Shown: positions 1 to 64,000, counted from the first letter of the stretch. The stretch is DNA of 64,000 nt from an uncultured delta proteobacterium (GCA_963767925.1 CAVYGB010000008.1:704001-768000), one strand, 5' to 3'. Notes: a model not told the origin generated them from the letters alone. Numbers and translations: made by a program.

Positions 1-417
1 GACGTCGCCCCCGTTCTCCAGGAAGATCACCCGGTCGTGCAGGCTGACCAGGCAGAGCAGGCTGAGGGCGTGAAACAGGCGGGTCCGGTAGCCGATGAGG
101 AAGCAGAAGAAGACCAGCCCGCAGATCCCGAACAGCACCGCCACCTCGGCGGTCCAGGACGCCCCGAAGAAGAACGAGAGCTGATACTGGGCGCCTGGCC
201 GCCAGAGCAGGGTGTGGTTGGGGAGCAGCCCGCTGTTCGTGTACCAGATCTGCAGATCGGGGACCCGCCGGAGCAGGTCGGCCAGCAAGAGCAGCCCGAG
301 GTAGATGCGGCCCAGGCCCAGGCTGCGCGGATCGAGCGCCAGGTACCGCTGGGTAAAGGCGGGAAAGCGCGCGGCGAAGCGGGCCAGCAAGGGGGGCGTC
401 GTGCTGGCGCTCGTCAC
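1..417 (-). CDS. HTTM-domain membrane protein (runs off the window edge, partial)
   Basis: Manual translation from GTG 417: ...YLALDPRSLGLGRIYLGLLLLADLLRR..WYTNSGLLP...IGYRTR...SLHDR..LENGGD, typical of HTTM-family N-termini. Not in the ORF track. Confidence 0.7.
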   Translation of the reverse strand, partial: MTSASTTPPLLARFAARFPAFTQRYLALDPRSLGLGRIYLGLLLLADLLRRVPDLQIWYTNSGLLPNHTLLWRPGAQYQLSFFFGASWTAEVAVLFGICGLVFFCFLIGYRTRLFHALSLLCLVSLHDRVIFLENGGDV

Positions 418-459
418 GGGCGGGCCCCCATCCCCGTTCCCCACCGGATCATCGGGCGG

Positions 460-1197
460 TCAGGGAGCGGAGGGAGGGTCGTTGTCGCTGGAGCCGTCGC
501 CGTCGCTACCTTGGGAGGTCGACGGGGGCGCGGGGCGCCGCTTTCGCGAGAGCAACATCAGGACGGCCGCCGCGGCGACCAGCACCCCCAGCGACACGCT
601 CCAGCTGCTGGCGGCCTCGCCGCCGCCGGCGGGCGCCACCCCCTCGACCCGGTTGAGGGCGATCTTGGGCCAGCCCTTGGGACACTCGGCGAAGGCCGCG
701 AACTCGCCGACGCTGAACAGGTGGTCTCCGTCCTTGGCGGTCAGGCGCAGGTGGCGGGCCTTGCCGTTGACCTCGCCCTGGCGCAGGCGCATGCCCGCCC
801 CCTCGACCCCCGGCGCCTCCCAGAGCGTCTGCCAGGTCTTGCCGTCGGCCGAGCCGGAGAGGATGTAGACGTCGTTGTTGTCCCCCTGCACCAGGGCGCA
901 GCGGACCGGCTGCTCGCTCCCCAGGTCCCAGGTAACGCTCCCCTCGGGGTTGTCGAAGCGGGCCGTCAGGGCGGAGTCCCAGGGCTCACCCTCGAGCGGC
1001 AGCTCGCCGTCCACCAGGCGCGAGATGTTCGGCACGCCCCTGTTCTGCGCCTTGACCCCGACCAGGAGGTTGCCGGGGATGGGGTCGGTGGACTCCTCCA
1101 CGCAGGCCGGGAGCAGGGCGATCACCAGGAGCGAGACGGCGGCGCGGCCCCGGCGGGCGAGCCTCGAGGTTGCTGCGCGGCAAACTGGGTCGAACAT
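460..1197 (-). CDS. Lipoprotein with discoidin (F5/8 type C)-like domain and C-terminal TM
   Basis: LLPAC lipobox; WDLG..VQGDNND.Y.LSGS.DG..W..L; C-terminal hydrophobic stretch then RKRR. Start uncertain (1197-1233). Confidence 0.6.
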   Translation of the reverse strand: MFDPVCRAATSRLARRGRAAVSLLVIALLPACVEESTDPIPGNLLVGVKAQNRGVPNISRLVDGELPLEGEPWDSALTARFDNPEGSVTWDLGSEQPVRCALVQGDNNDVYILSGSADGKTWQTLWEAPGVEGAGMRLRQGEVNGKARHLRLTAKDGDHLFSVGEFAAFAECPKGWPKIALNRVEGVAPAGGGEAASSWSVSLGVLVAAAAVLMLLSRKRRPAPPSTSQGSDGDGSSDNDPPSAP

Positions 1198-1297
1198 CGG
1201 CGGGATGTTAAAGGAAAGGGATCCGGCTGCCAACCCCGGGGGACCCGGGTCGAGGTTGGCGCGCCGGCCGGTCCAGGGTTTTGCTAAAAAGGGGCGC

Positions 1298-3589
1298 TTG
1301 TCGGTCTCCCCCGGTTTCCTCCTCGAGCTGCTGAGCCGCTACGCGAAGGCTCTCTCGGACGCGCGCTGGCTCGCCGCCATCGCGCTGACCGTCACCCTGG
1401 CCCTCTCGGTGCTGGCCGCGGCGCGCGTGCTCCGGCGCATCAGCGGCTACCGCCGCGCGCTGGTGCTGGTGCTGCTGGCCGGCGGCGCCCTGTGGTGGGC
1501 CTGGCAGCTCAAGTGGCTGTGCGACGACGCGTATATCTCCTTCCGCTACGCCGACAACTGGGCCCGCGGGCAGGGGCTGGTGTTCAACGCGGGCGAGCGG
1601 GTGGAGGGCTACACCAACTTCCTCTGGACCGCGTTGATGGCCGGCTTCATCAAGCTCGGCGCCGACCCGGGCCAGGCCGCCATCGTGGTGGGGCTGGCCT
1701 GTTTCGTGGTCATGCTGCTGCTGCTCGATCGCCTGGGCAGCCGCCTGGGCGCCCAGCGCGGGCAGGGGGGGATTGGTCTGGCCCCCTTCCTGGCGGCCGC
1801 CAGCTACACCGTGGCTTCGTTCGCCACCTCGGGCCTGGAGACCATGTTCGCCGCCACCCTCGCGCTGCTGGCCGTAGAGCGGGCCGAGGCGGGGCGCCCG
1901 TTCGTGGCCGGGCTGGCCGGGATCGCCGCGGCCATGGCCCACCCCGACCACGGGATCTTCTACGCCGCGCTCGGCGCCGCTCTCGCCCTGGGGGGCCGGG
2001 ATCGCCGCCGCGAGCTGATGATCTACGCCGTCCCCTTCTTCGTCTTGTTCGTGCCCTATTTCTTCTGGCGCTGGCGCTACTACGGCGACCTCTTCCCCAA
2101 CACCTACTACGCCAAGTCGGCCGGCGAGACCTACTTCCGCCAGGGCGGCGTCTATCTGGTCGTCACCACGGTGGTGGCCGGGCTGTGGGCCGCCGCGCCC
2201 CTGGCCCTGATCGGCGCTTACCGCTTCCGGGGCACGGTCACCGGGCGCTGCTTCATCATCGGGCTGCCCCTGTTCCTGGTCTACGTCGCCAAGGTGGGCG
2301 GCGACTTCATGCTCGGGCGCCTGCTGGTCCCGGTGATCGCCCTCGTCGTCCTGTTCGCCGACCTGGGCTGGCGCGAGCTGCAAGCCCGGCGGCGCCCGGT
2401 GCTGGCGGGCGGGCTGGCCATGCTGGCCGCCCTGGTGGCGGTGCCCGCCCAGGCCATCCGCCCGGGTGAGAAGATCTGGAACCTGGCCGACGAGCGCACC
2501 TTCTACCCTCTGCAGAAGTTCGATCCGCCCACCGTGGGGGTCATCTACACCGAGCAGGCCAGGAGCCTGAAGGCCGCCCTCGAGCCGCGCGGCCTGCGGC
2601 CCAAGGTGGCGGTCGGCTGCGTCGGGATCGTCGGCTACCACACCCGCCTGCCGATCTTCGACCTGTTCGGGCTGACCAGCCGCAGCGTGGCCCACATGCC
2701 GATCCCTCACCGGGGCCGGCCGGGGCACGAGAAGCTCGGGACCATCGGGCACGTCATGGCTGCCGGCGTGGATCTGTCGGAGTTCGCGCTCTACCCGCCG
2801 CCCTTCGCCAGCCTGACCACCGTGCAGATCGGCGCCTTCACCTATCACCTGGGCCGTTACGATGCGCCGCTGATCCGCGCGCTGGCCGGCGCCGCCACCG
2901 TCGCCGACCTGCCGGCGTACCTGGCGTCATTGGGGCAGCAGACCGAGCCGGTTGCGCCCGAGACCCTGGCCTGCGAGATGTGGTTCCTCGAGTCGTACTA
3001 TTTTTCCAGGAACCCCGATCCGCCGACCCGCCAGACCCTGATCGATCGCGCCCTGCGCTGGGACTCGACCCTGCGGGGGCTCGAGCCGCTGCTGTTTTCC
3101 TCGCAGCCGCTCGAGGCGTCCGGCTACCAGCCGCTGCGGCGCTTCTCCTTCGAGCGCCGCGAGCCCTTCGTGACCACCGGCGAGGCCTTCGCCGGCTGGC
3201 CCTCCGAGGCGTCGGTCCCGGGGCAGGGCGCCGTCTACGGCAACCACGGCCGCTTCATCAACAGCTTCCGGCCGGGGTCGACCGACAGCGCCCGGGGCCT
3301 GCTCAGGCTGCCGCCCTTCGCCGTCCGGGGGGACGTCCTCTCCCTGCTCATCGGGGGCGGTCGGGACACGAAGAACCTGCGGGTCTCCCTCATCGTCGAT
3401 GGCCAGCCGGTCCGCCAGGTCACCGGCTGCACCAGCGAGGTGCTGGGGCGGAGGTTGTGGAACGTGCGCGACTACGCCGGCCGCACGGCGCACATCGAGA
3501 TCCTCGACGACAGCGCCGGCGGCTGGGGCCACATCGTCGTCGACGAGATCACCGAATGGCGCGCCCCCCCGGCGCCGTCCGGCCCGTGA
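1298..3589 (+). CDS. GT-C fold membrane glycosyltransferase with C-terminal beta-sandwich domain
   Basis: DDAYISFRYADN..G.GLVFN.GERVEGYTNFLW, TSGLET, YYGD.FPNTYYAK, GGDFM..R and many TM segments. Start uncertain. Confidence 0.75.
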   Translation: MSVSPGFLLELLSRYAKALSDARWLAAIALTVTLALSVLAAARVLRRISGYRRALVLVLLAGGALWWAWQLKWLCDDAYISFRYADNWARGQGLVFNAGERVEGYTNFLWTALMAGFIKLGADPGQAAIVVGLACFVVMLLLLDRLGSRLGAQRGQGGIGLAPFLAAASYTVASFATSGLETMFAATLALLAVERAEAGRPFVAGLAGIAAAMAHPDHGIFYAALGAALALGGRDRRRELMIYAVPFFVLFVPYFFWRWRYYGDLFPNTYYAKSAGETYFRQGGVYLVVTTVVAGLWAAAPLALIGAYRFRGTVTGRCFIIGLPLFLVYVAKVGGDFMLGRLLVPVIALVVLFADLGWRELQARRRPVLAGGLAMLAALVAVPAQAIRPGEKIWNLADERTFYPLQKFDPPTVGVIYTEQARSLKAALEPRGLRPKVAVGCVGIVGYHTRLPIFDLFGLTSRSVAHMPIPHRGRPGHEKLGTIGHVMAAGVDLSEFALYPPPFASLTTVQIGAFTYHLGRYDAPLIRALAGAATVADLPAYLASLGQQTEPVAPETLACEMWFLESYYFSRNPDPPTRQTLIDRALRWDSTLRGLEPLLFSSQPLEASGYQPLRRFSFERREPFVTTGEAFAGWPSEASVPGQGAVYGNHGRFINSFRPGSTDSARGLLRLPPFAVRGDVLSLLIGGGRDTKNLRVSLIVDGQPVRQVTGCTSEVLGRRLWNVRDYAGRTAHIEILDDSAGGWGHIVVDEITEWRAPPAPSGP

Positions 3590-3708
3590 AGCGCCGGGTT
3601 CGTGTGATCCCGGCTGCGGCGGTCGACGATTTTCGAAGAAACCAGGGGCGCAGCGGCGTCGTATGAAGCATAGGAGGCTCGTGGCGGTTGGCTGACCCGA
3701 GCTCGACC

Positions 3709-3897
3709 ATGCGAAAAGAAGAGGACTCCCAGCTTCCCTCTCTCAAGGGGATGGTTACCGAGGCGGACTTACCGCTCGCGGAGGAGACGTGGCCAGGGCT
3801 GCGCGACTTCCTCCGCCGCATCCCCTCGAACCAGCGCCCCGCGACCTTCCTCGACCTGGTCTGGCGCTTCGAGTGCTGGCGCAACCGCTTCGCCTGA
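3709..3897 (+). CDS. Small hypothetical protein (62 aa)
   Basis: MRKEEDSQLP...WPGLRDFL...PATFLDLVWRFE; GC3-rich codons; fills the intergenic gap. Confidence 0.55.
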   Translation: MRKEEDSQLPSLKGMVTEADLPLAEETWPGLRDFLRRIPSNQRPATFLDLVWRFECWRNRFA

Positions 3898-3907
3898 AAA
3901 ACCCTCT

Positions 3908-4072
3908 CTAGTCCCCTGGAACGGTGAAGGCTTGCATATGTCGGCGAGGCATCTTCGTTCCTGGCAAGGCGCGAGGAGGGCGAATACCTGGCGTATTTAA
4001 CCGACGAGCAACGCAGCCAGGGACGAAGAGGACCGGCGAGATATGCAAGAAATCACCGTTCCAGGGGACTAG
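3908..4072. repeat. 165-bp palindromic MITE/ERIC-like element
   Basis: Perfect 20-bp terminal inverted repeat CTAGTCCCCTGGAACGGTGA (3908-3927) / TCACCGTTCCAGGGGACTAG (4053-4072), with nested inner stems. Confidence 0.75.
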
Positions 4073-4851
4073 CAGGGGCCGCCGCTCATGCAGGCGGCGC
4101 CGGAGACCCGCGTCACGCAGGTGGTGGTCGTCAAGGTGACCGGGCCCAGCACCCGGCTGGCGCCGCTGAACACCGAGAGGGTCGCGGCCGATCGGGCGGG
4201 GGGCACCGTCCTCGTGTCCGGACCGGTGATCTCGTAGCGGCGGCCGCCGGCGTTGATCACCAGCTTGTCGGTGCAGTTGTGCCGCGAGCCCATGTAGAAG
4301 GTCGGCGAGTTGATCTGCGCCTCGTCGCTGATGCAGACGTTGGTGCCGTCGACCTCCAGCGCCAGGCGGTAGGGCAGCCAGCCGTAGGTCCCGGAGGTCC
4401 CGATCCGTCCGTCCGTCTCGAGGGCGATGCGCAGGCGCACCTTGCCGTCGGCGCTCACCTTGGTGGCGATCTGATAGCTGTCGCGGCCCATCCGTAGCCC
4501 GGCGAAGCAGGTGTCGAGGCCCGGGCTGGCGTTGCCGCCATCGCCGGCGGCCGCGTCGGCGGGCCGGCTGTCGGGACCCCGGTCGGGGCGGGCGTCGCCG
4601 GGCCGAGCATCGGAGCCGCCGCTGCCGCCCGCGCCGGCCCCGCCGCCGGTACCGCCCGTGCCGCCGGCACCCCCCCTGCCGCCGCTGCCCCCCGCGCCGC
4701 CACTGCCGCCCCGGCCTCCGGCGCCGCCGGACCCACCCGCCCCGCCGCCTCCGCCGTCGGGCGTGGGCTGGGGATCGGACGGGCAGCCGGCGAGGAGGAG
4801 AGATCCGGCGAGCGACAGGCAAAGGGTCCAGGAACGCAGGGGATGGTTCAT
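4069..4851 (-). CDS. Gly-rich lipoprotein, hypothetical
   Basis: LLLAGC lipobox, GGxGG linker, Cys-containing C-terminal domain. Confidence 0.75.
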   Translation of the reverse strand: MNHPLRSWTLCLSLAGSLLLAGCPSDPQPTPDGGGGGAGGSGGAGGRGGSGGAGGSGGRGGAGGTGGTGGGAGAGGSGGSDARPGDARPDRGPDSRPADAAAGDGGNASPGLDTCFAGLRMGRDSYQIATKVSADGKVRLRIALETDGRIGTSGTYGWLPYRLALEVDGTNVCISDEAQINSPTFYMGSRHNCTDKLVINAGGRRYEITGPDTRTVPPARSAATLSVFSGASRVLGPVTLTTTTCVTRVSGAACMSGGPC

Positions 4852-4867
4852 CGAGGCCTCCAGGGGG

Positions 4868-7054
4868 TCAGGGCGCGGGGTAGGGGCGCGCCTGCTTGAT
4901 GACGACGCGGTCGTCGGCGGTGAGCTTGATCTCGAGATCGAGGCTCAAGCTCGGGATGTGGGGGTAAACAGCGCTGGCGAAGTGGTCCTGCACCAGGAAG
5001 AGGAGGCCGCCGAGCTCGCGCAGGCGCGCCTCGCTCCAGAGCGGCTCGGGCGACAGCGAGGAGGGGACCAGCACGCGTGCGTCTGCGACCTGGTCGCCGG
5101 CAGCGCGCCGGAAGGTGAGGGTCTCCGCCACCACCCCGGGGTCGGGCGGGCGGACCACGGGCTGCCCATCGCGCTGCGAGACCAGGCGATAAAGCGGCCC
5201 GGCCGGGCCGGCCTCGAGCTGGGTGACCGCCACGCTGTCCAGCTTCTCGAGCACGAACGACGGGTTGACCGCCACCCCCATGAAGGCCTCGCGGTGGTTC
5301 ATCCCCCAGTACTCCCGCTCCTCGAAGGCCCGCTCGGTCCAGAGGCTGGCATAGACCCGCTTCAAGGCCCGGGCCACCGTCCGCTCCTTGCCGAGATCGC
5401 TGGCCAGGTCGTCGATGATCTCGACCAGCCAGATCCGGTCGGGATGGGCCGTCCACTCGGCCCGCCGCCGGGCCAGCTCGGGCTCGAGCCGCGCCCGCTC
5501 CTCGGCCGACAGACAGGCCGATGGGCCCTTGTCGTCGGCGTCGGCGTCGTCCGCGAAGCAGCCGCGCGCCGAATCATACAGGCCGGCGCCCGTGGCCAGC
5601 TCTCCGTCCTCGACGTTGCTGCTGCTGCGGAAGCGGGTGGGCAGGCGGGCGTGATCCGCGCCGAACGCGATCCGGGCGGTGGCGGCCAGCCGCTCGATCA
5701 GCCCGGACTCGACCGGCGCCGCCTCGATCGCCTCGCGCACGGCCGCCAGGCGCGCGCGCCGGAAGGGCGCCTCGGTGGCGGTGCGCGGGTCGTCCAGGAG
5801 CGCGAGGACCTGGGCCTCGAGGCCGCTCGCGCGCAGGAAGTCCCGGTAGGCCGAGAAGGGGACGGCGAAGCCCGGGGCGCGGTTGGCGGCCGGCAAGAGG
5901 CGATGGAGCTCCCCCAGGTTGGCCGCCTTGGCCCCCACCGTCAGGGCGTCCGCGGCGCCGAGCTCGCCGAACGGACGGACCCGCGTCTCGGTGAGATTGG
6001 AGCGCAGCGGCCGCGGCGGGGGGCGCCTGGACGCCCAGAACGCCTCCGCCTCGGCCAGCGTCGCCGGCTGCAGGCGGGCCTCCGTCTCCGATACGGTCAG
6101 GCGCGCCACCTTGCCGTCGAGCAGGGCGACAACCTGGTCCTCGTAGACGCTGGGCAGCCGGGCGTTGGGGATCTGCTTTTCGCGCAGCCGCAGGTTCACG
6201 TGGCTGTGCGGGCTCTGAGGCAGGGCGGTCACCAGCCCGGCCACCAGGCGCAGGTCATCGAAGGATCCCTGGGTCACCAGGATGTCGCGGGGGCCGTAGT
6301 CGGTCGGCCGCTCGGTCCGGGGAATCAGGCGGAGGAAGCCGTACGCTTCACCGAGGCTGTAGCCCTCGGCCCCGGCGCCCGGCCGCAGCGTCGCCGGGTC
6401 GGCCACCTCGATGCCCCGGGCGCGCAGGGCCGGGGCCAGCGCGGCGAAGCTCGCCACCTGCCGGGGATCGGCGCCCACCAGCACCAGCAGCTCCCGGGCG
6501 AACGGCGCGCATTCGCCCAGGCGGCCGTGGAGCTCGGCGAGCTGGTCGACGCCGAGGGTCTCGCTGGGATCGGCGTAGACGAAGGTGGCCACCACCCCCC
6601 GCTGGCCAGTGCGCGGGTGCTCGGCCCCGGGGATGAGCTGCAGCTCCCCCGCCCACCAGACACGGCTGGCGCCCTTGGTTGTCAGGGCGATGTAGCTGTC
6701 CCAGTCGATGTGGGCCAGCGCCGGGAAGCTGCGCAGGAAGGCGAGGTGCAGCGGGTAAAGGCCGGTGTTCTGGAAGAGGCAGCGTCGATCGAGGGGCGGC
6801 GGCGCCTCCCGGCCGGTGACCTCGCCGAGGTACTTCACGGCCCAGCCTTCTCCGGCCAGGCGGGTGAAGTCGTCGCTGCTCGCGAGCCGCTCCAGGAAGT
6901 TTGCGCTGCCGCCGTCCGGCGCTGCGTCGGGGTTGCTCCCGCTCCCGCCGCCGCAGGCCGCGAGCCCCACCGCCACGAAGGCGAGGGCGAGCGCGAGCGC
7001 GACCGGCCAGCCGCCGCGGGCCGTGGAAATCTGAGAGTGCGAGCGAGGAGGCAT
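4868..7054 (-). CDS. Lipoprotein with PEP/pyruvate-binding (PPDK_N) domain
   Basis: GLAAC lipobox; VGAKAANLGEL, PGFAVPF, RFRSSSNVED, GAGLYDS, VYASLW..RA. Confidence 0.75.
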   Translation of the reverse strand: MPPRSHSQISTARGGWPVALALALAFVAVGLAACGGGSGSNPDAAPDGGSANFLERLASSDDFTRLAGEGWAVKYLGEVTGREAPPPLDRRCLFQNTGLYPLHLAFLRSFPALAHIDWDSYIALTTKGASRVWWAGELQLIPGAEHPRTGQRGVVATFVYADPSETLGVDQLAELHGRLGECAPFARELLVLVGADPRQVASFAALAPALRARGIEVADPATLRPGAGAEGYSLGEAYGFLRLIPRTERPTDYGPRDILVTQGSFDDLRLVAGLVTALPQSPHSHVNLRLREKQIPNARLPSVYEDQVVALLDGKVARLTVSETEARLQPATLAEAEAFWASRRPPPRPLRSNLTETRVRPFGELGAADALTVGAKAANLGELHRLLPAANRAPGFAVPFSAYRDFLRASGLEAQVLALLDDPRTATEAPFRRARLAAVREAIEAAPVESGLIERLAATARIAFGADHARLPTRFRSSSNVEDGELATGAGLYDSARGCFADDADADDKGPSACLSAEERARLEPELARRRAEWTAHPDRIWLVEIIDDLASDLGKERTVARALKRVYASLWTERAFEEREYWGMNHREAFMGVAVNPSFVLEKLDSVAVTQLEAGPAGPLYRLVSQRDGQPVVRPPDPGVVAETLTFRRAAGDQVADARVLVPSSLSPEPLWSEARLRELGGLLFLVQDHFASAVYPHIPSLSLDLEIKLTADDRVVIKQARPYPAP

Positions 7055-7158
7055 CGAAAGAGCTAGGGTTGGAGATCGCGGAGAACGGGTATCACGGGGA
7101 GCTTGCAACGATGTGCCACCCGCCCGCCACCTTGTCGTGATCGGATGACGCAAGAGCC

Positions 7159-7701
7159 ATGCCGCTGACCGCCTTGTTCCTCCTGACGCTCGCCGCGCAG
7201 GCGGGTGGTGCCGAGCTGCGCGGCGCCGACCGCGCGCGGAGCGAAACGGCCGGGCTGGCCCTGGCCGTGGAGGCGGGGCGATACGGTGGCGGGTACGGCC
7301 TCGACGCGCTCTTTTACCTCCCGGTGGCCGCGCTGCTGCCGGGGGCCGCCGCGTTGCCGGTGACCGTCTGGGTCCAGGCCGGCGCGGGCGTGTCGGGCCA
7401 GGTGCCGCGGGCGCTGGCCGCCGGGGCCAGCCTCGGCGCCAGCCTGGGCCGGCGGCATCGCGCCACCGCGGCCCTGGGCTGGGGGGCCATCGACCGTTCG
7501 GTCCTTTCGCTGCACGGGACGGTTGTGGCCGATCGCTCGCTCCACGGTCCCGACGCCGCGCTCGGATACGAATACCTCTCCGACCGGGGGCTGCTGTGCC
7601 GGGCGCTGGCCGGCGCGGCCTATCTGCCTCGATCCTGGCAGGAGACGTTGGCCCGGTTCCGGCCGACCCTCAGCGTGGCCTTCGGGTGGAAGCTCTGGTG
7701 A
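7159..7701 (+). CDS. Secreted/outer-membrane beta-strand protein
   Basis: Signal peptide, amphipathic beta strands, C-terminal FGWKLW. Confidence 0.55.
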   Translation: MPLTALFLLTLAAQAGGAELRGADRARSETAGLALAVEAGRYGGGYGLDALFYLPVAALLPGAAALPVTVWVQAGAGVSGQVPRALAAGASLGASLGRRHRATAALGWGAIDRSVLSLHGTVVADRSLHGPDAALGYEYLSDRGLLCRALAGAAYLPRSWQETLARFRPTLSVAFGWKLW

Positions 7702-9035
7702 GCCGGAGGCGCCGGCCGCTCGGCGTTTTGGCCCTGGCGCTGGCCCTGGCCTCCGGGGCCTGCGCGCCCGAGCCTCCCTGTGGCCTGCGCCTGTGCGACA
7801 TCCGCGAGCCGGCCTGCCAGGACGAGGTCGCCAGCGCCACCGCCTGCCTGCGCGGGCTCCCGACCGCCGAGGTGCCGATCCGGGTGCTGTCGCAGGAGCG
7901 GTACCTGGCCGAGTCGATCGCGGCCGGCGAGGGGAACGTCGACTTGCCCCTCTTCACCCGCTGGATGGCGGGCCTGGCCCTGCTGCGCCTGGCCGCGCCC
8001 GACGTCAGCGTCGCCGAGGCCTCCCAGGAGGGGGCGGCCTGGGTGGCCGCCTTCTACGATCCGGGGACCCGGAGCATCACCATCATCGACCGCGGCCGGC
8101 CGCTCGACGCCCGCGGCGCGATCACCCTGCTGGTTCACGAATACACCCACGCCCTGCAGGACCGCACGGTGGGGCTGGACCGGTTCCGGGCGCGCCTGCC
8201 GAACGACCTCGACCGCGTGCTCGCCTCGAAGGCGGTCACCGAGGGGGAGGCCAGCCTGGTCGAGGACCTGGCGGCGCTCGGCCTGTTCGGCGAGGCGGAG
8301 CGGGCGATCGACTGGCCGCAGGTCTTCGGGACCTGGCAGGGGCGCGCCCGGGAGGCGGCGGTGGAGACCCGGCTGCCTGTCGATCAGTCGTTCGGCCACT
8401 TTCCCTATCCGTTCGGGATGCCCTACGTTCATGGGGCTTACCGCTCGGGAGGGTTCGCCGCCGTCGACCGGCTCTACGACGAGCCGCCGGCCTCGGTGGC
8501 GCAGGTGCTGGCCGGGTTCGGCACCGCCGAGCCCTCCGGAGGCGCCTGGGCCGAGGAGCTGGGAGCCGATGCGGTGCCGGTGTTGCCCGAACGCTTCGCC
8601 CTGGTCGACAGCGACCGCCTCGGCGCCTGGCTGCTCGAGGTCTTCGTCGACCGGGTGCTGGCCTCGGCGCCCCCCGGGCTGGATCGCGATCGGGCCCGCG
8701 CGGATCTCGCCGGCCTGGGGCGCGGGCTGCGGGCGGATCGCCTGAGCATCTGGCGCGATCTCCAGACCGATCGCACCGTCGCCTGCTGGCGCCTGCGGCT
8801 GGCCTCGGCCGAGCAGGCCGACCGGCTCGCGCACCACCTGGACGGAGCGGGACCCTGGGTGGCCTCGTCGCGAGAGCGGGACGTGGTGCTGGTGGCCAGC
8901 GCCGACCCGGAGGTGCTCGCCCTGGCGGGTCCGGATCTGACCTTCGGGCCGCTGCCGCCAGCGGGGGTGGCCCTCGCCGGGGCGGCCCTCCCGGCCCTCG
9001 CCCGGGGTTGTCCCGGCCGCACCTTCGGACACTGA
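7698..9035 (+). CDS. Lipoprotein with HExxH zincin-like motif
   Basis: LASGAC lipobox; AFYDP, LVHEYTHALQD, EGEA, FPY.FG; GTGA overlap with the upstream stop. Confidence 0.7.
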   Translation: MSRRRRPLGVLALALALASGACAPEPPCGLRLCDIREPACQDEVASATACLRGLPTAEVPIRVLSQERYLAESIAAGEGNVDLPLFTRWMAGLALLRLAAPDVSVAEASQEGAAWVAAFYDPGTRSITIIDRGRPLDARGAITLLVHEYTHALQDRTVGLDRFRARLPNDLDRVLASKAVTEGEASLVEDLAALGLFGEAERAIDWPQVFGTWQGRAREAAVETRLPVDQSFGHFPYPFGMPYVHGAYRSGGFAAVDRLYDEPPASVAQVLAGFGTAEPSGGAWAEELGADAVPVLPERFALVDSDRLGAWLLEVFVDRVLASAPPGLDRDRARADLAGLGRGLRADRLSIWRDLQTDRTVACWRLRLASAEQADRLAHHLDGAGPWVASSRERDVVLVASADPEVLALAGPDLTFGPLPPAGVALAGAALPALARGCPGRTFGH

Positions 9036-9138
9036 CGGCAGACCTCCCGAACGACCTGTGCCAGCGATCGCGCTGGCAGAGTTCGTAACAATTGTAAGTA
9101 CTTTACGCGTAACGCGTCCCCATGACACAGTACGCGCC

Positions 9139-9912
9139 ATGTTGAGAAAAGTCCTTGGCACCGTCCTTCTGCTCTCTGTCGCGGGAGTGGCTTGCGACGA
9201 CGACGATCCGCCGCGTCCCCGCGATGCCAGCGCCGACTCCCGGCGCGACTCCGGAACCGACGCCCGCGACGGCGCCTCGGATCGCATGCCGGATACCCGC
9301 CTGCCGGACGCTGGCGCGGTCGATGCCCCTGCCGTCGACGCCCCCGCGGTCGACGCCCCCCCGGACACCGCCAGCGATCGCCCGGCCGACACCGCGGTGG
9401 ATGCGCCACCCGACACGGTCCCGGCCGACACCGCGCTGCCCGACACCGCGACTCCGGACACGGCACTCCCGGACACGGCGCTGCCCGACACCGCCCCGCC
9501 CGACACCGCTGCGCCGGACACGGCGATCGACACCCTCGCGCCCGACACGACGCCCGCCGATGCCCAGCCCTTCGAGCCGCTCAACGGGTGCACGGACGAG
9601 GCCGACTTCGAGGACGCGACCGACGAGGACCAGTTCTTCCTCGACTGGGCCAACGACTTCGCGGACCCGATCTGCATCAAGATCCGGGCCGGCACCGCGG
9701 TGGTCTGGGGCGTGGCCGACGGTCAGACCTTCGCCACCCTCCCGGTCGCGAAGTTCCCCGCGGCGCCGCCCAGCCCGATCACCGGCAAGAACACCGCCGA
9801 CGGCGAGCCCTACGAGGTCGAGTTTCCCAACCCCGGCACCTTCGGCTTCCACTGCCCACTGAACGCGGGAACGATGGAGACGATGGCCGGCGCCGTCTGG
9901 GTCGTTCCCTAG
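9139..9912 (+). CDS. Lipoprotein with Asp/Pro/Thr repeats and C-terminal cupredoxin-like domain
   Basis: GVAC lipobox; PDTAx repeats; C-terminal F..PGTFGFHC...M.GAVWV. Confidence 0.7.
   Translation: MLRKVLGTVLLLSVAGVACDDDDPPRPRDASADSRRDSGTDARDGASDRMPDTRLPDAGAVDAPAVDAPAVDAPPDTASDRPADTAVDAPPDTVPADTALPDTATPDTALPDTALPDTAPPDTAAPDTAIDTLAPDTTPADAQPFEPLNGCTDEADFEDATDEDQFFLDWANDFADPICIKIRAGTAVVWGVADGQTFATLPVAKFPAAPPSPITGKNTADGEPYEVEFPNPGTFGFHCPLNAGTMETMAGAVWVVP
9318..9560 (+). repeat. Degenerate 15-nt coding tandem repeat (VDAPA / PDTAx)
   Basis: Repeated gtcgacgcccc and cc(g/c)gacac(c/g)gc units. Confidence 0.7.
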
Positions 9913-9969
9913 GCAGCCGCTTGCAGAGAACAGCCGGGTCCCCGCGCTGTGCTCGGGCCCGGCCAGGCC

Positions 9970-11229
9970 TCAGCTTCTTCCGGGCGTGGGCCGGCTGGTG
10001 CTCCGGCTCGGCGCCCGGGGGATCAAGATCAGCGTCCCCGGCGTGACCTCGGTATCGTCGGTCACGCCGTTGAGGCGGCGCAGCCGATCGCGCACCAGCC
10101 GCCGGTCCTTGGCGATCCGGGCCAGGGTGTCGCCGGGGCGGACGCGCAGGGGCGCCACGTCGGTCATCCTCAGATCGGCCAGGCCGCGCGTGCGTTCGGG
10201 CGGCACCCGCACGAGGGCGGTGGGTCGGTCGGGCGGCGTGCGCTTGCGGAGGTAGGCAGGGTTCAGGGCGGCCAGCTCGTCGACCGAGACGCCCGCCCGG
10301 TTGGCGATGGCCTCGAAGGCGACACCGCCGGCGACCTCGACCTCGACCGACGGGCGCGGGGGATTGGGGTCGCCTTCCTCGAACCCGAAGGCCTTCCGGT
10401 TCCGCTCGACAACGCCGACCGCCATCACCTTCGGCACGTATTCGGTGGTCTCCCAGGGCAGGCCGGCCTCGAGCTGACAGAGGGTCCAGAAGTCGTTGGT
10501 GTTGAAGCGCAGCACCGAGGAGAGGACGGCGTGGAACCCGGCGTTGTAGCCGGCCAGGGCCAGCTCCCAGGTGCCGAAGCGGTGGTACAGATCGCCGAGG
10601 TAGATGGCCGCGGCGGCGGTGCTCTTGGCCAGATCGCGGCGCTCGTCGACCCAGAAGCTGACCTCCAGGCCGTAGCCGCGGGCCACGTCGGCCCGGAACT
10701 GCCAGAAGCCGCCGGCCCCCCGGTTGGAGAGCGCGGCCGACGAGAACCCACTCTCGATCATGGCGACGAAGATCAGGCCGCGGGGGAGCCCCTGGCGGGC
10801 CAGGGCCGCCTCCATGGGGATGCGGTGGCCGTCCAGGCGCCGCAGCCAGCCGCGCATGATGTCGCGGTAGCGGGGATCGGACTTGTAGAGCAAGAGGTAC
10901 CGCGTGGTCTTGGGATACCAGCGCAGCGGCACGTCGGGGCGCTCGAAGCCGCGCATCCAGGCGGGCTTGTCCTCCTCGGGCACCTCGCCCTTGCTCGGGC
11001 GGGCGGGTGCGGGCGGCGGCGCCGTCGCCTCGGGGGGCGGCTCGGGCGGCTCCGGCTCGACCGGGGGGGCGGTCCAGCCCTGCTCGGTGGGGGGAGGGTC
11101 GGGAGGCGGCTCGGCGGCCGGGCGGATCCGCAGCAGGGTGCCGCACGCCGCGGTGGCCAGGACGACCAGGACGACGGCCACCCGGGGGCCGTGCCGACGG
11201 GCAGGGCGGAGGGGCACGGGGCGCGACAC
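9970..11229 (-). CDS. Lytic transglycosylase, MltD-like (SLT + LysM)
   Basis: AMIESGF, GAGGFWQF, DERRD, ALAGYNAG, ET.EYVPK, LysM VRPGDTLARIA. Confidence 0.9.
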   Translation of the reverse strand: MSRPVPLRPARRHGPRVAVVLVVLATAACGTLLRIRPAAEPPPDPPPTEQGWTAPPVEPEPPEPPPEATAPPPAPARPSKGEVPEEDKPAWMRGFERPDVPLRWYPKTTRYLLLYKSDPRYRDIMRGWLRRLDGHRIPMEAALARQGLPRGLIFVAMIESGFSSAALSNRGAGGFWQFRADVARGYGLEVSFWVDERRDLAKSTAAAAIYLGDLYHRFGTWELALAGYNAGFHAVLSSVLRFNTNDFWTLCQLEAGLPWETTEYVPKVMAVGVVERNRKAFGFEEGDPNPPRPSVEVEVAGGVAFEAIANRAGVSVDELAALNPAYLRKRTPPDRPTALVRVPPERTRGLADLRMTDVAPLRVRPGDTLARIAKDRRLVRDRLRRLNGVTDDTEVTPGTLILIPRAPSRSTSRPTPGRS

Positions 11230-11261
11230 GGTCCTACCGGTGTACCATGCTCGCACCGTCC

Positions 11262-12599
11262 ATGGACCCCGCACTTGTCGACCTGCTCGCCTGCCCGCGC
11301 TGTCGGGCCGACCTCCAGATCTCGGCCTCGGGGGCCGAATGCCGCGGCTGTCAAACCGAGTTCCCCGAGCCGGGTGGCGTCCTCTGCCTGATGTCCGAGC
11401 CGACCCGGGCGCTCGATGGGTGGCGCCGCGAAGCGCAGCGCCTTGTCGAGCTGATCGAGGAGAGCGTGGCGGCGATGGACGAGCAGCGCAAGCGCGTCGA
11501 CCTCCTGCCCAGCACGCGCAAGCGCCTCGACGACCTGCGCGCCGCCCACGCGGAGAACGCCCGGCGGGTGGGGGAGATGTTCCGCGCCGCCGGCCTGGCG
11601 CCGGACGCCCGCAGCAAGGCCACCGGCAGCGAGTTCTCCTTGATCGAATATTACGAGCAGGTCCTGCGCGACTGGGCCTGGGACGCCACCGGCGGCAAGG
11701 AGAACGCCCGGGCGCTCGAGCTGGTCGCGGCGACCCTGGGCCCGGACACGAAGCTCGGCCGCACCCTGGTGCTGGGCGCGGGGCCCGCCCGCCTGGCCCA
11801 CGACCTGCACACCCGGTTCTCGGCCCCGCTCACGGTGGCCCTCGATCTCAACCCCTTCCTGCTGCTCTCGGCGCGACAGGTGCTGTTCGGTGGCGGGCTG
11901 AAGCTCTACGAATTCCCCTCCGACCCGACCGGGATCGCCACCACCCACGTCGATCACGAGCTGCGCGCGCCCGGTCCACCGCCGGCGGGGTTTCACCTCG
12001 TGCTGGCCGACGCCTTCGCCGCCCCTTTCAAGCCGGGCTCCTTCGACACCGTCGTCACCCCCTGGTTCATCGACATCGTGCCGCGGGACCTGCGCGAGAC
12101 CATCCCCCTCATTCACCGGCTGCTGGCGCCGGGCGGGCGCTGGCTGAACTACGGCCCGCTCAGCTACCCCAAGGAGACCCCCCACGCCCAGCGCTACAGC
12201 TTCGAGGAGCTGTACGAGCTGATCCGTCTCGGCGGGTTCGAGCTGGGCCCCACCACCCTCACGACCATCGACTACATGCACTCGCGCGCCATGGCCCGGG
12301 CCCGGACCGCCGACGTGTTGACCTTCGCCGCCCGCCGGCAGGAGGCCAGCGCCGCGCCCGGCGGTGACCCGCCGGCCTGGTTGCTGCTGGGGCACCTGCC
12401 GATCGAGCGCTTCTCCGGGCTCGACCGCTACAAGCCGGAGCACCCCATGCTGGGGTACCTGGCCGGCCTCATCGACGGCCGCCGCACCCTGGAGGATCTC
12501 GCCGCCCGGATGATCGAGGACCACGGCGCCCGTCCCGACGCCGCCCTGGGGGGCACCCGGGCCGCGTTAGCCCTCCTGTGGCAGACCGCCCGCGGCTAG
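11262..12599 (+). CDS. Class I SAM methyltransferase, carnosine N-methyltransferase (N2227)-like, with N-terminal Zn ribbon
   Basis: LLACPRC..CRGC; LRDWAW; VLGAGPARLA; FDTVVTPWFID; WLNYGPL. Confidence 0.75.
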   Translation: MDPALVDLLACPRCRADLQISASGAECRGCQTEFPEPGGVLCLMSEPTRALDGWRREAQRLVELIEESVAAMDEQRKRVDLLPSTRKRLDDLRAAHAENARRVGEMFRAAGLAPDARSKATGSEFSLIEYYEQVLRDWAWDATGGKENARALELVAATLGPDTKLGRTLVLGAGPARLAHDLHTRFSAPLTVALDLNPFLLLSARQVLFGGGLKLYEFPSDPTGIATTHVDHELRAPGPPPAGFHLVLADAFAAPFKPGSFDTVVTPWFIDIVPRDLRETIPLIHRLLAPGGRWLNYGPLSYPKETPHAQRYSFEELYELIRLGGFELGPTTLTTIDYMHSRAMARARTADVLTFAARRQEASAAPGGDPPAWLLLGHLPIERFSGLDRYKPEHPMLGYLAGLIDGRRTLEDLAARMIEDHGARPDAALGGTRAALALLWQTARG

Positions 12600-13943
12600 G
12601 GCATCGGCGGCGCGGCGCCGGCGGTGCCAGGCGCGCAGGATGACGATGAGGGTGGCCGAGGTGGCGGAGGTGGCGGCCAGGAACAGGATGCCGCCCTTGA
12701 AAGAACCGCTGGCCTTCTCGATCTCGCCGAGCGCGAAGGGCCCCACGAAGCCGCCGAGGTTGGCGATGGCGTTGATGAGCCCGATGCTGCCGGCCGCCGC
12801 CGTGCCCTGGAGGAACAGCCGCGGCAACGCGTAGAAGGGGGCCAGGTAGCTGCGGATGCCGGCCAGCGCGATCGCGAAGCAGACCAGCGACAGCACCAGG
12901 CTCCCCTGCGACAGGGGCGTGAGCAGGAGGGCGGCCGCCCCCGCGTACATCGGCACGGCGGTGTGCCACCAGCGCTCCTTGGTCCGGTCGGAGCTCCAGC
13001 TCACCCCGATCTGGCCGAGCAACATGGCCACGAAGGGGAGCATGACCAGCCAGGTGATCGACCCGAGGCGCAGCCCGTACCACTGCTGCAAGATGGTGGG
13101 GAGGAAGAACTCCACCCCGTAGTGGCCGCACACGATGAAGAAGTTGGCCGCGGCCAGCATGAGCACCCAGGGGCTGCGCATCGCCTGCAGCACGCCGAGG
13201 TGCACCACCTTGCCCGCCAGCGCGGCCCGCTCCCGGGCCAGCTCCCCCTCGAGGGCCTCCTTCTCCTCGGCGGTGAGCCAGCGGGCCTGGCTGGGCCGGT
13301 CGACGAGGCGGAACAGCACCACCACCCCCAGCACCACCGCCGGGATCCCCCAGGCGATGTACACCAGCTGCCAGCCTTGCAGCCCCCACAGCGCGGGCAT
13401 CGTCACCGCCACGCCATCGATCACCTCGGTGGTGCCGAGGCGCAGGAGGGGATAAGAGAGGCGAGGGCTCACGATCTGGGCCACCGGCGCGGCGATGATG
13501 AAGAAGGCCAGCGCCCGGGCCCGATCCCGGTCGGGGAACCAGTGGTTGAGGTAGACGATGACCGCCGGGAAAAATCCCCCCTCGGCCAGCCCCAGCAGCA
13601 GGCGCATCAGGTAAAACTGCCCCGGCGTCTTCACCGCCGCGTTGAGGGCGGCGATGATCCCCCAGGTGATCATGATGCGGCTGATCCACTTTCGCGCGCT
13701 CCAGCGCTCGACGATGATCGGCCCCGGGATCTCGGGCAGGAAATAGCCGATGAAGAAGATCCCGGCCGCCCGGGCGAAGACCGCGTTGTCGAAGCCCAGG
13801 TCGGTCGCCATCGTGAGCTTGGCGATCGCCACGTTCGAACGGTCGATGTAGGCGATCACGTACGACAGAAAGACCAGCGGGATCAGGCGCCGGTACGCCT
13901 TGTGGCGGGCCCGATCGAGCGCGGAGAGGGCGGCTTGTCGCAC
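12567..13943 (-). CDS. MFS transporter, anion:cation symporter (tartrate/TtuB-like)
   Basis: RRLIP...AYIDRSN, GLAEGGFFP, WFP..RARA, GLINAIANLGGFVGP. Confidence 0.9.
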   Translation of the reverse strand: MRQAALSALDRARHKAYRRLIPLVFLSYVIAYIDRSNVAIAKLTMATDLGFDNAVFARAAGIFFIGYFLPEIPGPIIVERWSARKWISRIMITWGIIAALNAAVKTPGQFYLMRLLLGLAEGGFFPAVIVYLNHWFPDRDRARALAFFIIAAPVAQIVSPRLSYPLLRLGTTEVIDGVAVTMPALWGLQGWQLVYIAWGIPAVVLGVVVLFRLVDRPSQARWLTAEEKEALEGELARERAALAGKVVHLGVLQAMRSPWVLMLAAANFFIVCGHYGVEFFLPTILQQWYGLRLGSITWLVMLPFVAMLLGQIGVSWSSDRTKERWWHTAVPMYAGAAALLLTPLSQGSLVLSLVCFAIALAGIRSYLAPFYALPRLFLQGTAAAGSIGLINAIANLGGFVGPFALGEIEKASGSFKGGILFLAATSATSATLIVILRAWHRRRRAADALAAGGLPQEG

Positions 13944-14074
13944 GCGGCGTCGCCACCTTAACACGCCGCCCGGCGCGCGCGGCAAGGCCCGCTGCAAACT
14001 TTGCGTCAATCCGTTCGTGCGCGCAGCCGAGTTTCATCAACACTTTTGATTCCCTCGTTGGTTGGTTTCCTCGT

Positions 14075-15559
14075 TTGATTGAACGTCCGTTACAACGAAA
14101 GCGCCGCCCGGCGAGCGAACGCCCCGGCCGCGGCCTCAGCCGGCGCGCGGCGCTCGAGCGGTTCGGGGTGTTGCTCGGCTCGGCCCTGGTGCCCGCCAGC
14201 TCCTGCGGCCTCGGTCCCCAGGTTTGCACCGGGGAGCCCCCCGCCCCGGCGGCGCCGCTGGGCCCCCGCGACGTCGAGGCCCGAGCGCTGCTCGACCACC
14301 TCGACACCTTCGTGGTCGTGATGCTGGAGAACCGCTCCTTCGATCACTTCCTGGGTGGCCTCCGCCTGGACCGGCGCTACCCCGGGGTCGGGGCGATCAA
14401 CGGCCTCACCGGCCGGGAGGCCAACCTGGACGGGGAGGGGCGGCTAATCCGGGTGACGCGCATGCCGGGCGACGGCCGGGGGGCCTTCATCCCGGCCCAC
14501 GACTGGTCGCGGGTGCTCGAGACCTTCAACAGGGGCAAGAATGACCGCTTCGTCGCGGTCAACCAGGGCCCCTTCGAGGCCGAGGTGATGACCTACCTCG
14601 CCCGCGATCAGCTCCCCTATTTTCACGCGCTCGCGGATCGCTTCACGGTCTTCGATCGCTGGTTCGCCTCCTACATGGGACAGACCTGGCCCAACCGCTA
14701 TTACCTGCAGGCCACCACCTCGGCCGGGCGCCGGGTCAACCGGCCGCTGGGCCCGTCCGCGCCGTTGAGCATCTGGGAGCGCATGGCCGAGCGCTGCCAC
14801 AGCACGCGCAACTACGCCGCCGGCAAGGTGCTGTGGTATTCGGTGGCCTTTCCCACCCGGCTGTTCTCGGGCGAGAGCGCGGTGGTGCCGGGGCAGATCG
14901 AGGACTTCTTCCAGGACGCCCGCAGCGGCAATCTACCGAGCTTCTCGATCATCGATCCCGACTTCACCGTCAACGACGCCTACCCGATGCGGAGCCTGGC
15001 CCTGTGCGAGGCCTTCGTGGCCAGCATCGTGCGGGCTCTGGCCGAGAGCCCGCAGTGGGGCCGCTCGCTGCTGCTGATCCTGTTCGACGAGCACGGGGGC
15101 TACTACGACCACGTCCCCCCACCGCTGGCCGTCGACCCGCGGCCCGACTTCCGCCAGCTCGGCTTCCGGGTGCCGGCCCTGGCGGTGGGACCCACCGTGG
15201 GCCGGGGACGGGTGGTCTCCACCCAGCTCGAGCACGTGTCGGTGGCGGCCACCTTGCGCGCGCGCTTCGGCATCGAGACCCTCTCGCCGCGCATGGACGC
15301 CACCTGCGACGTCTCGGATTGCATCGATCCCGCCCGGATCCTCGACCCCACCCCGCCGCCGCGTGACCTTCCGCTGGTGGATCTGGCGCCCGTCGCCCGC
15401 ATCGCCGCCGAGTGCGCCAGCAGCCAGGCGGAGATCGACGAGGCCCTGCGGGCCGGCCAGGTGCGCCCCGACCTGGTGGACCCGCGCAGCGATCACGACC
15501 GGATCGCGAGCTGGCTGCGCCGGGCCCAGGAGCTGGAGGCGGTGCGGATCCGCGGATGA
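14075..15559 (+). CDS. Phosphoesterase family (phospholipase C / acid phosphatase), probable Tat lipoprotein
   Basis: SRRAAL signal; MLENRSFDH, TWPNR, FDEHGGYYDHVPPP, GFRVP. Confidence 0.85.
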   Translation: MIERPLQRKRRPASERPGRGLSRRAALERFGVLLGSALVPASSCGLGPQVCTGEPPAPAAPLGPRDVEARALLDHLDTFVVVMLENRSFDHFLGGLRLDRRYPGVGAINGLTGREANLDGEGRLIRVTRMPGDGRGAFIPAHDWSRVLETFNRGKNDRFVAVNQGPFEAEVMTYLARDQLPYFHALADRFTVFDRWFASYMGQTWPNRYYLQATTSAGRRVNRPLGPSAPLSIWERMAERCHSTRNYAAGKVLWYSVAFPTRLFSGESAVVPGQIEDFFQDARSGNLPSFSIIDPDFTVNDAYPMRSLALCEAFVASIVRALAESPQWGRSLLLILFDEHGGYYDHVPPPLAVDPRPDFRQLGFRVPALAVGPTVGRGRVVSTQLEHVSVAATLRARFGIETLSPRMDATCDVSDCIDPARILDPTPPPRDLPLVDLAPVARIAAECASSQAEIDEALRAGQVRPDLVDPRSDHDRIASWLRRAQELEAVRIRG

Positions 15560-16332
15560 GGCCCCGCGCTTCGATCCTGGCGGGCCTGGTGGCCCTCGTC
15601 GCCCTGGCCGCGCTCCTGCCGGCTCGGGCGGCCCGGGCCGAGGGGACGTCGCTGCTGGCGCCGGCGCTGCAGCGGGGCATGACCCGGGTGCGGGCCACGG
15701 TGCGCCCGTTCCTCAGCGTGTTCGGAAAAGGGGCCGGCACCGTCGTCGATCTCGCGGTCGATCACTACCTGGCCGCGCCGGTCCGCCTGTCGCTCGAGCT
15801 GGCCCCGCTGGCCCTGGCCGCGGACGGAGAGGGGACCGGGGCCATCGGCCACTTCCGGATCGCCGCCGCCTACGCGGGCGACTACATCGAGCTCGGCGGG
15901 GCGGCGGGCAGCCGCGTGCAGAACTACGGCGGCGACGGGATCTCCCTGGCGGCCTTCCTGCGCCTCGGCGCTCTCGACGGCCTCAACTTCACCTTCACCA
16001 ACGGCTACGTCTGGAAGCGCAACCGCTACACCGGCCGGCCGACGCTGGGGCTGGCCAGCGGCCAGGGGACCTTGCAGATCCCCCTCTCGCGGCGGTTCGC
16101 CCTGGTCACCGAGGGGGCCTTCAGCACCGACCACTGGCTGTACGCCACCGCCGGCCTCCGCCACCGCCTCTCGGGCGAGGGGGCCGCCGGCACCTGGTTC
16201 CTGTCCGGGGCGCTCGGGCTGGCCTGGGTCGTCGACCGAGCCGACTGCGTCCACCCTGGCACGGGCTGGTGCACCGGCTCGGCCTGGGCCGCGGGCCCGA
16301 CCGTCGCGTTCGGTCTGGAACGCCGCTTCTGA
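15556..16332 (+). CDS. Secreted probable outer-membrane beta-barrel protein
   Basis: Signal peptide, beta strands, terminal Phe; ATGA overlap. Confidence 0.6.
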   Translation: MRPRASILAGLVALVALAALLPARAARAEGTSLLAPALQRGMTRVRATVRPFLSVFGKGAGTVVDLAVDHYLAAPVRLSLELAPLALAADGEGTGAIGHFRIAAAYAGDYIELGGAAGSRVQNYGGDGISLAAFLRLGALDGLNFTFTNGYVWKRNRYTGRPTLGLASGQGTLQIPLSRRFALVTEGAFSTDHWLYATAGLRHRLSGEGAAGTWFLSGALGLAWVVDRADCVHPGTGWCTGSAWAAGPTVAFGLERRF

Positions 16333-16545
16333 GCGGGCGCCGGCTCGCTTGATCGGGGCCGGCTTCCGGAACGAGACCGGCAGCTCCCGCCGCCTGATCG
16401 GCGACTTCGTCGGGGGCGCCGCGCTGCCGCCAGGGCTGAATTCGGAAGGCGCGGTACTGGGTTCGGAGCATCGGGGGCAAACCCGCTGCCAGGGGCGGGC
16501 ACCGGACCCACAGTGCATCCGAACAGGAAGGGGAGGACATCCGGT

Positions 16546-17097
16546 ATGGACGTTGGCAACACGACCGAGGGCAGGACAAGGCAGGCGTTGTGGGGTGGAA
16601 CCGTCGCGGGGCTGATCGGCGGCGTCGCCCTGGCGGCGTTCAATCTGGCGGTGGAAGCCGCGCGTGGCGGGGACCTGTGGGCCGGGCTGAAGCTTGCCGC
16701 CTTCCCTTTCCTGCGCGACCGGGCGCTGGCCCCGGGCTTCGACCTGGGCGCGATCCTGCAGGGGGCCACCACCCACCTCGGCATCTCGGTCATCTGCGGC
16801 GTGCTGTTCGGCCTGATCGCCTTCGGCATGTCCCGTCCGGCCACGGTGTCCCTCGGGATCCTCTGGGGCGCGGTGGTGTGGATGGCGATGCTCTTCGTCG
16901 TGTTGCCGCTGGCCTCGGCCGGGATGCTCATGCGGGGCGCGCCGACCCTGCTGGCTCTCGGCCAGCACCTGCTGTTCGGGCTGGCGGTGGGCCTGGGGTT
17001 CTTGCCCTATCAACGGCCCACCTTCCGCCGGACGGTCTGGGCCCAGTACGTGACCAACGTGTCGGTGCCCGTGCCCCGGACCCAGGAGCCGGCCTGA
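16546..17097 (+). CDS. 4-TM membrane protein, hypothetical
   Basis: G..AGLIGG, H..ISV..G.LFG, HLLFG; GGAGG Shine-Dalgarno upstream. Confidence 0.7.
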   Translation: MDVGNTTEGRTRQALWGGTVAGLIGGVALAAFNLAVEAARGGDLWAGLKLAAFPFLRDRALAPGFDLGAILQGATTHLGISVICGVLFGLIAFGMSRPATVSLGILWGAVVWMAMLFVVLPLASAGMLMRGAPTLLALGQHLLFGLAVGLGFLPYQRPTFRRTVWAQYVTNVSVPVPRTQEPA

Positions 17098-17144
17098 GGG
17101 CCGGCCCGGTTTCCCGGGCCCGACCGCGACCGTATACTCCTGGC

Positions 17145-18146
17145 GTGCCACCACGCAAAGGCAAGCCCAGTGGAACGCCCCGCAAGCGCAAGGGGGTCAA
17201 GCTCAAGCCGACCGACCTGGGTCCTCGGGCCCTCGCCCTCGAAGATCCGAGCCCCGAGCTGAAGGCCCTCGCCGCCCAGGTGGAGTCGGACGGCGGGGCC
17301 GTGCTGGCCATCTACCGCGAGCCCCTCGGGGGCCACGCCTTGCTCCTCGTGGCCCTGCCCATCGATGAGGTGGTCCCTACCCCGTTCCAGCGGGACATCT
17401 CCGACGCCCACGTGCGCCGCCTGACCCAGGCGATGGACAAGACGAAGCGGTTCCTCGATCCGGTCATCGCCGTGCGGGAGGAGCGCGGGCGCGACGGGAA
17501 AGACGGAGAGAAGGGCCGCTACTGGATCCCCAACGGGTACCACCGGCTGACCGCCCTCAAGGAGCTCGGCGCCAAGAGCCTGCTCGCGCTGCTGGTCCCC
17601 GAGCCCGAGGTTGCCTACCAGATCCTCGCCCTCAACATCGAGAAGGCTCACAACCTGCGGGAGAAGGCCCTCGGCGTGGTGCGGATGTACCGCGACCTCA
17701 TCGAGTCCGGCAGCAAGACCAGCGAGGAGGACCGCGCGCTCGAGTTCGAGGAGCCGGCCCTGGCCACCCTCGGCTTCGCCTACGAGAAGCGCCCCCGCCT
17801 GTCCGGCGGCGCCTACCACCCGGTCCTGCGCAAGGTCGACGTCTGGATCGACGGCACCCTGGCCAGGTCGGTGGATGACCGCGAGGGCCGCGCCGACGCC
17901 CTGCTGGCCCTCGACGACGCTGTCAACGACGCCATCGCCGGCCTGAAGGAGCGGGGCTTCAACAGCCCCTACCTGCGCGCCTTCGTCGTCGCCCGGATCA
18001 ACCCGCTGCGCTTCATGAAGGGCAAGGCGCCCCCCCTCGACGAGCTGCTGGCCGGCATGACCAAACGCGCCCGGGGCATGGACCTCGGCCGCATCAAGCC
18101 CGCCGACGTCGCCCGCACCGGCGGCCCCCCCGAGGCCACCGAATGA
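17145..18146 (+). CDS. ParB N-terminal (ParB/Srx) domain protein
   Basis: PTPFQRD, FLDPVI, PNGYHRL.AL, LN.EKAHNL; TATACT 6 nt before the GTG. Confidence 0.8.
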   Translation: MPPRKGKPSGTPRKRKGVKLKPTDLGPRALALEDPSPELKALAAQVESDGGAVLAIYREPLGGHALLLVALPIDEVVPTPFQRDISDAHVRRLTQAMDKTKRFLDPVIAVREERGRDGKDGEKGRYWIPNGYHRLTALKELGAKSLLALLVPEPEVAYQILALNIEKAHNLREKALGVVRMYRDLIESGSKTSEEDRALEFEEPALATLGFAYEKRPRLSGGAYHPVLRKVDVWIDGTLARSVDDREGRADALLALDDAVNDAIAGLKERGFNSPYLRAFVVARINPLRFMKGKAPPLDELLAGMTKRARGMDLGRIKPADVARTGGPPEATE

Positions 18147-18162
18147 GGCCCCTCTCGCCCTG

Positions 18163-18182
18163 ACCCCCGGAGAAGGGGGTTT

Positions 18183-18183
<1 letters not shown>
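18163..18183 (+). terminator. Intrinsic terminator-like hairpin between convergent parB-like gene and tRNA
   Basis: ACCCCC-GGAGAA-GGGGGT followed by TTT. Confidence 0.45.
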
Positions 18184-18258
<75 letters not shown>

Positions 18259-18289
18259 GTGCCACCCGCCTTGCGACGAGTGGGGGCGA

Positions 18290-18317
18290 AGTCTACTTAT
18301 TCGGCCGGGGTTTGCAA
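18290..18317 (-). promoter_or_regulatory. sigma70-type promoter for the tRNA
   Basis: TTGCAA-N16-TAGACT on the minus strand. Confidence 0.55.
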
Positions 18318-18349
18318 AGGCGAAACGGCCTTGCTCTGATGGGTGGGCG

Positions 18350-19132
18350 ATGACGAGACCTCCGGCGCCGGAGCGCGCGCGGCCGCCGGTGGGGCGGGGG
18401 GGGAAGGTGCGGGCGGACCTCGCGGTGGTGGACCAGGGGCTGGCCCCCTCGCGGGAGCGGGCCCGAGCCCTGATCCTGGCGGGTGAGGTGCTGGAGGGGG
18501 ATCGGCCGGTGGCAAAGGCGGGCGAGCTGGTGGGGGCCGAGGCGACCCTGCGGCTGCGGAGCGAGCCGATGCCCTACGTGTCACGGGGCGGGTTGAAGCT
18601 GGCGCACGCGCTCGCGACCTTCGCGGTCGACGTGAGAGGACGGGTGGCGGTCGACGTGGGGGCCTCCACCGGGGGGTTCACCGATTGTCTGCTGCAGGCG
18701 GGCGCCGGCCGGGTGTATTGCGTGGACGTGGGGCAGGGGCAGCTCGACTGGAAGGTCGCCTCGGATCCGCGGGTGGTGGTGATGGATCGGACCAACGCGC
18801 GGCATCTCACCCCGGATCGGCTGCCCGAGCCGTGCGATCTGGCGGTTGTCGATGTCTCTTTCATCTCCTTGCGGCTCGTGTTGCCGGCGGTGGTGCCGCT
18901 CCTGCGCCCCGGGGCGCCGCTGGTCACCCTGGTCAAGCCGCAGTTCGAGGTCGGGCGCGAGCGGGTCGGAAAGGGCGGCATCGTGCGCGACGAGGGGGCC
19001 CGGGCCGACGCGGTCGCCGGGGTGGCGGAGGCCGCCCGGACCCTCGGGCTGTCGGTGCTCGGCCAGACCCAGTCCCCGATCACCGGTCAGAAGGGGAACG
19101 TCGAGTTCCTCCTCCACCTGCTGCGACCCTAG
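18350..19132 (+). CDS. tlyA: TlyA family rRNA methyltransferase
   Basis: S4 domain; YVSRGGLKL, DVGASTGGFTD, DVSFISL, LVKPQFE, GNVEF. Confidence 0.95.
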   Translation: MTRPPAPERARPPVGRGGKVRADLAVVDQGLAPSRERARALILAGEVLEGDRPVAKAGELVGAEATLRLRSEPMPYVSRGGLKLAHALATFAVDVRGRVAVDVGASTGGFTDCLLQAGAGRVYCVDVGQGQLDWKVASDPRVVVMDRTNARHLTPDRLPEPCDLAVVDVSFISLRLVLPAVVPLLRPGAPLVTLVKPQFEVGRERVGKGGIVRDEGARADAVAGVAEAARTLGLSVLGQTQSPITGQKGNVEFLLHLLRP

Positions 19133-19220
19133 CCGCGGCCCGGGCGCTATCGGCCGGAACGCCGACGCTCCCCGTCGGAAACGCTTTTGGGCGCTCGGCC
19201 ATCCGACGTATCCTCGAAGC

Positions 19221-20192
19221 ATGGTCGTCCTGGTGACGGGCAGCGCGGGCTTCATCGGATCGCATCTGGCCGAGCGGCTCACCGGGCGAGGCGACCGGGT
19301 GGTGGGGCTCGACAACTTCGACGGGTTCTATCCGCGCCCGATCAAGGAGGCGAACCTCGAGGGCCTGCGTGGCCAGGCCGGGTTCTCGCTTGTCGAGGGG
19401 GACATCCGGGTGCCGGGCGACCTCGATCGGGCCCTCGCCGCGGCCGGCTCGGTCGACGTGGTCGTGCACCTGGCGGCGCTGGCCGGGGTGCGCCCCTCGC
19501 TGCGCGAGCCGGAGCGGTTCTACGACGTCAACGTGATGGGGACCCTGCGCCTCCTCGATGCCGCCCGGCGAGCGGGGGTCCGGCGGGTCGTGTTCGCCTC
19601 CTCCTCCTCGGTCTACGGGGCGGACAGCAAGCCTCCCTTCCAGGAGGAAGACCCCTGCGGCCGGCCGCTGTCGCCTTATGCGGCGACAAAACGCATGGGT
19701 GAGCTGACCGCCTGGAACGCCCACCACCTGGACGGCATGGCCCTGACCTGCTTGCGGTTCTTCACCGCCTACGGTCCCCGGCAGCGGCCCGATCTGGCCA
19801 TCCACAAGTTCACCGCCCGCATCGCCCGGGGCGAGCCGATCGAGCTGTTCGGCGACGGCAGCAGCTCGCGGGACTACACCTTCATCGACGACCTGATCGA
19901 CGGGGTGGTGGCGGCCATCGACAAGCAGGCCGCCGATCGCGAGCCGCGCTACTGCATCTACAACCTCGGCGGGTCGCACACCACCTCGCTGACCGAGATG
20001 GTCGAGCAGGTGGCGGCGGCCCTGGGCCGCCGTCCCGAGGTGGTCCGGGTGCCCGCCCCGCCCGGGGAGATGCCCGAGACGCTGGCCGACATCGGGCTGG
20101 CCGGACGGGAGCTGGGCTATGCCCCCCGGGTCCCCCTCCGCGAGGGACTGGCCCGCTTCGTCGCCTGGTGGAAACGCCGATCCGAGCCCTGA
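19221..20192 (+). CDS. NAD-dependent epimerase (UDP-glucuronate 4-epimerase-like)
   Basis: VTGSAGFIGS, HLAALAGVR.S, SSSSVYG, YAATK, RFFTAYGPRQRPD. Confidence 0.9.
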   Translation: MVVLVTGSAGFIGSHLAERLTGRGDRVVGLDNFDGFYPRPIKEANLEGLRGQAGFSLVEGDIRVPGDLDRALAAAGSVDVVVHLAALAGVRPSLREPERFYDVNVMGTLRLLDAARRAGVRRVVFASSSSVYGADSKPPFQEEDPCGRPLSPYAATKRMGELTAWNAHHLDGMALTCLRFFTAYGPRQRPDLAIHKFTARIARGEPIELFGDGSSSRDYTFIDDLIDGVVAAIDKQAADREPRYCIYNLGGSHTTSLTEMVEQVAAALGRRPEVVRVPAPPGEMPETLADIGLAGRELGYAPRVPLREGLARFVAWWKRRSEP

Positions 20193-20214
20193 CCCGTCGA
20201 GTGCCCGGCGAGCC

Positions 20215-21522
20215 CTAGGCGTGGGGGCGGCCGATGCCGTAGTAGGTGAAGCCGGCGGCCCGCAGGGTCTCCGGATCCCACTGGTTGCGCCCGTCGAACA
20301 CGACCGGCTCCTTCATCGCCCGCTTGAGGCGCTCGAGGTTGGGGCGGCGGTATTCGTGCCACTCGGTGACCAGCGCCAGGGCGTCGGCGCCCTCGGCGCA
20401 GCGGTAGGCCCCGGTCTCGAAGCGGACCCGGTCACCAAGCACCTTGCGGGCCGGGGCCAGGGCCTGCGGATCGGTGACCGTGACCTCGGCCCCCGCCGCC
20501 AGGAGCTGGTCGACCAGCACCAGGGCCGGCGCTTCCCGGATGTCATCGGTGCCCGGCTTGAAGGCGATCCCCCAGACGGCGATGCGCCGTCCGGCGAGCT
20601 TGCCCTCGAAGTGCCGGAGGAGGTCCTCCCCCAGCCGGAGCTTCTGCCGATCGTTGACCCGGTTGACCGCCTCGAGGAGCTGCATCGGCACCCCCGCCTC
20701 GCGCCCGCTGCTCAGCGCCGCCCGCAGGTCCTTCGGGAAGCAGCTCCCGCCGAAGCCCACCCCGGCGTAGAGGAACTTCGGCCCGATGCGGGCGTCCGAG
20801 CCCATGCCCCGCCGGACCAGCTCGATGTCGGCCCCCAGGGCGTCACACAGGTTGGCGAGCTCGTTCATGAAGGAGATGCGGGTGGCCAGCATGGCGTTGG
20901 CCGCGTATTTGGTGAGCTCGGCCGATCGCCGGTCCATCAGCATCACGCGATCGCTCGAGCGGGTGAAGGGGGCATACAGGGCCTTGAGGGTCTTGATGGC
21001 CCGCTTGTCCGAGCAGCCGATGATGATCCGGTCGGGCTTCATGAAGTCGTTGACCGCGTCCCCTTCCTTGAGGAACTCCGGATTGGAGGCTACCGCCACC
21101 TCGTGCTGGCTCACCGATCGGACCAGGGCCTCGATCTTGTCGCCGGTGCCCACCGGCACCGTCGACTTGGTGACGAGGACCGCCCAGCCGGTGAGGGCGC
21201 GCGCCGCCGACTCGGCGGCCTGGAAGATGTACGAGAGGTCGGCCGACCCGTCCGGCCCGGGCGGGGTCCCCACCGCCAGCACCACCACCTCGGCGCCCGC
21301 CACCGAGCCGGGCACGTCGGTCGTGAACGCCAGCCGCTGCTCGGCGACGTTGTGGGCGACCAGGCGATCGAGGCCTGGTTCGAAGATCGGGATCTGCCCC
21401 CGCTGCAACATGGCGATCTTCTCGGCGTCGATGTCACAGCACACCACGTCCTGGCCCATGTCCGCGAAGCCTGCGCCTGCGACGAGCCCCACATACCCGG
21501 TGCCGATCACACAGATTTTCAT
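20215..21522 (-). CDS. ugd: UDP-glucose 6-dehydrogenase
   Basis: GTGYVGL, KSTVPVGT, NPEFLKEG, GFGGSCFPKD, AFKPGTDD. Confidence 0.95.
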   Translation of the reverse strand: MKICVIGTGYVGLVAGAGFADMGQDVVCCDIDAEKIAMLQRGQIPIFEPGLDRLVAHNVAEQRLAFTTDVPGSVAGAEVVVLAVGTPPGPDGSADLSYIFQAAESAARALTGWAVLVTKSTVPVGTGDKIEALVRSVSQHEVAVASNPEFLKEGDAVNDFMKPDRIIIGCSDKRAIKTLKALYAPFTRSSDRVMLMDRRSAELTKYAANAMLATRISFMNELANLCDALGADIELVRRGMGSDARIGPKFLYAGVGFGGSCFPKDLRAALSSGREAGVPMQLLEAVNRVNDRQKLRLGEDLLRHFEGKLAGRRIAVWGIAFKPGTDDIREAPALVLVDQLLAAGAEVTVTDPQALAPARKVLGDRVRFETGAYRCAEGADALALVTEWHEYRRPNLERLKRAMKEPVVFDGRNQWDPETLRAAGFTYYGIGRPHA

Positions 21523-21570
21523 GGCCCGGGCAGTCTAACACGACCATTGGCGCCGGTGTTACGGTAGGCC

Positions 21571-22572
21571 ATGCAGGTGATGTTGCTCGCGGCCGGACGC
21601 TCCACGCGCCTCGGCGCGCTCGGGCTGGCCCGGCCCAAACCTCTGGTCCCGATCTGCGGGTACCCCGCGCTGGCCTACGGGCTGCAACGGTGCGCCCAGG
21701 CCGGCCTGCGACAGGTCGTCATCAACCTACATCACCACGGCGAGCAGATCCGCGCAGCGGTCGGCGACGGCGCGGCCTTTGGCCTCTCGGTGCGCTACTC
21801 GGAGGAGGTCGAGCTGCTGGGGACCGGCGGCGGGATCGCCCAGGCGCGGCCCCTGTTCGTCCCGGGGCCGGTGCTGATCATCAACGGCAAGGTGGTGGCC
21901 GACATCGATTTCCGCTCGGTGATCGCCGCCCATCGGGGCGCACCCGCAGGCACGGTCGCGACGATGGTCGTGCGCCCGCTCGACGAGCCCGGACGCTTCG
22001 CGCCGGTCACCGTCGACGAACAGGGGCGGGTTGTCGGCCTCCGGGGTCGGCCTGGCAAGGTGGCGCCCCGGGGGAAGATCGCCGACCGGATGTTCACCGG
22101 GATTCACATCCTCGAGCCCAGCTTGCTCGATCGCCTGCCGGTGGCCGGCGTCTCCGACGTCATTGCCGACGCCTACCAGCCGGCGCTCGAGGAGGGGGCC
22201 CACGTGCAGGCCCTCGATCACGCGGGCTACTTCGAGGAGCACTCCACGCCCGCGACCTATCTGCAGGGGAACTTCGCGCTCCTGCGGCGTCCCGAGCTGC
22301 TCGGCTCGTCACCGGGGCCGCTCACCGGGATCGATCCGACCGCGCAGGTGCACCCCGCCGCCACCGTCGTGCCGCCGGTGCGGATCGCGGCCGGAGCGAC
22401 GATCGAGGCCGGCGTCCGACTCGGCCCCGACGTCGTCATCGGGGCCGGCGCACGCGTGCACGCGGGGGCCCACCTCGAGCGGGCGGTAGTCTGGGAGGGG
22501 GCGAGCGCCAGCGGCACCGTGACCGACGCGGTGGTGACCCGCGAAGGCCTGGTTGCCGCTGGCGGAGGCTGA
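21571..22572 (+). CDS. NDP-sugar pyrophosphorylase (mannose-1-phosphate guanylyltransferase-like)
   Basis: LAAGRSTRL..PKPL, LGTGGG, C-terminal hexapeptide repeats. Confidence 0.85.
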   Translation: MQVMLLAAGRSTRLGALGLARPKPLVPICGYPALAYGLQRCAQAGLRQVVINLHHHGEQIRAAVGDGAAFGLSVRYSEEVELLGTGGGIAQARPLFVPGPVLIINGKVVADIDFRSVIAAHRGAPAGTVATMVVRPLDEPGRFAPVTVDEQGRVVGLRGRPGKVAPRGKIADRMFTGIHILEPSLLDRLPVAGVSDVIADAYQPALEEGAHVQALDHAGYFEEHSTPATYLQGNFALLRRPELLGSSPGPLTGIDPTAQVHPAATVVPPVRIAAGATIEAGVRLGPDVVIGAGARVHAGAHLERAVVWEGASASGTVTDAVVTREGLVAAGGG

Positions 22573-22573
22573 G

Positions 22574-22939
22574 CTAGGGGACCAGGCCGTTGCGCAGCCG
22601 GGCGCCCCCGCCCATGTCCATCCGGACGGCGCCGTCGCGGCGCACGGCCGTGTCGCTGCGGCCGGCATCGCGCGCGCCGGCGTCGCGCGAGGTGGCGGCG
22701 TCCCGGCGGACGGCCGCATCGGGCGTCCGGCCTCCGGAGGCGGGCGTACCGCCGCCGCCACCGGAGCCGCCGCCACCAGCGGAGCCCGCGCTGCCGCCGG
22801 TTCCTCCGCTGGCCGGTCCCCGGGCGGCGTCGGCGGCGCGGCCTCCGTCCCCACTGCCCCGATCGACGGCCTCGACACAACCGAAAAGCAGGAGGCACGT
22901 CACGGCCAGGGTCCGGGTCATCAAACGCGTCGGCATCAT
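22574..22939 (-). CDS. Small Gly-rich lipoprotein
   Basis: LLFGC lipobox; AGGAG Shine-Dalgarno. Confidence 0.6.
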   Translation of the reverse strand: MMPTRLMTRTLAVTCLLLFGCVEAVDRGSGDGGRAADAARGPASGGTGGSAGSAGGGGSGGGGGTPASGGRTPDAAVRRDAATSRDAGARDAGRSDTAVRRDGAVRMDMGGGARLRNGLVP

Positions 22940-23120
22940 CTATCTCTCCTTCGTTCGTCCTTCGTCCTGCGAGATCGCTGAAAACCGCCTGAAACAGCGA
23001 GATTTCCCGCGGCGGCGCCGACCTTAACCGAAGTTCGGGGCGAAAGGAATCCATCGCCGGGGGTCGCCGCCCCGCGGGTGACAGCCAATCCGGGCGCGGA
23101 GCGCGCTCGATCGCCCGGGT

Positions 23121-25313
23121 TTACCAGGCGGTCGGGGCGACGCCGTTTGCCGGCAACTTCTTGGTTACGGAATCGGCGGTCGGCGAGCCAGGATCCAGCA
23201 ACCCGGCCACGGCATCGGCCAGCAGCCGCTTGGGCGTGGCCTTCGGGAGCACGGCGTTCGCCCCGGCGGCGAGCGCTTGCCGCCGGGTTGGATGCACAGT
23301 GGCCCGGGACGAGAGCACGATCACAGGCAGCTCCTTGAGCGTGGGCTCGGTCCGGATCTTCTCGATCAGCTCGAGCCCGCCGATGCGGGGCATCTCCAGA
23401 TCGGTGACGACGGCGTCGAAGCGGCGCTCGGAGAGCAGCTCCCAGGCGTCCCATCCGTCGGCGGCGGTGACCGCCTGGAAGCCGGAGGCCACCAGCACGC
23501 GGGCGGTGGCCTCCCGGGCCAGGCGCGAATCGTCGACAACCAGGACCCGCTGGGTCCGCCGGGTCAGCGACTGGCCGGGGCGGTTCTGGGAGAACGCCGC
23601 ATCCGCCAGGGCGTTCAGGTCGAAGATGAGCTGCGCCTTCCCCGCGCCGGAGATGGTGGCGCCCGCGTAGAGGCCGAGGCCGCTCAGCACCGGGTCGAGC
23701 GGGCGCACCACGATGGTCCGGGGTCCGATGATCTTGTCGCAGGTGGCGACGAAGCTGCGCTGGCCCGAGCGGAGGTGCAGGGCGGCCGCCCGGCGCAGCG
23801 GCGGCATCTCCACCCCCAGCAGGGCCTGCAGGCGCAGCACCGGCACCCGCCGCTGCCCCGCCTTGGACCCGGCCGCGCGCAGGGCATCGGGCCGCAGCGG
23901 CAGCGCCTCGACCACCTGGGCGGCCGGCACCGCGTAGACCTGTCCGCCAACCTTGAAGAGGACCGCCTCGGTGATGGTGGTGGTGAGCGGGACCGTCAGC
24001 CGGAACCGGGCCCCCTCGCCGGAGGGCGACTCCAGCTTCACCTCGCCCCCGATCCGACCCAGGGAGCGCTTGACGATGTCGAGCCCCATGCCCCGCCCGG
24101 CGAGGCCGTCGGCCTTGGTCCGGGTGGAGAAGCCGGGGAGAAAGAGGGTGGCCAGCAGCCCCTCGTCGCCCGGGCTGGCGGACGCCTGCCGGCGTTCGAG
24201 GGCCCGTTTCACCAGCTCGCGGTCGACGCCGCGGCCGTCGTCCTCGAAGCGGATCAGCAGGCCCTGTTCGCCCCGCTCGGCCGAGACGGTGAGCCGGCCT
24301 CGGGCCGGCTTGCCCTGGGCCACCCGCTCGAGGGGGAGCTCGATCCCGTGGGCCATCGCGTTCCGCAGCAGGTGCAGCAGGGCCTCGCCCAGTTGCTCGC
24401 ACAGGCGGTGGTCGACCTCGATCTCACCCCCGCTGATCGCCAGGTCGGCCTGGATGCCGGTGCTCCGCTCCAGCTCGCGCAGGGCGTGGGGCAGTCGCTG
24501 GAAGGCCCAGTCCAGGGGGAGCAGGCGGGCCCGCCGGAGCTGCTCGTCGAGGTCGGCCGCCGTCCGGCGCAGCGAGCCCGCCTCGCCGCCCAGCGCCCGG
24601 GTGGCCCGATCGACGTGGCTGGTGGCGGTGCCGAGCTCCAGCTCGACGTCGCCGAGGCGGTCGAGCCAGCCCGGCGAGCGGGCGGCCTGGGGACCGATCC
24701 GGCTCCCCTCCACCAGGGCCTCGCGCAGGCGGGCCCTCGTCTGGTGCAGGTCGCGCAGCACGCTCTCCAGCTCCTGCAGCCGGCGTTCGATCCGGGTCCC
24801 CAGGATCACCAGGTCGCCCACCCCGTCGAGCAGCGAATCGAGCCGGCCGGCGTCGACCCGCCAGCTCGGCTCGTCGGCCGTGCGGCGATCGAGGCCCCGC
24901 CGGCGATCGGGCGCCCGCCGGCGCTCGATGGGGCTGCTCGAGCGGACCCCCGGGGCGGGGGCCGAGCGGGCCCCGTCGACGAGCGCCCGCAGGGTCGTCA
25001 AGCCCTCCTCGATCCGCTCGAGGATCCCCGCGGTCGCCGCCAGCCGCCCGGCCCGGATCTCGGCGCACAGCTCCTCGGTCTCGTGGGCCGCCCGGGCGAT
25101 GGCGTCGATGCCCACCGAGCCGGCGGCGCCCTTGAGCCGATGCAGGCAGCGCAGGAGCGTGGTGGCGGCCTCGGTGGCCGGTCCGCCCTCGGCCACCCGG
25201 CGCAGGGCCCGCTGCCCCTCGGCCAGGGCGGTCAGGTGGTGCTCCACCTCCTCGAGGAAGAGGCCCCGCACCAGGTCGGCCTCGGGGTCGAGCGGCTGCG
25301 AACGGCTGCCCAT
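23121..25313 (-). CDS. cheA: Hybrid chemosensory kinase CheA-REC
   Basis: Hpt LHRLKGAA, HLLRNAMAHGIE, EDDGRG, F.PGFST, GRGMGLD, CheW-like domain, C-terminal REC (TDLEMP). Confidence 0.92.
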   Translation of the reverse strand: MGSRSQPLDPEADLVRGLFLEEVEHHLTALAEGQRALRRVAEGGPATEAATTLLRCLHRLKGAAGSVGIDAIARAAHETEELCAEIRAGRLAATAGILERIEEGLTTLRALVDGARSAPAPGVRSSSPIERRRAPDRRRGLDRRTADEPSWRVDAGRLDSLLDGVGDLVILGTRIERRLQELESVLRDLHQTRARLREALVEGSRIGPQAARSPGWLDRLGDVELELGTATSHVDRATRALGGEAGSLRRTAADLDEQLRRARLLPLDWAFQRLPHALRELERSTGIQADLAISGGEIEVDHRLCEQLGEALLHLLRNAMAHGIELPLERVAQGKPARGRLTVSAERGEQGLLIRFEDDGRGVDRELVKRALERRQASASPGDEGLLATLFLPGFSTRTKADGLAGRGMGLDIVKRSLGRIGGEVKLESPSGEGARFRLTVPLTTTITEAVLFKVGGQVYAVPAAQVVEALPLRPDALRAAGSKAGQRRVPVLRLQALLGVEMPPLRRAAALHLRSGQRSFVATCDKIIGPRTIVVRPLDPVLSGLGLYAGATISGAGKAQLIFDLNALADAAFSQNRPGQSLTRRTQRVLVVDDSRLAREATARVLVASGFQAVTAADGWDAWELLSERRFDAVVTDLEMPRIGGLELIEKIRTEPTLKELPVIVLSSRATVHPTRRQALAAGANAVLPKATPKRLLADAVAGLLDPGSPTADSVTKKLPANGVAPTAW

Positions 25314-25366
25314 GGCGATCGCGCCCGTCCTTTCTCGCTGTCTCGCCTGTCCCGCTTGCTCGGCGG

Positions 25367-26227
25367 TCAGCCCGCGTGCGGCTCGGTCGCCGCCAGGCTC
25401 CCGGGCTGGTCCAGCGCCGAGAGCGCCAGGCGCAGGCCGCGCAGGGCCTGCGCCACCGGGGTGGGTCGCAGATCGGGATCGTCGATCAGCGTCCCCAGCC
25501 CGCCGAGCGCGCGCTCGAGGTCGGGCCGCCGCTCGCGCAGCAGCCTGACCAGGTCCGCCTCCCGCCCGGGCGGGGCGCGGAACCGGCTCACGCCCTGCCA
25601 CAGCCCGTGGGCCGAGGTGGTGAGCCGGCCGGCGGCCTGGGCGGTCTGGCCCGCCCCCTGGGTGATCTCCTCGGCCAGCGCGCGGACCCCCTCCATGGCC
25701 CGGGCGCTGTCGCCGGTGCTGGCGTCGAGGAGCTGGATGAAGGCGCCGATGTCCTTGCTGGCGGCCCCCGAACGCTCCGCCAGCTTGCGGACCTCGTCCG
25801 CCACCAGGCCGAACCCCTTGCCCTGGGTGCCCGCGCGCGACGCTTCGATGGCGGCGTTGAGGGCCAGGATGTTGGTCTCGGAGGCCACGTCCTCGAGCAG
25901 CTCCACGATCTGCCCCACCTCCTCCGAGCGGGCCCCCAGCGCCTGCAGCGTCCGGGCGATCTCGTTGATCGACTGGGCCTGGGTCTCGGCGCTGCGGGCG
26001 AGCTGGCGGACGGCGCCGTCGATCTGATCGGCCAGGGCGCCCATCTCGGCCGAGGCGGCCGCCATCTTCTGCAGGTCGCGGGCCAGCCCGTCGAGCGCCT
26101 CGTCGAGCGCCTGGCCGACCGGGTGAAGCTCGCCCGGGAGGGCGCCGCAACGCTGTGCCAGATCCCCTCGCTTGACCGCCTCGACGACAGCCAGCAGCCG
26201 TTCCACGGATGACCCGCTCTTGCTCAC
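25367..26227 (-). CDS. Soluble methyl-accepting chemotaxis protein (HAMP-like + signalling domain)
   Basis: [31 protein letters not shown]; no TM segments. Confidence 0.9.
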
Positions 26228-26727
26228 GACGCCTCCTCCCGGCTCAGGCTCTGTCGCAAGGTCTCCAGCGCCAGGGTCGCGTCGAGCAGCAGAGCCGGGC
26301 CCTCGACGTCGAACACGGTGGCGCTCACGAAGCGGAGCTGGGACGGCGGCCGCCGGGCGTGCTCCTGGTGGATGCTGCCCAGCCGGCTGATCCGGCTCGC
26401 GGCGAAGGCCAGCCGGCACAGGGCCGGGCGGGCCCGGGAGGAGGGCGCGGCCCCGGCGGGGGCGGCCGTCTCCACCACCACGATGTGATCCTGTTCGGTC
26501 CCCAGGTAGCGGGCCGCCTCGGCCGGGTCGCCGGCGCCCGCGCCGAGCTGCGCGCCGAGGTCGAGCAGGGGCAACACCTGCCCCCGCACCGGCACCAGGC
26601 CGCGCAGCAGGGCGGGGGAGAGAGGCACCGGGGTGACCGCCGGCGTGGCCAGGACCTCGCGCACCACCTCGATGGGGAGCGCGCAGCGCCGTCCCCGCAC
26701 CTCGAAGAACAGCACCTGCAGGTTCAT
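26224..26727 (-). CDS. cheW: CheW adaptor
   Basis: [26 protein letters not shown]. Confidence 0.88.
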
Positions 26728-26728
26728 G

Positions 26729-27949
26729 TCAGAGCTCCGAGACCGCGACCGGAGCCACGCGATGCCGGATCAGCCCTGCCTCGAGGAGGCGGTAGAGCAT
26801 GCGCATGGCCCCCCAGGCCCCCAGCCCCGAAGCGTCGACGATCTGGCGGACGGTGCGCCGGCCGTCAGTCAGGTCGAGCACCGCCCCTTCCTCGGAGGTG
26901 AGCCGACCCCGCCCCAGGTTCGCCACCATGCCCTCGTTGCGCACGAAGACCCGCTCGAGGTCCCCGAGCTCGCGCTGGATGAGCCGCCACTGCTCGACCC
27001 GCCGGAACCCTTCGAGCAGCAGCGCCGGCAGGGCCAGGGCCAGCGCCGCCTCGGCCGCCGCCAGCGTCGGCTCAGCCGTGCGCTCGAAGACGAAGCGCCC
27101 CTCTTGCCAGCGCAGGGCCTCGTAGAGCAGCGCCGCCGTCTGCAGCGACAGCACACGGGCCAGGTCCTCGCCGGTGATGAGGCCGCAATCCACGAGGAAC
27201 CGCCCCAGCAAGGGCAGCGAGCCGTCGCTGCCCCGGCGGGCCCGGCGGGCCTCCAGCCCCCCCAGCAAGGTGGGCGTGTCGAGGGCGCCCGCCCGCACGA
27301 GGAAACGGCCGAGCAGGAACTCCTCGGTGACGCCCTCGGCGGTGGCGAGGTCGAGGCGACCGTGGCGCAGGTGCAGCCGCAGCCGGGTCTCGCCGTTGAC
27401 GACCGAGACGACCCCGCTCTGCGCCTCCCGCTCGAGGAGCATGAGGACATCGGCCAGCGCCACCGCCGCCAGATCCCCGGCGAGGGCCACCCCCAGCGGA
27501 CGGGTCGGGCGCGGCTCCGGCTCGGGCGGTCGGGGCGGGCCCGGCCAGGGCGGCGGCTCGTCGCCTTCGCCCGGCGCCGCCCGGTTCAGCGCCTGCGAGA
27601 CGACGGCGAGCAGGGCCTGGGGGGTGAAGGGCTTGGCGATCGCGTCGACGACGTTGCTGCGAGGGCCCCGCAGGTTGCCCTCCGCCGACCCGGGCTCACC
27701 CAGCAGCACCACGGGAACCGAGGCGCAGGCCCGATCGGCCCGCAGCGCCGCGCAAACCGCCTCCCCCTCCATGTCGGGCAAGATCGCGTCCACCAGGATG
27801 AGCGCCGGCCGCACCGCACGCGCCACCTCGAGGCCTTCCTCGGCCCTTCCGGCCACGGCCACCTGATACTCGGCCTCGCCAAGGACGACTTGCACCAGCC
27901 GCAACACGGTCGGGCTGTCGTCGATGACGAGAATGCGCTCCCGCGACAT
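26729..27949 (-). CDS. Response regulator with DUF4388 (PatA/PilG-like) domain
   Basis: ILVIDDSPTV, D..LPD, KPF; LAGDL..VALADVL.LL...QSG; W.EG.F.F. Confidence 0.85.
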   Translation of the reverse strand: MSRERILVIDDSPTVLRLVQVVLGEAEYQVAVAGRAEEGLEVARAVRPALILVDAILPDMEGEAVCAALRADRACASVPVVLLGEPGSAEGNLRGPRSNVVDAIAKPFTPQALLAVVSQALNRAAPGEGDEPPPWPGPPRPPEPEPRPTRPLGVALAGDLAAVALADVLMLLEREAQSGVVSVVNGETRLRLHLRHGRLDLATAEGVTEEFLLGRFLVRAGALDTPTLLGGLEARRARRGSDGSLPLLGRFLVDCGLITGEDLARVLSLQTAALLYEALRWQEGRFVFERTAEPTLAAAEAALALALPALLLEGFRRVEQWRLIQRELGDLERVFVRNEGMVANLGRGRLTSEEGAVLDLTDGRRTVRQIVDASGLGAWGAMRMLYRLLEAGLIRHRVAPVAVSEL

Positions 27950-28273
27950 GTCCTCGCCCTTCCTGAAAGGTGGGAAAATAGCTCGGCCAGCGTAACACGA
28001 CTGGCGAGACGGGGATCGCCTGCCTGGGGGCAAAACCCACTTCCGGGGGGACGCGCCTCGGGGTGCGAGGTGTGGTGCGAGGTGAACGAACTTCTGGTGA
28101 ACGGCCTTCGCGGTCGGGGCCTCAGCCGAGGATGGTCGCCAAAGCGACGGCAATTGTGGACCAGGTTCGGGGGAGTGCCGCCGATAGACAGGGGGAGGTG
28201 ACCTTCGCGAAGATGACGAGCGCTGGTGTCCTGACGCCACGCAAGGGACGGGTTTAGGAGGGGTCCTTCGTTC

Positions 28274-31064
<2,791 letters not shown>

Positions 31065-31148
31065 GGTTTTTCACCCGTCCATCGACGGCGGCTAGCCCCC
31101 TCCGGTCGGCTGAGATAGTGTACGAAGCCGCTCGGACTCTCGCTGCTG

Positions 31149-33809
31149 ATGACGGGGCGCTTCCCGCGACAATTCGGAAAGTACGTTCTCCTGAAGGCTC
31201 TCGCCAAGGGAGGTATGGGAGAGATCTATCTGGCGGTCGGGGGCGACGTCGGCGGCTTCGAGAAGCTCTGCGTGATCAAGAAGGTGATCACCGAGAAGGC
31301 CGACCGGACCAAGTCCAACCGGTTCCTGGACGAGGCCAAGGTGGTCCTGCGCCTGGCTCACTCGGCCCTCGTCAACACCTTCGACGCGGGTGAGGTCGCC
31401 GGCGAGTTTTACATCGCCATGGAGCTGGTCGAGGGCAAGGACCTGCGCGAGGTCTGGAACCGCTGCGTCCGCACCCGCCAGCGCATCCCCCTCGACGTCG
31501 CCCTGCACGTGGTGCGGGAGGTGGCCCGGGCGCTGGCCTACGTCCACAACTACGGCGACCTCAAGCTGGTCCACCGCGACGTGGCCCCGCCCAACATGTT
31601 GCTCTCGTACGTGGGCGACGTGAAGCTGACCGACTTCGGCCTGGCCCGCAGCGTGCTCAAGCAGGAGCACACCGCCCCCGGGGTTGTGTTCGGGCGGGCG
31701 GCTTACCTGGCGCCCGAGCAGGCCCGGGGCGAGATGGCCGACGCCCGGACCGACGTCTACACCCTGGGGATCGTGCTCTGGGAGCTGCTCACCGGGCAGC
31801 AGTACCTGCAGCTCAGCGGGCTGGATCCGGCGGCGGCGCTGGCCCTCGTGCGCCACCCCCGGGTGATCGCCCCCTCGACCCGGGCCCCCTGGATCACCCC
31901 CGCCCTCGACCAGGTCACGCTGCTGGCCCTGGCCCCCGATCGCGAGCGGCGCTTCCGCTCGGCCGAGGAGATGCGGCAAGCGCTCACAACCGTGATCGCC
32001 GAGATCGCCCCCACCGCCGACTCCTCCCGGGTCTCGGAGTTCATGAAGAGCATCTACGGCGAGACCATCGCCGAGGAGCGGGCCGAGCGGGAGCGCTTCC
32101 TCAAGGAAGTGATCCCCGAGTTCCGGTCGGGACCGGGGCGCGGGCCGGGCCGGCCCACCCCACCCGAGATAGAGGCCCATCCGCGCCCCTCCGAGGTGGT
32201 CTTCGATCCGACCCATTCGAGCGAACGCATCTTCGGGCCCCCGCTGGACGATCCCGCCGTCGACGAAGGTGTCACCGCCGGTCCGGAGCTGATCCCCGCC
32301 GGCGCCGCCTCGGACGACGGCGGAGAGGAAGCCGCCGACAAGACGCCGCCGCCGGGCACCGCCCCCGCTCCCCAGGAGCGGACGGGCGGGGAAAGTGGCA
32401 CGACCGGCGGCTCGTCCCCCCTGTTTGCCCGGCGCTACAAGGTCGGGGCCCTCGTCCTCGAGACGCCGGTGGAGACGCTCTACGCGGCCACCGACCTGCG
32501 CTCGCGGGCGGCGGTGACCCTCCACGTGTTGCGCGCCTTGCCCGAGCCCTCCGCCATCCCGGCCTGGCAGGAGGCGGTACGGACCATGGGCGGCGTCCGC
32601 CACCCCCACGTCGCCCCGGTCCTCGATGTCGGCGCCAACGAGGAGGGCCGCCCTTACGTGGCCTACGAGACGCTGACCGGCCACGACCTCGGCGCCCTGC
32701 TCGCCCGCGAGCCCCGCCGGCCGGCCACCGCCGCCCTGCGGATCGCGCTGCAGCTCACCCGGGCCCTGTCGGCCAGCCACGGCGCGGGGGTGATGCACGG
32801 CTGGCTGCGGCCCGTGGCGGTGTTCGTGGCTCCCGCGACCCACGCCCTGAAGCTCTTCGGCTTCGCCACCGCCCGGCTGTACGGCTGGGACGACCGCAGC
32901 GAGGGGGCGGGCTCCCGCTACCCGGCCGGCGTGGTCGAGTACCTGGCGCCCGAGCAGCTCCGGGGGGCGCCGCCCGACGTCCGCACCGACCTCTACAGCG
33001 TGGGGGCCGTCCTATACGAGCTCCTCACCGGCGTTCCCGCCCACACCGGCAAGCGGGAGGTGCTCGAGCGCAAGAAGCAGAGCCCCCCCCAGTCGCCGCG
33101 CCTGTTCCGCCCGGATCTGCCGGTGGAGATCGAGCAGCTCCTGTTCCGGCTGCTCGACCCCGATCCCCACCGCCGCCCCGGCAGCGCCGAGGAGCTCGAG
33201 GATCTGCTGGCCAACCTGGTTCGCAGCGTCGGCGGTCAGGAGCCGGAGGGCCCCCAGCAGACCGACGACCAGCGCCGCCGCCACCGGCGCGACGCCGCCT
33301 TCCGGGTCATCGGAGAGATGGTCACTTCCAGCAACAAGGAGGCGGCCACTCCGCCGCGTCCCACGCCGCCGCCGCTGCCGCCCAAGGCCCGAACGCTCGG
33401 CCAGCGCTCCGGCGAGCGACCGCTGGGGCTGGCCGGCGGCGACGGATCGCCAGCCAGCGGCCCGCTGCGGGCGCGCAGCCAGCCGCCGCCCCCCCCGCTC
33501 GAGGCCCTCGCCCCGGGCAAGCCCAGCCTCCCGCAGCCGAGCCGGGCCACGCCTCGCCCCCGGCTGCCCGGCCGCGCCCAGGGCGTGGTGGTCCCCCCGC
33601 TGCCCGCGGTCCCCCTGCTGTTCACCTCGGCGCTGGGGCCGACCGCCACCGCCCCCTCGCTCGACGGCGGCCTGATGAGCAGCTACGGCAGCGGCGGCTC
33701 CGACCCGGCGACCGGCGGACGGCGGCGGCGCTGGATCCTGGTGCTGGCGGTGGTCCTGGCCGGGGCGGCCGCCCTGGTCAGCGTCTTCCGGCTGCTCAAC
33801 GTCGGGTGA
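31149..33809 (+). CDS. Ser/Thr kinase plus pseudokinase domain, C-terminal TM
   Basis: Domain 1 HRDVAPPN/DFG; domain 2 HGWLRP/KLFGF. Confidence 0.88.
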   Translation: MTGRFPRQFGKYVLLKALAKGGMGEIYLAVGGDVGGFEKLCVIKKVITEKADRTKSNRFLDEAKVVLRLAHSALVNTFDAGEVAGEFYIAMELVEGKDLREVWNRCVRTRQRIPLDVALHVVREVARALAYVHNYGDLKLVHRDVAPPNMLLSYVGDVKLTDFGLARSVLKQEHTAPGVVFGRAAYLAPEQARGEMADARTDVYTLGIVLWELLTGQQYLQLSGLDPAAALALVRHPRVIAPSTRAPWITPALDQVTLLALAPDRERRFRSAEEMRQALTTVIAEIAPTADSSRVSEFMKSIYGETIAEERAERERFLKEVIPEFRSGPGRGPGRPTPPEIEAHPRPSEVVFDPTHSSERIFGPPLDDPAVDEGVTAGPELIPAGAASDDGGEEAADKTPPPGTAPAPQERTGGESGTTGGSSPLFARRYKVGALVLETPVETLYAATDLRSRAAVTLHVLRALPEPSAIPAWQEAVRTMGGVRHPHVAPVLDVGANEEGRPYVAYETLTGHDLGALLAREPRRPATAALRIALQLTRALSASHGAGVMHGWLRPVAVFVAPATHALKLFGFATARLYGWDDRSEGAGSRYPAGVVEYLAPEQLRGAPPDVRTDLYSVGAVLYELLTGVPAHTGKREVLERKKQSPPQSPRLFRPDLPVEIEQLLFRLLDPDPHRRPGSAEELEDLLANLVRSVGGQEPEGPQQTDDQRRRHRRDAAFRVIGEMVTSSNKEAATPPRPTPPPLPPKARTLGQRSGERPLGLAGGDGSPASGPLRARSQPPPPPLEALAPGKPSLPQPSRATPRPRLPGRAQGVVVPPLPAVPLLFTSALGPTATAPSLDGGLMSSYGSGGSDPATGGRRRRWILVLAVVLAGAAALVSVFRLLNVG

Positions 33810-34434
33810 GGCGGGCGGCCAGCAGCACCATGGCCTGCATGGCCAGGGCGCGGTCGCCCTCGACCGCCAGCTTGCGCTCGAGCAGCGCCTGCAGGGGCGG
33901 CAGCTTGCCCTCGCGCAAGCCGTCGTAGGTGGCGGCCTCCACCCGCACGGTGGCCCGGGCGCGCCCCGCCGACAGCCCGGCCTTTCCGACCGCCAGATCG
34001 AGGGCCCAGCGGCGGCGCCGCCGGCCCATCACCTCGACCAGCAGCCGGCCGTCGATCTGACGGAGCAGATCCCGGTCGCGGGGATCGAGGAAGAGCAGCT
34101 CGAGCGGCCCCATGTTCGCGGGCAGCAGCTCGGGCAAGTCGGGATCTCCGACGAGGGTGGCGAGGAAGTCGGGGGCCGATTGCCGCAGCCACAGCTGGCC
34201 CCGGGGCGCCGGCGGGCGGGGCCCGCGGGGATCGGCGGCGGGGACGGGCCGGACCAGGAGCTGGCTCTCGCTCGGCTCGAGCTCCCACTGGCCGCCGCCC
34301 TCGCCCGTGAGGGTCACGGCGACCGTCCAGGCCTCGGCCGGCGCCCGGCAGCCGGCGGCGACGTAGGCCGCTGGCAGCCAGCCCTCGAAGAATCCGGCCG
34401 GCGTGACGTCCGGGGGGGGACGGCGCTCAGCCAC
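33796..34434 (-). CDS. SCP2 sterol-carrier-like domain protein
   Basis: G.GGG.W; L..GKL.P.QALL..KL.VEGD.ALAM. Confidence 0.7.
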   Translation of the reverse strand: MAERRPPPDVTPAGFFEGWLPAAYVAAGCRAPAEAWTVAVTLTGEGGGQWELEPSESQLLVRPVPAADPRGPRPPAPRGQLWLRQSAPDFLATLVGDPDLPELLPANMGPLELLFLDPRDRDLLRQIDGRLLVEVMGRRRRRWALDLAVGKAGLSAGRARATVRVEAATYDGLREGKLPPLQALLERKLAVEGDRALAMQAMVLLAARLTRR

Positions 34435-36577
34435 GGGGCCGGCGACTCCCCTTGCTGCCCCGGCGCACGGTCGGCCGGGACCGATCCCGGGCGCCGGCGG
34501 CGGGCTTGCGTTTGCCGCCGGCGCGGGCGCCCTTGTCCCGCGCCGATCGGGCGCCGTCCGTGCCGCGGTCGCGCTTCTTGCCGGGGACGGTCTGGGTCTT
34601 GTGCCCGTGGAGGCGGAGGTCGATCTTGCGCCGGGCCACGCTGACCGAGAGCACCTCGACCGACACGGTGTCCCCGAGGGCGAAGGAGCGGCCCGAGCGC
34701 CGGCCCACCAAACGCAGGGTCTGCTCGTCGTAGCTGAAGATGTCGTCGCCCAGCTCCTCGACCCGCACCAGCCCCTCGACGTAGGGCTCGTCGGCCGCCA
34801 CGAAGATGCCGAACGAGGTCACCGCCGAGATGGTCCCCGTCAGGACGTCGCCGACCCGATCCCGCATGAAGAAGGCCCGGTAGAGGTCGGTGACCTCGCG
34901 CTCGATCTCCATGGCCTTGCGCTCGGAGAAAGAGGACTCCGCCGCGATGGTGACCAGGAGGGTCGTCTCGTCCTCGCCGGTAGGAGGGCCGAAGCCCCCG
35001 GCCGGCCGGCCGATCAGCGCCAGCCGCTGCTTCAGGCGGCGGTGGGCCACGATGTCCGGGTAGCGCCGGATGGGGGAGGTGAAGTGCACGTAGGCCTGGG
35101 AGGCCAGCCCGAAGTGGCCCACGTTGACCACGTCGTAGCTGGCCTGCTTGAGCGAGCGGAGGAGCTGGAAGGACAGGGGCTTCTCCGCGGGGTGCCCCTT
35201 GAGCTTGCCCAGCAGGCGGGACAGCCCCTTGGGCGTGCGCGCCTCGTCCAGATCGAAGGGGAGGCCGTAGCTCTGGGCGATGGCGGCGAAGGTCTCCAGC
35301 TTGACCGCGTCGGGCGCGTCGTGGATCCGCCAGAGTACCGCCTCGTTGCGGGCCTGGAAGCTCTCGCCGACCGCCTCGTTTGCCGCCAGCATGAACTCCT
35401 CGATCATGGCGTAGGCCTGGCGTTCGCCTGGATCCCGCCGGGAGCGGCGCACGTCGCGCACCAGCCGGGGATCGTCGTTGTCCAGCTCGACCACCGGTTC
35501 GGGCAGGTCCAGCTCGAGGGCGCCCCGCGCGAACCGGCGGACCCGCAGCTTGCGGGCCAGGGCGTCCATGGTCTGCAGGCTGGGCACGAACGGCTCGTAC
35601 CGCTTGCGGCGACCGCGGGTCTCGCCCTCGAGGGCCGCGCCCACCCCGGCGTAGTCCAGCCGGGCCCGCGAGTGGATCACCGCCGCCATGAAGTCGGTGT
35701 CGCGGGGAACCCCCTCGCGATCGAAGTCGATCCGCACCACCATGGCCAGCCGGTCCGCCTCCGGGACCAGCGAGCAGATGTTGGCCGAGAGCCCCTCGGG
35801 CAACATGGGGATGGCCCGGTTGGGCAGGTACACGCTGCAGGCCCGCCGGCGGGCCTCGAGGTCGAGCGCGCTGTCCAGGCGGACGTAGTGGGAGACGTCG
35901 GCCACCGCCACCCAGAGCCGGCTGACGCCGTCGGGCAGGGACTCGACCGTGACGGCGTCGTCGAAGTCGCGCGCCGTCTCGGGGTCGATGGTCAAGAAGG
36001 GGACGTGGCGCAGGTCGACCCGGTCCTTGCGGTCGTTGGGACGGACCTCCTCGGGCACGTGGCTGCCCGCCCGGGCCACCGGCGCCGGGAACTCCTCGGT
36101 GACGTCGGCGCAGGCCAGGATCTTCTCGACCTCGGTGCGCGGATCGTCGGGATCGCCGAGCACCTTGCGGACCTCGACCTCCATGGCGTCCTGGGGGTGT
36201 TCGGGGTAGCGGGCGATGTCCGCCACCACCGACTGGCCGGCTTTCGCCCCGTGCGGTCCCCCCCGCAGCAGCACGGGCCCGCTGATGCGCGGGTCGTCGG
36301 GGACCAGGTGGATGTTCTTGCCGGCGCCCTCGATCTGTCCGGTGATCTTGCCCCGTCCCCGCTCGAGCACCTTGCGGACGCGCCCCTCCAGGCCGCGCCC
36401 GCCCACCCACCACTCGACCTCGACCCGGTCGGCGTCCATGGCGGCGCCCCGCGAGCGGGCGTTCACGTGAATGTCTTCGGTGTGGTCCTCGGGGACCACG
36501 AAGGCATAACCGTCCGGGTGGACCTTGATCCGCCCCGTCACCACCCGCGCCGGGCCGTCGCCCTCATCCAGGCTCAT
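34427..36577 (-). CDS. rnr: Ribonuclease R
   Basis: TIDPETARDFDDA, ADVSHYV, IEEFMLAANE, HFTSPIRRYPD, S1 domain, basic tail. Confidence 0.93.
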   Translation of the reverse strand: MSLDEGDGPARVVTGRIKVHPDGYAFVVPEDHTEDIHVNARSRGAAMDADRVEVEWWVGGRGLEGRVRKVLERGRGKITGQIEGAGKNIHLVPDDPRISGPVLLRGGPHGAKAGQSVVADIARYPEHPQDAMEVEVRKVLGDPDDPRTEVEKILACADVTEEFPAPVARAGSHVPEEVRPNDRKDRVDLRHVPFLTIDPETARDFDDAVTVESLPDGVSRLWVAVADVSHYVRLDSALDLEARRRACSVYLPNRAIPMLPEGLSANICSLVPEADRLAMVVRIDFDREGVPRDTDFMAAVIHSRARLDYAGVGAALEGETRGRRKRYEPFVPSLQTMDALARKLRVRRFARGALELDLPEPVVELDNDDPRLVRDVRRSRRDPGERQAYAMIEEFMLAANEAVGESFQARNEAVLWRIHDAPDAVKLETFAAIAQSYGLPFDLDEARTPKGLSRLLGKLKGHPAEKPLSFQLLRSLKQASYDVVNVGHFGLASQAYVHFTSPIRRYPDIVAHRRLKQRLALIGRPAGGFGPPTGEDETTLLVTIAAESSFSERKAMEIEREVTDLYRAFFMRDRVGDVLTGTISAVTSFGIFVAADEPYVEGLVRVEELGDDIFSYDEQTLRLVGRRSGRSFALGDTVSVEVLSVSVARRKIDLRLHGHKTQTVPGKKRDRGTDGARSARDKGARAGGKRKPAAGARDRSRPTVRRGSKGSRRPRG

Positions 36578-36605
36578 CTTGTTCTCGTTTCGTTCGTGTC
36601 GTGAT

Positions 36606-37955
36606 TCATCGAAATGCGTAGAGCTTGCGGTCGTCGGCGCCGACGTAGATCGTTCCATCGGCGCCCAGCACCGGCGAGCTGTCGACGTCGCCGCCCAGGT
36701 CGAGCGACCAGCGGGTGTGGCCGTTGGACTCCAGGGCGTACACCCGGTCGTCCTGCGACCCGAACAGCACCGCGCCTCCGGCGTCGACCAGCGCGGAGGA
36801 GACGATGCGATCCCCGGCCCGAAAGGTCCAGCGCAAGGTCCCGTCGGGCTGGACCGCGTAGAGCAGCCCGTCGAACCCGCCCACGTAGATGGTCCCGTCC
36901 AGGCCGATGGCGGGGGAGGCCCGGATGTCGCCCCCGGCGTTGAAGGCCCAGTGCAGGGCCCCATCGGGAGAGAGCGCGTACAGCTTCTGATCGTCGGAGC
37001 CGATGTAGATCGTCCCGTCCTCGGCGATGGCGGCCGTCGACTCGACGTCGTCACCGGCCCGGAAGTCCCAGCGCTTGGCGCCGCTCGGCGTGATGCCGTA
37101 GATGAGGTTGTCCTGGCAGCCCACCACCACCGTGCCGTTGGGCAGGAGGCTGGGGGCGCTCCCCACGTGGCCGCCGGTGGCGAAGCGCCACTTCAACGAG
37201 CCGTCCGGGTTGAGGGCGAACACCCCGTCGCCGCCCAGATAGATGGTGCCATCGGGTCCGATGGTGGGACCGCCATCGACGTCGCAGCGGCTGTTGTCGG
37301 GGCCGGGTGGGCCTGCCCGGCAAGCGCCGACCCGGAAGCGCCAGAGCTCCCGCCGGGCGACCGGATCGAGGGCGTAAAGATGATCGTCGTCGGACCCGAT
37401 GTAGACCACACCGGTCGCCGAGATGGCGGGGGAGCCGAACACCATGTCCTGGGTGAGGAACACCCAGTTGAGCCGACCCTCCGGGCTGATGAAGTGGGCC
37501 CGGCCGTCCTGGCTGCCCACCACCAGCCAGCCCTGGCTGCTGACCGCCGCCGACGAGCTGACCGGGCCCCGGGTCTCGTAGGCCCAGCGCAGCTCGGGAC
37601 GCCGGGGCGGCAGCCGGTAACGAGAACGGCCGCGGTGCTGGGCATCGAAGCGAAACATCGCCTGGGGGATCGCGGCCGGCGGGGCGGCCACCGGCTCGGC
37701 AGCCGTCACCTCGGGCGCGGCCGGGGTGTCCTCGGGAACCTCGGGGGGCGGGACCCCCAGCACCCGGGGGGCCGCGTTGGCCCCTGGCTGGACGGGCCAC
37801 ACACAGCGGCCCTCGTCGCAGACCCGGTCGAGCTTGCAGTCGAAGTCGGATCGACAGGGCGGCGGCGCCGCCAGGTGGGCGCAGGCCGGGACGAGCAGGA
37901 GCAGTCCGAGCCTGACGATGGATGCGTGGATGGAGGTGCGGCTGGTCTCGGTCAT
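36606..37955 (-). CDS. PQQ-like beta-propeller repeat lipoprotein
   Basis: Repeated SP.I..DGTIY.G..D..LYA...DG...W.F; VPAC lipobox. Confidence 0.85.
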   Translation of the reverse strand: MTETSRTSIHASIVRLGLLLLVPACAHLAAPPPCRSDFDCKLDRVCDEGRCVWPVQPGANAAPRVLGVPPPEVPEDTPAAPEVTAAEPVAAPPAAIPQAMFRFDAQHRGRSRYRLPPRRPELRWAYETRGPVSSSAAVSSQGWLVVGSQDGRAHFISPEGRLNWVFLTQDMVFGSPAISATGVVYIGSDDDHLYALDPVARRELWRFRVGACRAGPPGPDNSRCDVDGGPTIGPDGTIYLGGDGVFALNPDGSLKWRFATGGHVGSAPSLLPNGTVVVGCQDNLIYGITPSGAKRWDFRAGDDVESTAAIAEDGTIYIGSDDQKLYALSPDGALHWAFNAGGDIRASPAIGLDGTIYVGGFDGLLYAVQPDGTLRWTFRAGDRIVSSALVDAGGAVLFGSQDDRVYALESNGHTRWSLDLGGDVDSSPVLGADGTIYVGADDRKLYAFR

Positions 37956-38012
37956 GGGAAGGCCAACGCCGGTCGGCTGGAAGTTTTATCCCTCATCACG
38001 CCGGCAATGGCG

Positions 38013-38783
38013 CTAGTAAAACACGAGGGTGAGACCGAGGCCGTTCTGGAAGTAGCTGCCACCTGGAAAGCGAGCTATGCCGCTCGACCATTCCACGCCG
38101 AGGGCCACGCTCTCGCCCTGGACGATCTCGACTCCCAGGCCAGCGACGAAGGCCTGTCCGGCCGAGCCGTCGTAGGTCTCGTAGCTGGTCTCCTCGTTGA
38201 CGGTAGCCAGGCCGATGCCGGCGCGGGCGTAGAACCGGCGCGCGAAGAAGAACTGCGCGCCGAGTAGATAGTTGGTCTGGGTCAGCTCGGGCGCGCCGAT
38301 GGTGGCGCCGTCGAGGCCCAGAAAGACGATCCAGTTCCGGCTCACCCCGAAGCCCACCCGGGCCAGGTAGGTCAGACCGCCCTCGTGCTCGCGCGGCCGC
38401 GGCAGCGACAGCCAGCCCGACCCCAGGCCGAGCGCGATGGTGAAAGATCGATAGATTCCGCGCGCGGCGGCCGGCGCCGCTGGGTAGTAGTAGGGCAGGG
38501 GTGGCGCCTGCGGATAGCCCGGCGGCGGTCCGTAGGGATACGGGTAAGGGTAGGGCGCCGGGTAAGGCACCGGCGTGGGGCCCGGTGAAGGGACGGGCGC
38601 GGGGGCCGGCGGAGGCGCGTCGGGCGTGGGAGGAGGCGGAGACGGTGGCGGCAGCGGCGCGCTGGGGTCTGGCTCCGGCGGTGGCGACGCCGGCGCCTGC
38701 GCGCCTTGTTGCGCGAAGGCAGCGGCGTGAATCAGCGCCACGCCGACGGCGGCGCGGAGACCGGTCTTGAGAACGCCCAACAT
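38013..38783 (-). CDS. Pro-rich outer-membrane beta-barrel protein
   Basis: Signal peptide, Pro/Tyr-rich linker, beta strands ending in FY. Confidence 0.7.
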   Translation of the reverse strand: MLGVLKTGLRAAVGVALIHAAAFAQQGAQAPASPPPEPDPSAPLPPPSPPPPTPDAPPPAPAPVPSPGPTPVPYPAPYPYPYPYGPPPGYPQAPPLPYYYPAAPAAARGIYRSFTIALGLGSGWLSLPRPREHEGGLTYLARVGFGVSRNWIVFLGLDGATIGAPELTQTNYLLGAQFFFARRFYARAGIGLATVNEETSYETYDGSAGQAFVAGLGVEIVQGESVALGVEWSSGIARFPGGSYFQNGLGLTLVFY

Positions 38784-38801
38784 CTAGAAACACCGAAGGG
38801 T

Positions 38802-38818
38802 ATCAAAACCTGTGCCGA
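38802..38818 (-). promoter_or_regulatory. Candidate sigma54 promoter (variant -12 GA)
   Basis: TCGGCACAGGTTTTGAT = GG-N10-GA, about 20 nt upstream of ATG 38783. Confidence 0.4.
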
Positions 38819-38951
38819 TCATGTAGGCAGATGTCGTCCGGAGACGCCGATCACCGTCCGAAGGCCCGGCCGGGTCCGCCGGGGGGACGCCTGTGACGCT
38901 GGTCGTTCCCCTTCGCGTCGGCGGAGGTCTCCGCAATATACTCTCCGGTCC

Positions 38952-40721
38952 ATGGCGGAATCTCGCTCGGCAGCCGTCCTGGCTGCCCTCCGCGCGGCGG
39001 CTCAACCGGAGCAAGAACGTCACCTGGTGGGTCTGCGCGAGCCCCGGGAGCAGGTCCGGATCGCCGACGCCCTGGCCCCCGAGGGCCGGGTCGTCCGGGA
39101 GGGCTCGACCCGAATCGCCCTCGAGCGGCTGGCCGGCGAGCCGTTCGAGCTGTCGGTGCTCGATCTGGAGGAACGGGAAGGCTTCAATCCCCTGGCCGCG
39201 GGCAAGGAGCTGCGCCCCTTCACCGATTTGCTGTTCCTGATCGAGCCCGACCCGGTCCGCTGCGGGGAGGCCTTCGCCGCCGAGGTCGCCGCGGTCATCC
39301 CGCGGCCGCTGCCCGAGGACGATGCCCTCCTGCGCGCGCACCTGCGCTGGCTGGCCTCCTGCCGCCGCTCTCGGACCCGGGGCGCCCTGCTGCGCAATGC
39401 GCTCTCCCGGCACGGACAGGAGCTGACCGACCGCGAGCCGGCGCTGGCCCAGGCGCTCGCCGAGGTGATCGCAGCCGCCGCCCACGAGCCGACCGTCCTC
39501 GTCATGGGGGACGCCGAGCTGGTCCGGGCCTCGGGCGGGCAGGCGGTCGAATCGGCCCCCGACGTGGCGGTCGTCGCCCTGGCGGCGGTCGACGTCACGG
39601 TCAACCGGCTGCGCGAGGCCCGGAACCGGGCCCCGGGCGCCGCCCTGGTGGTCGTCGACGCCAGCCCCACGCCCGAACGGCTGGCCGGCGCCCTTTACGG
39701 GGGCGCGCGCGCCTACCTCACCAGGGGGCAGATCGCGAGCCTGGGGCGGGTGGTGGCCAGCATCGCCGTGCGACGCAGCGCCGAGCTGTGCGGGCGGCGG
39801 CTCGTCGAGACCCTGGCCCGCTTCGGCGCCCTCGAGCGGGCCGCCGATCGGGAGCCGCCGACCCAGGCCGCCCGTGACCTGCACGCCCGCCTCATCGCCG
39901 ACGCGACCTCCAGCTCGCCGCCTTTCGTCCCCTCCGGTCACGAGGTCCTGCTTGTCGACGACGAGGCCGTCGTGCTCACCGTCTTGCGCGAGGCCTTGCG
40001 TCGCGGTGGCTACCGGGTCACCACGGCCGCCTCGGGAGAGGAGGCGATCGAGCTGATGCAGCGGCGCACCTTCGACCTGGTCCTCACCGACAAGAACCTG
40101 CCCGGCACCTCGGGCCTCGAGGTGGCCCGCATCGCTCGGGCCTTGCCGTCTCCCCCCGCCGTCATCCTGATGACCGGGTATTCCTCCTACGAGTCGGCGG
40201 TCGAGGCGCTCGACATGGGCGCCTACGACTATATCGAGAAGCCGATCGGCGATCTCGACAACCTGCGCTTCCGCGTGCGGCGGGCGCTGTCCCGCCACGA
40301 CGAGCAGCAGTCGCGCGCGCCGGCCGCCACCGACGAGAGCGCGGGCCGGGTCCTGCTGGTGGAGGTGGAGGGGGGCCGGCGGCAGCTCATGGCCGAGTTC
40401 CTGGGCCGTTCTTACCGGGTGGTGGCCGTCTCGGACGGGATCGAAGCGCAGCGCCGGCTCCAGGAAGAACGGTTCGACGTCGTGGTCGCCGATCGCAACC
40501 TGCCGGGCCTCTCGGGCCTGCGCGTGATCGAGCAGGCCCAGCGCCTGCTTCCGCACTGCGCGTGCGTTCTATACACCGCCTATCCGGCCTATGAGACGGT
40601 CAAGGAGGCCTTCGAGCTCGGGGTGGACGCTTTTTGCGTGCGTCCGAGCGAGGACCTCAAGAGCCTGGGCCAAAAAGTTGCCGAAGCTTTGCGCAGCCGC
40701 GGCGGGATCCTCCTCGGTTGA
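38952..40721 (+). CDS. Multi-receiver-domain response regulator without output domain
   Basis: VLLVDDE..TDKNLP..MTG..KP; second REC with ADRNLP; two degenerate N-terminal REC-like segments. Confidence 0.82.
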   Translation: MAESRSAAVLAALRAAAQPEQERHLVGLREPREQVRIADALAPEGRVVREGSTRIALERLAGEPFELSVLDLEEREGFNPLAAGKELRPFTDLLFLIEPDPVRCGEAFAAEVAAVIPRPLPEDDALLRAHLRWLASCRRSRTRGALLRNALSRHGQELTDREPALAQALAEVIAAAAHEPTVLVMGDAELVRASGGQAVESAPDVAVVALAAVDVTVNRLREARNRAPGAALVVVDASPTPERLAGALYGGARAYLTRGQIASLGRVVASIAVRRSAELCGRRLVETLARFGALERAADREPPTQAARDLHARLIADATSSSPPFVPSGHEVLLVDDEAVVLTVLREALRRGGYRVTTAASGEEAIELMQRRTFDLVLTDKNLPGTSGLEVARIARALPSPPAVILMTGYSSYESAVEALDMGAYDYIEKPIGDLDNLRFRVRRALSRHDEQQSRAPAATDESAGRVLLVEVEGGRRQLMAEFLGRSYRVVAVSDGIEAQRRLQEERFDVVVADRNLPGLSGLRVIEQAQRLLPHCACVLYTAYPAYETVKEAFELGVDAFCVRPSEDLKSLGQKVAEALRSRGGILLG

Positions 40722-40761
40722 ACTTTCCGCCATTGACGATGGCGGTCGCAGTTTGATTGAG

Positions 40762-40789
40762 TAAGGTTCTGTTGCTGGTCGGTCGATGA
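40762..40789 (+). promoter_or_regulatory. Candidate sigma28 (FliA) promoter
   Basis: TAAG-N16-GTCGATGA; shares CGGTCGATGA and spacing with the flgM promoter. Confidence 0.6.
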
Positions 40790-40805
40790 CTCGACCAGCG
40801 TTGTC

Positions 40806-43000
40806 ATGAAGATCGCATTCACGCACAACCTCCGGCTCACCGACAGCGAGGATGAGGCGGAGTTCGACACCGCCGAGACCGTCGACGCCATCGCCAACGG
40901 CCTGCGCGCGGGCGGTCACGAGGTCGAGAAGATCGAGGTGACGGGCCCCGCCTCGCACCTGGCCGCCCGCATCGAGTCCTTCGCGCCCCGATCTCATCTT
41001 CAACACCGCCGAGGGCCGGCGCGGGCGCACCCGCGAGGCCTTTTACCCCGCCCTGTTCGAGGAGCTGGGCTTCCCCTACACCGGCTCGGACGCCTACGTG
41101 ATGACGGTGACCCTCGACAAGTGGCTCACCAAGCTGGTCCTCGCCGCCCAGGGCATCGACACCCCCCGCGGCCGCCTCGTCGTGCCGGACGACCTGCGCC
41201 GCATGCGCGAGGCCGGCATCGGTGGGCCTCGCCTTCCCCGTCATCGTCAAGCCGAACTACGAGGGCTCGTCCAAGGGGATCGGGGACGATGCGGTGGCCC
41301 GCGACGCCCGCAGCCCTGGCCGAGATGCTGCCCCGCGCCCTGCGCAAGTTCCCCAGCGGCGTGATCGTCGAGGAGTTCATCGCCGGCACCGACGTGACCG
41401 TGCCCTTCGTCGAGGGCCTGGGCGACGACGGCGTGCTGCTGCCGGTCGACTACCTCGTCGATCCGAGCGCCCGCAGCCGCTTCAACCTCTACGACTACCG
41501 GCTGAAGTCCAGCGAATCGAGCCGGGTGCAGGTGCGCTGCCCGCCCGATCTGCCCCGCGACGTCACCGCCCGGGTGCGGGCCACCTCGCGCCTGGCGGTG
41601 CGGGCCCTCGACGTGCGCGACCTCGGGCGCGTCGACTTCCGCATCGGCGAGGACGGGCGCATCTACCTGCTCGAGGTCAACGCTCTGCCCTCGCTCGAGC
41701 GCGGGGCCAGCCTGTTCGCCGCCGCCGTCCGCGAGGGGCTGGACTACGAGGCCACCCTGGGCGCGATCGTGGCCAGCGCAGCCCGCCGGCAGGGTCTGAT
41801 GGCGCCGCCCGGCGCAAACGCCGGCGCAAGCCGGCCGACCCGCTGCGCATCGGCTTCACCTTCAACGTGAAGCGGGTCGACTCCAAGGGGGGCAACGACG
41901 CCGAGGCGGAGTACGACGCGCCCGAGACCATCGACTCGATCCGCGACGCGCTCGAGAGCTACGGCCACGTCGTGATCCCGCTCGAGGCGACCGCCGAGCT
42001 GCCCCGGCAGCTGATGGAGTCCCCGGTCGACCTGGTCTTCAACATCGCCGAGGGGGTCTCGGGGCGGAACCGCGAGGCGGTCGTGCCCGGCGCTGTGCGA
42101 GCTGATGGGCATCCCCTACACCGGCTCGGACGCCGCCACGCTGTCGATCGCCCTCGACAAGGCGCTGTCCAAGCGGGTCCTGCGCCAGCACGGCATCCTC
42201 ACGCCCGAGTTCCAGGTCATGGAGACCGGGCGCGAGCGGCTGTCGCCCAAGCTGAAGTTTCCCGCTCATCGTCAAGCCCAACCAGGAGGGCTCGTCCAAG
42301 GGGGTCAGCGCCCAGGTCTCGGTGGTCGACAACGAAGATGTCCTGCGCCAGGTGGTGCGCGATCTGCATCGAGACGCTACCGGCAGCCGGCCCTCGTCGA
42401 GGACTACATCGCGGGGCGCGAGTTCACGGTCGGGCTGCTCGGCGACAAGCGCCCGCGGGTCCTGCCGCCGATGGAGATCGTCTTCCGCGACAAGAACAAC
42501 TCGCGCCCGGTCTACGACTACCAGATCAAGCAGGAGTGGGAAAAACACGTCTACTACGAGTGCCCGGCCCAGCTGACCCCGGCCGAGCTCAAGAGCATCG
42601 AGCGGGTCTGCGCGCGAGACCTTCGCCGCCCTCGACTGCCGCGACGTCGCCCGGGTCGACCTGCGCATGAACGCCAAGGGCGAGATCTACGTCCTCGAGG
42701 TCAACCCGCTGCCCGGGCTGACCCCCGGGTACTCCGATCTCTGCCTGATTGCGCAAGGCAGCCAACATCGACTACCGCTCGCTCATCGGCGAGATCCTGG
42801 CCGGCGGCCTCAAGCGGCTGCGCGAGAAGCGCCGGGCGGAGGCCGCCAAGTCCGGCCCCACCACCACCGCCGGGACCGCGGCGAGCGCCCCCTCGGCGGC
42901 GGCGGCCGGGGCAGAGGGGAGCAACGGCTCCAAGGACGAGGGTCGCGGGCTGGCCGACGAGGAGAAGACCCCCACCCCGCCCGACGTCATGTTGCCCTGA
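40806..43000 (+). CDS. Tandem double D-Ala-D-Ala-ligase-like ATP-grasp protein (several frameshifts)
   Basis: Two copies of FN.AEG, PYTGSD, KPN.EGSSKG, RVD.R, LEVN.LP; no in-frame start before the second domain. Confidence 0.8.
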
Positions 43001-43082
43001 GGGCCCTGGCGAGCGCGCTCGCCGGGGGTCCAGCGCAACCAGAAACTGGGCGTGGCCTCCCGGTTGGGGGTAAAACTGCTAC

Positions 43083-44197
43083 GTGCGACGACGGTTACGC
43101 GACATGGGCTTCACGCTCGGGCGCCTGCCGCCCGGCCCATGGAACGCGATCACCGACGTGAAGGGCGTCCGGGTCGGCCACACCACGCTCATCGAGGGTG
43201 AAGGGCCGCTCATGGTGGGCAAGGGGCCCGTGCGCACCGGGGTGACCGCGGTGCTGGCCGGCTCGTCGACATCTTCGAGCGGCGGGCGATGGCCGGCTCC
43301 TTCGTGCTCAACGGGGCCGGCGAGGTCTCGGGGCTGACCCAGGTGCAGGAGTGGGGCCTGCTCGAGACGCCCATCCTCCTCACCAACACCATGTCGGTGG
43401 GCAAGGTGTCCGACGCCGCGGTCAAGTGGATGACCCGGCACTTCCCGGGCATCGGCAGCGAATACGACGTCGTCATCCCGCTGGTGGGTGAATGCGACGA
43501 CTCCTGGCTCAACGACGCGGTCGGACGGCACGTCCGCTCCGAACACGTGTACCGGGCCATCGAGCAGGCCACCTCGGGCCCGGTGGCCGAGGGCTCGGTG
43601 GGCGCCGGGACGGGGATGGTCACCTGCGACTTCAAGGGGGGCATCGGCACCAGCTCGCGCCGGGTGCCGGCCGAGATTGGTTTTTACACCCTGGGGGTGC
43701 TGGTCCAGACCAACTTCGGGGTCATGCGCTCGCTGGTGATCGACGGCGCCCCGGTCGGCGAGATCCTCGAGCCCACCTTCGGCTCGAGCGAGCGGCGGCT
43801 GCACAACGCCGGCTCGATCATCTGCGTGGTGGCGACCGACGCCCCCCTGTTGCCCTCGCAGATCACCCGGCTCTGCAAGCGGGCGGCGCTGGGCATCGGC
43901 CGGGTCGGATCCTTCGCCGCCCACGGCTCCGGCGAGATCATCGTCGGATTTTCGACCGCCAACCAGGTGCCGCGCCACACCTCGGGCATGACCACCCGTC
44001 TCGAGGTGCTGCTGGACCCCGCCTGCGACGGCCTCTACGAGGCCGTCGTCGAGTGCACCGAGGAGGCCATCGTCAACGCGCTGTGCGTCTCCGACAGCAT
44101 GCGGGGGCAGTCCGACCACTTCGCGCCCGCCTTGCCCCTGGCGGATCTCGAGCAGATCTTGCGCCGGTACCGCTCGGCGCGCACCCGTCCCGCCTAG
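43083..44197 (+). CDS. dmpA: P1/S58 family peptidase, DmpA-like (frameshift near 43260)
   Basis: NAITDV.GVRVGH, RTGVTA, LNG.GE, GECDDS.LND, GAGTGM, FKGGIGTSSR, G|SII autocleavage site, ATDAP. Confidence 0.9.
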
Positions 44198-44209
44198 GCG
44201 GAGCAACCG

Positions 44210-45267
44210 ATGCACATCTGTGTTCTGGTCGGGGACGTCAAGGCGCTCAAGCCGCGTTTCGGCAGCGTCCACCTGGCCTGGGCGGCCCACCGCCGCGGCC
44301 ACGACGTGCACTTCGTCTCGGTCGACGACCTCTCTTACCTGAACGACAACAGCATCCTGGGCACCACAACCCGGGCCCGGGCCGGCGACTACGCCCGCGC
44401 CGGCCGACTACCTGGAGGCCCTCCGCTCCGTCGGAGGCGGTCCGGGACGAGGAGGCGCTGTCGCGGCTTCGACGTGGTCTTCCTGCGCTACAACCCCCTC
44501 ACCGAGAGCGCGGCCCACGCCGGATCGCCGGTCATCGATCTCTGCTGGCGGCTGCGCCTGGGCGGCACCCTCGTGATCAACGATCCGGAGGGCGTCCGGC
44601 GCGCCGGCAGCGGCATGTACCTGGCCGACCTGCCGGCCGAGATCCGGGTGCGGACGCTGGTCTCGCGCTCGCGGGCCCGCCTGCGCGAGTTCCTGCGCGA
44701 GCTGGACAGCCCGGCCGTGCTGCGCGCCCTCTCCCCCTCGGGCGGGGAGAAGGTCTTTTACGTTCGCCGCCGCCAGAAGGCCAACGTCAACCAGATGATC
44801 AGCGCCCTCACGAAGGAGGGTTACGCGGTGGCGCAGGAGTACCCGCCCGAGGCCGAACACGGCGAGAAGCGGATCCTGCTGCTGGGCGGCGAGCCGATCC
44901 GGATCGGGACGGACGTGGCCATCTACCGCCGGGTCCCCTTGCTGAAGGGGGGCCTCACCGACACCCTGGTCGAGACCCCGGGCGGGCGGGGCCGGCGAAA
45001 GCGCTGCGAGTTCGGGCCGGTCGAAGCGCGCCTGTGCGAGATCTTGCGCCCCAAGCTGCTGGCCGATGGCCTCTACTTCGTCTCGTCGACCTGGTCGGCG
45101 ACAAAATACTTGGACTCAACGTGTTCACCCCGAGTGGACTGCGGTCGCTCTCGGAGATATACGGCGTCGAGGTGGGCGAGATCGTCGTTCGTGACCTGGA
45201 GCGGCGGGTCCGGTTACGCGCCGCCTATCGGACCACGTTCGATCCGGAGGCCGCTGACATCGTGTGA
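44210..45267 (+). CDS. Glutathione synthetase (GshB)-like ATP-grasp protein, degenerate (frameshifts)
   Basis: FDVVFLR.NP, VINDP.G, AQEY.P, GEKRILL..GEP, DLVGDKIL.LNVF.P. Confidence 0.75.
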
Positions 45268-45321
45268 GGTGGGTCCCTGCTGGAAAAGCCAACGACATCC
45301 GGCTACGCTGATGCCGCAGTC

Positions 45322-46586
45322 TTGCGAGAATCGGCGCAGCACGGCTTCTCGGCGGAGACCGAGGATGACACGACGGTCGCCGCCCAGGCTGGCGCGCCGG
45401 TGGGGCCCCTTGCCCCCACGCCGCTGACCGTCTCGAACGCCGACACCGGCGAGATCATCTCGATCGCGCCCGGACCCATCCTGACGGTCTCGGCCGAGGA
45501 GATCGCGCGCTTCTTCGTCCGGGTGAGGCGGGACCAGGACGCCGAGCGCTGGGACGTCCGTCTCGACGGCGCCCTCCGGGAGATCCTCGAGCGGGCCAAC
45601 GACTTCGTCCCCTCCGAGTCGGGCGGCATCCTGCTCGACGATCCCCGGGCCAAGCTGGCCGGCGTGCGGACGCCCCGCCTCACCTTCATCGCGGTGTACG
45701 GGCCAAACTCGGCCCAGCTGCTCGGCAAGCGGGTGCCCACCGAGCGGGGGTTCGTCGGGGAGATCTACCGGGGCGGCCGGGCGGTGCACACCGATCGGCT
45801 GACGGTCGACGATCCCCTGCTGGCCACCTTGCCCCCGCGATCCTCGGGCCCCCCGGTCCAGTCGATCATCGGCGTGCCCGTCATCGTCGGCGAGTCGATC
45901 TGCGGGGTGCTGCTTGCTGACCAACCGGCGGGCCGGCGGCGCCTACAGCACCCGGGAGAGCGAGCTGCTGCAGATCTTCGCCGCGTACATGTCCTCGTCG
46001 ATCCAGAACGCGCTCGACGCCATCCGGGCCCGGGCCCTCGCCCGGCTCGATCACCTCACCGGCCTGTTCAACAGCCGCTACTTTCACGTGCGGCTGCAGG
46101 ACGAGATCGCCCGGGCGGATCGCGAGGGGACGGAGCTGTCGATGCTGTTCGTCGACCTCGACAACTTCAAGCTGGTCAACGACCGCTTCGGCCACATGGC
46201 GGGGAGCTGGACCCTGCGCGAGGTGGCCCGGCTGCTCACCGAAAACGCGCCCCCCGCCACCGTGCTGGCCCGCTACGGCGGCGACGAGTTCGCCGCCATC
46301 CTGCCCAACACCGGCCTGGCCCGGGCGGTCCAGATCGGCCGAGCACCTCCGGCGCGTCATCGCCGACGCCACCCTCTTCGACATGGAGTCCGAGCCGGGG
46401 CAGCCGGCGCAGATGTTGCCCGGGGTGCGGGCCTCGGTCGGGGTGGCCTCCTACCGCGACCACCTGGCCCCGGGGGGCAACCAGCGCCGTCGGGGCAACG
46501 TGTTCCTGCGGCTGAGCGACTCGGCCATGTACCGCGCCAAGGCCAACGGCCGGAACCGGGTCGAGGTCGCCGAAGCCGAAGAATGA
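45322..46586 (+). CDS. GAF-GGDEF diguanylate cyclase (frameshifts; start uncertain)
   Basis: GAF segment; DHLTGLFN, DLDNFKLVNDRFGH, RYGGDEF, SVGVA, AMYRAK..GRN. Confidence 0.88.
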
Positions 46587-47176
46587 CCGCCGCCGTCCGG
46601 GCGGTCCTGCTGGTCGCCGCCGCGGGAGCGGCCTGCAACCGGGTGGGGGGAGAGGAGGGGCTCGAGGCCCGGACTCCCCTCGTCGAGCTGCGCGACGAGA
46701 CGGGCCAGCGGCGCCTGGCGGTCTGGAAGGTCGACGACGGGTTTCGCTGGCTCGACCGCCAGGAGGGCTCCGGCCGCATCCAGGTGGGGCCCGCCGAGCG
46801 GCTGCTGGCCCACGATCCCGAGCGCGGCCCGGTCGAGGTCTCGCCGCCCGGACCGGGTGGCCGGCAGCTCCGGCGGGCCGACGGCACGGCGCTCCGCCTC
46901 AGCCGGGAGGGCACCTTGCTGCGGCTGGGGGACGGGGCCGGCATTCCGCTGGCGCGCGCCCGGGTGGAGGCGGAGGAGGCCCTGGTTCACGACGCGGGTG
47001 GCGTCGTGGTCCTGCGGGCGCGCCGCGCGGGCGGACGCATCGTGGTGACGGATCGGGAGGGGCGCGCAGCGGCTTTCGTCGTGGGGCAGGCGTCGCCTGA
47101 ATACGCGGCGCTGGCCGCCCTGCCCGGGATGCGCGCGGTGGAGCGGGCTCTGTTGCTCGTCGTGCGGGGACCGTGA
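46583..47176 (+). CDS. Hypothetical lipoprotein
   Basis: GAAC lipobox; ATGA overlap with the cyclase stop. Confidence 0.6.
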   Translation: MTAAVRAVLLVAAAGAACNRVGGEEGLEARTPLVELRDETGQRRLAVWKVDDGFRWLDRQEGSGRIQVGPAERLLAHDPERGPVEVSPPGPGGRQLRRADGTALRLSREGTLLRLGDGAGIPLARARVEAEEALVHDAGGVVVLRARRAGGRIVVTDREGRAAAFVVGQASPEYAALAALPGMRAVERALLLVVRGP

Positions 47177-47190
47177 GGGAGAAGCGGCGG

Positions 47191-47388
47191 TTACTCTTCA
47201 GCCAGCGCCCGCGCCAGGATCCGGACCGCGAGCTTGTACGGCTCGACGCGATACCGACCAGCAGCCACCAGCCTCCGCAACTCCTCCACCCGTGCCGCCC
47301 GCGCGATCTGCTCGCCGCTGCGCGAAGCCGCCACGGAGGCGCGCTTGCCGGAGAGCTTTCGCGAGGTGTGCCGACCTGTGAACGTCAT
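47191..47388 (-). CDS. flgM: FlgM-like anti-sigma28 factor (short)
   Basis: R.ARVEELR..V..G.Y.V....LA..IL matches the FlgM C-terminal pattern; directly downstream of fliA. Confidence 0.78.
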   Translation of the reverse strand: MTFTGRHTSRKLSGKRASVAASRSGEQIARAARVEELRRLVAAGRYRVEPYKLAVRILARALAEE

Positions 47389-47395
47389 ACCCACT

Positions 47396-47423
47396 TCATC
47401 GACCGGAATCCGGAGACTCTTTA
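47396..47423 (-). promoter_or_regulatory. sigma28 promoter of flgM (leaderless)
   Basis: TAAA-N16-GTCGATGA, ending 7 nt before ATG 47388. Confidence 0.7.
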
Positions 47424-47502
47424 GAGCCGAACCCCGAAAAAAGCGCGCGAAGTAGGAAAGTCCAGGGATTTCGGTGGTTTTACGCTCAGGCCAGACCCCC
47501 GG

Positions 47503-48272
47503 TCAGGCCGCGACGGTCTCTTCCAGCTCGCTCAGCGACTCACGAAGTCGGCGGGTGGCCTCTCCGTGGATCTGGCAGACCCGAGACTCGGTGACGCCCA
47601 GAACCTCGCCGATCTCCTTGAGATTCAGGTTCTCGCAGTAATAAAGGGAGAGGACCTGCTGCATCTTCTCGGGCAGATCGTCGATGCCGTCCACCAGCCG
47701 GGCCAGGGTCTCCCGGTGGGCCGTCACCTCGAAGGGGTCGGGGAGCTCTCGTCGCTGGTGCGCTCCAGGAAGTCGGGCCCCGCGTCGTCGATGCCGACCA
47801 CCGACGACCCCGACAGCTTCTGCTGGCGGGCGTACAGCTCGTCGACCGCCACCCCGAGGGTCTCGGCCAGCTCCTCCTGGTCGGGCGAACGACCGAGCTG
47901 CGACTCCAGCCGACGGGTCGCCTCGCGCAGCTCGTTGGACAGCCGCCGCATGTCGCGCGACAGGGTGTCGCGGGCGCGCAGGTCGTCCAGCATGGCGCCG
48001 CGGATCCGGTATTCGGCGAAGGCCTCGAACCGATCGACCCGCTTGGGGTCGTAGCGCTCGGCCGCTTCCATCAGGCCGATCACGCCCGAGGAGATCAGGT
48101 CGTCGATCTCGACGTGGGCGGGCAGTCGGCGCGCCAGCCGGCGGGCGACCTTCTCGATGTATGGAAAGAACTTAGCGGCGTACTCTCGCCGCCGATCCGC
48201 CAGAGCCTTGCGAGACAGCTTCGGTGCCCGTTTGGGTCGCTTCCGCTTGGGCGCAACAGCTTTGGTCGGCAT
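47503..48272 (-). CDS. fliA: FliA/WhiG family sigma factor (frameshift near 47745)
   Basis: LPAHVEIDDL.S.G..GL, RIRGAMLD.LR..D, LSLYY.E.LNLKEIG.VLGVTESRVCQIH. Confidence 0.93.
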
Positions 48273-48285
48273 GCTGGCGCAGACG

Positions 48286-48302
48286 AGCAGAGTTCGTGCC
48301 AG
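48286..48302 (-). promoter_or_regulatory. sigma54 -24/-12 promoter of fliA
   Basis: CTGGCACGAACTCTGCT = TGGCACG-N4-CTGC, exact GG-N10-GC spacing. Confidence 0.8.
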
Positions 48303-48363
48303 CGAAGGCTCTGCAGAAAGCTCGCGATCCCATTGGTGTAGGACGTGTGGGACGGCCCAAGAG

Positions 48364-48413
48364 CGTCAGAGGGATGACGATCTTGGGCTCTTGACGGCGT
48401 CAGCCCGGTGACG
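48364..48413. promoter_or_regulatory. Two FleQ-box-like enhancer palindromes
   Basis: CGTCA-GAGGGA-TGACG (48364-48379) and CGTCA-GCCCGG-TGACG (48398-48413). Confidence 0.7.
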
Positions 48414-48469
48414 ATGTTTTTCTGTCTTCGCTCCTGCTCTGACACCCTCACTCCCGGCTCGTCGGAACG

Positions 48470-49816
48470 TCAGGCGACGTTGCGACGTCGTAGCTTCTCC
48501 ACCAATGTCGTACGGTTCATGCCGAGCAGCTCGGCGGCGCGATTCTTGTTGCCTCCCGTGCGGGCCAGTGCCTGCTTGATGAATCGATCTTCGAGCTGCG
48601 ACAGCAACATTCGCAAGTCAACCCCCGAAGGAGGAAGATCCAGCCGGCCGGCGTTGACGTCGACGACGTCGTCTCGCAGGTTGGGCGGCAGATCGTCCAG
48701 CGTGACGGTGCGATTGCCCGCCAGCAGCACGAGCCGCTCGATGGCGTTCTCGAGCTGGCGCACGTTGCCCGGCCAGTCGTGGGTCTGCAGCCGGGCCAGC
48801 ACCTCGGAGGTGAAGCCGGGCACCAGGCGGGCGTCGCGGGCGTTGAACTCCTTGCGGAAGTGCTCGGCCAGCAGGGTGATGTCCTCCCGGCGCTCGCGCA
48901 GGGGGGGCAGCTCGATGGGGATGACGTCGAGCCGGTAGTAGAGGTCCTCCCGGAAGTACCCGTCCTTGACCAGTTGCTCGAGGTTGCGGTGGGTGGCGGC
49001 GATGACCCGCACGTCGAAGGCCACGCTCTCGCCACCGCCCACCGGCTGCACCGTCCGCTCCTGCAGGGCGCGCAGCAGCTTGGCCTGCAGGCCCTTGGGC
49101 ATGTCCCCGATCTCGTCGAGGAAGAGCGAGCCGTGGTCGGCTGACTGGAACTTCCCCATGCGGGTGCGCTCGGCCCCCGTGAAGGCGCCCCGCACGTGCC
49201 CGAACAGCTCGGACTCCGCCAGGTTCTCGGGGATGGCGGCCATGTTCATCGCCACGAAGGGCGCCGCCCGCCGCGAGCTGGAGGTGTGGATGAGCCGGGC
49301 CACCACCTCCTTGCCGGTCCCGGTCTCGCCCCGGATGAGGACGTTGGCGTCGGTGTCGGCGACCTGGTCGATGCGCTCGAGCACGAGCCGCATGGCCGGA
49401 TGGTCCCCGATGAGGGCGGCCCGCTGCGCCCGATGGGTGCGGCTGTTCCCGCTGCGCTCGTCGAGGACCCGCAGCAGGCTCTCTTCCAGGGCGGTGTGGT
49501 GGAAGGGCTTGGCCAGGAAGTCGGCCGCCCCCAGGCGGAGGGCGGTGATGGCGTCGCCCACCGTTCCGTTGCCCGTCAGGACGATGACGGGGATCGGGGG
49601 CCGCCGGCGGCGCGCCGCTTCGAGGACCTGGAAGCCGTTCCGCTTGGGTAGCTGCAGGTCGGTCACGCACAGATCGACGTCGTCCTGCTCGAGGCGGTGG
49701 ATGGCCAGCTCGCCATCGGCCGCATACACGACCTCGCCGCTGCTTACGCGCAGACTACGTTGGAGCGCGGCGAGAACCGCCGGATCCTCGTCGACGAGGA
49801 GGACGCGCGTCCGCAT
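48470..49816 (-). CDS. sigma54-dependent activator REC-AAA+-HTH, FleQ/FlrA-like
   Basis: GETGTGKE, ESELFGH..GAFTGA, FLDEIG, WPGNVR, C-terminal LP..GVDL and NRTTLVEKLR. Confidence 0.9.
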   Translation of the reverse strand: MRTRVLLVDEDPAVLAALQRSLRVSSGEVVYAADGELAIHRLEQDDVDLCVTDLQLPKRNGFQVLEAARRRRPPIPVIVLTGNGTVGDAITALRLGAADFLAKPFHHTALEESLLRVLDERSGNSRTHRAQRAALIGDHPAMRLVLERIDQVADTDANVLIRGETGTGKEVVARLIHTSSSRRAAPFVAMNMAAIPENLAESELFGHVRGAFTGAERTRMGKFQSADHGSLFLDEIGDMPKGLQAKLLRALQERTVQPVGGGESVAFDVRVIAATHRNLEQLVKDGYFREDLYYRLDVIPIELPPLRERREDITLLAEHFRKEFNARDARLVPGFTSEVLARLQTHDWPGNVRQLENAIERLVLLAGNRTVTLDDLPPNLRDDVVDVNAGRLDLPPSGVDLRMLLSQLEDRFIKQALARTGGNKNRAAELLGMNRTTLVEKLRRRNVA

Positions 49817-49828
49817 GTGCGAAGAGAT

Positions 49829-49855
49829 TCATCGGCTGAAAGAGGGGTGCCTTGA
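49829..49855 (-). promoter_or_regulatory. sigma28 promoter of the sigma54 activator
   Basis: TCAA-N15-GCCGATGA, 12 nt before ATG 49816. Confidence 0.7.
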
Positions 49856-49918
49856 CGACGCCACCGTCGGTCCGGCGGCTGTTGCGTCCGGCCAAGCGGC
49901 CCGCGCCCTGCGGCAGCT

Positions 49919-51556
49919 CTACTTCTCTTCGCTCCAGGGTCCGCGCATACCGAGCTTGGTCAAGATCAGGCCGAACTCCTTCTTGTGAGGCGCCCGGGCG
50001 TAGGCCTCCTCGGGTTCGACCAGCTGGTTCTTGACGAGCTCGACGAGGGTATCGTTCAGCGTTTGCATGCCGAGCGACTTTCCGGTCTGCATGAGCGAAG
50101 GGATCTGGAAGGTCTTCCCCTCGCGGATCAGGTTGGCCACCGCCGGCGTCACCACGAGGATCTCGAGCGCCGCCACCCGCCCGCCGCCCTTCTTGCGCAG
50201 CAGGGTCTGGGCGACCACGCCCTTGAGGGACTCGGAGAGCATCACCCGCACCTGGGGCTGGCGGTCGGTGGGAAACTGATCGATGAGCCGATCGACCGTG
50301 GAGGGCGCGGTGTTGGTGTGGAGCGTTCCGAACACGAGGTGGCCCGTCTCGGCCGTCTCGATGGCGATGGCCACCGTCTCGAGGTCGCGCATCTCGCCCA
50401 CCAGCACGATGTCGGGGTCCTCGCGCAGGGCGGCCCGCAAGGCGGCCTTGAAGCCCTTCGTGTGGGTCCCCACCTCGCGCTGGTTGATGAGGCACTTCTT
50501 GTCCTTGTGGACGAACTCGACCGGGTCCTCGATGGTGATGATGTGATCGTCCCGGTTGGCGTTGATCCAGTCCACCATCGCGGCGAGGGTCGTCGACTTG
50601 CCGCTGCCGGTCGGCCCCGTCACCACCACCAGCCCCTTGTCGAACTGGCAGAAGTCGATGCAGGCCTTCGGCAGACCCAGCGTCTCGACGCTGAGGATCT
50701 TCGAGGGGATCTGGCGGAAGACGGCGCCCACGCCGGCGATGTCCCGGAAGACGTTGCAGCGCATGCGGGCCCGGCCGGGCAGGGCGTAGGCGAAGTCGGT
50801 GTCGCTGGTCTCGCGGAACTCGATCTGGTTACGCTCGGGCATCATCGGCTCGAACATCCTCTCGAGCTCGGTCGAGCTGAGCGGGCCCCGTCCGGGCACG
50901 GTGGCGATCGACCCGTCGACCCGCACCATGGGGACGTTGCCCGACTTGAGGTGCAGGTCGGAGGCCTTCATGTCGAGCATCTGATGGAAGAGCTGGTCCA
51001 TCGTCACTGGCTCGAGGTTGATCGAGGAGGTCGGAGGGGACCGCCCGAAGAGCGCGGCAGAGGAGGGGCCCGAGACCAGCACGGGGGCCGGTGTGTGCAG
51101 CGAGGGCAGGCTGGCCTGGGGGGCGCTGGTCGCCGGTGGCTCTGGCCCGAGGGCGGCCGAGACCGAGGAGATGGACACGCCCTGCCGCCCGTCCGCGTGC
51201 CCCGGACCCGGCGAGGGTCCCGGCCCGGCGTTGGTGTGGCCGCTGGGCATGGGCGCCGGCGTCCCCGACAGCAGGATCCGAACCTGCAGCCCCATCTGGC
51301 TGTCGTCGACCTGCAGGATGGCCGCGCCCAGCGGGGACTGATACGGATAGCTCCGCTTGCCCGAGACCCCCGGCGCGTAGGCCGGACCGAGTGCCTCGCT
51401 CAGCAAGGCAGAGATCTGCTCCTCGGAGACCGGCTTGCTCGTCGCAGGTCGGGGCACTCCCGACATGATGAGCTCGATGGGAGCGCCGGGTCGAAGCACG
51501 AGCGCTTCCGCTCTGTGCTTGACCAGGCCTTCGAGGTACTTGTCGACGACCGCCAC
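49919..51556 (-). CDS. pilT: PilT/PilU family type IV pilus retraction ATPase with N-terminal extension
   Basis: GPTGSGKSTT, TIEDPVE, ALREDPD..LVGEMRD, GHLVFGTLHT, AVANLIRE. Confidence 0.92.
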   Translation of the reverse strand: MAVVDKYLEGLVKHRAEALVLRPGAPIELIMSGVPRPATSKPVSEEQISALLSEALGPAYAPGVSGKRSYPYQSPLGAAILQVDDSQMGLQVRILLSGTPAPMPSGHTNAGPGPSPGPGHADGRQGVSISSVSAALGPEPPATSAPQASLPSLHTPAPVLVSGPSSAALFGRSPPTSSINLEPVTMDQLFHQMLDMKASDLHLKSGNVPMVRVDGSIATVPGRGPLSSTELERMFEPMMPERNQIEFRETSDTDFAYALPGRARMRCNVFRDIAGVGAVFRQIPSKILSVETLGLPKACIDFCQFDKGLVVVTGPTGSGKSTTLAAMVDWINANRDDHIITIEDPVEFVHKDKKCLINQREVGTHTKGFKAALRAALREDPDIVLVGEMRDLETVAIAIETAETGHLVFGTLHTNTAPSTVDRLIDQFPTDRQPQVRVMLSESLKGVVAQTLLRKKGGGRVAALEILVVTPAVANLIREGKTFQIPSLMQTGKSLGMQTLNDTLVELVKNQLVEPEEAYARAPHKKEFGLILTKLGMRGPWSEEK

Positions 51557-51567
51557 GGCCACGACAA

Positions 51568-51595
51568 CACTCGTCTTTTGAAGCCCTGAACTTGA
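51568..51595 (-). promoter_or_regulatory. Candidate sigma28 promoter of pilT
   Basis: TCAA(GTT)-N16-GACGAGTG just upstream of GTG 51562/51556. Confidence 0.45.
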
Positions 51596-51604
51596 GCGCC
51601 TGCA

Positions 51605-51633
51605 TTGACACTGTCGTTGCTTTCCCCTAGGGT
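51605..51633 (+). promoter_or_regulatory. sigma70 promoter of the nuo operon
   Basis: TTGACA-N17-TAGGGT. Confidence 0.7.
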
Positions 51634-51651
51634 TCCCGCGGCTCGACGACC

Positions 51652-52198
51652 ATGGCACTCGAGTTTTCTGCCCAAGCTAAGCAACAGATCGAGCGAATGC
51701 GCATGCGCTACCCCACGAGGCAGGCGGCGCTCCTTGCCGGTGCTTCACATCGCACAGGACGAGTTTGGTCATCTCTCCGACGAGGCGATCGAGCTCGTCT
51801 CCAGCACGTTGGCGCTCCCCCCGGCTCACGTCTTCGGGGTCGTCACGTTTTACACGATGTTCCACCGCGAGCCGCGGGGGAGCAACGAGCTCATGGTCTG
51901 CACCAACGTTTCCTGCATGTTGCGAGGGGCCTACGACATCCTCGCGCACCTGCAGAAGCGGCTGGGTGTCGGACCCGGGGAGACGACCGCCGACGGCGCC
52001 TTCACCCTCATCGAAGAGGAGTGTCTGGCGGCCTGCGCGAACGCCCCGATGATGATCTGCGGACCGGAGTACTACCTCGATCTCACCCCGGAGAAGGTCG
52101 ACCGCATCCTCGACGACCTCAAGAAGCGGCACTCGGAGCGCAAGAAGGCGACCCCCGCTGATCGCGCGCCCCAGGCGACGCAAGCAGCCAAGCCGTAG
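51652..52198 (+). CDS. nuoE: NADH-quinone oxidoreductase subunit E (frameshift near 51735)
   Basis: RYP..QAALLPVLH.AQ, VTFYTMF, C...SC, ECLAAC..AP. Confidence 0.93.
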
Positions 52199-52208
52199 GA
52201 CGACTCAG

Positions 52209-53547
52209 ATGGGCTCGCAGGACGCCACAAACACCAAGATCGTCACCAAGAACTTCGGTGTGCCGAATTCGCACCGTCTGGCCACCTATCTGCAAAGAGG
52301 GGGCTGGGACGGGTTCCGCCGGGCACTCACCTTCACCCCGACCAGCCTCACCGACGAGGTGAAGAAGTCCAACCTGCGCGGCCGCGGCGGCGCCGGCTTC
52401 TCCACCGGGATGAAGTGGTCCTTCGTGCCCAAGGAGGCCAAGCGGGTCTACCTGGTGTGCAACGCCGACGAGTCGGAGCCCGGCACCTGCAAGGATCGGG
52501 AGCTGATGGCGCTCGATCCCCACCTGCTCATCGAGGGCATGGCCATCGCGTCGTACGCCCTGGGCTGCAAACACGCCTACATCTATATCCGGGGTGAGAT
52601 GATCCGCGAGGCGCAGCATCCTCCAGGCCGCCATCGACGAAGCCTACGAGGCGGGCTGGCTGGCCAAGGATCACCTGGCGGCCAATGGAGTCTTCCGTCT
52701 CGACCTGACCCTGCACCGGGGCGCGGGCGCCTACATCTGCGGTGAGGAGACCGGCCTGCTCAACTCGCTCGAGGGCAAGCGCGGCTGGCCCCGCCTCAAG
52801 CCTCCCTTCCCCGCGGTGCGCGGCCTCTTCCAGGAGGCCACCATCGTCAACAATGTCGAGACGTTGATGAACATCCCCGACATCATCCTCAAGGGGGGCG
52901 AATGGTTCGCCCGCCTGGGGGTGGGCAAGTCGGGCGGAACCCGGATCGTCTGCGTCTCGGGCCACGTCAAGCGGCCCGGCGTCTTCGAGCTGCCGATGGG
53001 CATGCCCTTCCGGGAGCTGATCTACGACGTCTGCGGCGGCATGAGCGGGTCGGCTCCCCTCAAGGGGCTGATTCCGGGCGGCAGCTCGATGCCCCCTCTG
53101 GACGCCAGCGAGATCGACGTCCCCATCGAGTTCGACGCCCTCATGACCGACCCCCGGATCAAGGACGTCGAGGTCCGCCCGGGCGTCCCCTTCGATCTGG
53201 GCGGCGGGCGGCGCCTCAAGACCATGGCCGGCTCGGGCGGCATCGTGGTGTTCGACGAGGCGACCGACGTGGTGGCGCTCTGCGCCCGCATCATGAAGTT
53301 CTACGCGCACGAGTCTTGCGGCCAGTGCACGCCCTGCCGGGAAGGCACCGGCTGGCTGGCCCGGGTCTGCCAGCGGCTCGTCGAAGGGGACGGACGTCCC
53401 GGTGACGTCGACCTGCTGGCCAACATCGCCGTTGGCATCGCCGGCAACACCATCTGCGCGCTCGGCGAGGCTGCGGCCTGGCCGATGCTCGGGTTCCTCA
53501 CCAAGTTTCGCTCCGACTTCGAAGCCCGCCTGAGGAAGGCGGCCTGA
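52209..53547 (+). CDS. nuoF: NADH-quinone oxidoreductase subunit F (frameshift near 52620)
   Basis: LRGRGGAGF.TG.KW, NADESEPGT.KD, GAYICGEET, ESCGQCTPCREG, TIC. Confidence 0.95.
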
Positions 53548-53569
53548 ACCACTAATCCGAGGAGGAGCC

Positions 53570-54244
53570 GTGCAGCTGCTAGGGCTCGAGAAAGCCAGCC
53601 TCGCCGAGCTCATCGTGTTCGCGATCTTCGGTGGGGCCACTCTCGTTGGAGCGCTCTTCACCGTTACCCGCCGCAACCCGGTGACCGCAGTGATGTCGCT
53701 GGTCGGCACGTTCTTCGCGCTCGCCGGGATCTACGCGACCCTGTCCGCCCACTTCCTGGCGGTCTTGCAGGTGATGGTCTACGCCGGCGCCATCATGGTG
53801 CTCTTCATCTTCGTCGTGATGATCCTCAACCGCGAGGAGGTCGAGCTGATCTCCTGGCGGGGCATCGTCACCCGGGCCCTGGGCGTGGTGGCCATGGGGG
53901 GTGGGGTGCTGATGGCCGTGCGCCTGGTCTATCTGACCCGGGACACGCCGGTCCTCGCCGGGCCCACCGCCCCGCTGCCGGAAGGGTACGCCACCGTGGC
54001 CGCGACCGGCCTGGCCCTGTTCAGCGACTTCGTCTACCCCTTCGAGGCCATCTCCCTGCTGCTGCTGGTGGCCGTCGTCGGGGGGGTCATCGTCTCCCGC
54101 TCTCACCAGCAGGAGGAGCGGGCCGAAGACGCCGCCGAGCACATCAAGACGGTGCGCGCGGCCAGCTACCCAGAGCGGCGGCTCGAGCCCCTCCCGCCCG
54201 GCACCTCTCCCGAGGACGGGCACGCCCCCGAGGCCCATCACTGA
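53570..54244 (+). CDS. nuoJ: NADH-quinone oxidoreductase subunit J
   Basis: [28 protein letters not shown]. Confidence 0.93.
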
Positions 54245-54251
54245 GGCCCCC

Positions 54252-54551
54252 ATGCCCACCCATATCTACATCGCCCTGTCGCTGATCCTCTTCCTGATCG
54301 GGGCCGCCGGTGTCCTGCTCCGGCGCAACGCCATCATCGTCCTCATGGCGATCGAGCTCATGCTCAACGCGGGCAACCTGGCCTTCCTGGCCTTCGCCCG
54401 CTCGCTGGGAGACCTCAAGGGGCAGGTCTTCGCCTTCTTCGTCATCGCCCTGGCGGCCGCCGAGGCGGCGGTTGGCCTGGCCATCCTGGTCGGGCTCTAC
54501 CGGACGCGGCAGACCGTGAACCTGGACGAAGCGTCCCTCATGAGGCGCTGA
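54252..54551 (+). CDS. nuoK: NADH-quinone oxidoreductase subunit K
   Basis: RRN...[24 protein letters not shown]. Confidence 0.95.
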
Positions 54552-54575
54552 CCGCGCAGCCAACGGACCATCGCC

Positions 54576-56789
<2,214 letters not shown>

Positions 56790-56791
56790 CC

Positions 56792-58458
<1,667 letters not shown>

Positions 58459-58462
<4 letters not shown>

Positions 58463-59953
58463 GCTTCGACCTGAACCAGATCGTCCCCCTGCTCCCGATG
58501 CTGATCCTGATCGGGATGGGGTGCCTCGTGCTGCTGGCCGAGACCTTCAGCACCAGCGACTCCCGGCAGGGGTTGATGTGGCTGTCCGCCGCCGGCTGCC
58601 TGGCCTCGGGCCTCGTGCTGGCCGGCCAGTGGGAAGCGGCGTCCTCGCCCGCCACCGTCCTGCAGGGCATGTGGATCACCGACCGGATGGCCCTCTTCGG
58701 TGACATCGCCTTCCTGATGACGGCGTTCCTCACCGTGCTGCTGGCCGGCCCCTTCATGCGGGAGCACGGCTTCGAGTTCGGCGAGTTCTACGCCCTGGTC
58801 CTGTTCGGGGTCGCGGGCATGATGATGGTGGCCCACGCCGACCACCTGCTGGCGCTGCTGATCGGGATCGAGACCCTCTCGGTGGCGGCCTACGTCCTGA
58901 CCGGGAGCTGGCGGCGCAGCCCGCGCAGCTCGGAGGGGGCCCTCAAGTACTTCCTCATGGGCGCCTTCGCCACCGGCTTTCTCGTCTACGGCATGGCCCT
59001 GGTCTACGGCCTCACCGGGGGAGAGCTCAGCTACGCCGGCATCGCCGCGAAGGCGCAAGGAGGGCGCCGGCAACCCCCTCTTCCTGGTCGGGTTCTACTT
59101 CATCCTGGCCACCCTCATCTTCAAGGTCGCCGCGGTCCCCTTTCACTTCTGGGCGCCCGATGCTTACGAGGGGGCGCCCACGCCGGCCAGCGGCTTCATG
59201 GCCGCCGGGGTGAAGGCGGCCGCCTTCGTCGGTATCGTGCGGTTCCTGGGCAACGTCTTCGGCGGCACCGGCTTGCCGCCGGCCGAGACGAGCTGGATCG
59301 GCGTGCTGTCGGTTGTCGCGGTCGTGACCATGACCTTCGGCAACCTGGCCGCCCTCCGGCAGGACAACATCAAACGGATGCTGGCCTACTCCTCGGTGGC
59401 CCACGCCGGGTATGTCCTGGTGGGCGTGGCCGCCGTGGGGCTGGGCGTCCCCGATGCCCAGCCCTCGGTCCTGTTTTACCTGCTCGCCTACACCTTCACG
59501 ACCCTCGGCGCGTTCGGGGTCGTGGCCTGGGTGGGCCGCCGCGCGAACGAGCGGCTGCTCGTCGACGACTGGGCCGGCCTGGCCACGGCTCGACCGGCGC
59601 TGGCCCTGGCGATGACGTTTTTCATGCTGTCGCTGGGAGGCGTCCCCCCGACGGGCGGCTTCTTCGGGAAGTTCTACCTCTTCCGCTCGGCGATGGCCGA
59701 GCCGGCCCTGTACCCGCTGGTCATCGCCGGCGTGCTCAACAGCGCCGTCAGCATGTACTACTACCTGCGGGTGGTGGTCGCGATGTACTTCAAGGATCCG
59801 GTCCAGCCCCACGAGCCCTTCCAGGCGCCCAGCATGCGGCTGGCGCTCGTGCTCACCGTCATCGCCGTGCTGGCGATGGGCGTGATGCCGGGGACGGTGG
59901 TCGAGTGGGCCAGCGGCGGGGCCGCGGCCCCGGTCGCGCTCGGCGCCCGCTGA
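58459..59953 (+). CDS. nuoN: NADH-quinone oxidoreductase subunit N (frameshift near 59055)
   Basis: EGALKYF.MG, FKVAAVPFH.W.PD.Y.GAP, KRMLAYSSVAH, PPT.GF.GK. Confidence 0.94.
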
Positions 59954-59975
59954 GCGCGGCGCCGACCGGGCCGCA

Positions 59976-61406
59976 CTAGTTCGGCGGCGGCTCTTCTTCG
60001 ATCTCGACCAGGCGCTGCAGCCGGTTGGACCAGACCAGCCCCCGGCGGGCGCGAGGCGTGCGCGAAGGGTCGGAGGGCTGGGCTGTCACCCTCGGCTTGC
60101 CGGCGGTCGCGTTGGGCTCGGTCCGGGCGCGCGCCCGGGAGCGCTCCCGCGGCGTGTTCTCCGGGGGGTCGAAGCTGGGCTCCACGACGTTCAGCACAGA
60201 GGGGGAGCGGGCCGGTGCCGGCCGCGCCGGGGCCGGAAGCGGTCGAGCTGGCGGGGGCTCGCCCGGCGCCGGGCGCGCGGCCACAGCGGGTGGGCTGGCC
60301 GGTGGCGGGGGCGGCGGGGTAGCCCGGGGCGCGACGGGAGGGGAGGGCGCCAGAGCAGCCGGCGGGGAGGGTGCGGGAGCAGCCGGTGGGGCGGCCGGAG
60401 GCGCGACGACCACCGGCGGCGAGAAATTGCCGATCCGGGCCGGGCGGGCCAGCACCTCGGGCGCGGTCGGTCTGGCCTGCGTGCGAGAGCCTTCGCCGCC
60501 GAAGTCGGGGTCGGCGAGCGCCCCCACCACGACGACCGTGGTGACGGTGGCCAGGGTGGCTACCCCCACCCGCGCCACCACCCGGGCCAGCCGCCCCGAG
60601 CGCGGCTCTTCCGCCTCGGGAGCCGGGGAAGCGTCTCCGGCCGGCTGGAAGGCCGGCTCGGCGTTGTCGGGCAAGTGGGCCCGCACCGACAGGGCCAGGG
60701 CCTCCGACAGCTCGATCGCCGAGGCGAACAGGCGGCCGCTGCCCGAACCGCGCGCCCGCTCGAGGAGCGTGCCCGGCGCGGGGATGGTCTTGCGCCCCAG
60801 GGTGGCGTGGCTCGCCTTGAGCTCCACCGAGGACAGGAGGCGCTCGGCGATCTCGGCCAGCCCGGCCAGATCCGCGGAGATCTCGGCGCGCGCACCCGCC
60901 GCCGCCGTCGCCGTGGGGCCGTTCGCGGAGAACCAGCGGAGGCCGAAGCCACCCAGCTTGACCGCCGCCATGCCCCCCTCGGCGCCGTCGGGCAGAAAGA
61001 CGTTGTCCGCGGCGACGTTTTCGTGGGCGATGCCCCGGCTGTGGGCGTCCTCGAGGGCGCGGGCGATCCCGGCCACCAGGTCGAGGGCCGCGTCGGCCGA
61101 GGCGGCCCCGCCGTTGTGGAAATACTGGGCCAGGGTCCCGCCCGGCAGCTCCCAGATGGCGGCCGTCCGCCCGTCGGGCAACTGCCCGAGCCCCACCACC
61201 GGCAGGATGTTGGGGTTGCCCGCCTCGGACAGAGCGGCGAGCTCCCGCTCGAAGCCATCGAGGAGATCGGGGCGAGCGGGCGGCGGGGTCACCACCTCGA
61301 CGAGGAAGCGCCCCGGCCGGGCCGGATGAACCGCCTCGTGGGTCTCCGAGATCTCGGTCGTCCGAAGACAACGAACAAGCTGATACGAATCCGCTTGGTT
61401 GGACAT
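59976..61406 (-). CDS. Pseudokinase-domain membrane protein with Pro-rich tail
   Basis: FERE..ALS...PNILPV, AHSRGIAHENV..DN, KLGGFG; TM; Pro-rich C-terminus. Confidence 0.7.
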   Translation of the reverse strand: MSNQADSYQLVRCLRTTEISETHEAVHPARPGRFLVEVVTPPPARPDLLDGFERELAALSEAGNPNILPVVGLGQLPDGRTAAIWELPGGTLAQYFHNGGAASADAALDLVAGIARALEDAHSRGIAHENVAADNVFLPDGAEGGMAAVKLGGFGLRWFSANGPTATAAAGARAEISADLAGLAEIAERLLSSVELKASHATLGRKTIPAPGTLLERARGSGSGRLFASAIELSEALALSVRAHLPDNAEPAFQPAGDASPAPEAEEPRSGRLARVVARVGVATLATVTTVVVVGALADPDFGGEGSRTQARPTAPEVLARPARIGNFSPPVVVAPPAAPPAAPAPSPPAALAPSPPVAPRATPPPPPPASPPAVAARPAPGEPPPARPLPAPARPAPARSPSVLNVVEPSFDPPENTPRERSRARARTEPNATAGKPRVTAQPSDPSRTPRARRGLVWSNRLQRLVEIEEEPPPN

Positions 61407-61572
61407 GGCCGGCTTACAGGCCTGCGGGATCCTGTTTTCTTCCCTCAATCTTCCCTACCACCCAAACAGCCCTCCCGTAAAAGATAATCCCGGGCGACCC
61501 CGGGTGCGGCCCCGCTCACACGCGCACCGACCCGGACAGCCACCGACCGGTGGGGCGGGGGGGGCGGGGGGC

Positions 61573-62003
61573 CTACCGGCTTGGGGCGCTCTCGGGCGCC
61601 GGGCCTTCTCCCCGGGCGCGCTTTTCTCGGATCCCAAGCAGGGCAACAGCCGCACGTTTCCCCCGAGCATCGGCCTGTGCCCCCCATCCCCTGAGCACGC
61701 GCGCGCAGACCTCCCGAACCTCGGGGTTGGCGTCGTATACCGCGAAATGTCGGAGCACCGGGATCGCCTCCTCGTCTCCGATTCGCTCGAGGGTGGCGAA
61801 CAGCCGCAGACGCCCGCGGTCGGGCGCCGTGTGCAAGGCGATCTCGATCTGCGGGATGGCCCTGCTCCCGTGGGCGCTCAGACGGGCCAGGACCGGTTCC
61901 TCGGCGAGGCGCTGGTCCTGGGTCAGCAGCCGGATGTCCGACCCGATGGCCCGGTACGAGTCGTCCTCGCAGGCGGCCGCGAGCAGCCAGAGGACCGTTG
62001 TCG

Positions 62004-62016
<13 letters not shown>
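61573..62016 (-). CDS. HEAT-repeat lipoprotein
   Basis: LLAAAC lipobox; L..IGD..AIP.L..D.NPEVRE. Confidence 0.6.
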
Positions 62017-63110
<1,094 letters not shown>

Positions 63111-63159
63111 GAAGGGGCGAAGATAGCAGAACGCCCGGGAAGACGGGCGGCCGGAAGGC

Positions 63160-64000
63160 TCACCGCATCTTGATGGTGTACGTCTCCTGGCCCGAGACGC
63201 CGCCGAAGGTGGCCCCGATGACAACGCTGCCCGGCGCCCGGGGAACCAGGAGGCCGCCCCCGTCCACGCTGGCGACAGCCGGATCCGAGCTCGACCAGCG
63301 CACCTGGTTGTTCATCAGCTCGCGGGGCGGGCTGCCATCGGTGAAGAAGGCCTGGACCGACAGCCGGTAGGTGAGCCCCACGAAGAAGTCGGAGTTCGCG
63401 CTGGTGAGCCGCAGCTCCTGGATCTGCATCGGCCCCGCGCCGCACTCGAGCGTGGCGCTGGAGGTCGCTCCGAAGTAGCTGGCGCTGACCGTCGCCGCGC
63501 CCGCGGCCAGGCAGCGGAACCGGCCGCCCCCGAGCGAACTGGCGGTGGCGGGCGCCGACGAGGTCCAGGTCGTCTGCATCGACACGTCGATGGCGGCGCC
63601 TTCACCCCGGCGGGCGAAGCCCTGGAAGGTCACGGTCGATCCGACCATCCCCCGCCCGCTGGTGGGAGACACCGCCAGGGTCGGCGACTCGCCGCCCGAC
63701 ACGAGCACCGCTACCTGGGTGCGGGTGCCGGCGAAGTCGGCGCTGATCACGGTCTCGCCGGCGCGGACGCCGGTGACCCGGCCAATCGGCTCGAGCCCGG
63801 TTCCCACCCGGACGATGCGCTGGTCCCCCGACAGCCAGCGCGCGGCCGCGGTCACCTCCGCCTCGGTCCCGTCGCTGTAGCTGGCGCGGGCCTCGAGCGG
63901 CTCGCTCTGGCCCACGGCGAGCTGCACCTGGGTCGGCTGTACCCGCAGCTCTCGCAGCCCGGCCGCCGTGACGGTCACGGCGGCGCTGCCCGCCCCCAGG
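63160..64000 (-). CDS. Bacterial Ig-like (Big_2) repeat protein (5' partial)
   Basis: Repeated L.V.P....L..G.....A...SDG...VT....W.SSD..VA.V. Confidence 0.8.
   Translation of the reverse strand, partial: LGAGSAAVTVTAAGLRELRVQPTQVQLAVGQSEPLEARASYSDGTEAEVTAAARWLSGDQRIVRVGTGLEPIGRVTGVRAGETVISADFAGTRTQVAVLVSGGESPTLAVSPTSGRGMVGSTVTFQGFARRGEGAAIDVSMQTTWTSSAPATASSLGGGRFRCLAAGAATVSASYFGATSSATLECGAGPMQIQELRLTSANSDFFVGLTYRLSVQAFFTDGSPPRELMNNQVRWSSSDPAVASVDGGGLLVPRAPGSVVIGATFGGVSGQETYTIKMR

Follow-up and report, generated by a model that had tools for sequence, protein, structure and literature searches.

What does a regulatory circuit of the flagellar type do in a stretch of DNA that carries no flagellar genes? 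The sigma-28 factor and its antagonist FlgM are the textbook case in which the expression of genes is tied to the assembly of a machine, and in the polar-flagellum hierarchy of Vibrio, Pseudomonas and Legionella they stand at the end of the order FleQ/FlrA, sigma-54, FliA, FlgM. Myxococcota is a phylum known for gliding, not swimming. We studied a window of 64,000 nucleotides (the whole stretch of DNA analysed) from an uncultured soil myxobacterium of the Polyangia (Myxococcota), whose minus strand carries genes for a PilT-family ATPase and an NtrC-type activator, two GTCA-N6-TGAC boxes, a sigma-54 promoter, fliA2, a sigma-28-type promoter and flgM2. The occurrence of these genes and motifs is far above chance, and none of the 44 open reading frames (ORFs) scanned in the window is a flagellar gene. 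A sequence-only reading had interpreted the arrangement as a self-contained flagellar skeleton, repurposed as a switch over pilus retraction, peptide chemistry and c-di-GMP. We consider it probable that the locus is a three-gene regulatory cassette, consisting of an enhancer-binding protein (EBP), FliA2 and FlgM2, that is present throughout an uncultured Polyangia family and acts independently of flagella. The features are as follows.

40762..40789, plus strand: sigma-28-like motif before an ATP-grasp operon (two Ddl-like genes, peptidase S58, GshB-like), by pattern match
45322..47176, plus strand: convergent, frame-broken gene for a GAF-GGDEF diguanylate cyclase (Pfam GAF_2 and GGDEF in different frames; frame plot)
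47191..47388, minus strand: flgM2, FlgM-like anti-sigma factor of 65 aa (ATG at 47388; alternative GTG at 47394)
47396..47423, minus strand: sigma-28-type promoter TAAAG-N16-TCGATGA before flgM2, whose ATG lies 9 nt after CGAT
47503..48272, minus strand: fliA2, FliA/WhiG-family sigma factor, in two frames (47724-48272, regions 2-3; 47503-47727, region 4)
48287..48301, minus strand: sigma-54 -24/-12 promoter TGGCACGAACTCTGC, 14 nt before the fliA2 ATG
48365..48378, no strand: UAS box 2, pattern match, 34 bp from box 1
48399..48412, no strand: UAS box 1, CGTCA-N6-TGACG palindrome, pattern match
48470..49816, minus strand: NtrC-type response-regulator EBP of 448 aa (REC, AAA+ with GAFTGA, HTH_8)
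49829..49855, minus strand: sigma-28-type promoter TCAAG-N14-GCCGATGA before the activator gene, 12 nt before its ATG (49816)
49919..51562, minus strand: PilT/PilU-family ATPase, start uncertain (GTG at 51562 or 51556; ORF open to 51658)
51570..51595, minus strand: relaxed sigma-28-type motif TCAAG-N16-ACGAG before pilT

Genes and control elements of the unit

The activator had been read as FleQ/FlrA-like, an assignment that we rejected: the protein starts with a standard receiver domain (Response_reg, 91.1 bits; phospho-acceptor D53), shows no FleQ domain at E<=0.01, and has no flagellar genes adjacent to it in the window or in 80 related loci. The remaining Pfam matches (Sigma54_activat, 238.8 bits; AAA_lid_14, 91.6 bits; HTH_8, 52.5 bits) and the GAFTGA motif at residue 210 place it among the NtrC-class EBPs, as an NtrC/FlrC-like protein. 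It reaches no NCBIfam equivalog cut-off (NtrC, 425.8 vs 558.6 bits) and is an unnamed member of the class.

For FliA2, we scored the intact same-genus ortholog, 99% identical to the window protein. It exceeds the cut-offs of both FliA models (TIGR02479, 233.7 bits against 189.6; NF005413, 235.6 bits against 201), contains regions 2, 3 and 4, and thus belongs to the FliA/WhiG sigma-28 family; the closest PDB matches of FliA2 are FliA and WhiG chains (E 1e-44). Orthologs with 79-99% identity were found in all 18 genomes of our family comparison. The short flgM of the sequence-only reading is likewise there: FlgM2 matches PF04316 with 28.2-28.4 bits (cut-off 25), as do 77 of 77 orthologs at E<=0.01, and its profile matches the FlgM chain 9wsf_B in the PDB (E 8.6e-4). 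Against the NCBIfam FlgM equivalog TIGR03824, a model of 98 positions, the protein of about 65 aa scores 28 bits, below the cut-off of 40.75. A model of the FliA2-FlgM2 complex scored 0.73, the best of three controls scoring 0.12; the mark that it passes is reached by 116 of 157 solved complexes and by 2 of 215 mismatched pairs. The runs agreed in at least 72% of contacts, with a partner pLDDT of at least 64, and placed FlgM2 residues 30-60 on FliA2 residues 186-243. In silico, FlgM2 would thus bind sigma-28 region 4 through its C-terminal helices, as expected of a FlgM, where the pass may speak for likeness to the solved FliA-FlgM complexes (9wsf, 1rp3/1sc5) and not for binding. The PilT protein matches TIGR01420 with 462.9 bits (cut-off 319.1) from residue 220 to 561 of its 579-aa ORF and over model positions 2-343 of 343, which makes it a member of the PilT/PilU retraction ATPases over the whole ATPase core. 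It has an N-terminal extension of about 190-220 aa without a Pfam match; the GC3 frame is continuous and orthologs align from residue 35.

Both GTCA-N6-TGAC boxes reported earlier are present, and the pattern occurs five times in the window against 0.43 expected, a number that none of 100 shuffles reached. The reported -24/-12 promoter, TGGCACGAACTCTGC, is the sole match within the window and lies 77-111 bp downstream of the UAS; its GG/GC spacing, the UAS and the presence of rpoN in the genome (C8:278763-279240) are consistent with a predicted sigma-54-dependent promoter. The sigma-28 motif proposed in the earlier reading has three matches in the window (before flgM2, the activator gene and the ATP-grasp operon), compared with 0.08 expected. 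We found no sigma-70-like promoter in 47100-51800 and, by a simple scan of the window, no intrinsic terminator between fliA2 and flgM2.

To assess conservation, we compared the window with 80 related Polyangia loci, 81 in total, fewer being evaluable for some elements. The boxes, the sigma-54 promoter and fliA2 are retained in all 81. Box 1 lies 100-123 nt upstream of the -24 element in every locus. In 78 of the 81, box 2 follows it downstream at a distance of exactly 34 bp as G[TC]CA-N6-TGAC, strict GTCA being present in 33. Before fliA2, TGGCAY-N5-nTGC has standard spacing in 79 of the 81 loci and a shorter one in the other two, and only 21 further matches occur on both strands of 2.5 Mb of locus sequence. 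In the 9.34-Mb genome the box pair occurs only once, and so does the combination of a UAS pair with a sigma-54 promoter behind it; the activator gene is the immediate upstream neighbour of fliA2 in 70 of 71 evaluable loci. The EBP appears to have a single target. The sigma-28-type site before flgM2 has its equivalent in 78 of 78 evaluable loci (CGAT-to-ATG distance of 9-10 nt in 76 of them), and the window copy is the top genome-wide match to the position weight matrix (PWM), with 27.3 bits. Before the activator gene, 64 of 67 evaluable loci have the core motif in the corresponding position, against 0.0065 expected, and 43 of the 67 reach a PWM score of at least 10, compared with 1% of background windows. 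With the UAS pair and sigma-54 promoter occurring once in the genome and the sigma-28-type sites at flgM2 and the activator gene family-wide, the skeleton of regulators and promoters forms a self-contained unit that is conserved, and synteny was borne out among the related Polyangia. A search of the literature on FliA/sigma-28 in Myxococcota, most subscription journals being outside its scope, found no description of the module.

Relation to the flagellar cluster

While the window has no flagellar genes, as the earlier reading stated, the genome does: a cluster with flagellin, rod/hook proteins, FlhA and its own FliA1 and FlgM1 lies at C8:500-575 kb, 130-200 kb from the window (C8:704-768 kb). 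All four Flg_bb_rod matches of the genome fall at C8:503-569 kb, giving one rod/hook set only. Across the family, flagellin was found in 12 of 18 genomes. In five genomes that are 86-100% complete (G002, G006, G011, G016 and G018), we found neither the rod motif nor flagellin; a FliG match was absent from G006, G011, G016 and G018 and at most borderline among the five. All five keep fliA2. Two FlgM genes were seen in G000, G003 and G015, one of them in the flagellar region, and the fliA2-linked FlgM only in G006, G011 and G016, the three checked. In the tree, the FliA1 of the flagellar clusters forms a clade (12 rows, 100/100) apart from the FliA2 clade (99/100); the 12 family genomes with flagellin have FliA1, which does not appear among the matches of G006, G011 and G016. 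The relation of FliA2 to flagellar FliAs of other Polyangia families is a polytomy (80/76) with long branches. Because FlgM2 is retained in genomes for which flagellin, rod and FliG matches are all lacking, its release by a route other than flagellar type III export is implied. The conserved module is a duplicate beside an ordinary FliA1/FlgM1 pair and not, as the earlier reading had it, the flagellar hierarchy itself put to a new use. Judged by sequence and distribution, FliA2 and FlgM2 look like sigma and anti-sigma paralogs that act independently of flagella, with feedback in both the positive and the negative direction.

The two sigma factors may nevertheless meet at promoters. Upstream of the flagellin gene stands a similar motif, TTAAC-N16-TCGAA, with a long leader, and FliA1 and FliA2 promoters could not be told apart by motif. 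The flagellar cluster also holds PWM candidates before a REC-less EBP gene at its head (C8:499948, 23.3 bits, with leaderless geometry) and before a FlhG-like gene (15.6 bits, under the threshold of 18 bits); the motifs of FlhG-like genes in G000 and G003 resemble those of the module. Since the promoter specificities are indistinguishable and the cluster has similar motifs, FliA1 could read the module promoters in flagellated members, or FliA2 could feed flagellar genes. The module might then be a side branch of the flagellar programme, with FliA1 acting on the EBP and flgM2 promoters or FliA2 on the flagellar master EBP, that couples flagellum status to c-di-GMP and the pilus and became autonomous only after flagellar loss; the Actinomycetota study, in its passages on the WhiG regulons, likewise could not separate WhiG1 from WhiG2 (PMC12871210). 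We regard this as rather unlikely: FliA1 and FliA2 are only about 38% identical, cross-recognition between them is hypothetical, and the module shows the same degree of conservation, in architecture and in sequence, whether or not a genome has flagella.

The simpler view, that the module is the ordinary flagellar FliA/FlgM checkpoint encoded away from its cluster, gains something from the cluster being on the same contig and containing two sigma-28-type sites, and from FliA2 fitting the FliA model better than the cluster copy (233.7 vs 190.1 bits). Control of fliA by sigma-54 and an EBP is moreover known from polar-flagellum hierarchies. We nevertheless hold it to be improbable, given that the cluster has a FliA1 and FlgM1 of its own, that the three genomes in which flagellin, rod and FliG matches are all absent have FliA2 and, of FlgM, the fliA2-linked copy only, while FliA1 follows flagellin, and that no site scoring at least 11 was found before the flagellin gene. 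The flagellar regulon exists without carrying most of the sigma-28-type sites, and the local motifs are conserved.

The split reading frame of fliA2

The FliA-type sigma gene reported earlier is present, but its frame is split, which had gone unremarked. Compared with the same-genus ortholog, the window copy lacks one nucleotide at about 47742, within a TC(G)CCC run, and reads into a stop after region 3; the two fragments score 143.5 and 80 bits, each under the FliA model cut-off, and the window genome has no uninterrupted fliA2 frame. If real, the frameshift would leave the module dead in the window strain. However, frame changes affect four of five neighbouring genes compared with intact orthologs in G012, rpoN and a second FHIPEP gene are also fragmented, and the assembly (83.8% complete, 13 contigs) thus resembles the typical picture of unpolished assemblies with many frame-broken genes. 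Among the orthologs, 76 of 80 are full-length and in frame (at least 225 aa), three being cut by contig ends and one short. With the neighbouring genes frame-broken too and the orthologs intact, the frameshift is probably an assembly or sequencing error. Selection on fliA2 is supported by 92 differences in 825 nt to the same-genus ortholog, which yet retains 99% amino-acid identity, and by more than 130 invariant columns among 76 FliA2 sequences. A few exact short contigs from small-share soil/dust metagenomes match the window, at 47231-47433 and 49512-49781. A decaying relic in this genome, with a genuine frameshift and motifs that reflect function in relatives, has little probability in light of the intact orthologs and the broken neighbours, even though contigs from four soil/dust metagenomes gave no read or contig of the same strain across the deletion site.

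Candidate targets and the proposed circuit

The proposed link to pilT holds for the window and few other loci: the gene adjoins the module in 8 of 65 evaluable loci, and on this gene order the linkage is limited to a sub-clade. The sigma-28 promoter reported before it exists in relaxed form, which neither satisfies the strict motif nor reaches threshold 9 of the PWM derived from flgM2; the same class of motif occurs in seven of nine evaluable pilT-bearing loci, window included, against 0.009 expected per 150 nt. The convergent diguanylate cyclase gene lies downstream of the module in 36 of 69 evaluable loci and has no sigma-28-type site scoring at least 9 upstream; it is a frequent neighbour whose regulation by the module is only putative. 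The motif before the ATP-grasp operon is present in the window, with a PWM score below 9, and none comparable was found before the first Ddl-like gene in 19 related loci with an N-terminus match of at least 60% identity. We therefore rejected the operon as a conserved regulon member, and the suggested control over peptide chemistry is backed by this single genome only.

Outside the locus, 29 PWM sites in G000 score at least 18, compared with about 6 expected. The strict sigma-28-type pattern gave 40 matches in five other genomes against 13 for the reversed control, and in G016 4 against 3. Among the proteins scanned downstream of candidate sites, 5 of 15 were GGDEF, EAL or PilZ proteins; these include two EAL proteins, out of no more than 21 EAL genes in the genomes scanned. 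In G000, REC-GGDEF paralogs and a PilZ ortholog have similar sigma-28-type motifs, and REC-EAL orthologs no clear motif at their projected starts. The predicted targets are thus enriched in c-di-GMP proteins, in keeping with the earlier suggestion of a c-di-GMP link, and we take them as hints to a regulon.

The binding partners, promoter use, feedback dynamics and regulon that we infer from these patterns would combine as follows. A kinase would phosphorylate the EBP at D53; the EBP would bind the two CGTCA-N6-TGACG boxes 34 bp apart and activate sigma-54 RNA polymerase at TGGCACG-N4-CTGC, giving an almost leaderless fliA2 mRNA. FliA2 would then read sigma-28-type promoters of the form CTYAAG-N16-CCGATG. 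At the flgM2 promoter this would produce negative feedback, FlgM2 sequestering FliA2 region 4, and at the promoter of the EBP gene positive feedback. A small number of other genes would respond, namely pilT within a single sub-clade and genes for GGDEF, EAL and PilZ proteins at other genomic sites. Paralogous to the FliA1/FlgM1 pair of the flagellar cluster, FliA2/FlgM2 would run independently of flagella. More tentatively, the EBP, FliA2 and FlgM2 might form an autonomous bistable or excitable switch that sets c-di-GMP signalling family-wide and, in some lineages, pilus retraction, with FlgM2 freed otherwise than by hook-basal-body export.

The circuit shares with the polar-flagellum hierarchy a sigma-54-dependent activator upstream of fliA, a flgM driven by FliA and a FlgM that antagonises FliA. 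Unlike there, the activator has a phosphorylatable receiver and no FleQ domain, the operons contain no flagellar gene, the EBP appears to have a single target, and the linear cascade is replaced by a predicted closed loop from FliA2 to the EBP and back to FliA2. Two FliA paralogs per genome are also known from Vibrio parahaemolyticus, whose polar FliA and lateral LafS each serve one flagellar system; here, in contrast, one rod/hook set was found and FliA2 persists without any.

Other lineages provide closer parallels. According to the part of a review that treats them (PMC5655016, citing Tlapak et al. 2017), Legionella oakridgensis and clade III Legionella are non-flagellated and retain FliA/FlgM. 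As described there, they resemble the present case in having a sigma-28/FlgM pair without flagellar genes and with non-flagellar targets, here predicted, but they kept a single ancestral pair after flagellar loss, whereas here a second pair with its own EBP exists beside FliA1/FlgM1 (PMC5655016). For Actinomycetota, passages of a preprint by Denis et al. (bioRxiv 2026; PMC12871210) describe the sigma-28 paralogs WhiG1 and WhiG2, of which one is co-distributed with the flagellar cluster and the other independent, with c-di-GMP enzymes, type IV pili and regulators as predicted targets of the independent paralog and WhiG2 held by RsiG plus c-di-GMP. On that description, the paralog split, the independent copy with c-di-GMP targets and the regulons inseparable by motif are alike. 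The differences are a FlgM-like anti-sigma factor in place of RsiG and c-di-GMP, a sigma gene served by a sigma-54 promoter of its own, by paired UAS boxes and by an EBP encoded next to it, an EBP gene that itself has a sigma-28-type promoter, and the phylum, Myxococcota.

The second sigma-28/FlgM pair of these Myxococcota is conserved more strongly than the flagellar pair and kept where no flagellar genes were found, and the module looks like a repurposed genetic switch. It parallels the division into WhiG1 and WhiG2 in Actinomycetota as an independent case, which suggests that recruitment of sigma-28 to the control of c-di-GMP and surface behaviour is a recurrent evolutionary route. With three genes and four cis-elements, the circuit is compact enough to be rebuilt in a heterologous host, the choice because the Polyangia family concerned has no cultured member. 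It poses the question of how a FlgM-type anti-sigma factor is released in the absence of a flagellum; if the switch proposed here is real, release of FlgM2 without hook-basal-body export would be a new mode of control for this type of factor.

Genes of the module and their reading frames

Profile matches bear out the sequence-only reading in that pilT, an activator, fliA and flgM lie on the minus strand, as four genes between 51.66 and 47.19 kb. The activator, an enhancer-binding protein (EBP) with a GAFTGA loop at residue 210 and D53 present, had been called FleQ/FlrA-like; this label is imprecise because the protein lacks the FleQ domain, and it belongs to the NtrC/FlrC class.

Features of the window (coordinates, strand, description)
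49919–51562, minus: pilT, PilT/PilU-family ATPase (TIGR01420, 462.9 bits against a cut-off of 319.1)
48470–49816, minus: NtrC-type EBP, 448 aa (receiver 91 bits, Sigma54_activat 238.8 bits, HTH_8 52.5 bits)
47503–48272, minus: fliA2, FliA/WhiG-type sigma factor, in two frames (regions 2 and 3 at 47724–48272, region 4 at 47503–47727)
47191–47388, minus: flgM2, FlgM-like ORF, 65–67 aa (Pfam FlgM, 28.2 bits against a cut-off of 25)
45322–47176, convergent: GAF-GGDEF gene, mid-gene frame change
44210–45427, plus: GshB-like gene, mid-gene frame change
40806–43073, plus: double Ddl-like ATP-grasp gene, at least five frames within the gene
38589–40721, plus: 710-aa protein with two receiver domains
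52209–53547: nuoF-like gene, mid-gene frame change
26224–26769, minus: CheW-like gene (61 bits), about 20 kb from the module

Alignment of the window fliA2 with a same-genus ortholog places one missing base at about 47742, within TC(G)CCC; no public contig spans this position. The frameshift is probably an assembly error, as a full-length in-frame ORF is found in 76 of 80 orthologs (three are cut by contig ends and one reads short), four of five neighbouring genes switch frame in the window relative to intact orthologs in a related genome (G012) and in a frame plot, and both rpoN (contig C8, 278763–279240) and a second FHIPEP gene (contig C2, 1269278–1271284) are fragmented. Frequent 1-nt indels seem to be present in the source assembly (9.34 Mb, 71% G+C); its completeness of 83.8% in only 13 contigs fits this as well.

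The 80 related loci were retrieved by scanning GTDB species genomes with a pattern; all lie in MAGs, whose labels are Myxococcota, Polyangia, Myxococcales or "delta proteobacterium". Counting only loci with enough flanking sequence, the EBP gene lies directly upstream of fliA2 in 70 of 71, a convergent GAF-GGDEF gene lies downstream in 36 of 69, and ATP-grasp or peptidase S58 genes are nearby in 19 of 50. The proposed link of pilT to the module holds as adjacency in the window, but the synteny comparison finds pilT upstream of the EBP gene in only 8 of 65 loci.

The PilT-like protein has an N-terminal extension of about 200 residues with no Pfam match. Its initial stretch (within residues ~35–215), VDKYLEGLVKHRAEALVLRPGAPIELIMSG, is similar to MDQLFHQMLDMKASDLHLKSGNVPMVRVDG, with which the PilT core begins, and a Pro/Ser/Ala-rich linker follows. 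The extension, which may be a degenerate duplicated N-domain, is conserved in pilT-bearing relatives. The plus-strand operon at 40806–45427 encodes two tandem D-Ala-D-Ala-ligase-like ATP-grasp modules (fused into a single 731-aa protein in G012), a DmpA-like peptidase S58 (325 bits) and a glutathione-synthetase-like ATP-grasp protein, and resembles a small cluster for ligating and trimming peptides. Just upstream, the coding region of the two-receiver protein contains a further GTCA-N6-TGAC palindrome (40161–40174).

Conserved putative promoters and activator boxes

The window contains five GTCA-N6-TGAC palindromes against 0.43 expected, a number reached in none of 100 shuffles, and two of them lie 34 bp apart between the EBP gene and fliA2; the reported box pair is thus present beyond chance. 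So is the predicted −24/−12 promoter before fliA2: TGGCACGAACTCTGC, the sole window match to TGGCAC-N5-YTGC, ends 14 nt before the ATG. With the window included, box 1 (CGTCA-N6-TGACG, with variable N6) is present in 81 of 81 loci, a second box with a GTCA or GCCA half-site lies exactly 34 bp downstream in 78, and TGGCAY-N5-nTGC follows box 1 by 100–123 nt in 79; in the remaining two it is closer to box 1. The fliA2 ATG is mostly 13–15 nt from the −12 TGC, and the intergenic elements are better conserved than the surrounding sequence. The paired boxes occur once in the whole source genome, where rpoN is present, and of its 25 CGTCA-N6-TGACG palindromes the module's two are the only ones with a sigma-54-type promoter in the next 170 nt. 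Most simply read, the adjacent EBP would bind the box pair and have fliA2 as its single target.

The sigma-28 motif of the earlier reading occurs three times in the window against 0.08 expected, before flgM2, the EBP gene and the ATP-grasp operon; for pilT, where it had also been claimed, only a relaxed form is seen (TCAAG-N16-ACGAG). Among related loci, CTYAAG-N16-(G)CCGATG precedes the FlgM-like ORF in all 78 evaluable cases, the ATG following CGAT by 9–10 nt in 76. Upstream of the EBP gene the same core is found in 64 of 67 loci (0.0065 expected), and in 62 of these the distance from CGAT to the ATG is 11–15 nt. Scored with a weight matrix (PWM), the site reaches at least 10 in 43 of 67, against 1% of background windows. 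TCAAG-N16-NCGA(A/T/G) precedes pilT in seven of nine pilT-bearing loci (0.009 expected). The candidate promoter before the ATP-grasp operon is seen in the window, but 19 related loci with a close match (at least 60% identical) share no common motif. No sigma-70-like promoter was found in 47100–51800.

Because the promoter–ATG spacings are so short, they imply nearly leaderless fliA2 and flgM2 mRNAs when read with the usual start-site positions of sigma-54 and sigma-28 promoters; the predicted starts fall 0–3 nt before the two ATGs. The predicted promoters abut the ATGs at 48272 (fliA2), 47388 (flgM2) and 49816 (EBP), and do so at the same places in the 80 related loci; the predicted EBP mRNA would likewise be leaderless or have a leader of a few nucleotides. 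None of the three ATGs is preceded by a Shine–Dalgarno sequence; the flagellin gene, by contrast, has a leader of ~100 nt with AAGGAG.

A probable second sigma-28/anti-sigma-28 pair

FliA2 orthologs with 79–99% identity were found in all 18 sampled genomes of the source family, and the best matches in other families of the class reach at most 51%. Relative to the same-genus ortholog, 92 of 825 nucleotides differ while the amino acids are 99% identical, and more than 130 columns are invariant across 76 sequences; by these comparisons FliA2 is unusually constrained. The intact same-genus ortholog scores 233.7 bits against TIGR02479 (cut-off 189.6), above the flagellar-cluster copy with 190.1. 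A maximum-likelihood tree built from 49 sigma sequences sets the FlhA-linked FliA1 copies apart in a separate clade (12 rows, 100/100) and unites FliA2 in a tight one (99/100), which is joined (100/99) by extra 49–62%-identical paralogs of four genomes (G007:C490:9517–10017, G010:C7:126828–127298, G011:C148:35059–35556 and G015:C72:37768–38271). Sigma sequences of a third type fall in an outgroup-like clade, and FliA2 meets the flagellar FliAs of other Polyangia families in a polytomy (80/76) with long branches. At a locus from another family of the class (G026:C310:23140–37574), a FliA with 52% identity is preceded at a distance of ~1.1 kb by an EBP that is also 52% identical, and therefore the EBP–fliA linkage may be older than the source family; flagellin was not found in that genome (91% complete).

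The module had been described as lacking flagellar genes. This holds for the window, with no structural gene among the 44 ORFs scanned, but not for the genome: our search located a cluster at 500–575 kb of contig C8, on which the window spans 704001–768000, and 130–200 kb from the module, with flagellin, FlgL, four rod/hook-type proteins, FlhA, FliA1 and a second FlgM. Flagellar genes in uncultured Myxococcota have been noted before (available part of bioRxiv 10.1101/2021.07.06.451402). Flagellin is present in 12 of the 18 family genomes. Neither flagellin nor the rod motif was found in G002, G006, G011, G016 and G018 (86–100% complete), where FliG gave at most a borderline match, in G002, and all five keep FliA2 at 79–85% identity. 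In three flagellated genomes (G000, the source, G003 and G015) a FlgM gene of the flagellar region accompanies the one next to fliA2, giving two in all; in G006, G011 and G016 the fliA2-linked gene is the only one. These FlgM counts, the retention of FliA2 without flagellar matches and the separate FliA1 clade argue that FliA2/FlgM2 is a sigma-28/anti-sigma-28 pair additional to the flagellar one and independent of flagella.

All 77 FlgM2 orthologs (62–79 aa) match PF04316 and have in common the C-terminal motif RVExLRxLVAAGxYxV; the window FlgM2 falls below the NCBIfam FlgM equivalog cut-off (28 against 40.75 bits), and the FlgM2 profile retrieves the FlgM chain of PDB 9wsf (E 8.6e-4). A FliA2–FlgM2 complex model scored 0.73 against 0.12 for the best control, passing the mark that 116 of 157 solved complexes and 2 of 215 mismatched pairs also attained. 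At least 72% of contacts agree between runs, partner pLDDT is at least 64, and FlgM2 residues 30–60 are placed on sigma region 4. As FliA–FlgM complexes have already been solved, the model indicates likeness to them rather than binding.

Family genomes also hold, besides a flagellar-type FlhA (~780–830 bits), other FHIPEP genes, one full-length (~735–760 bits) and one in two pieces (~500 + ~160 bits), some of them in genomes in which the search for flagellar genes found none. They could serve as type III export gates of a non-flagellar kind, which raises the question whether FlgM2 uses them.

Candidate regulon and proposed circuit

In polar flagella the regulatory hierarchy runs FleQ – sigma-54 – FliA – FlgM. 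The module differs in its activator type, its predicted closed loop and the absence of flagellar targets nearby. Two other cases complete the closest known parallels: the WhiG1/WhiG2 split of Actinomycetota has the same logic with another anti-sigma factor and no sigma-54 input, and Legionella oakridgensis, according to the available part of PMC5655016, retains FliA/FlgM without flagella as a single ancestral pair. No account of such a sigma-28 module from Myxococcota turned up in the literature searched, which covers only a minority of subscription journals.

With a PWM built from the flgM2 promoters, 29 sites of at least 18 bits are found in the source genome against about 6 expected from Markov-1 simulation, the flgM2 site ranking first, and FliA1 and FliA2 sites are not distinguishable by motif. 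Near-leaderless candidates include a histidine kinase, a REC-GGDEF protein (two paralogs have similar motifs), a STAS protein, a REC-SpoIIE phosphatase, a PilZ protein, Ser/Thr kinases and the REC-less EBP (403 aa; contig C8, 499948–501198) heading the flagellar cluster, whose sigma-28-type site scores 23.3 bits with the ATG 9 nt after CGAT. An FlhG-like ParA/MinD gene (C8, 522473) and its counterpart in G003 also have such sites, and these, with that of the REC-less EBP, may mean that the two sigma-28 systems cross-talk. In five further genomes of the family, a strict pattern matched 40 times and its reversed control 13 times (4 and 3 in G016 alone). Five of the 15 downstream proteins scanned there are GGDEF, EAL or PilZ proteins, and the set includes two orthologous REC-EAL genes (58% identical, G011 and G015), of only 21 EAL genes in all five genomes. 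As a lead, the candidate FliA2 regulon points to c-di-GMP signalling, which the predicted WhiG regulons of Actinomycetota also include (available part of PMC12871210).

In the circuit we propose, a signal would act through a kinase to phosphorylate the EBP at D53; the EBP on its two boxes would then activate the sigma-54 promoter, and the FliA2 produced would act on the flgM2 promoter as a brake, on the EBP promoter as reinforcement, and on a small output set. Every binding step is read from conserved anatomy, and on the same basis such interlinked positive and negative loops could give the module switch-like or pulsed behaviour.
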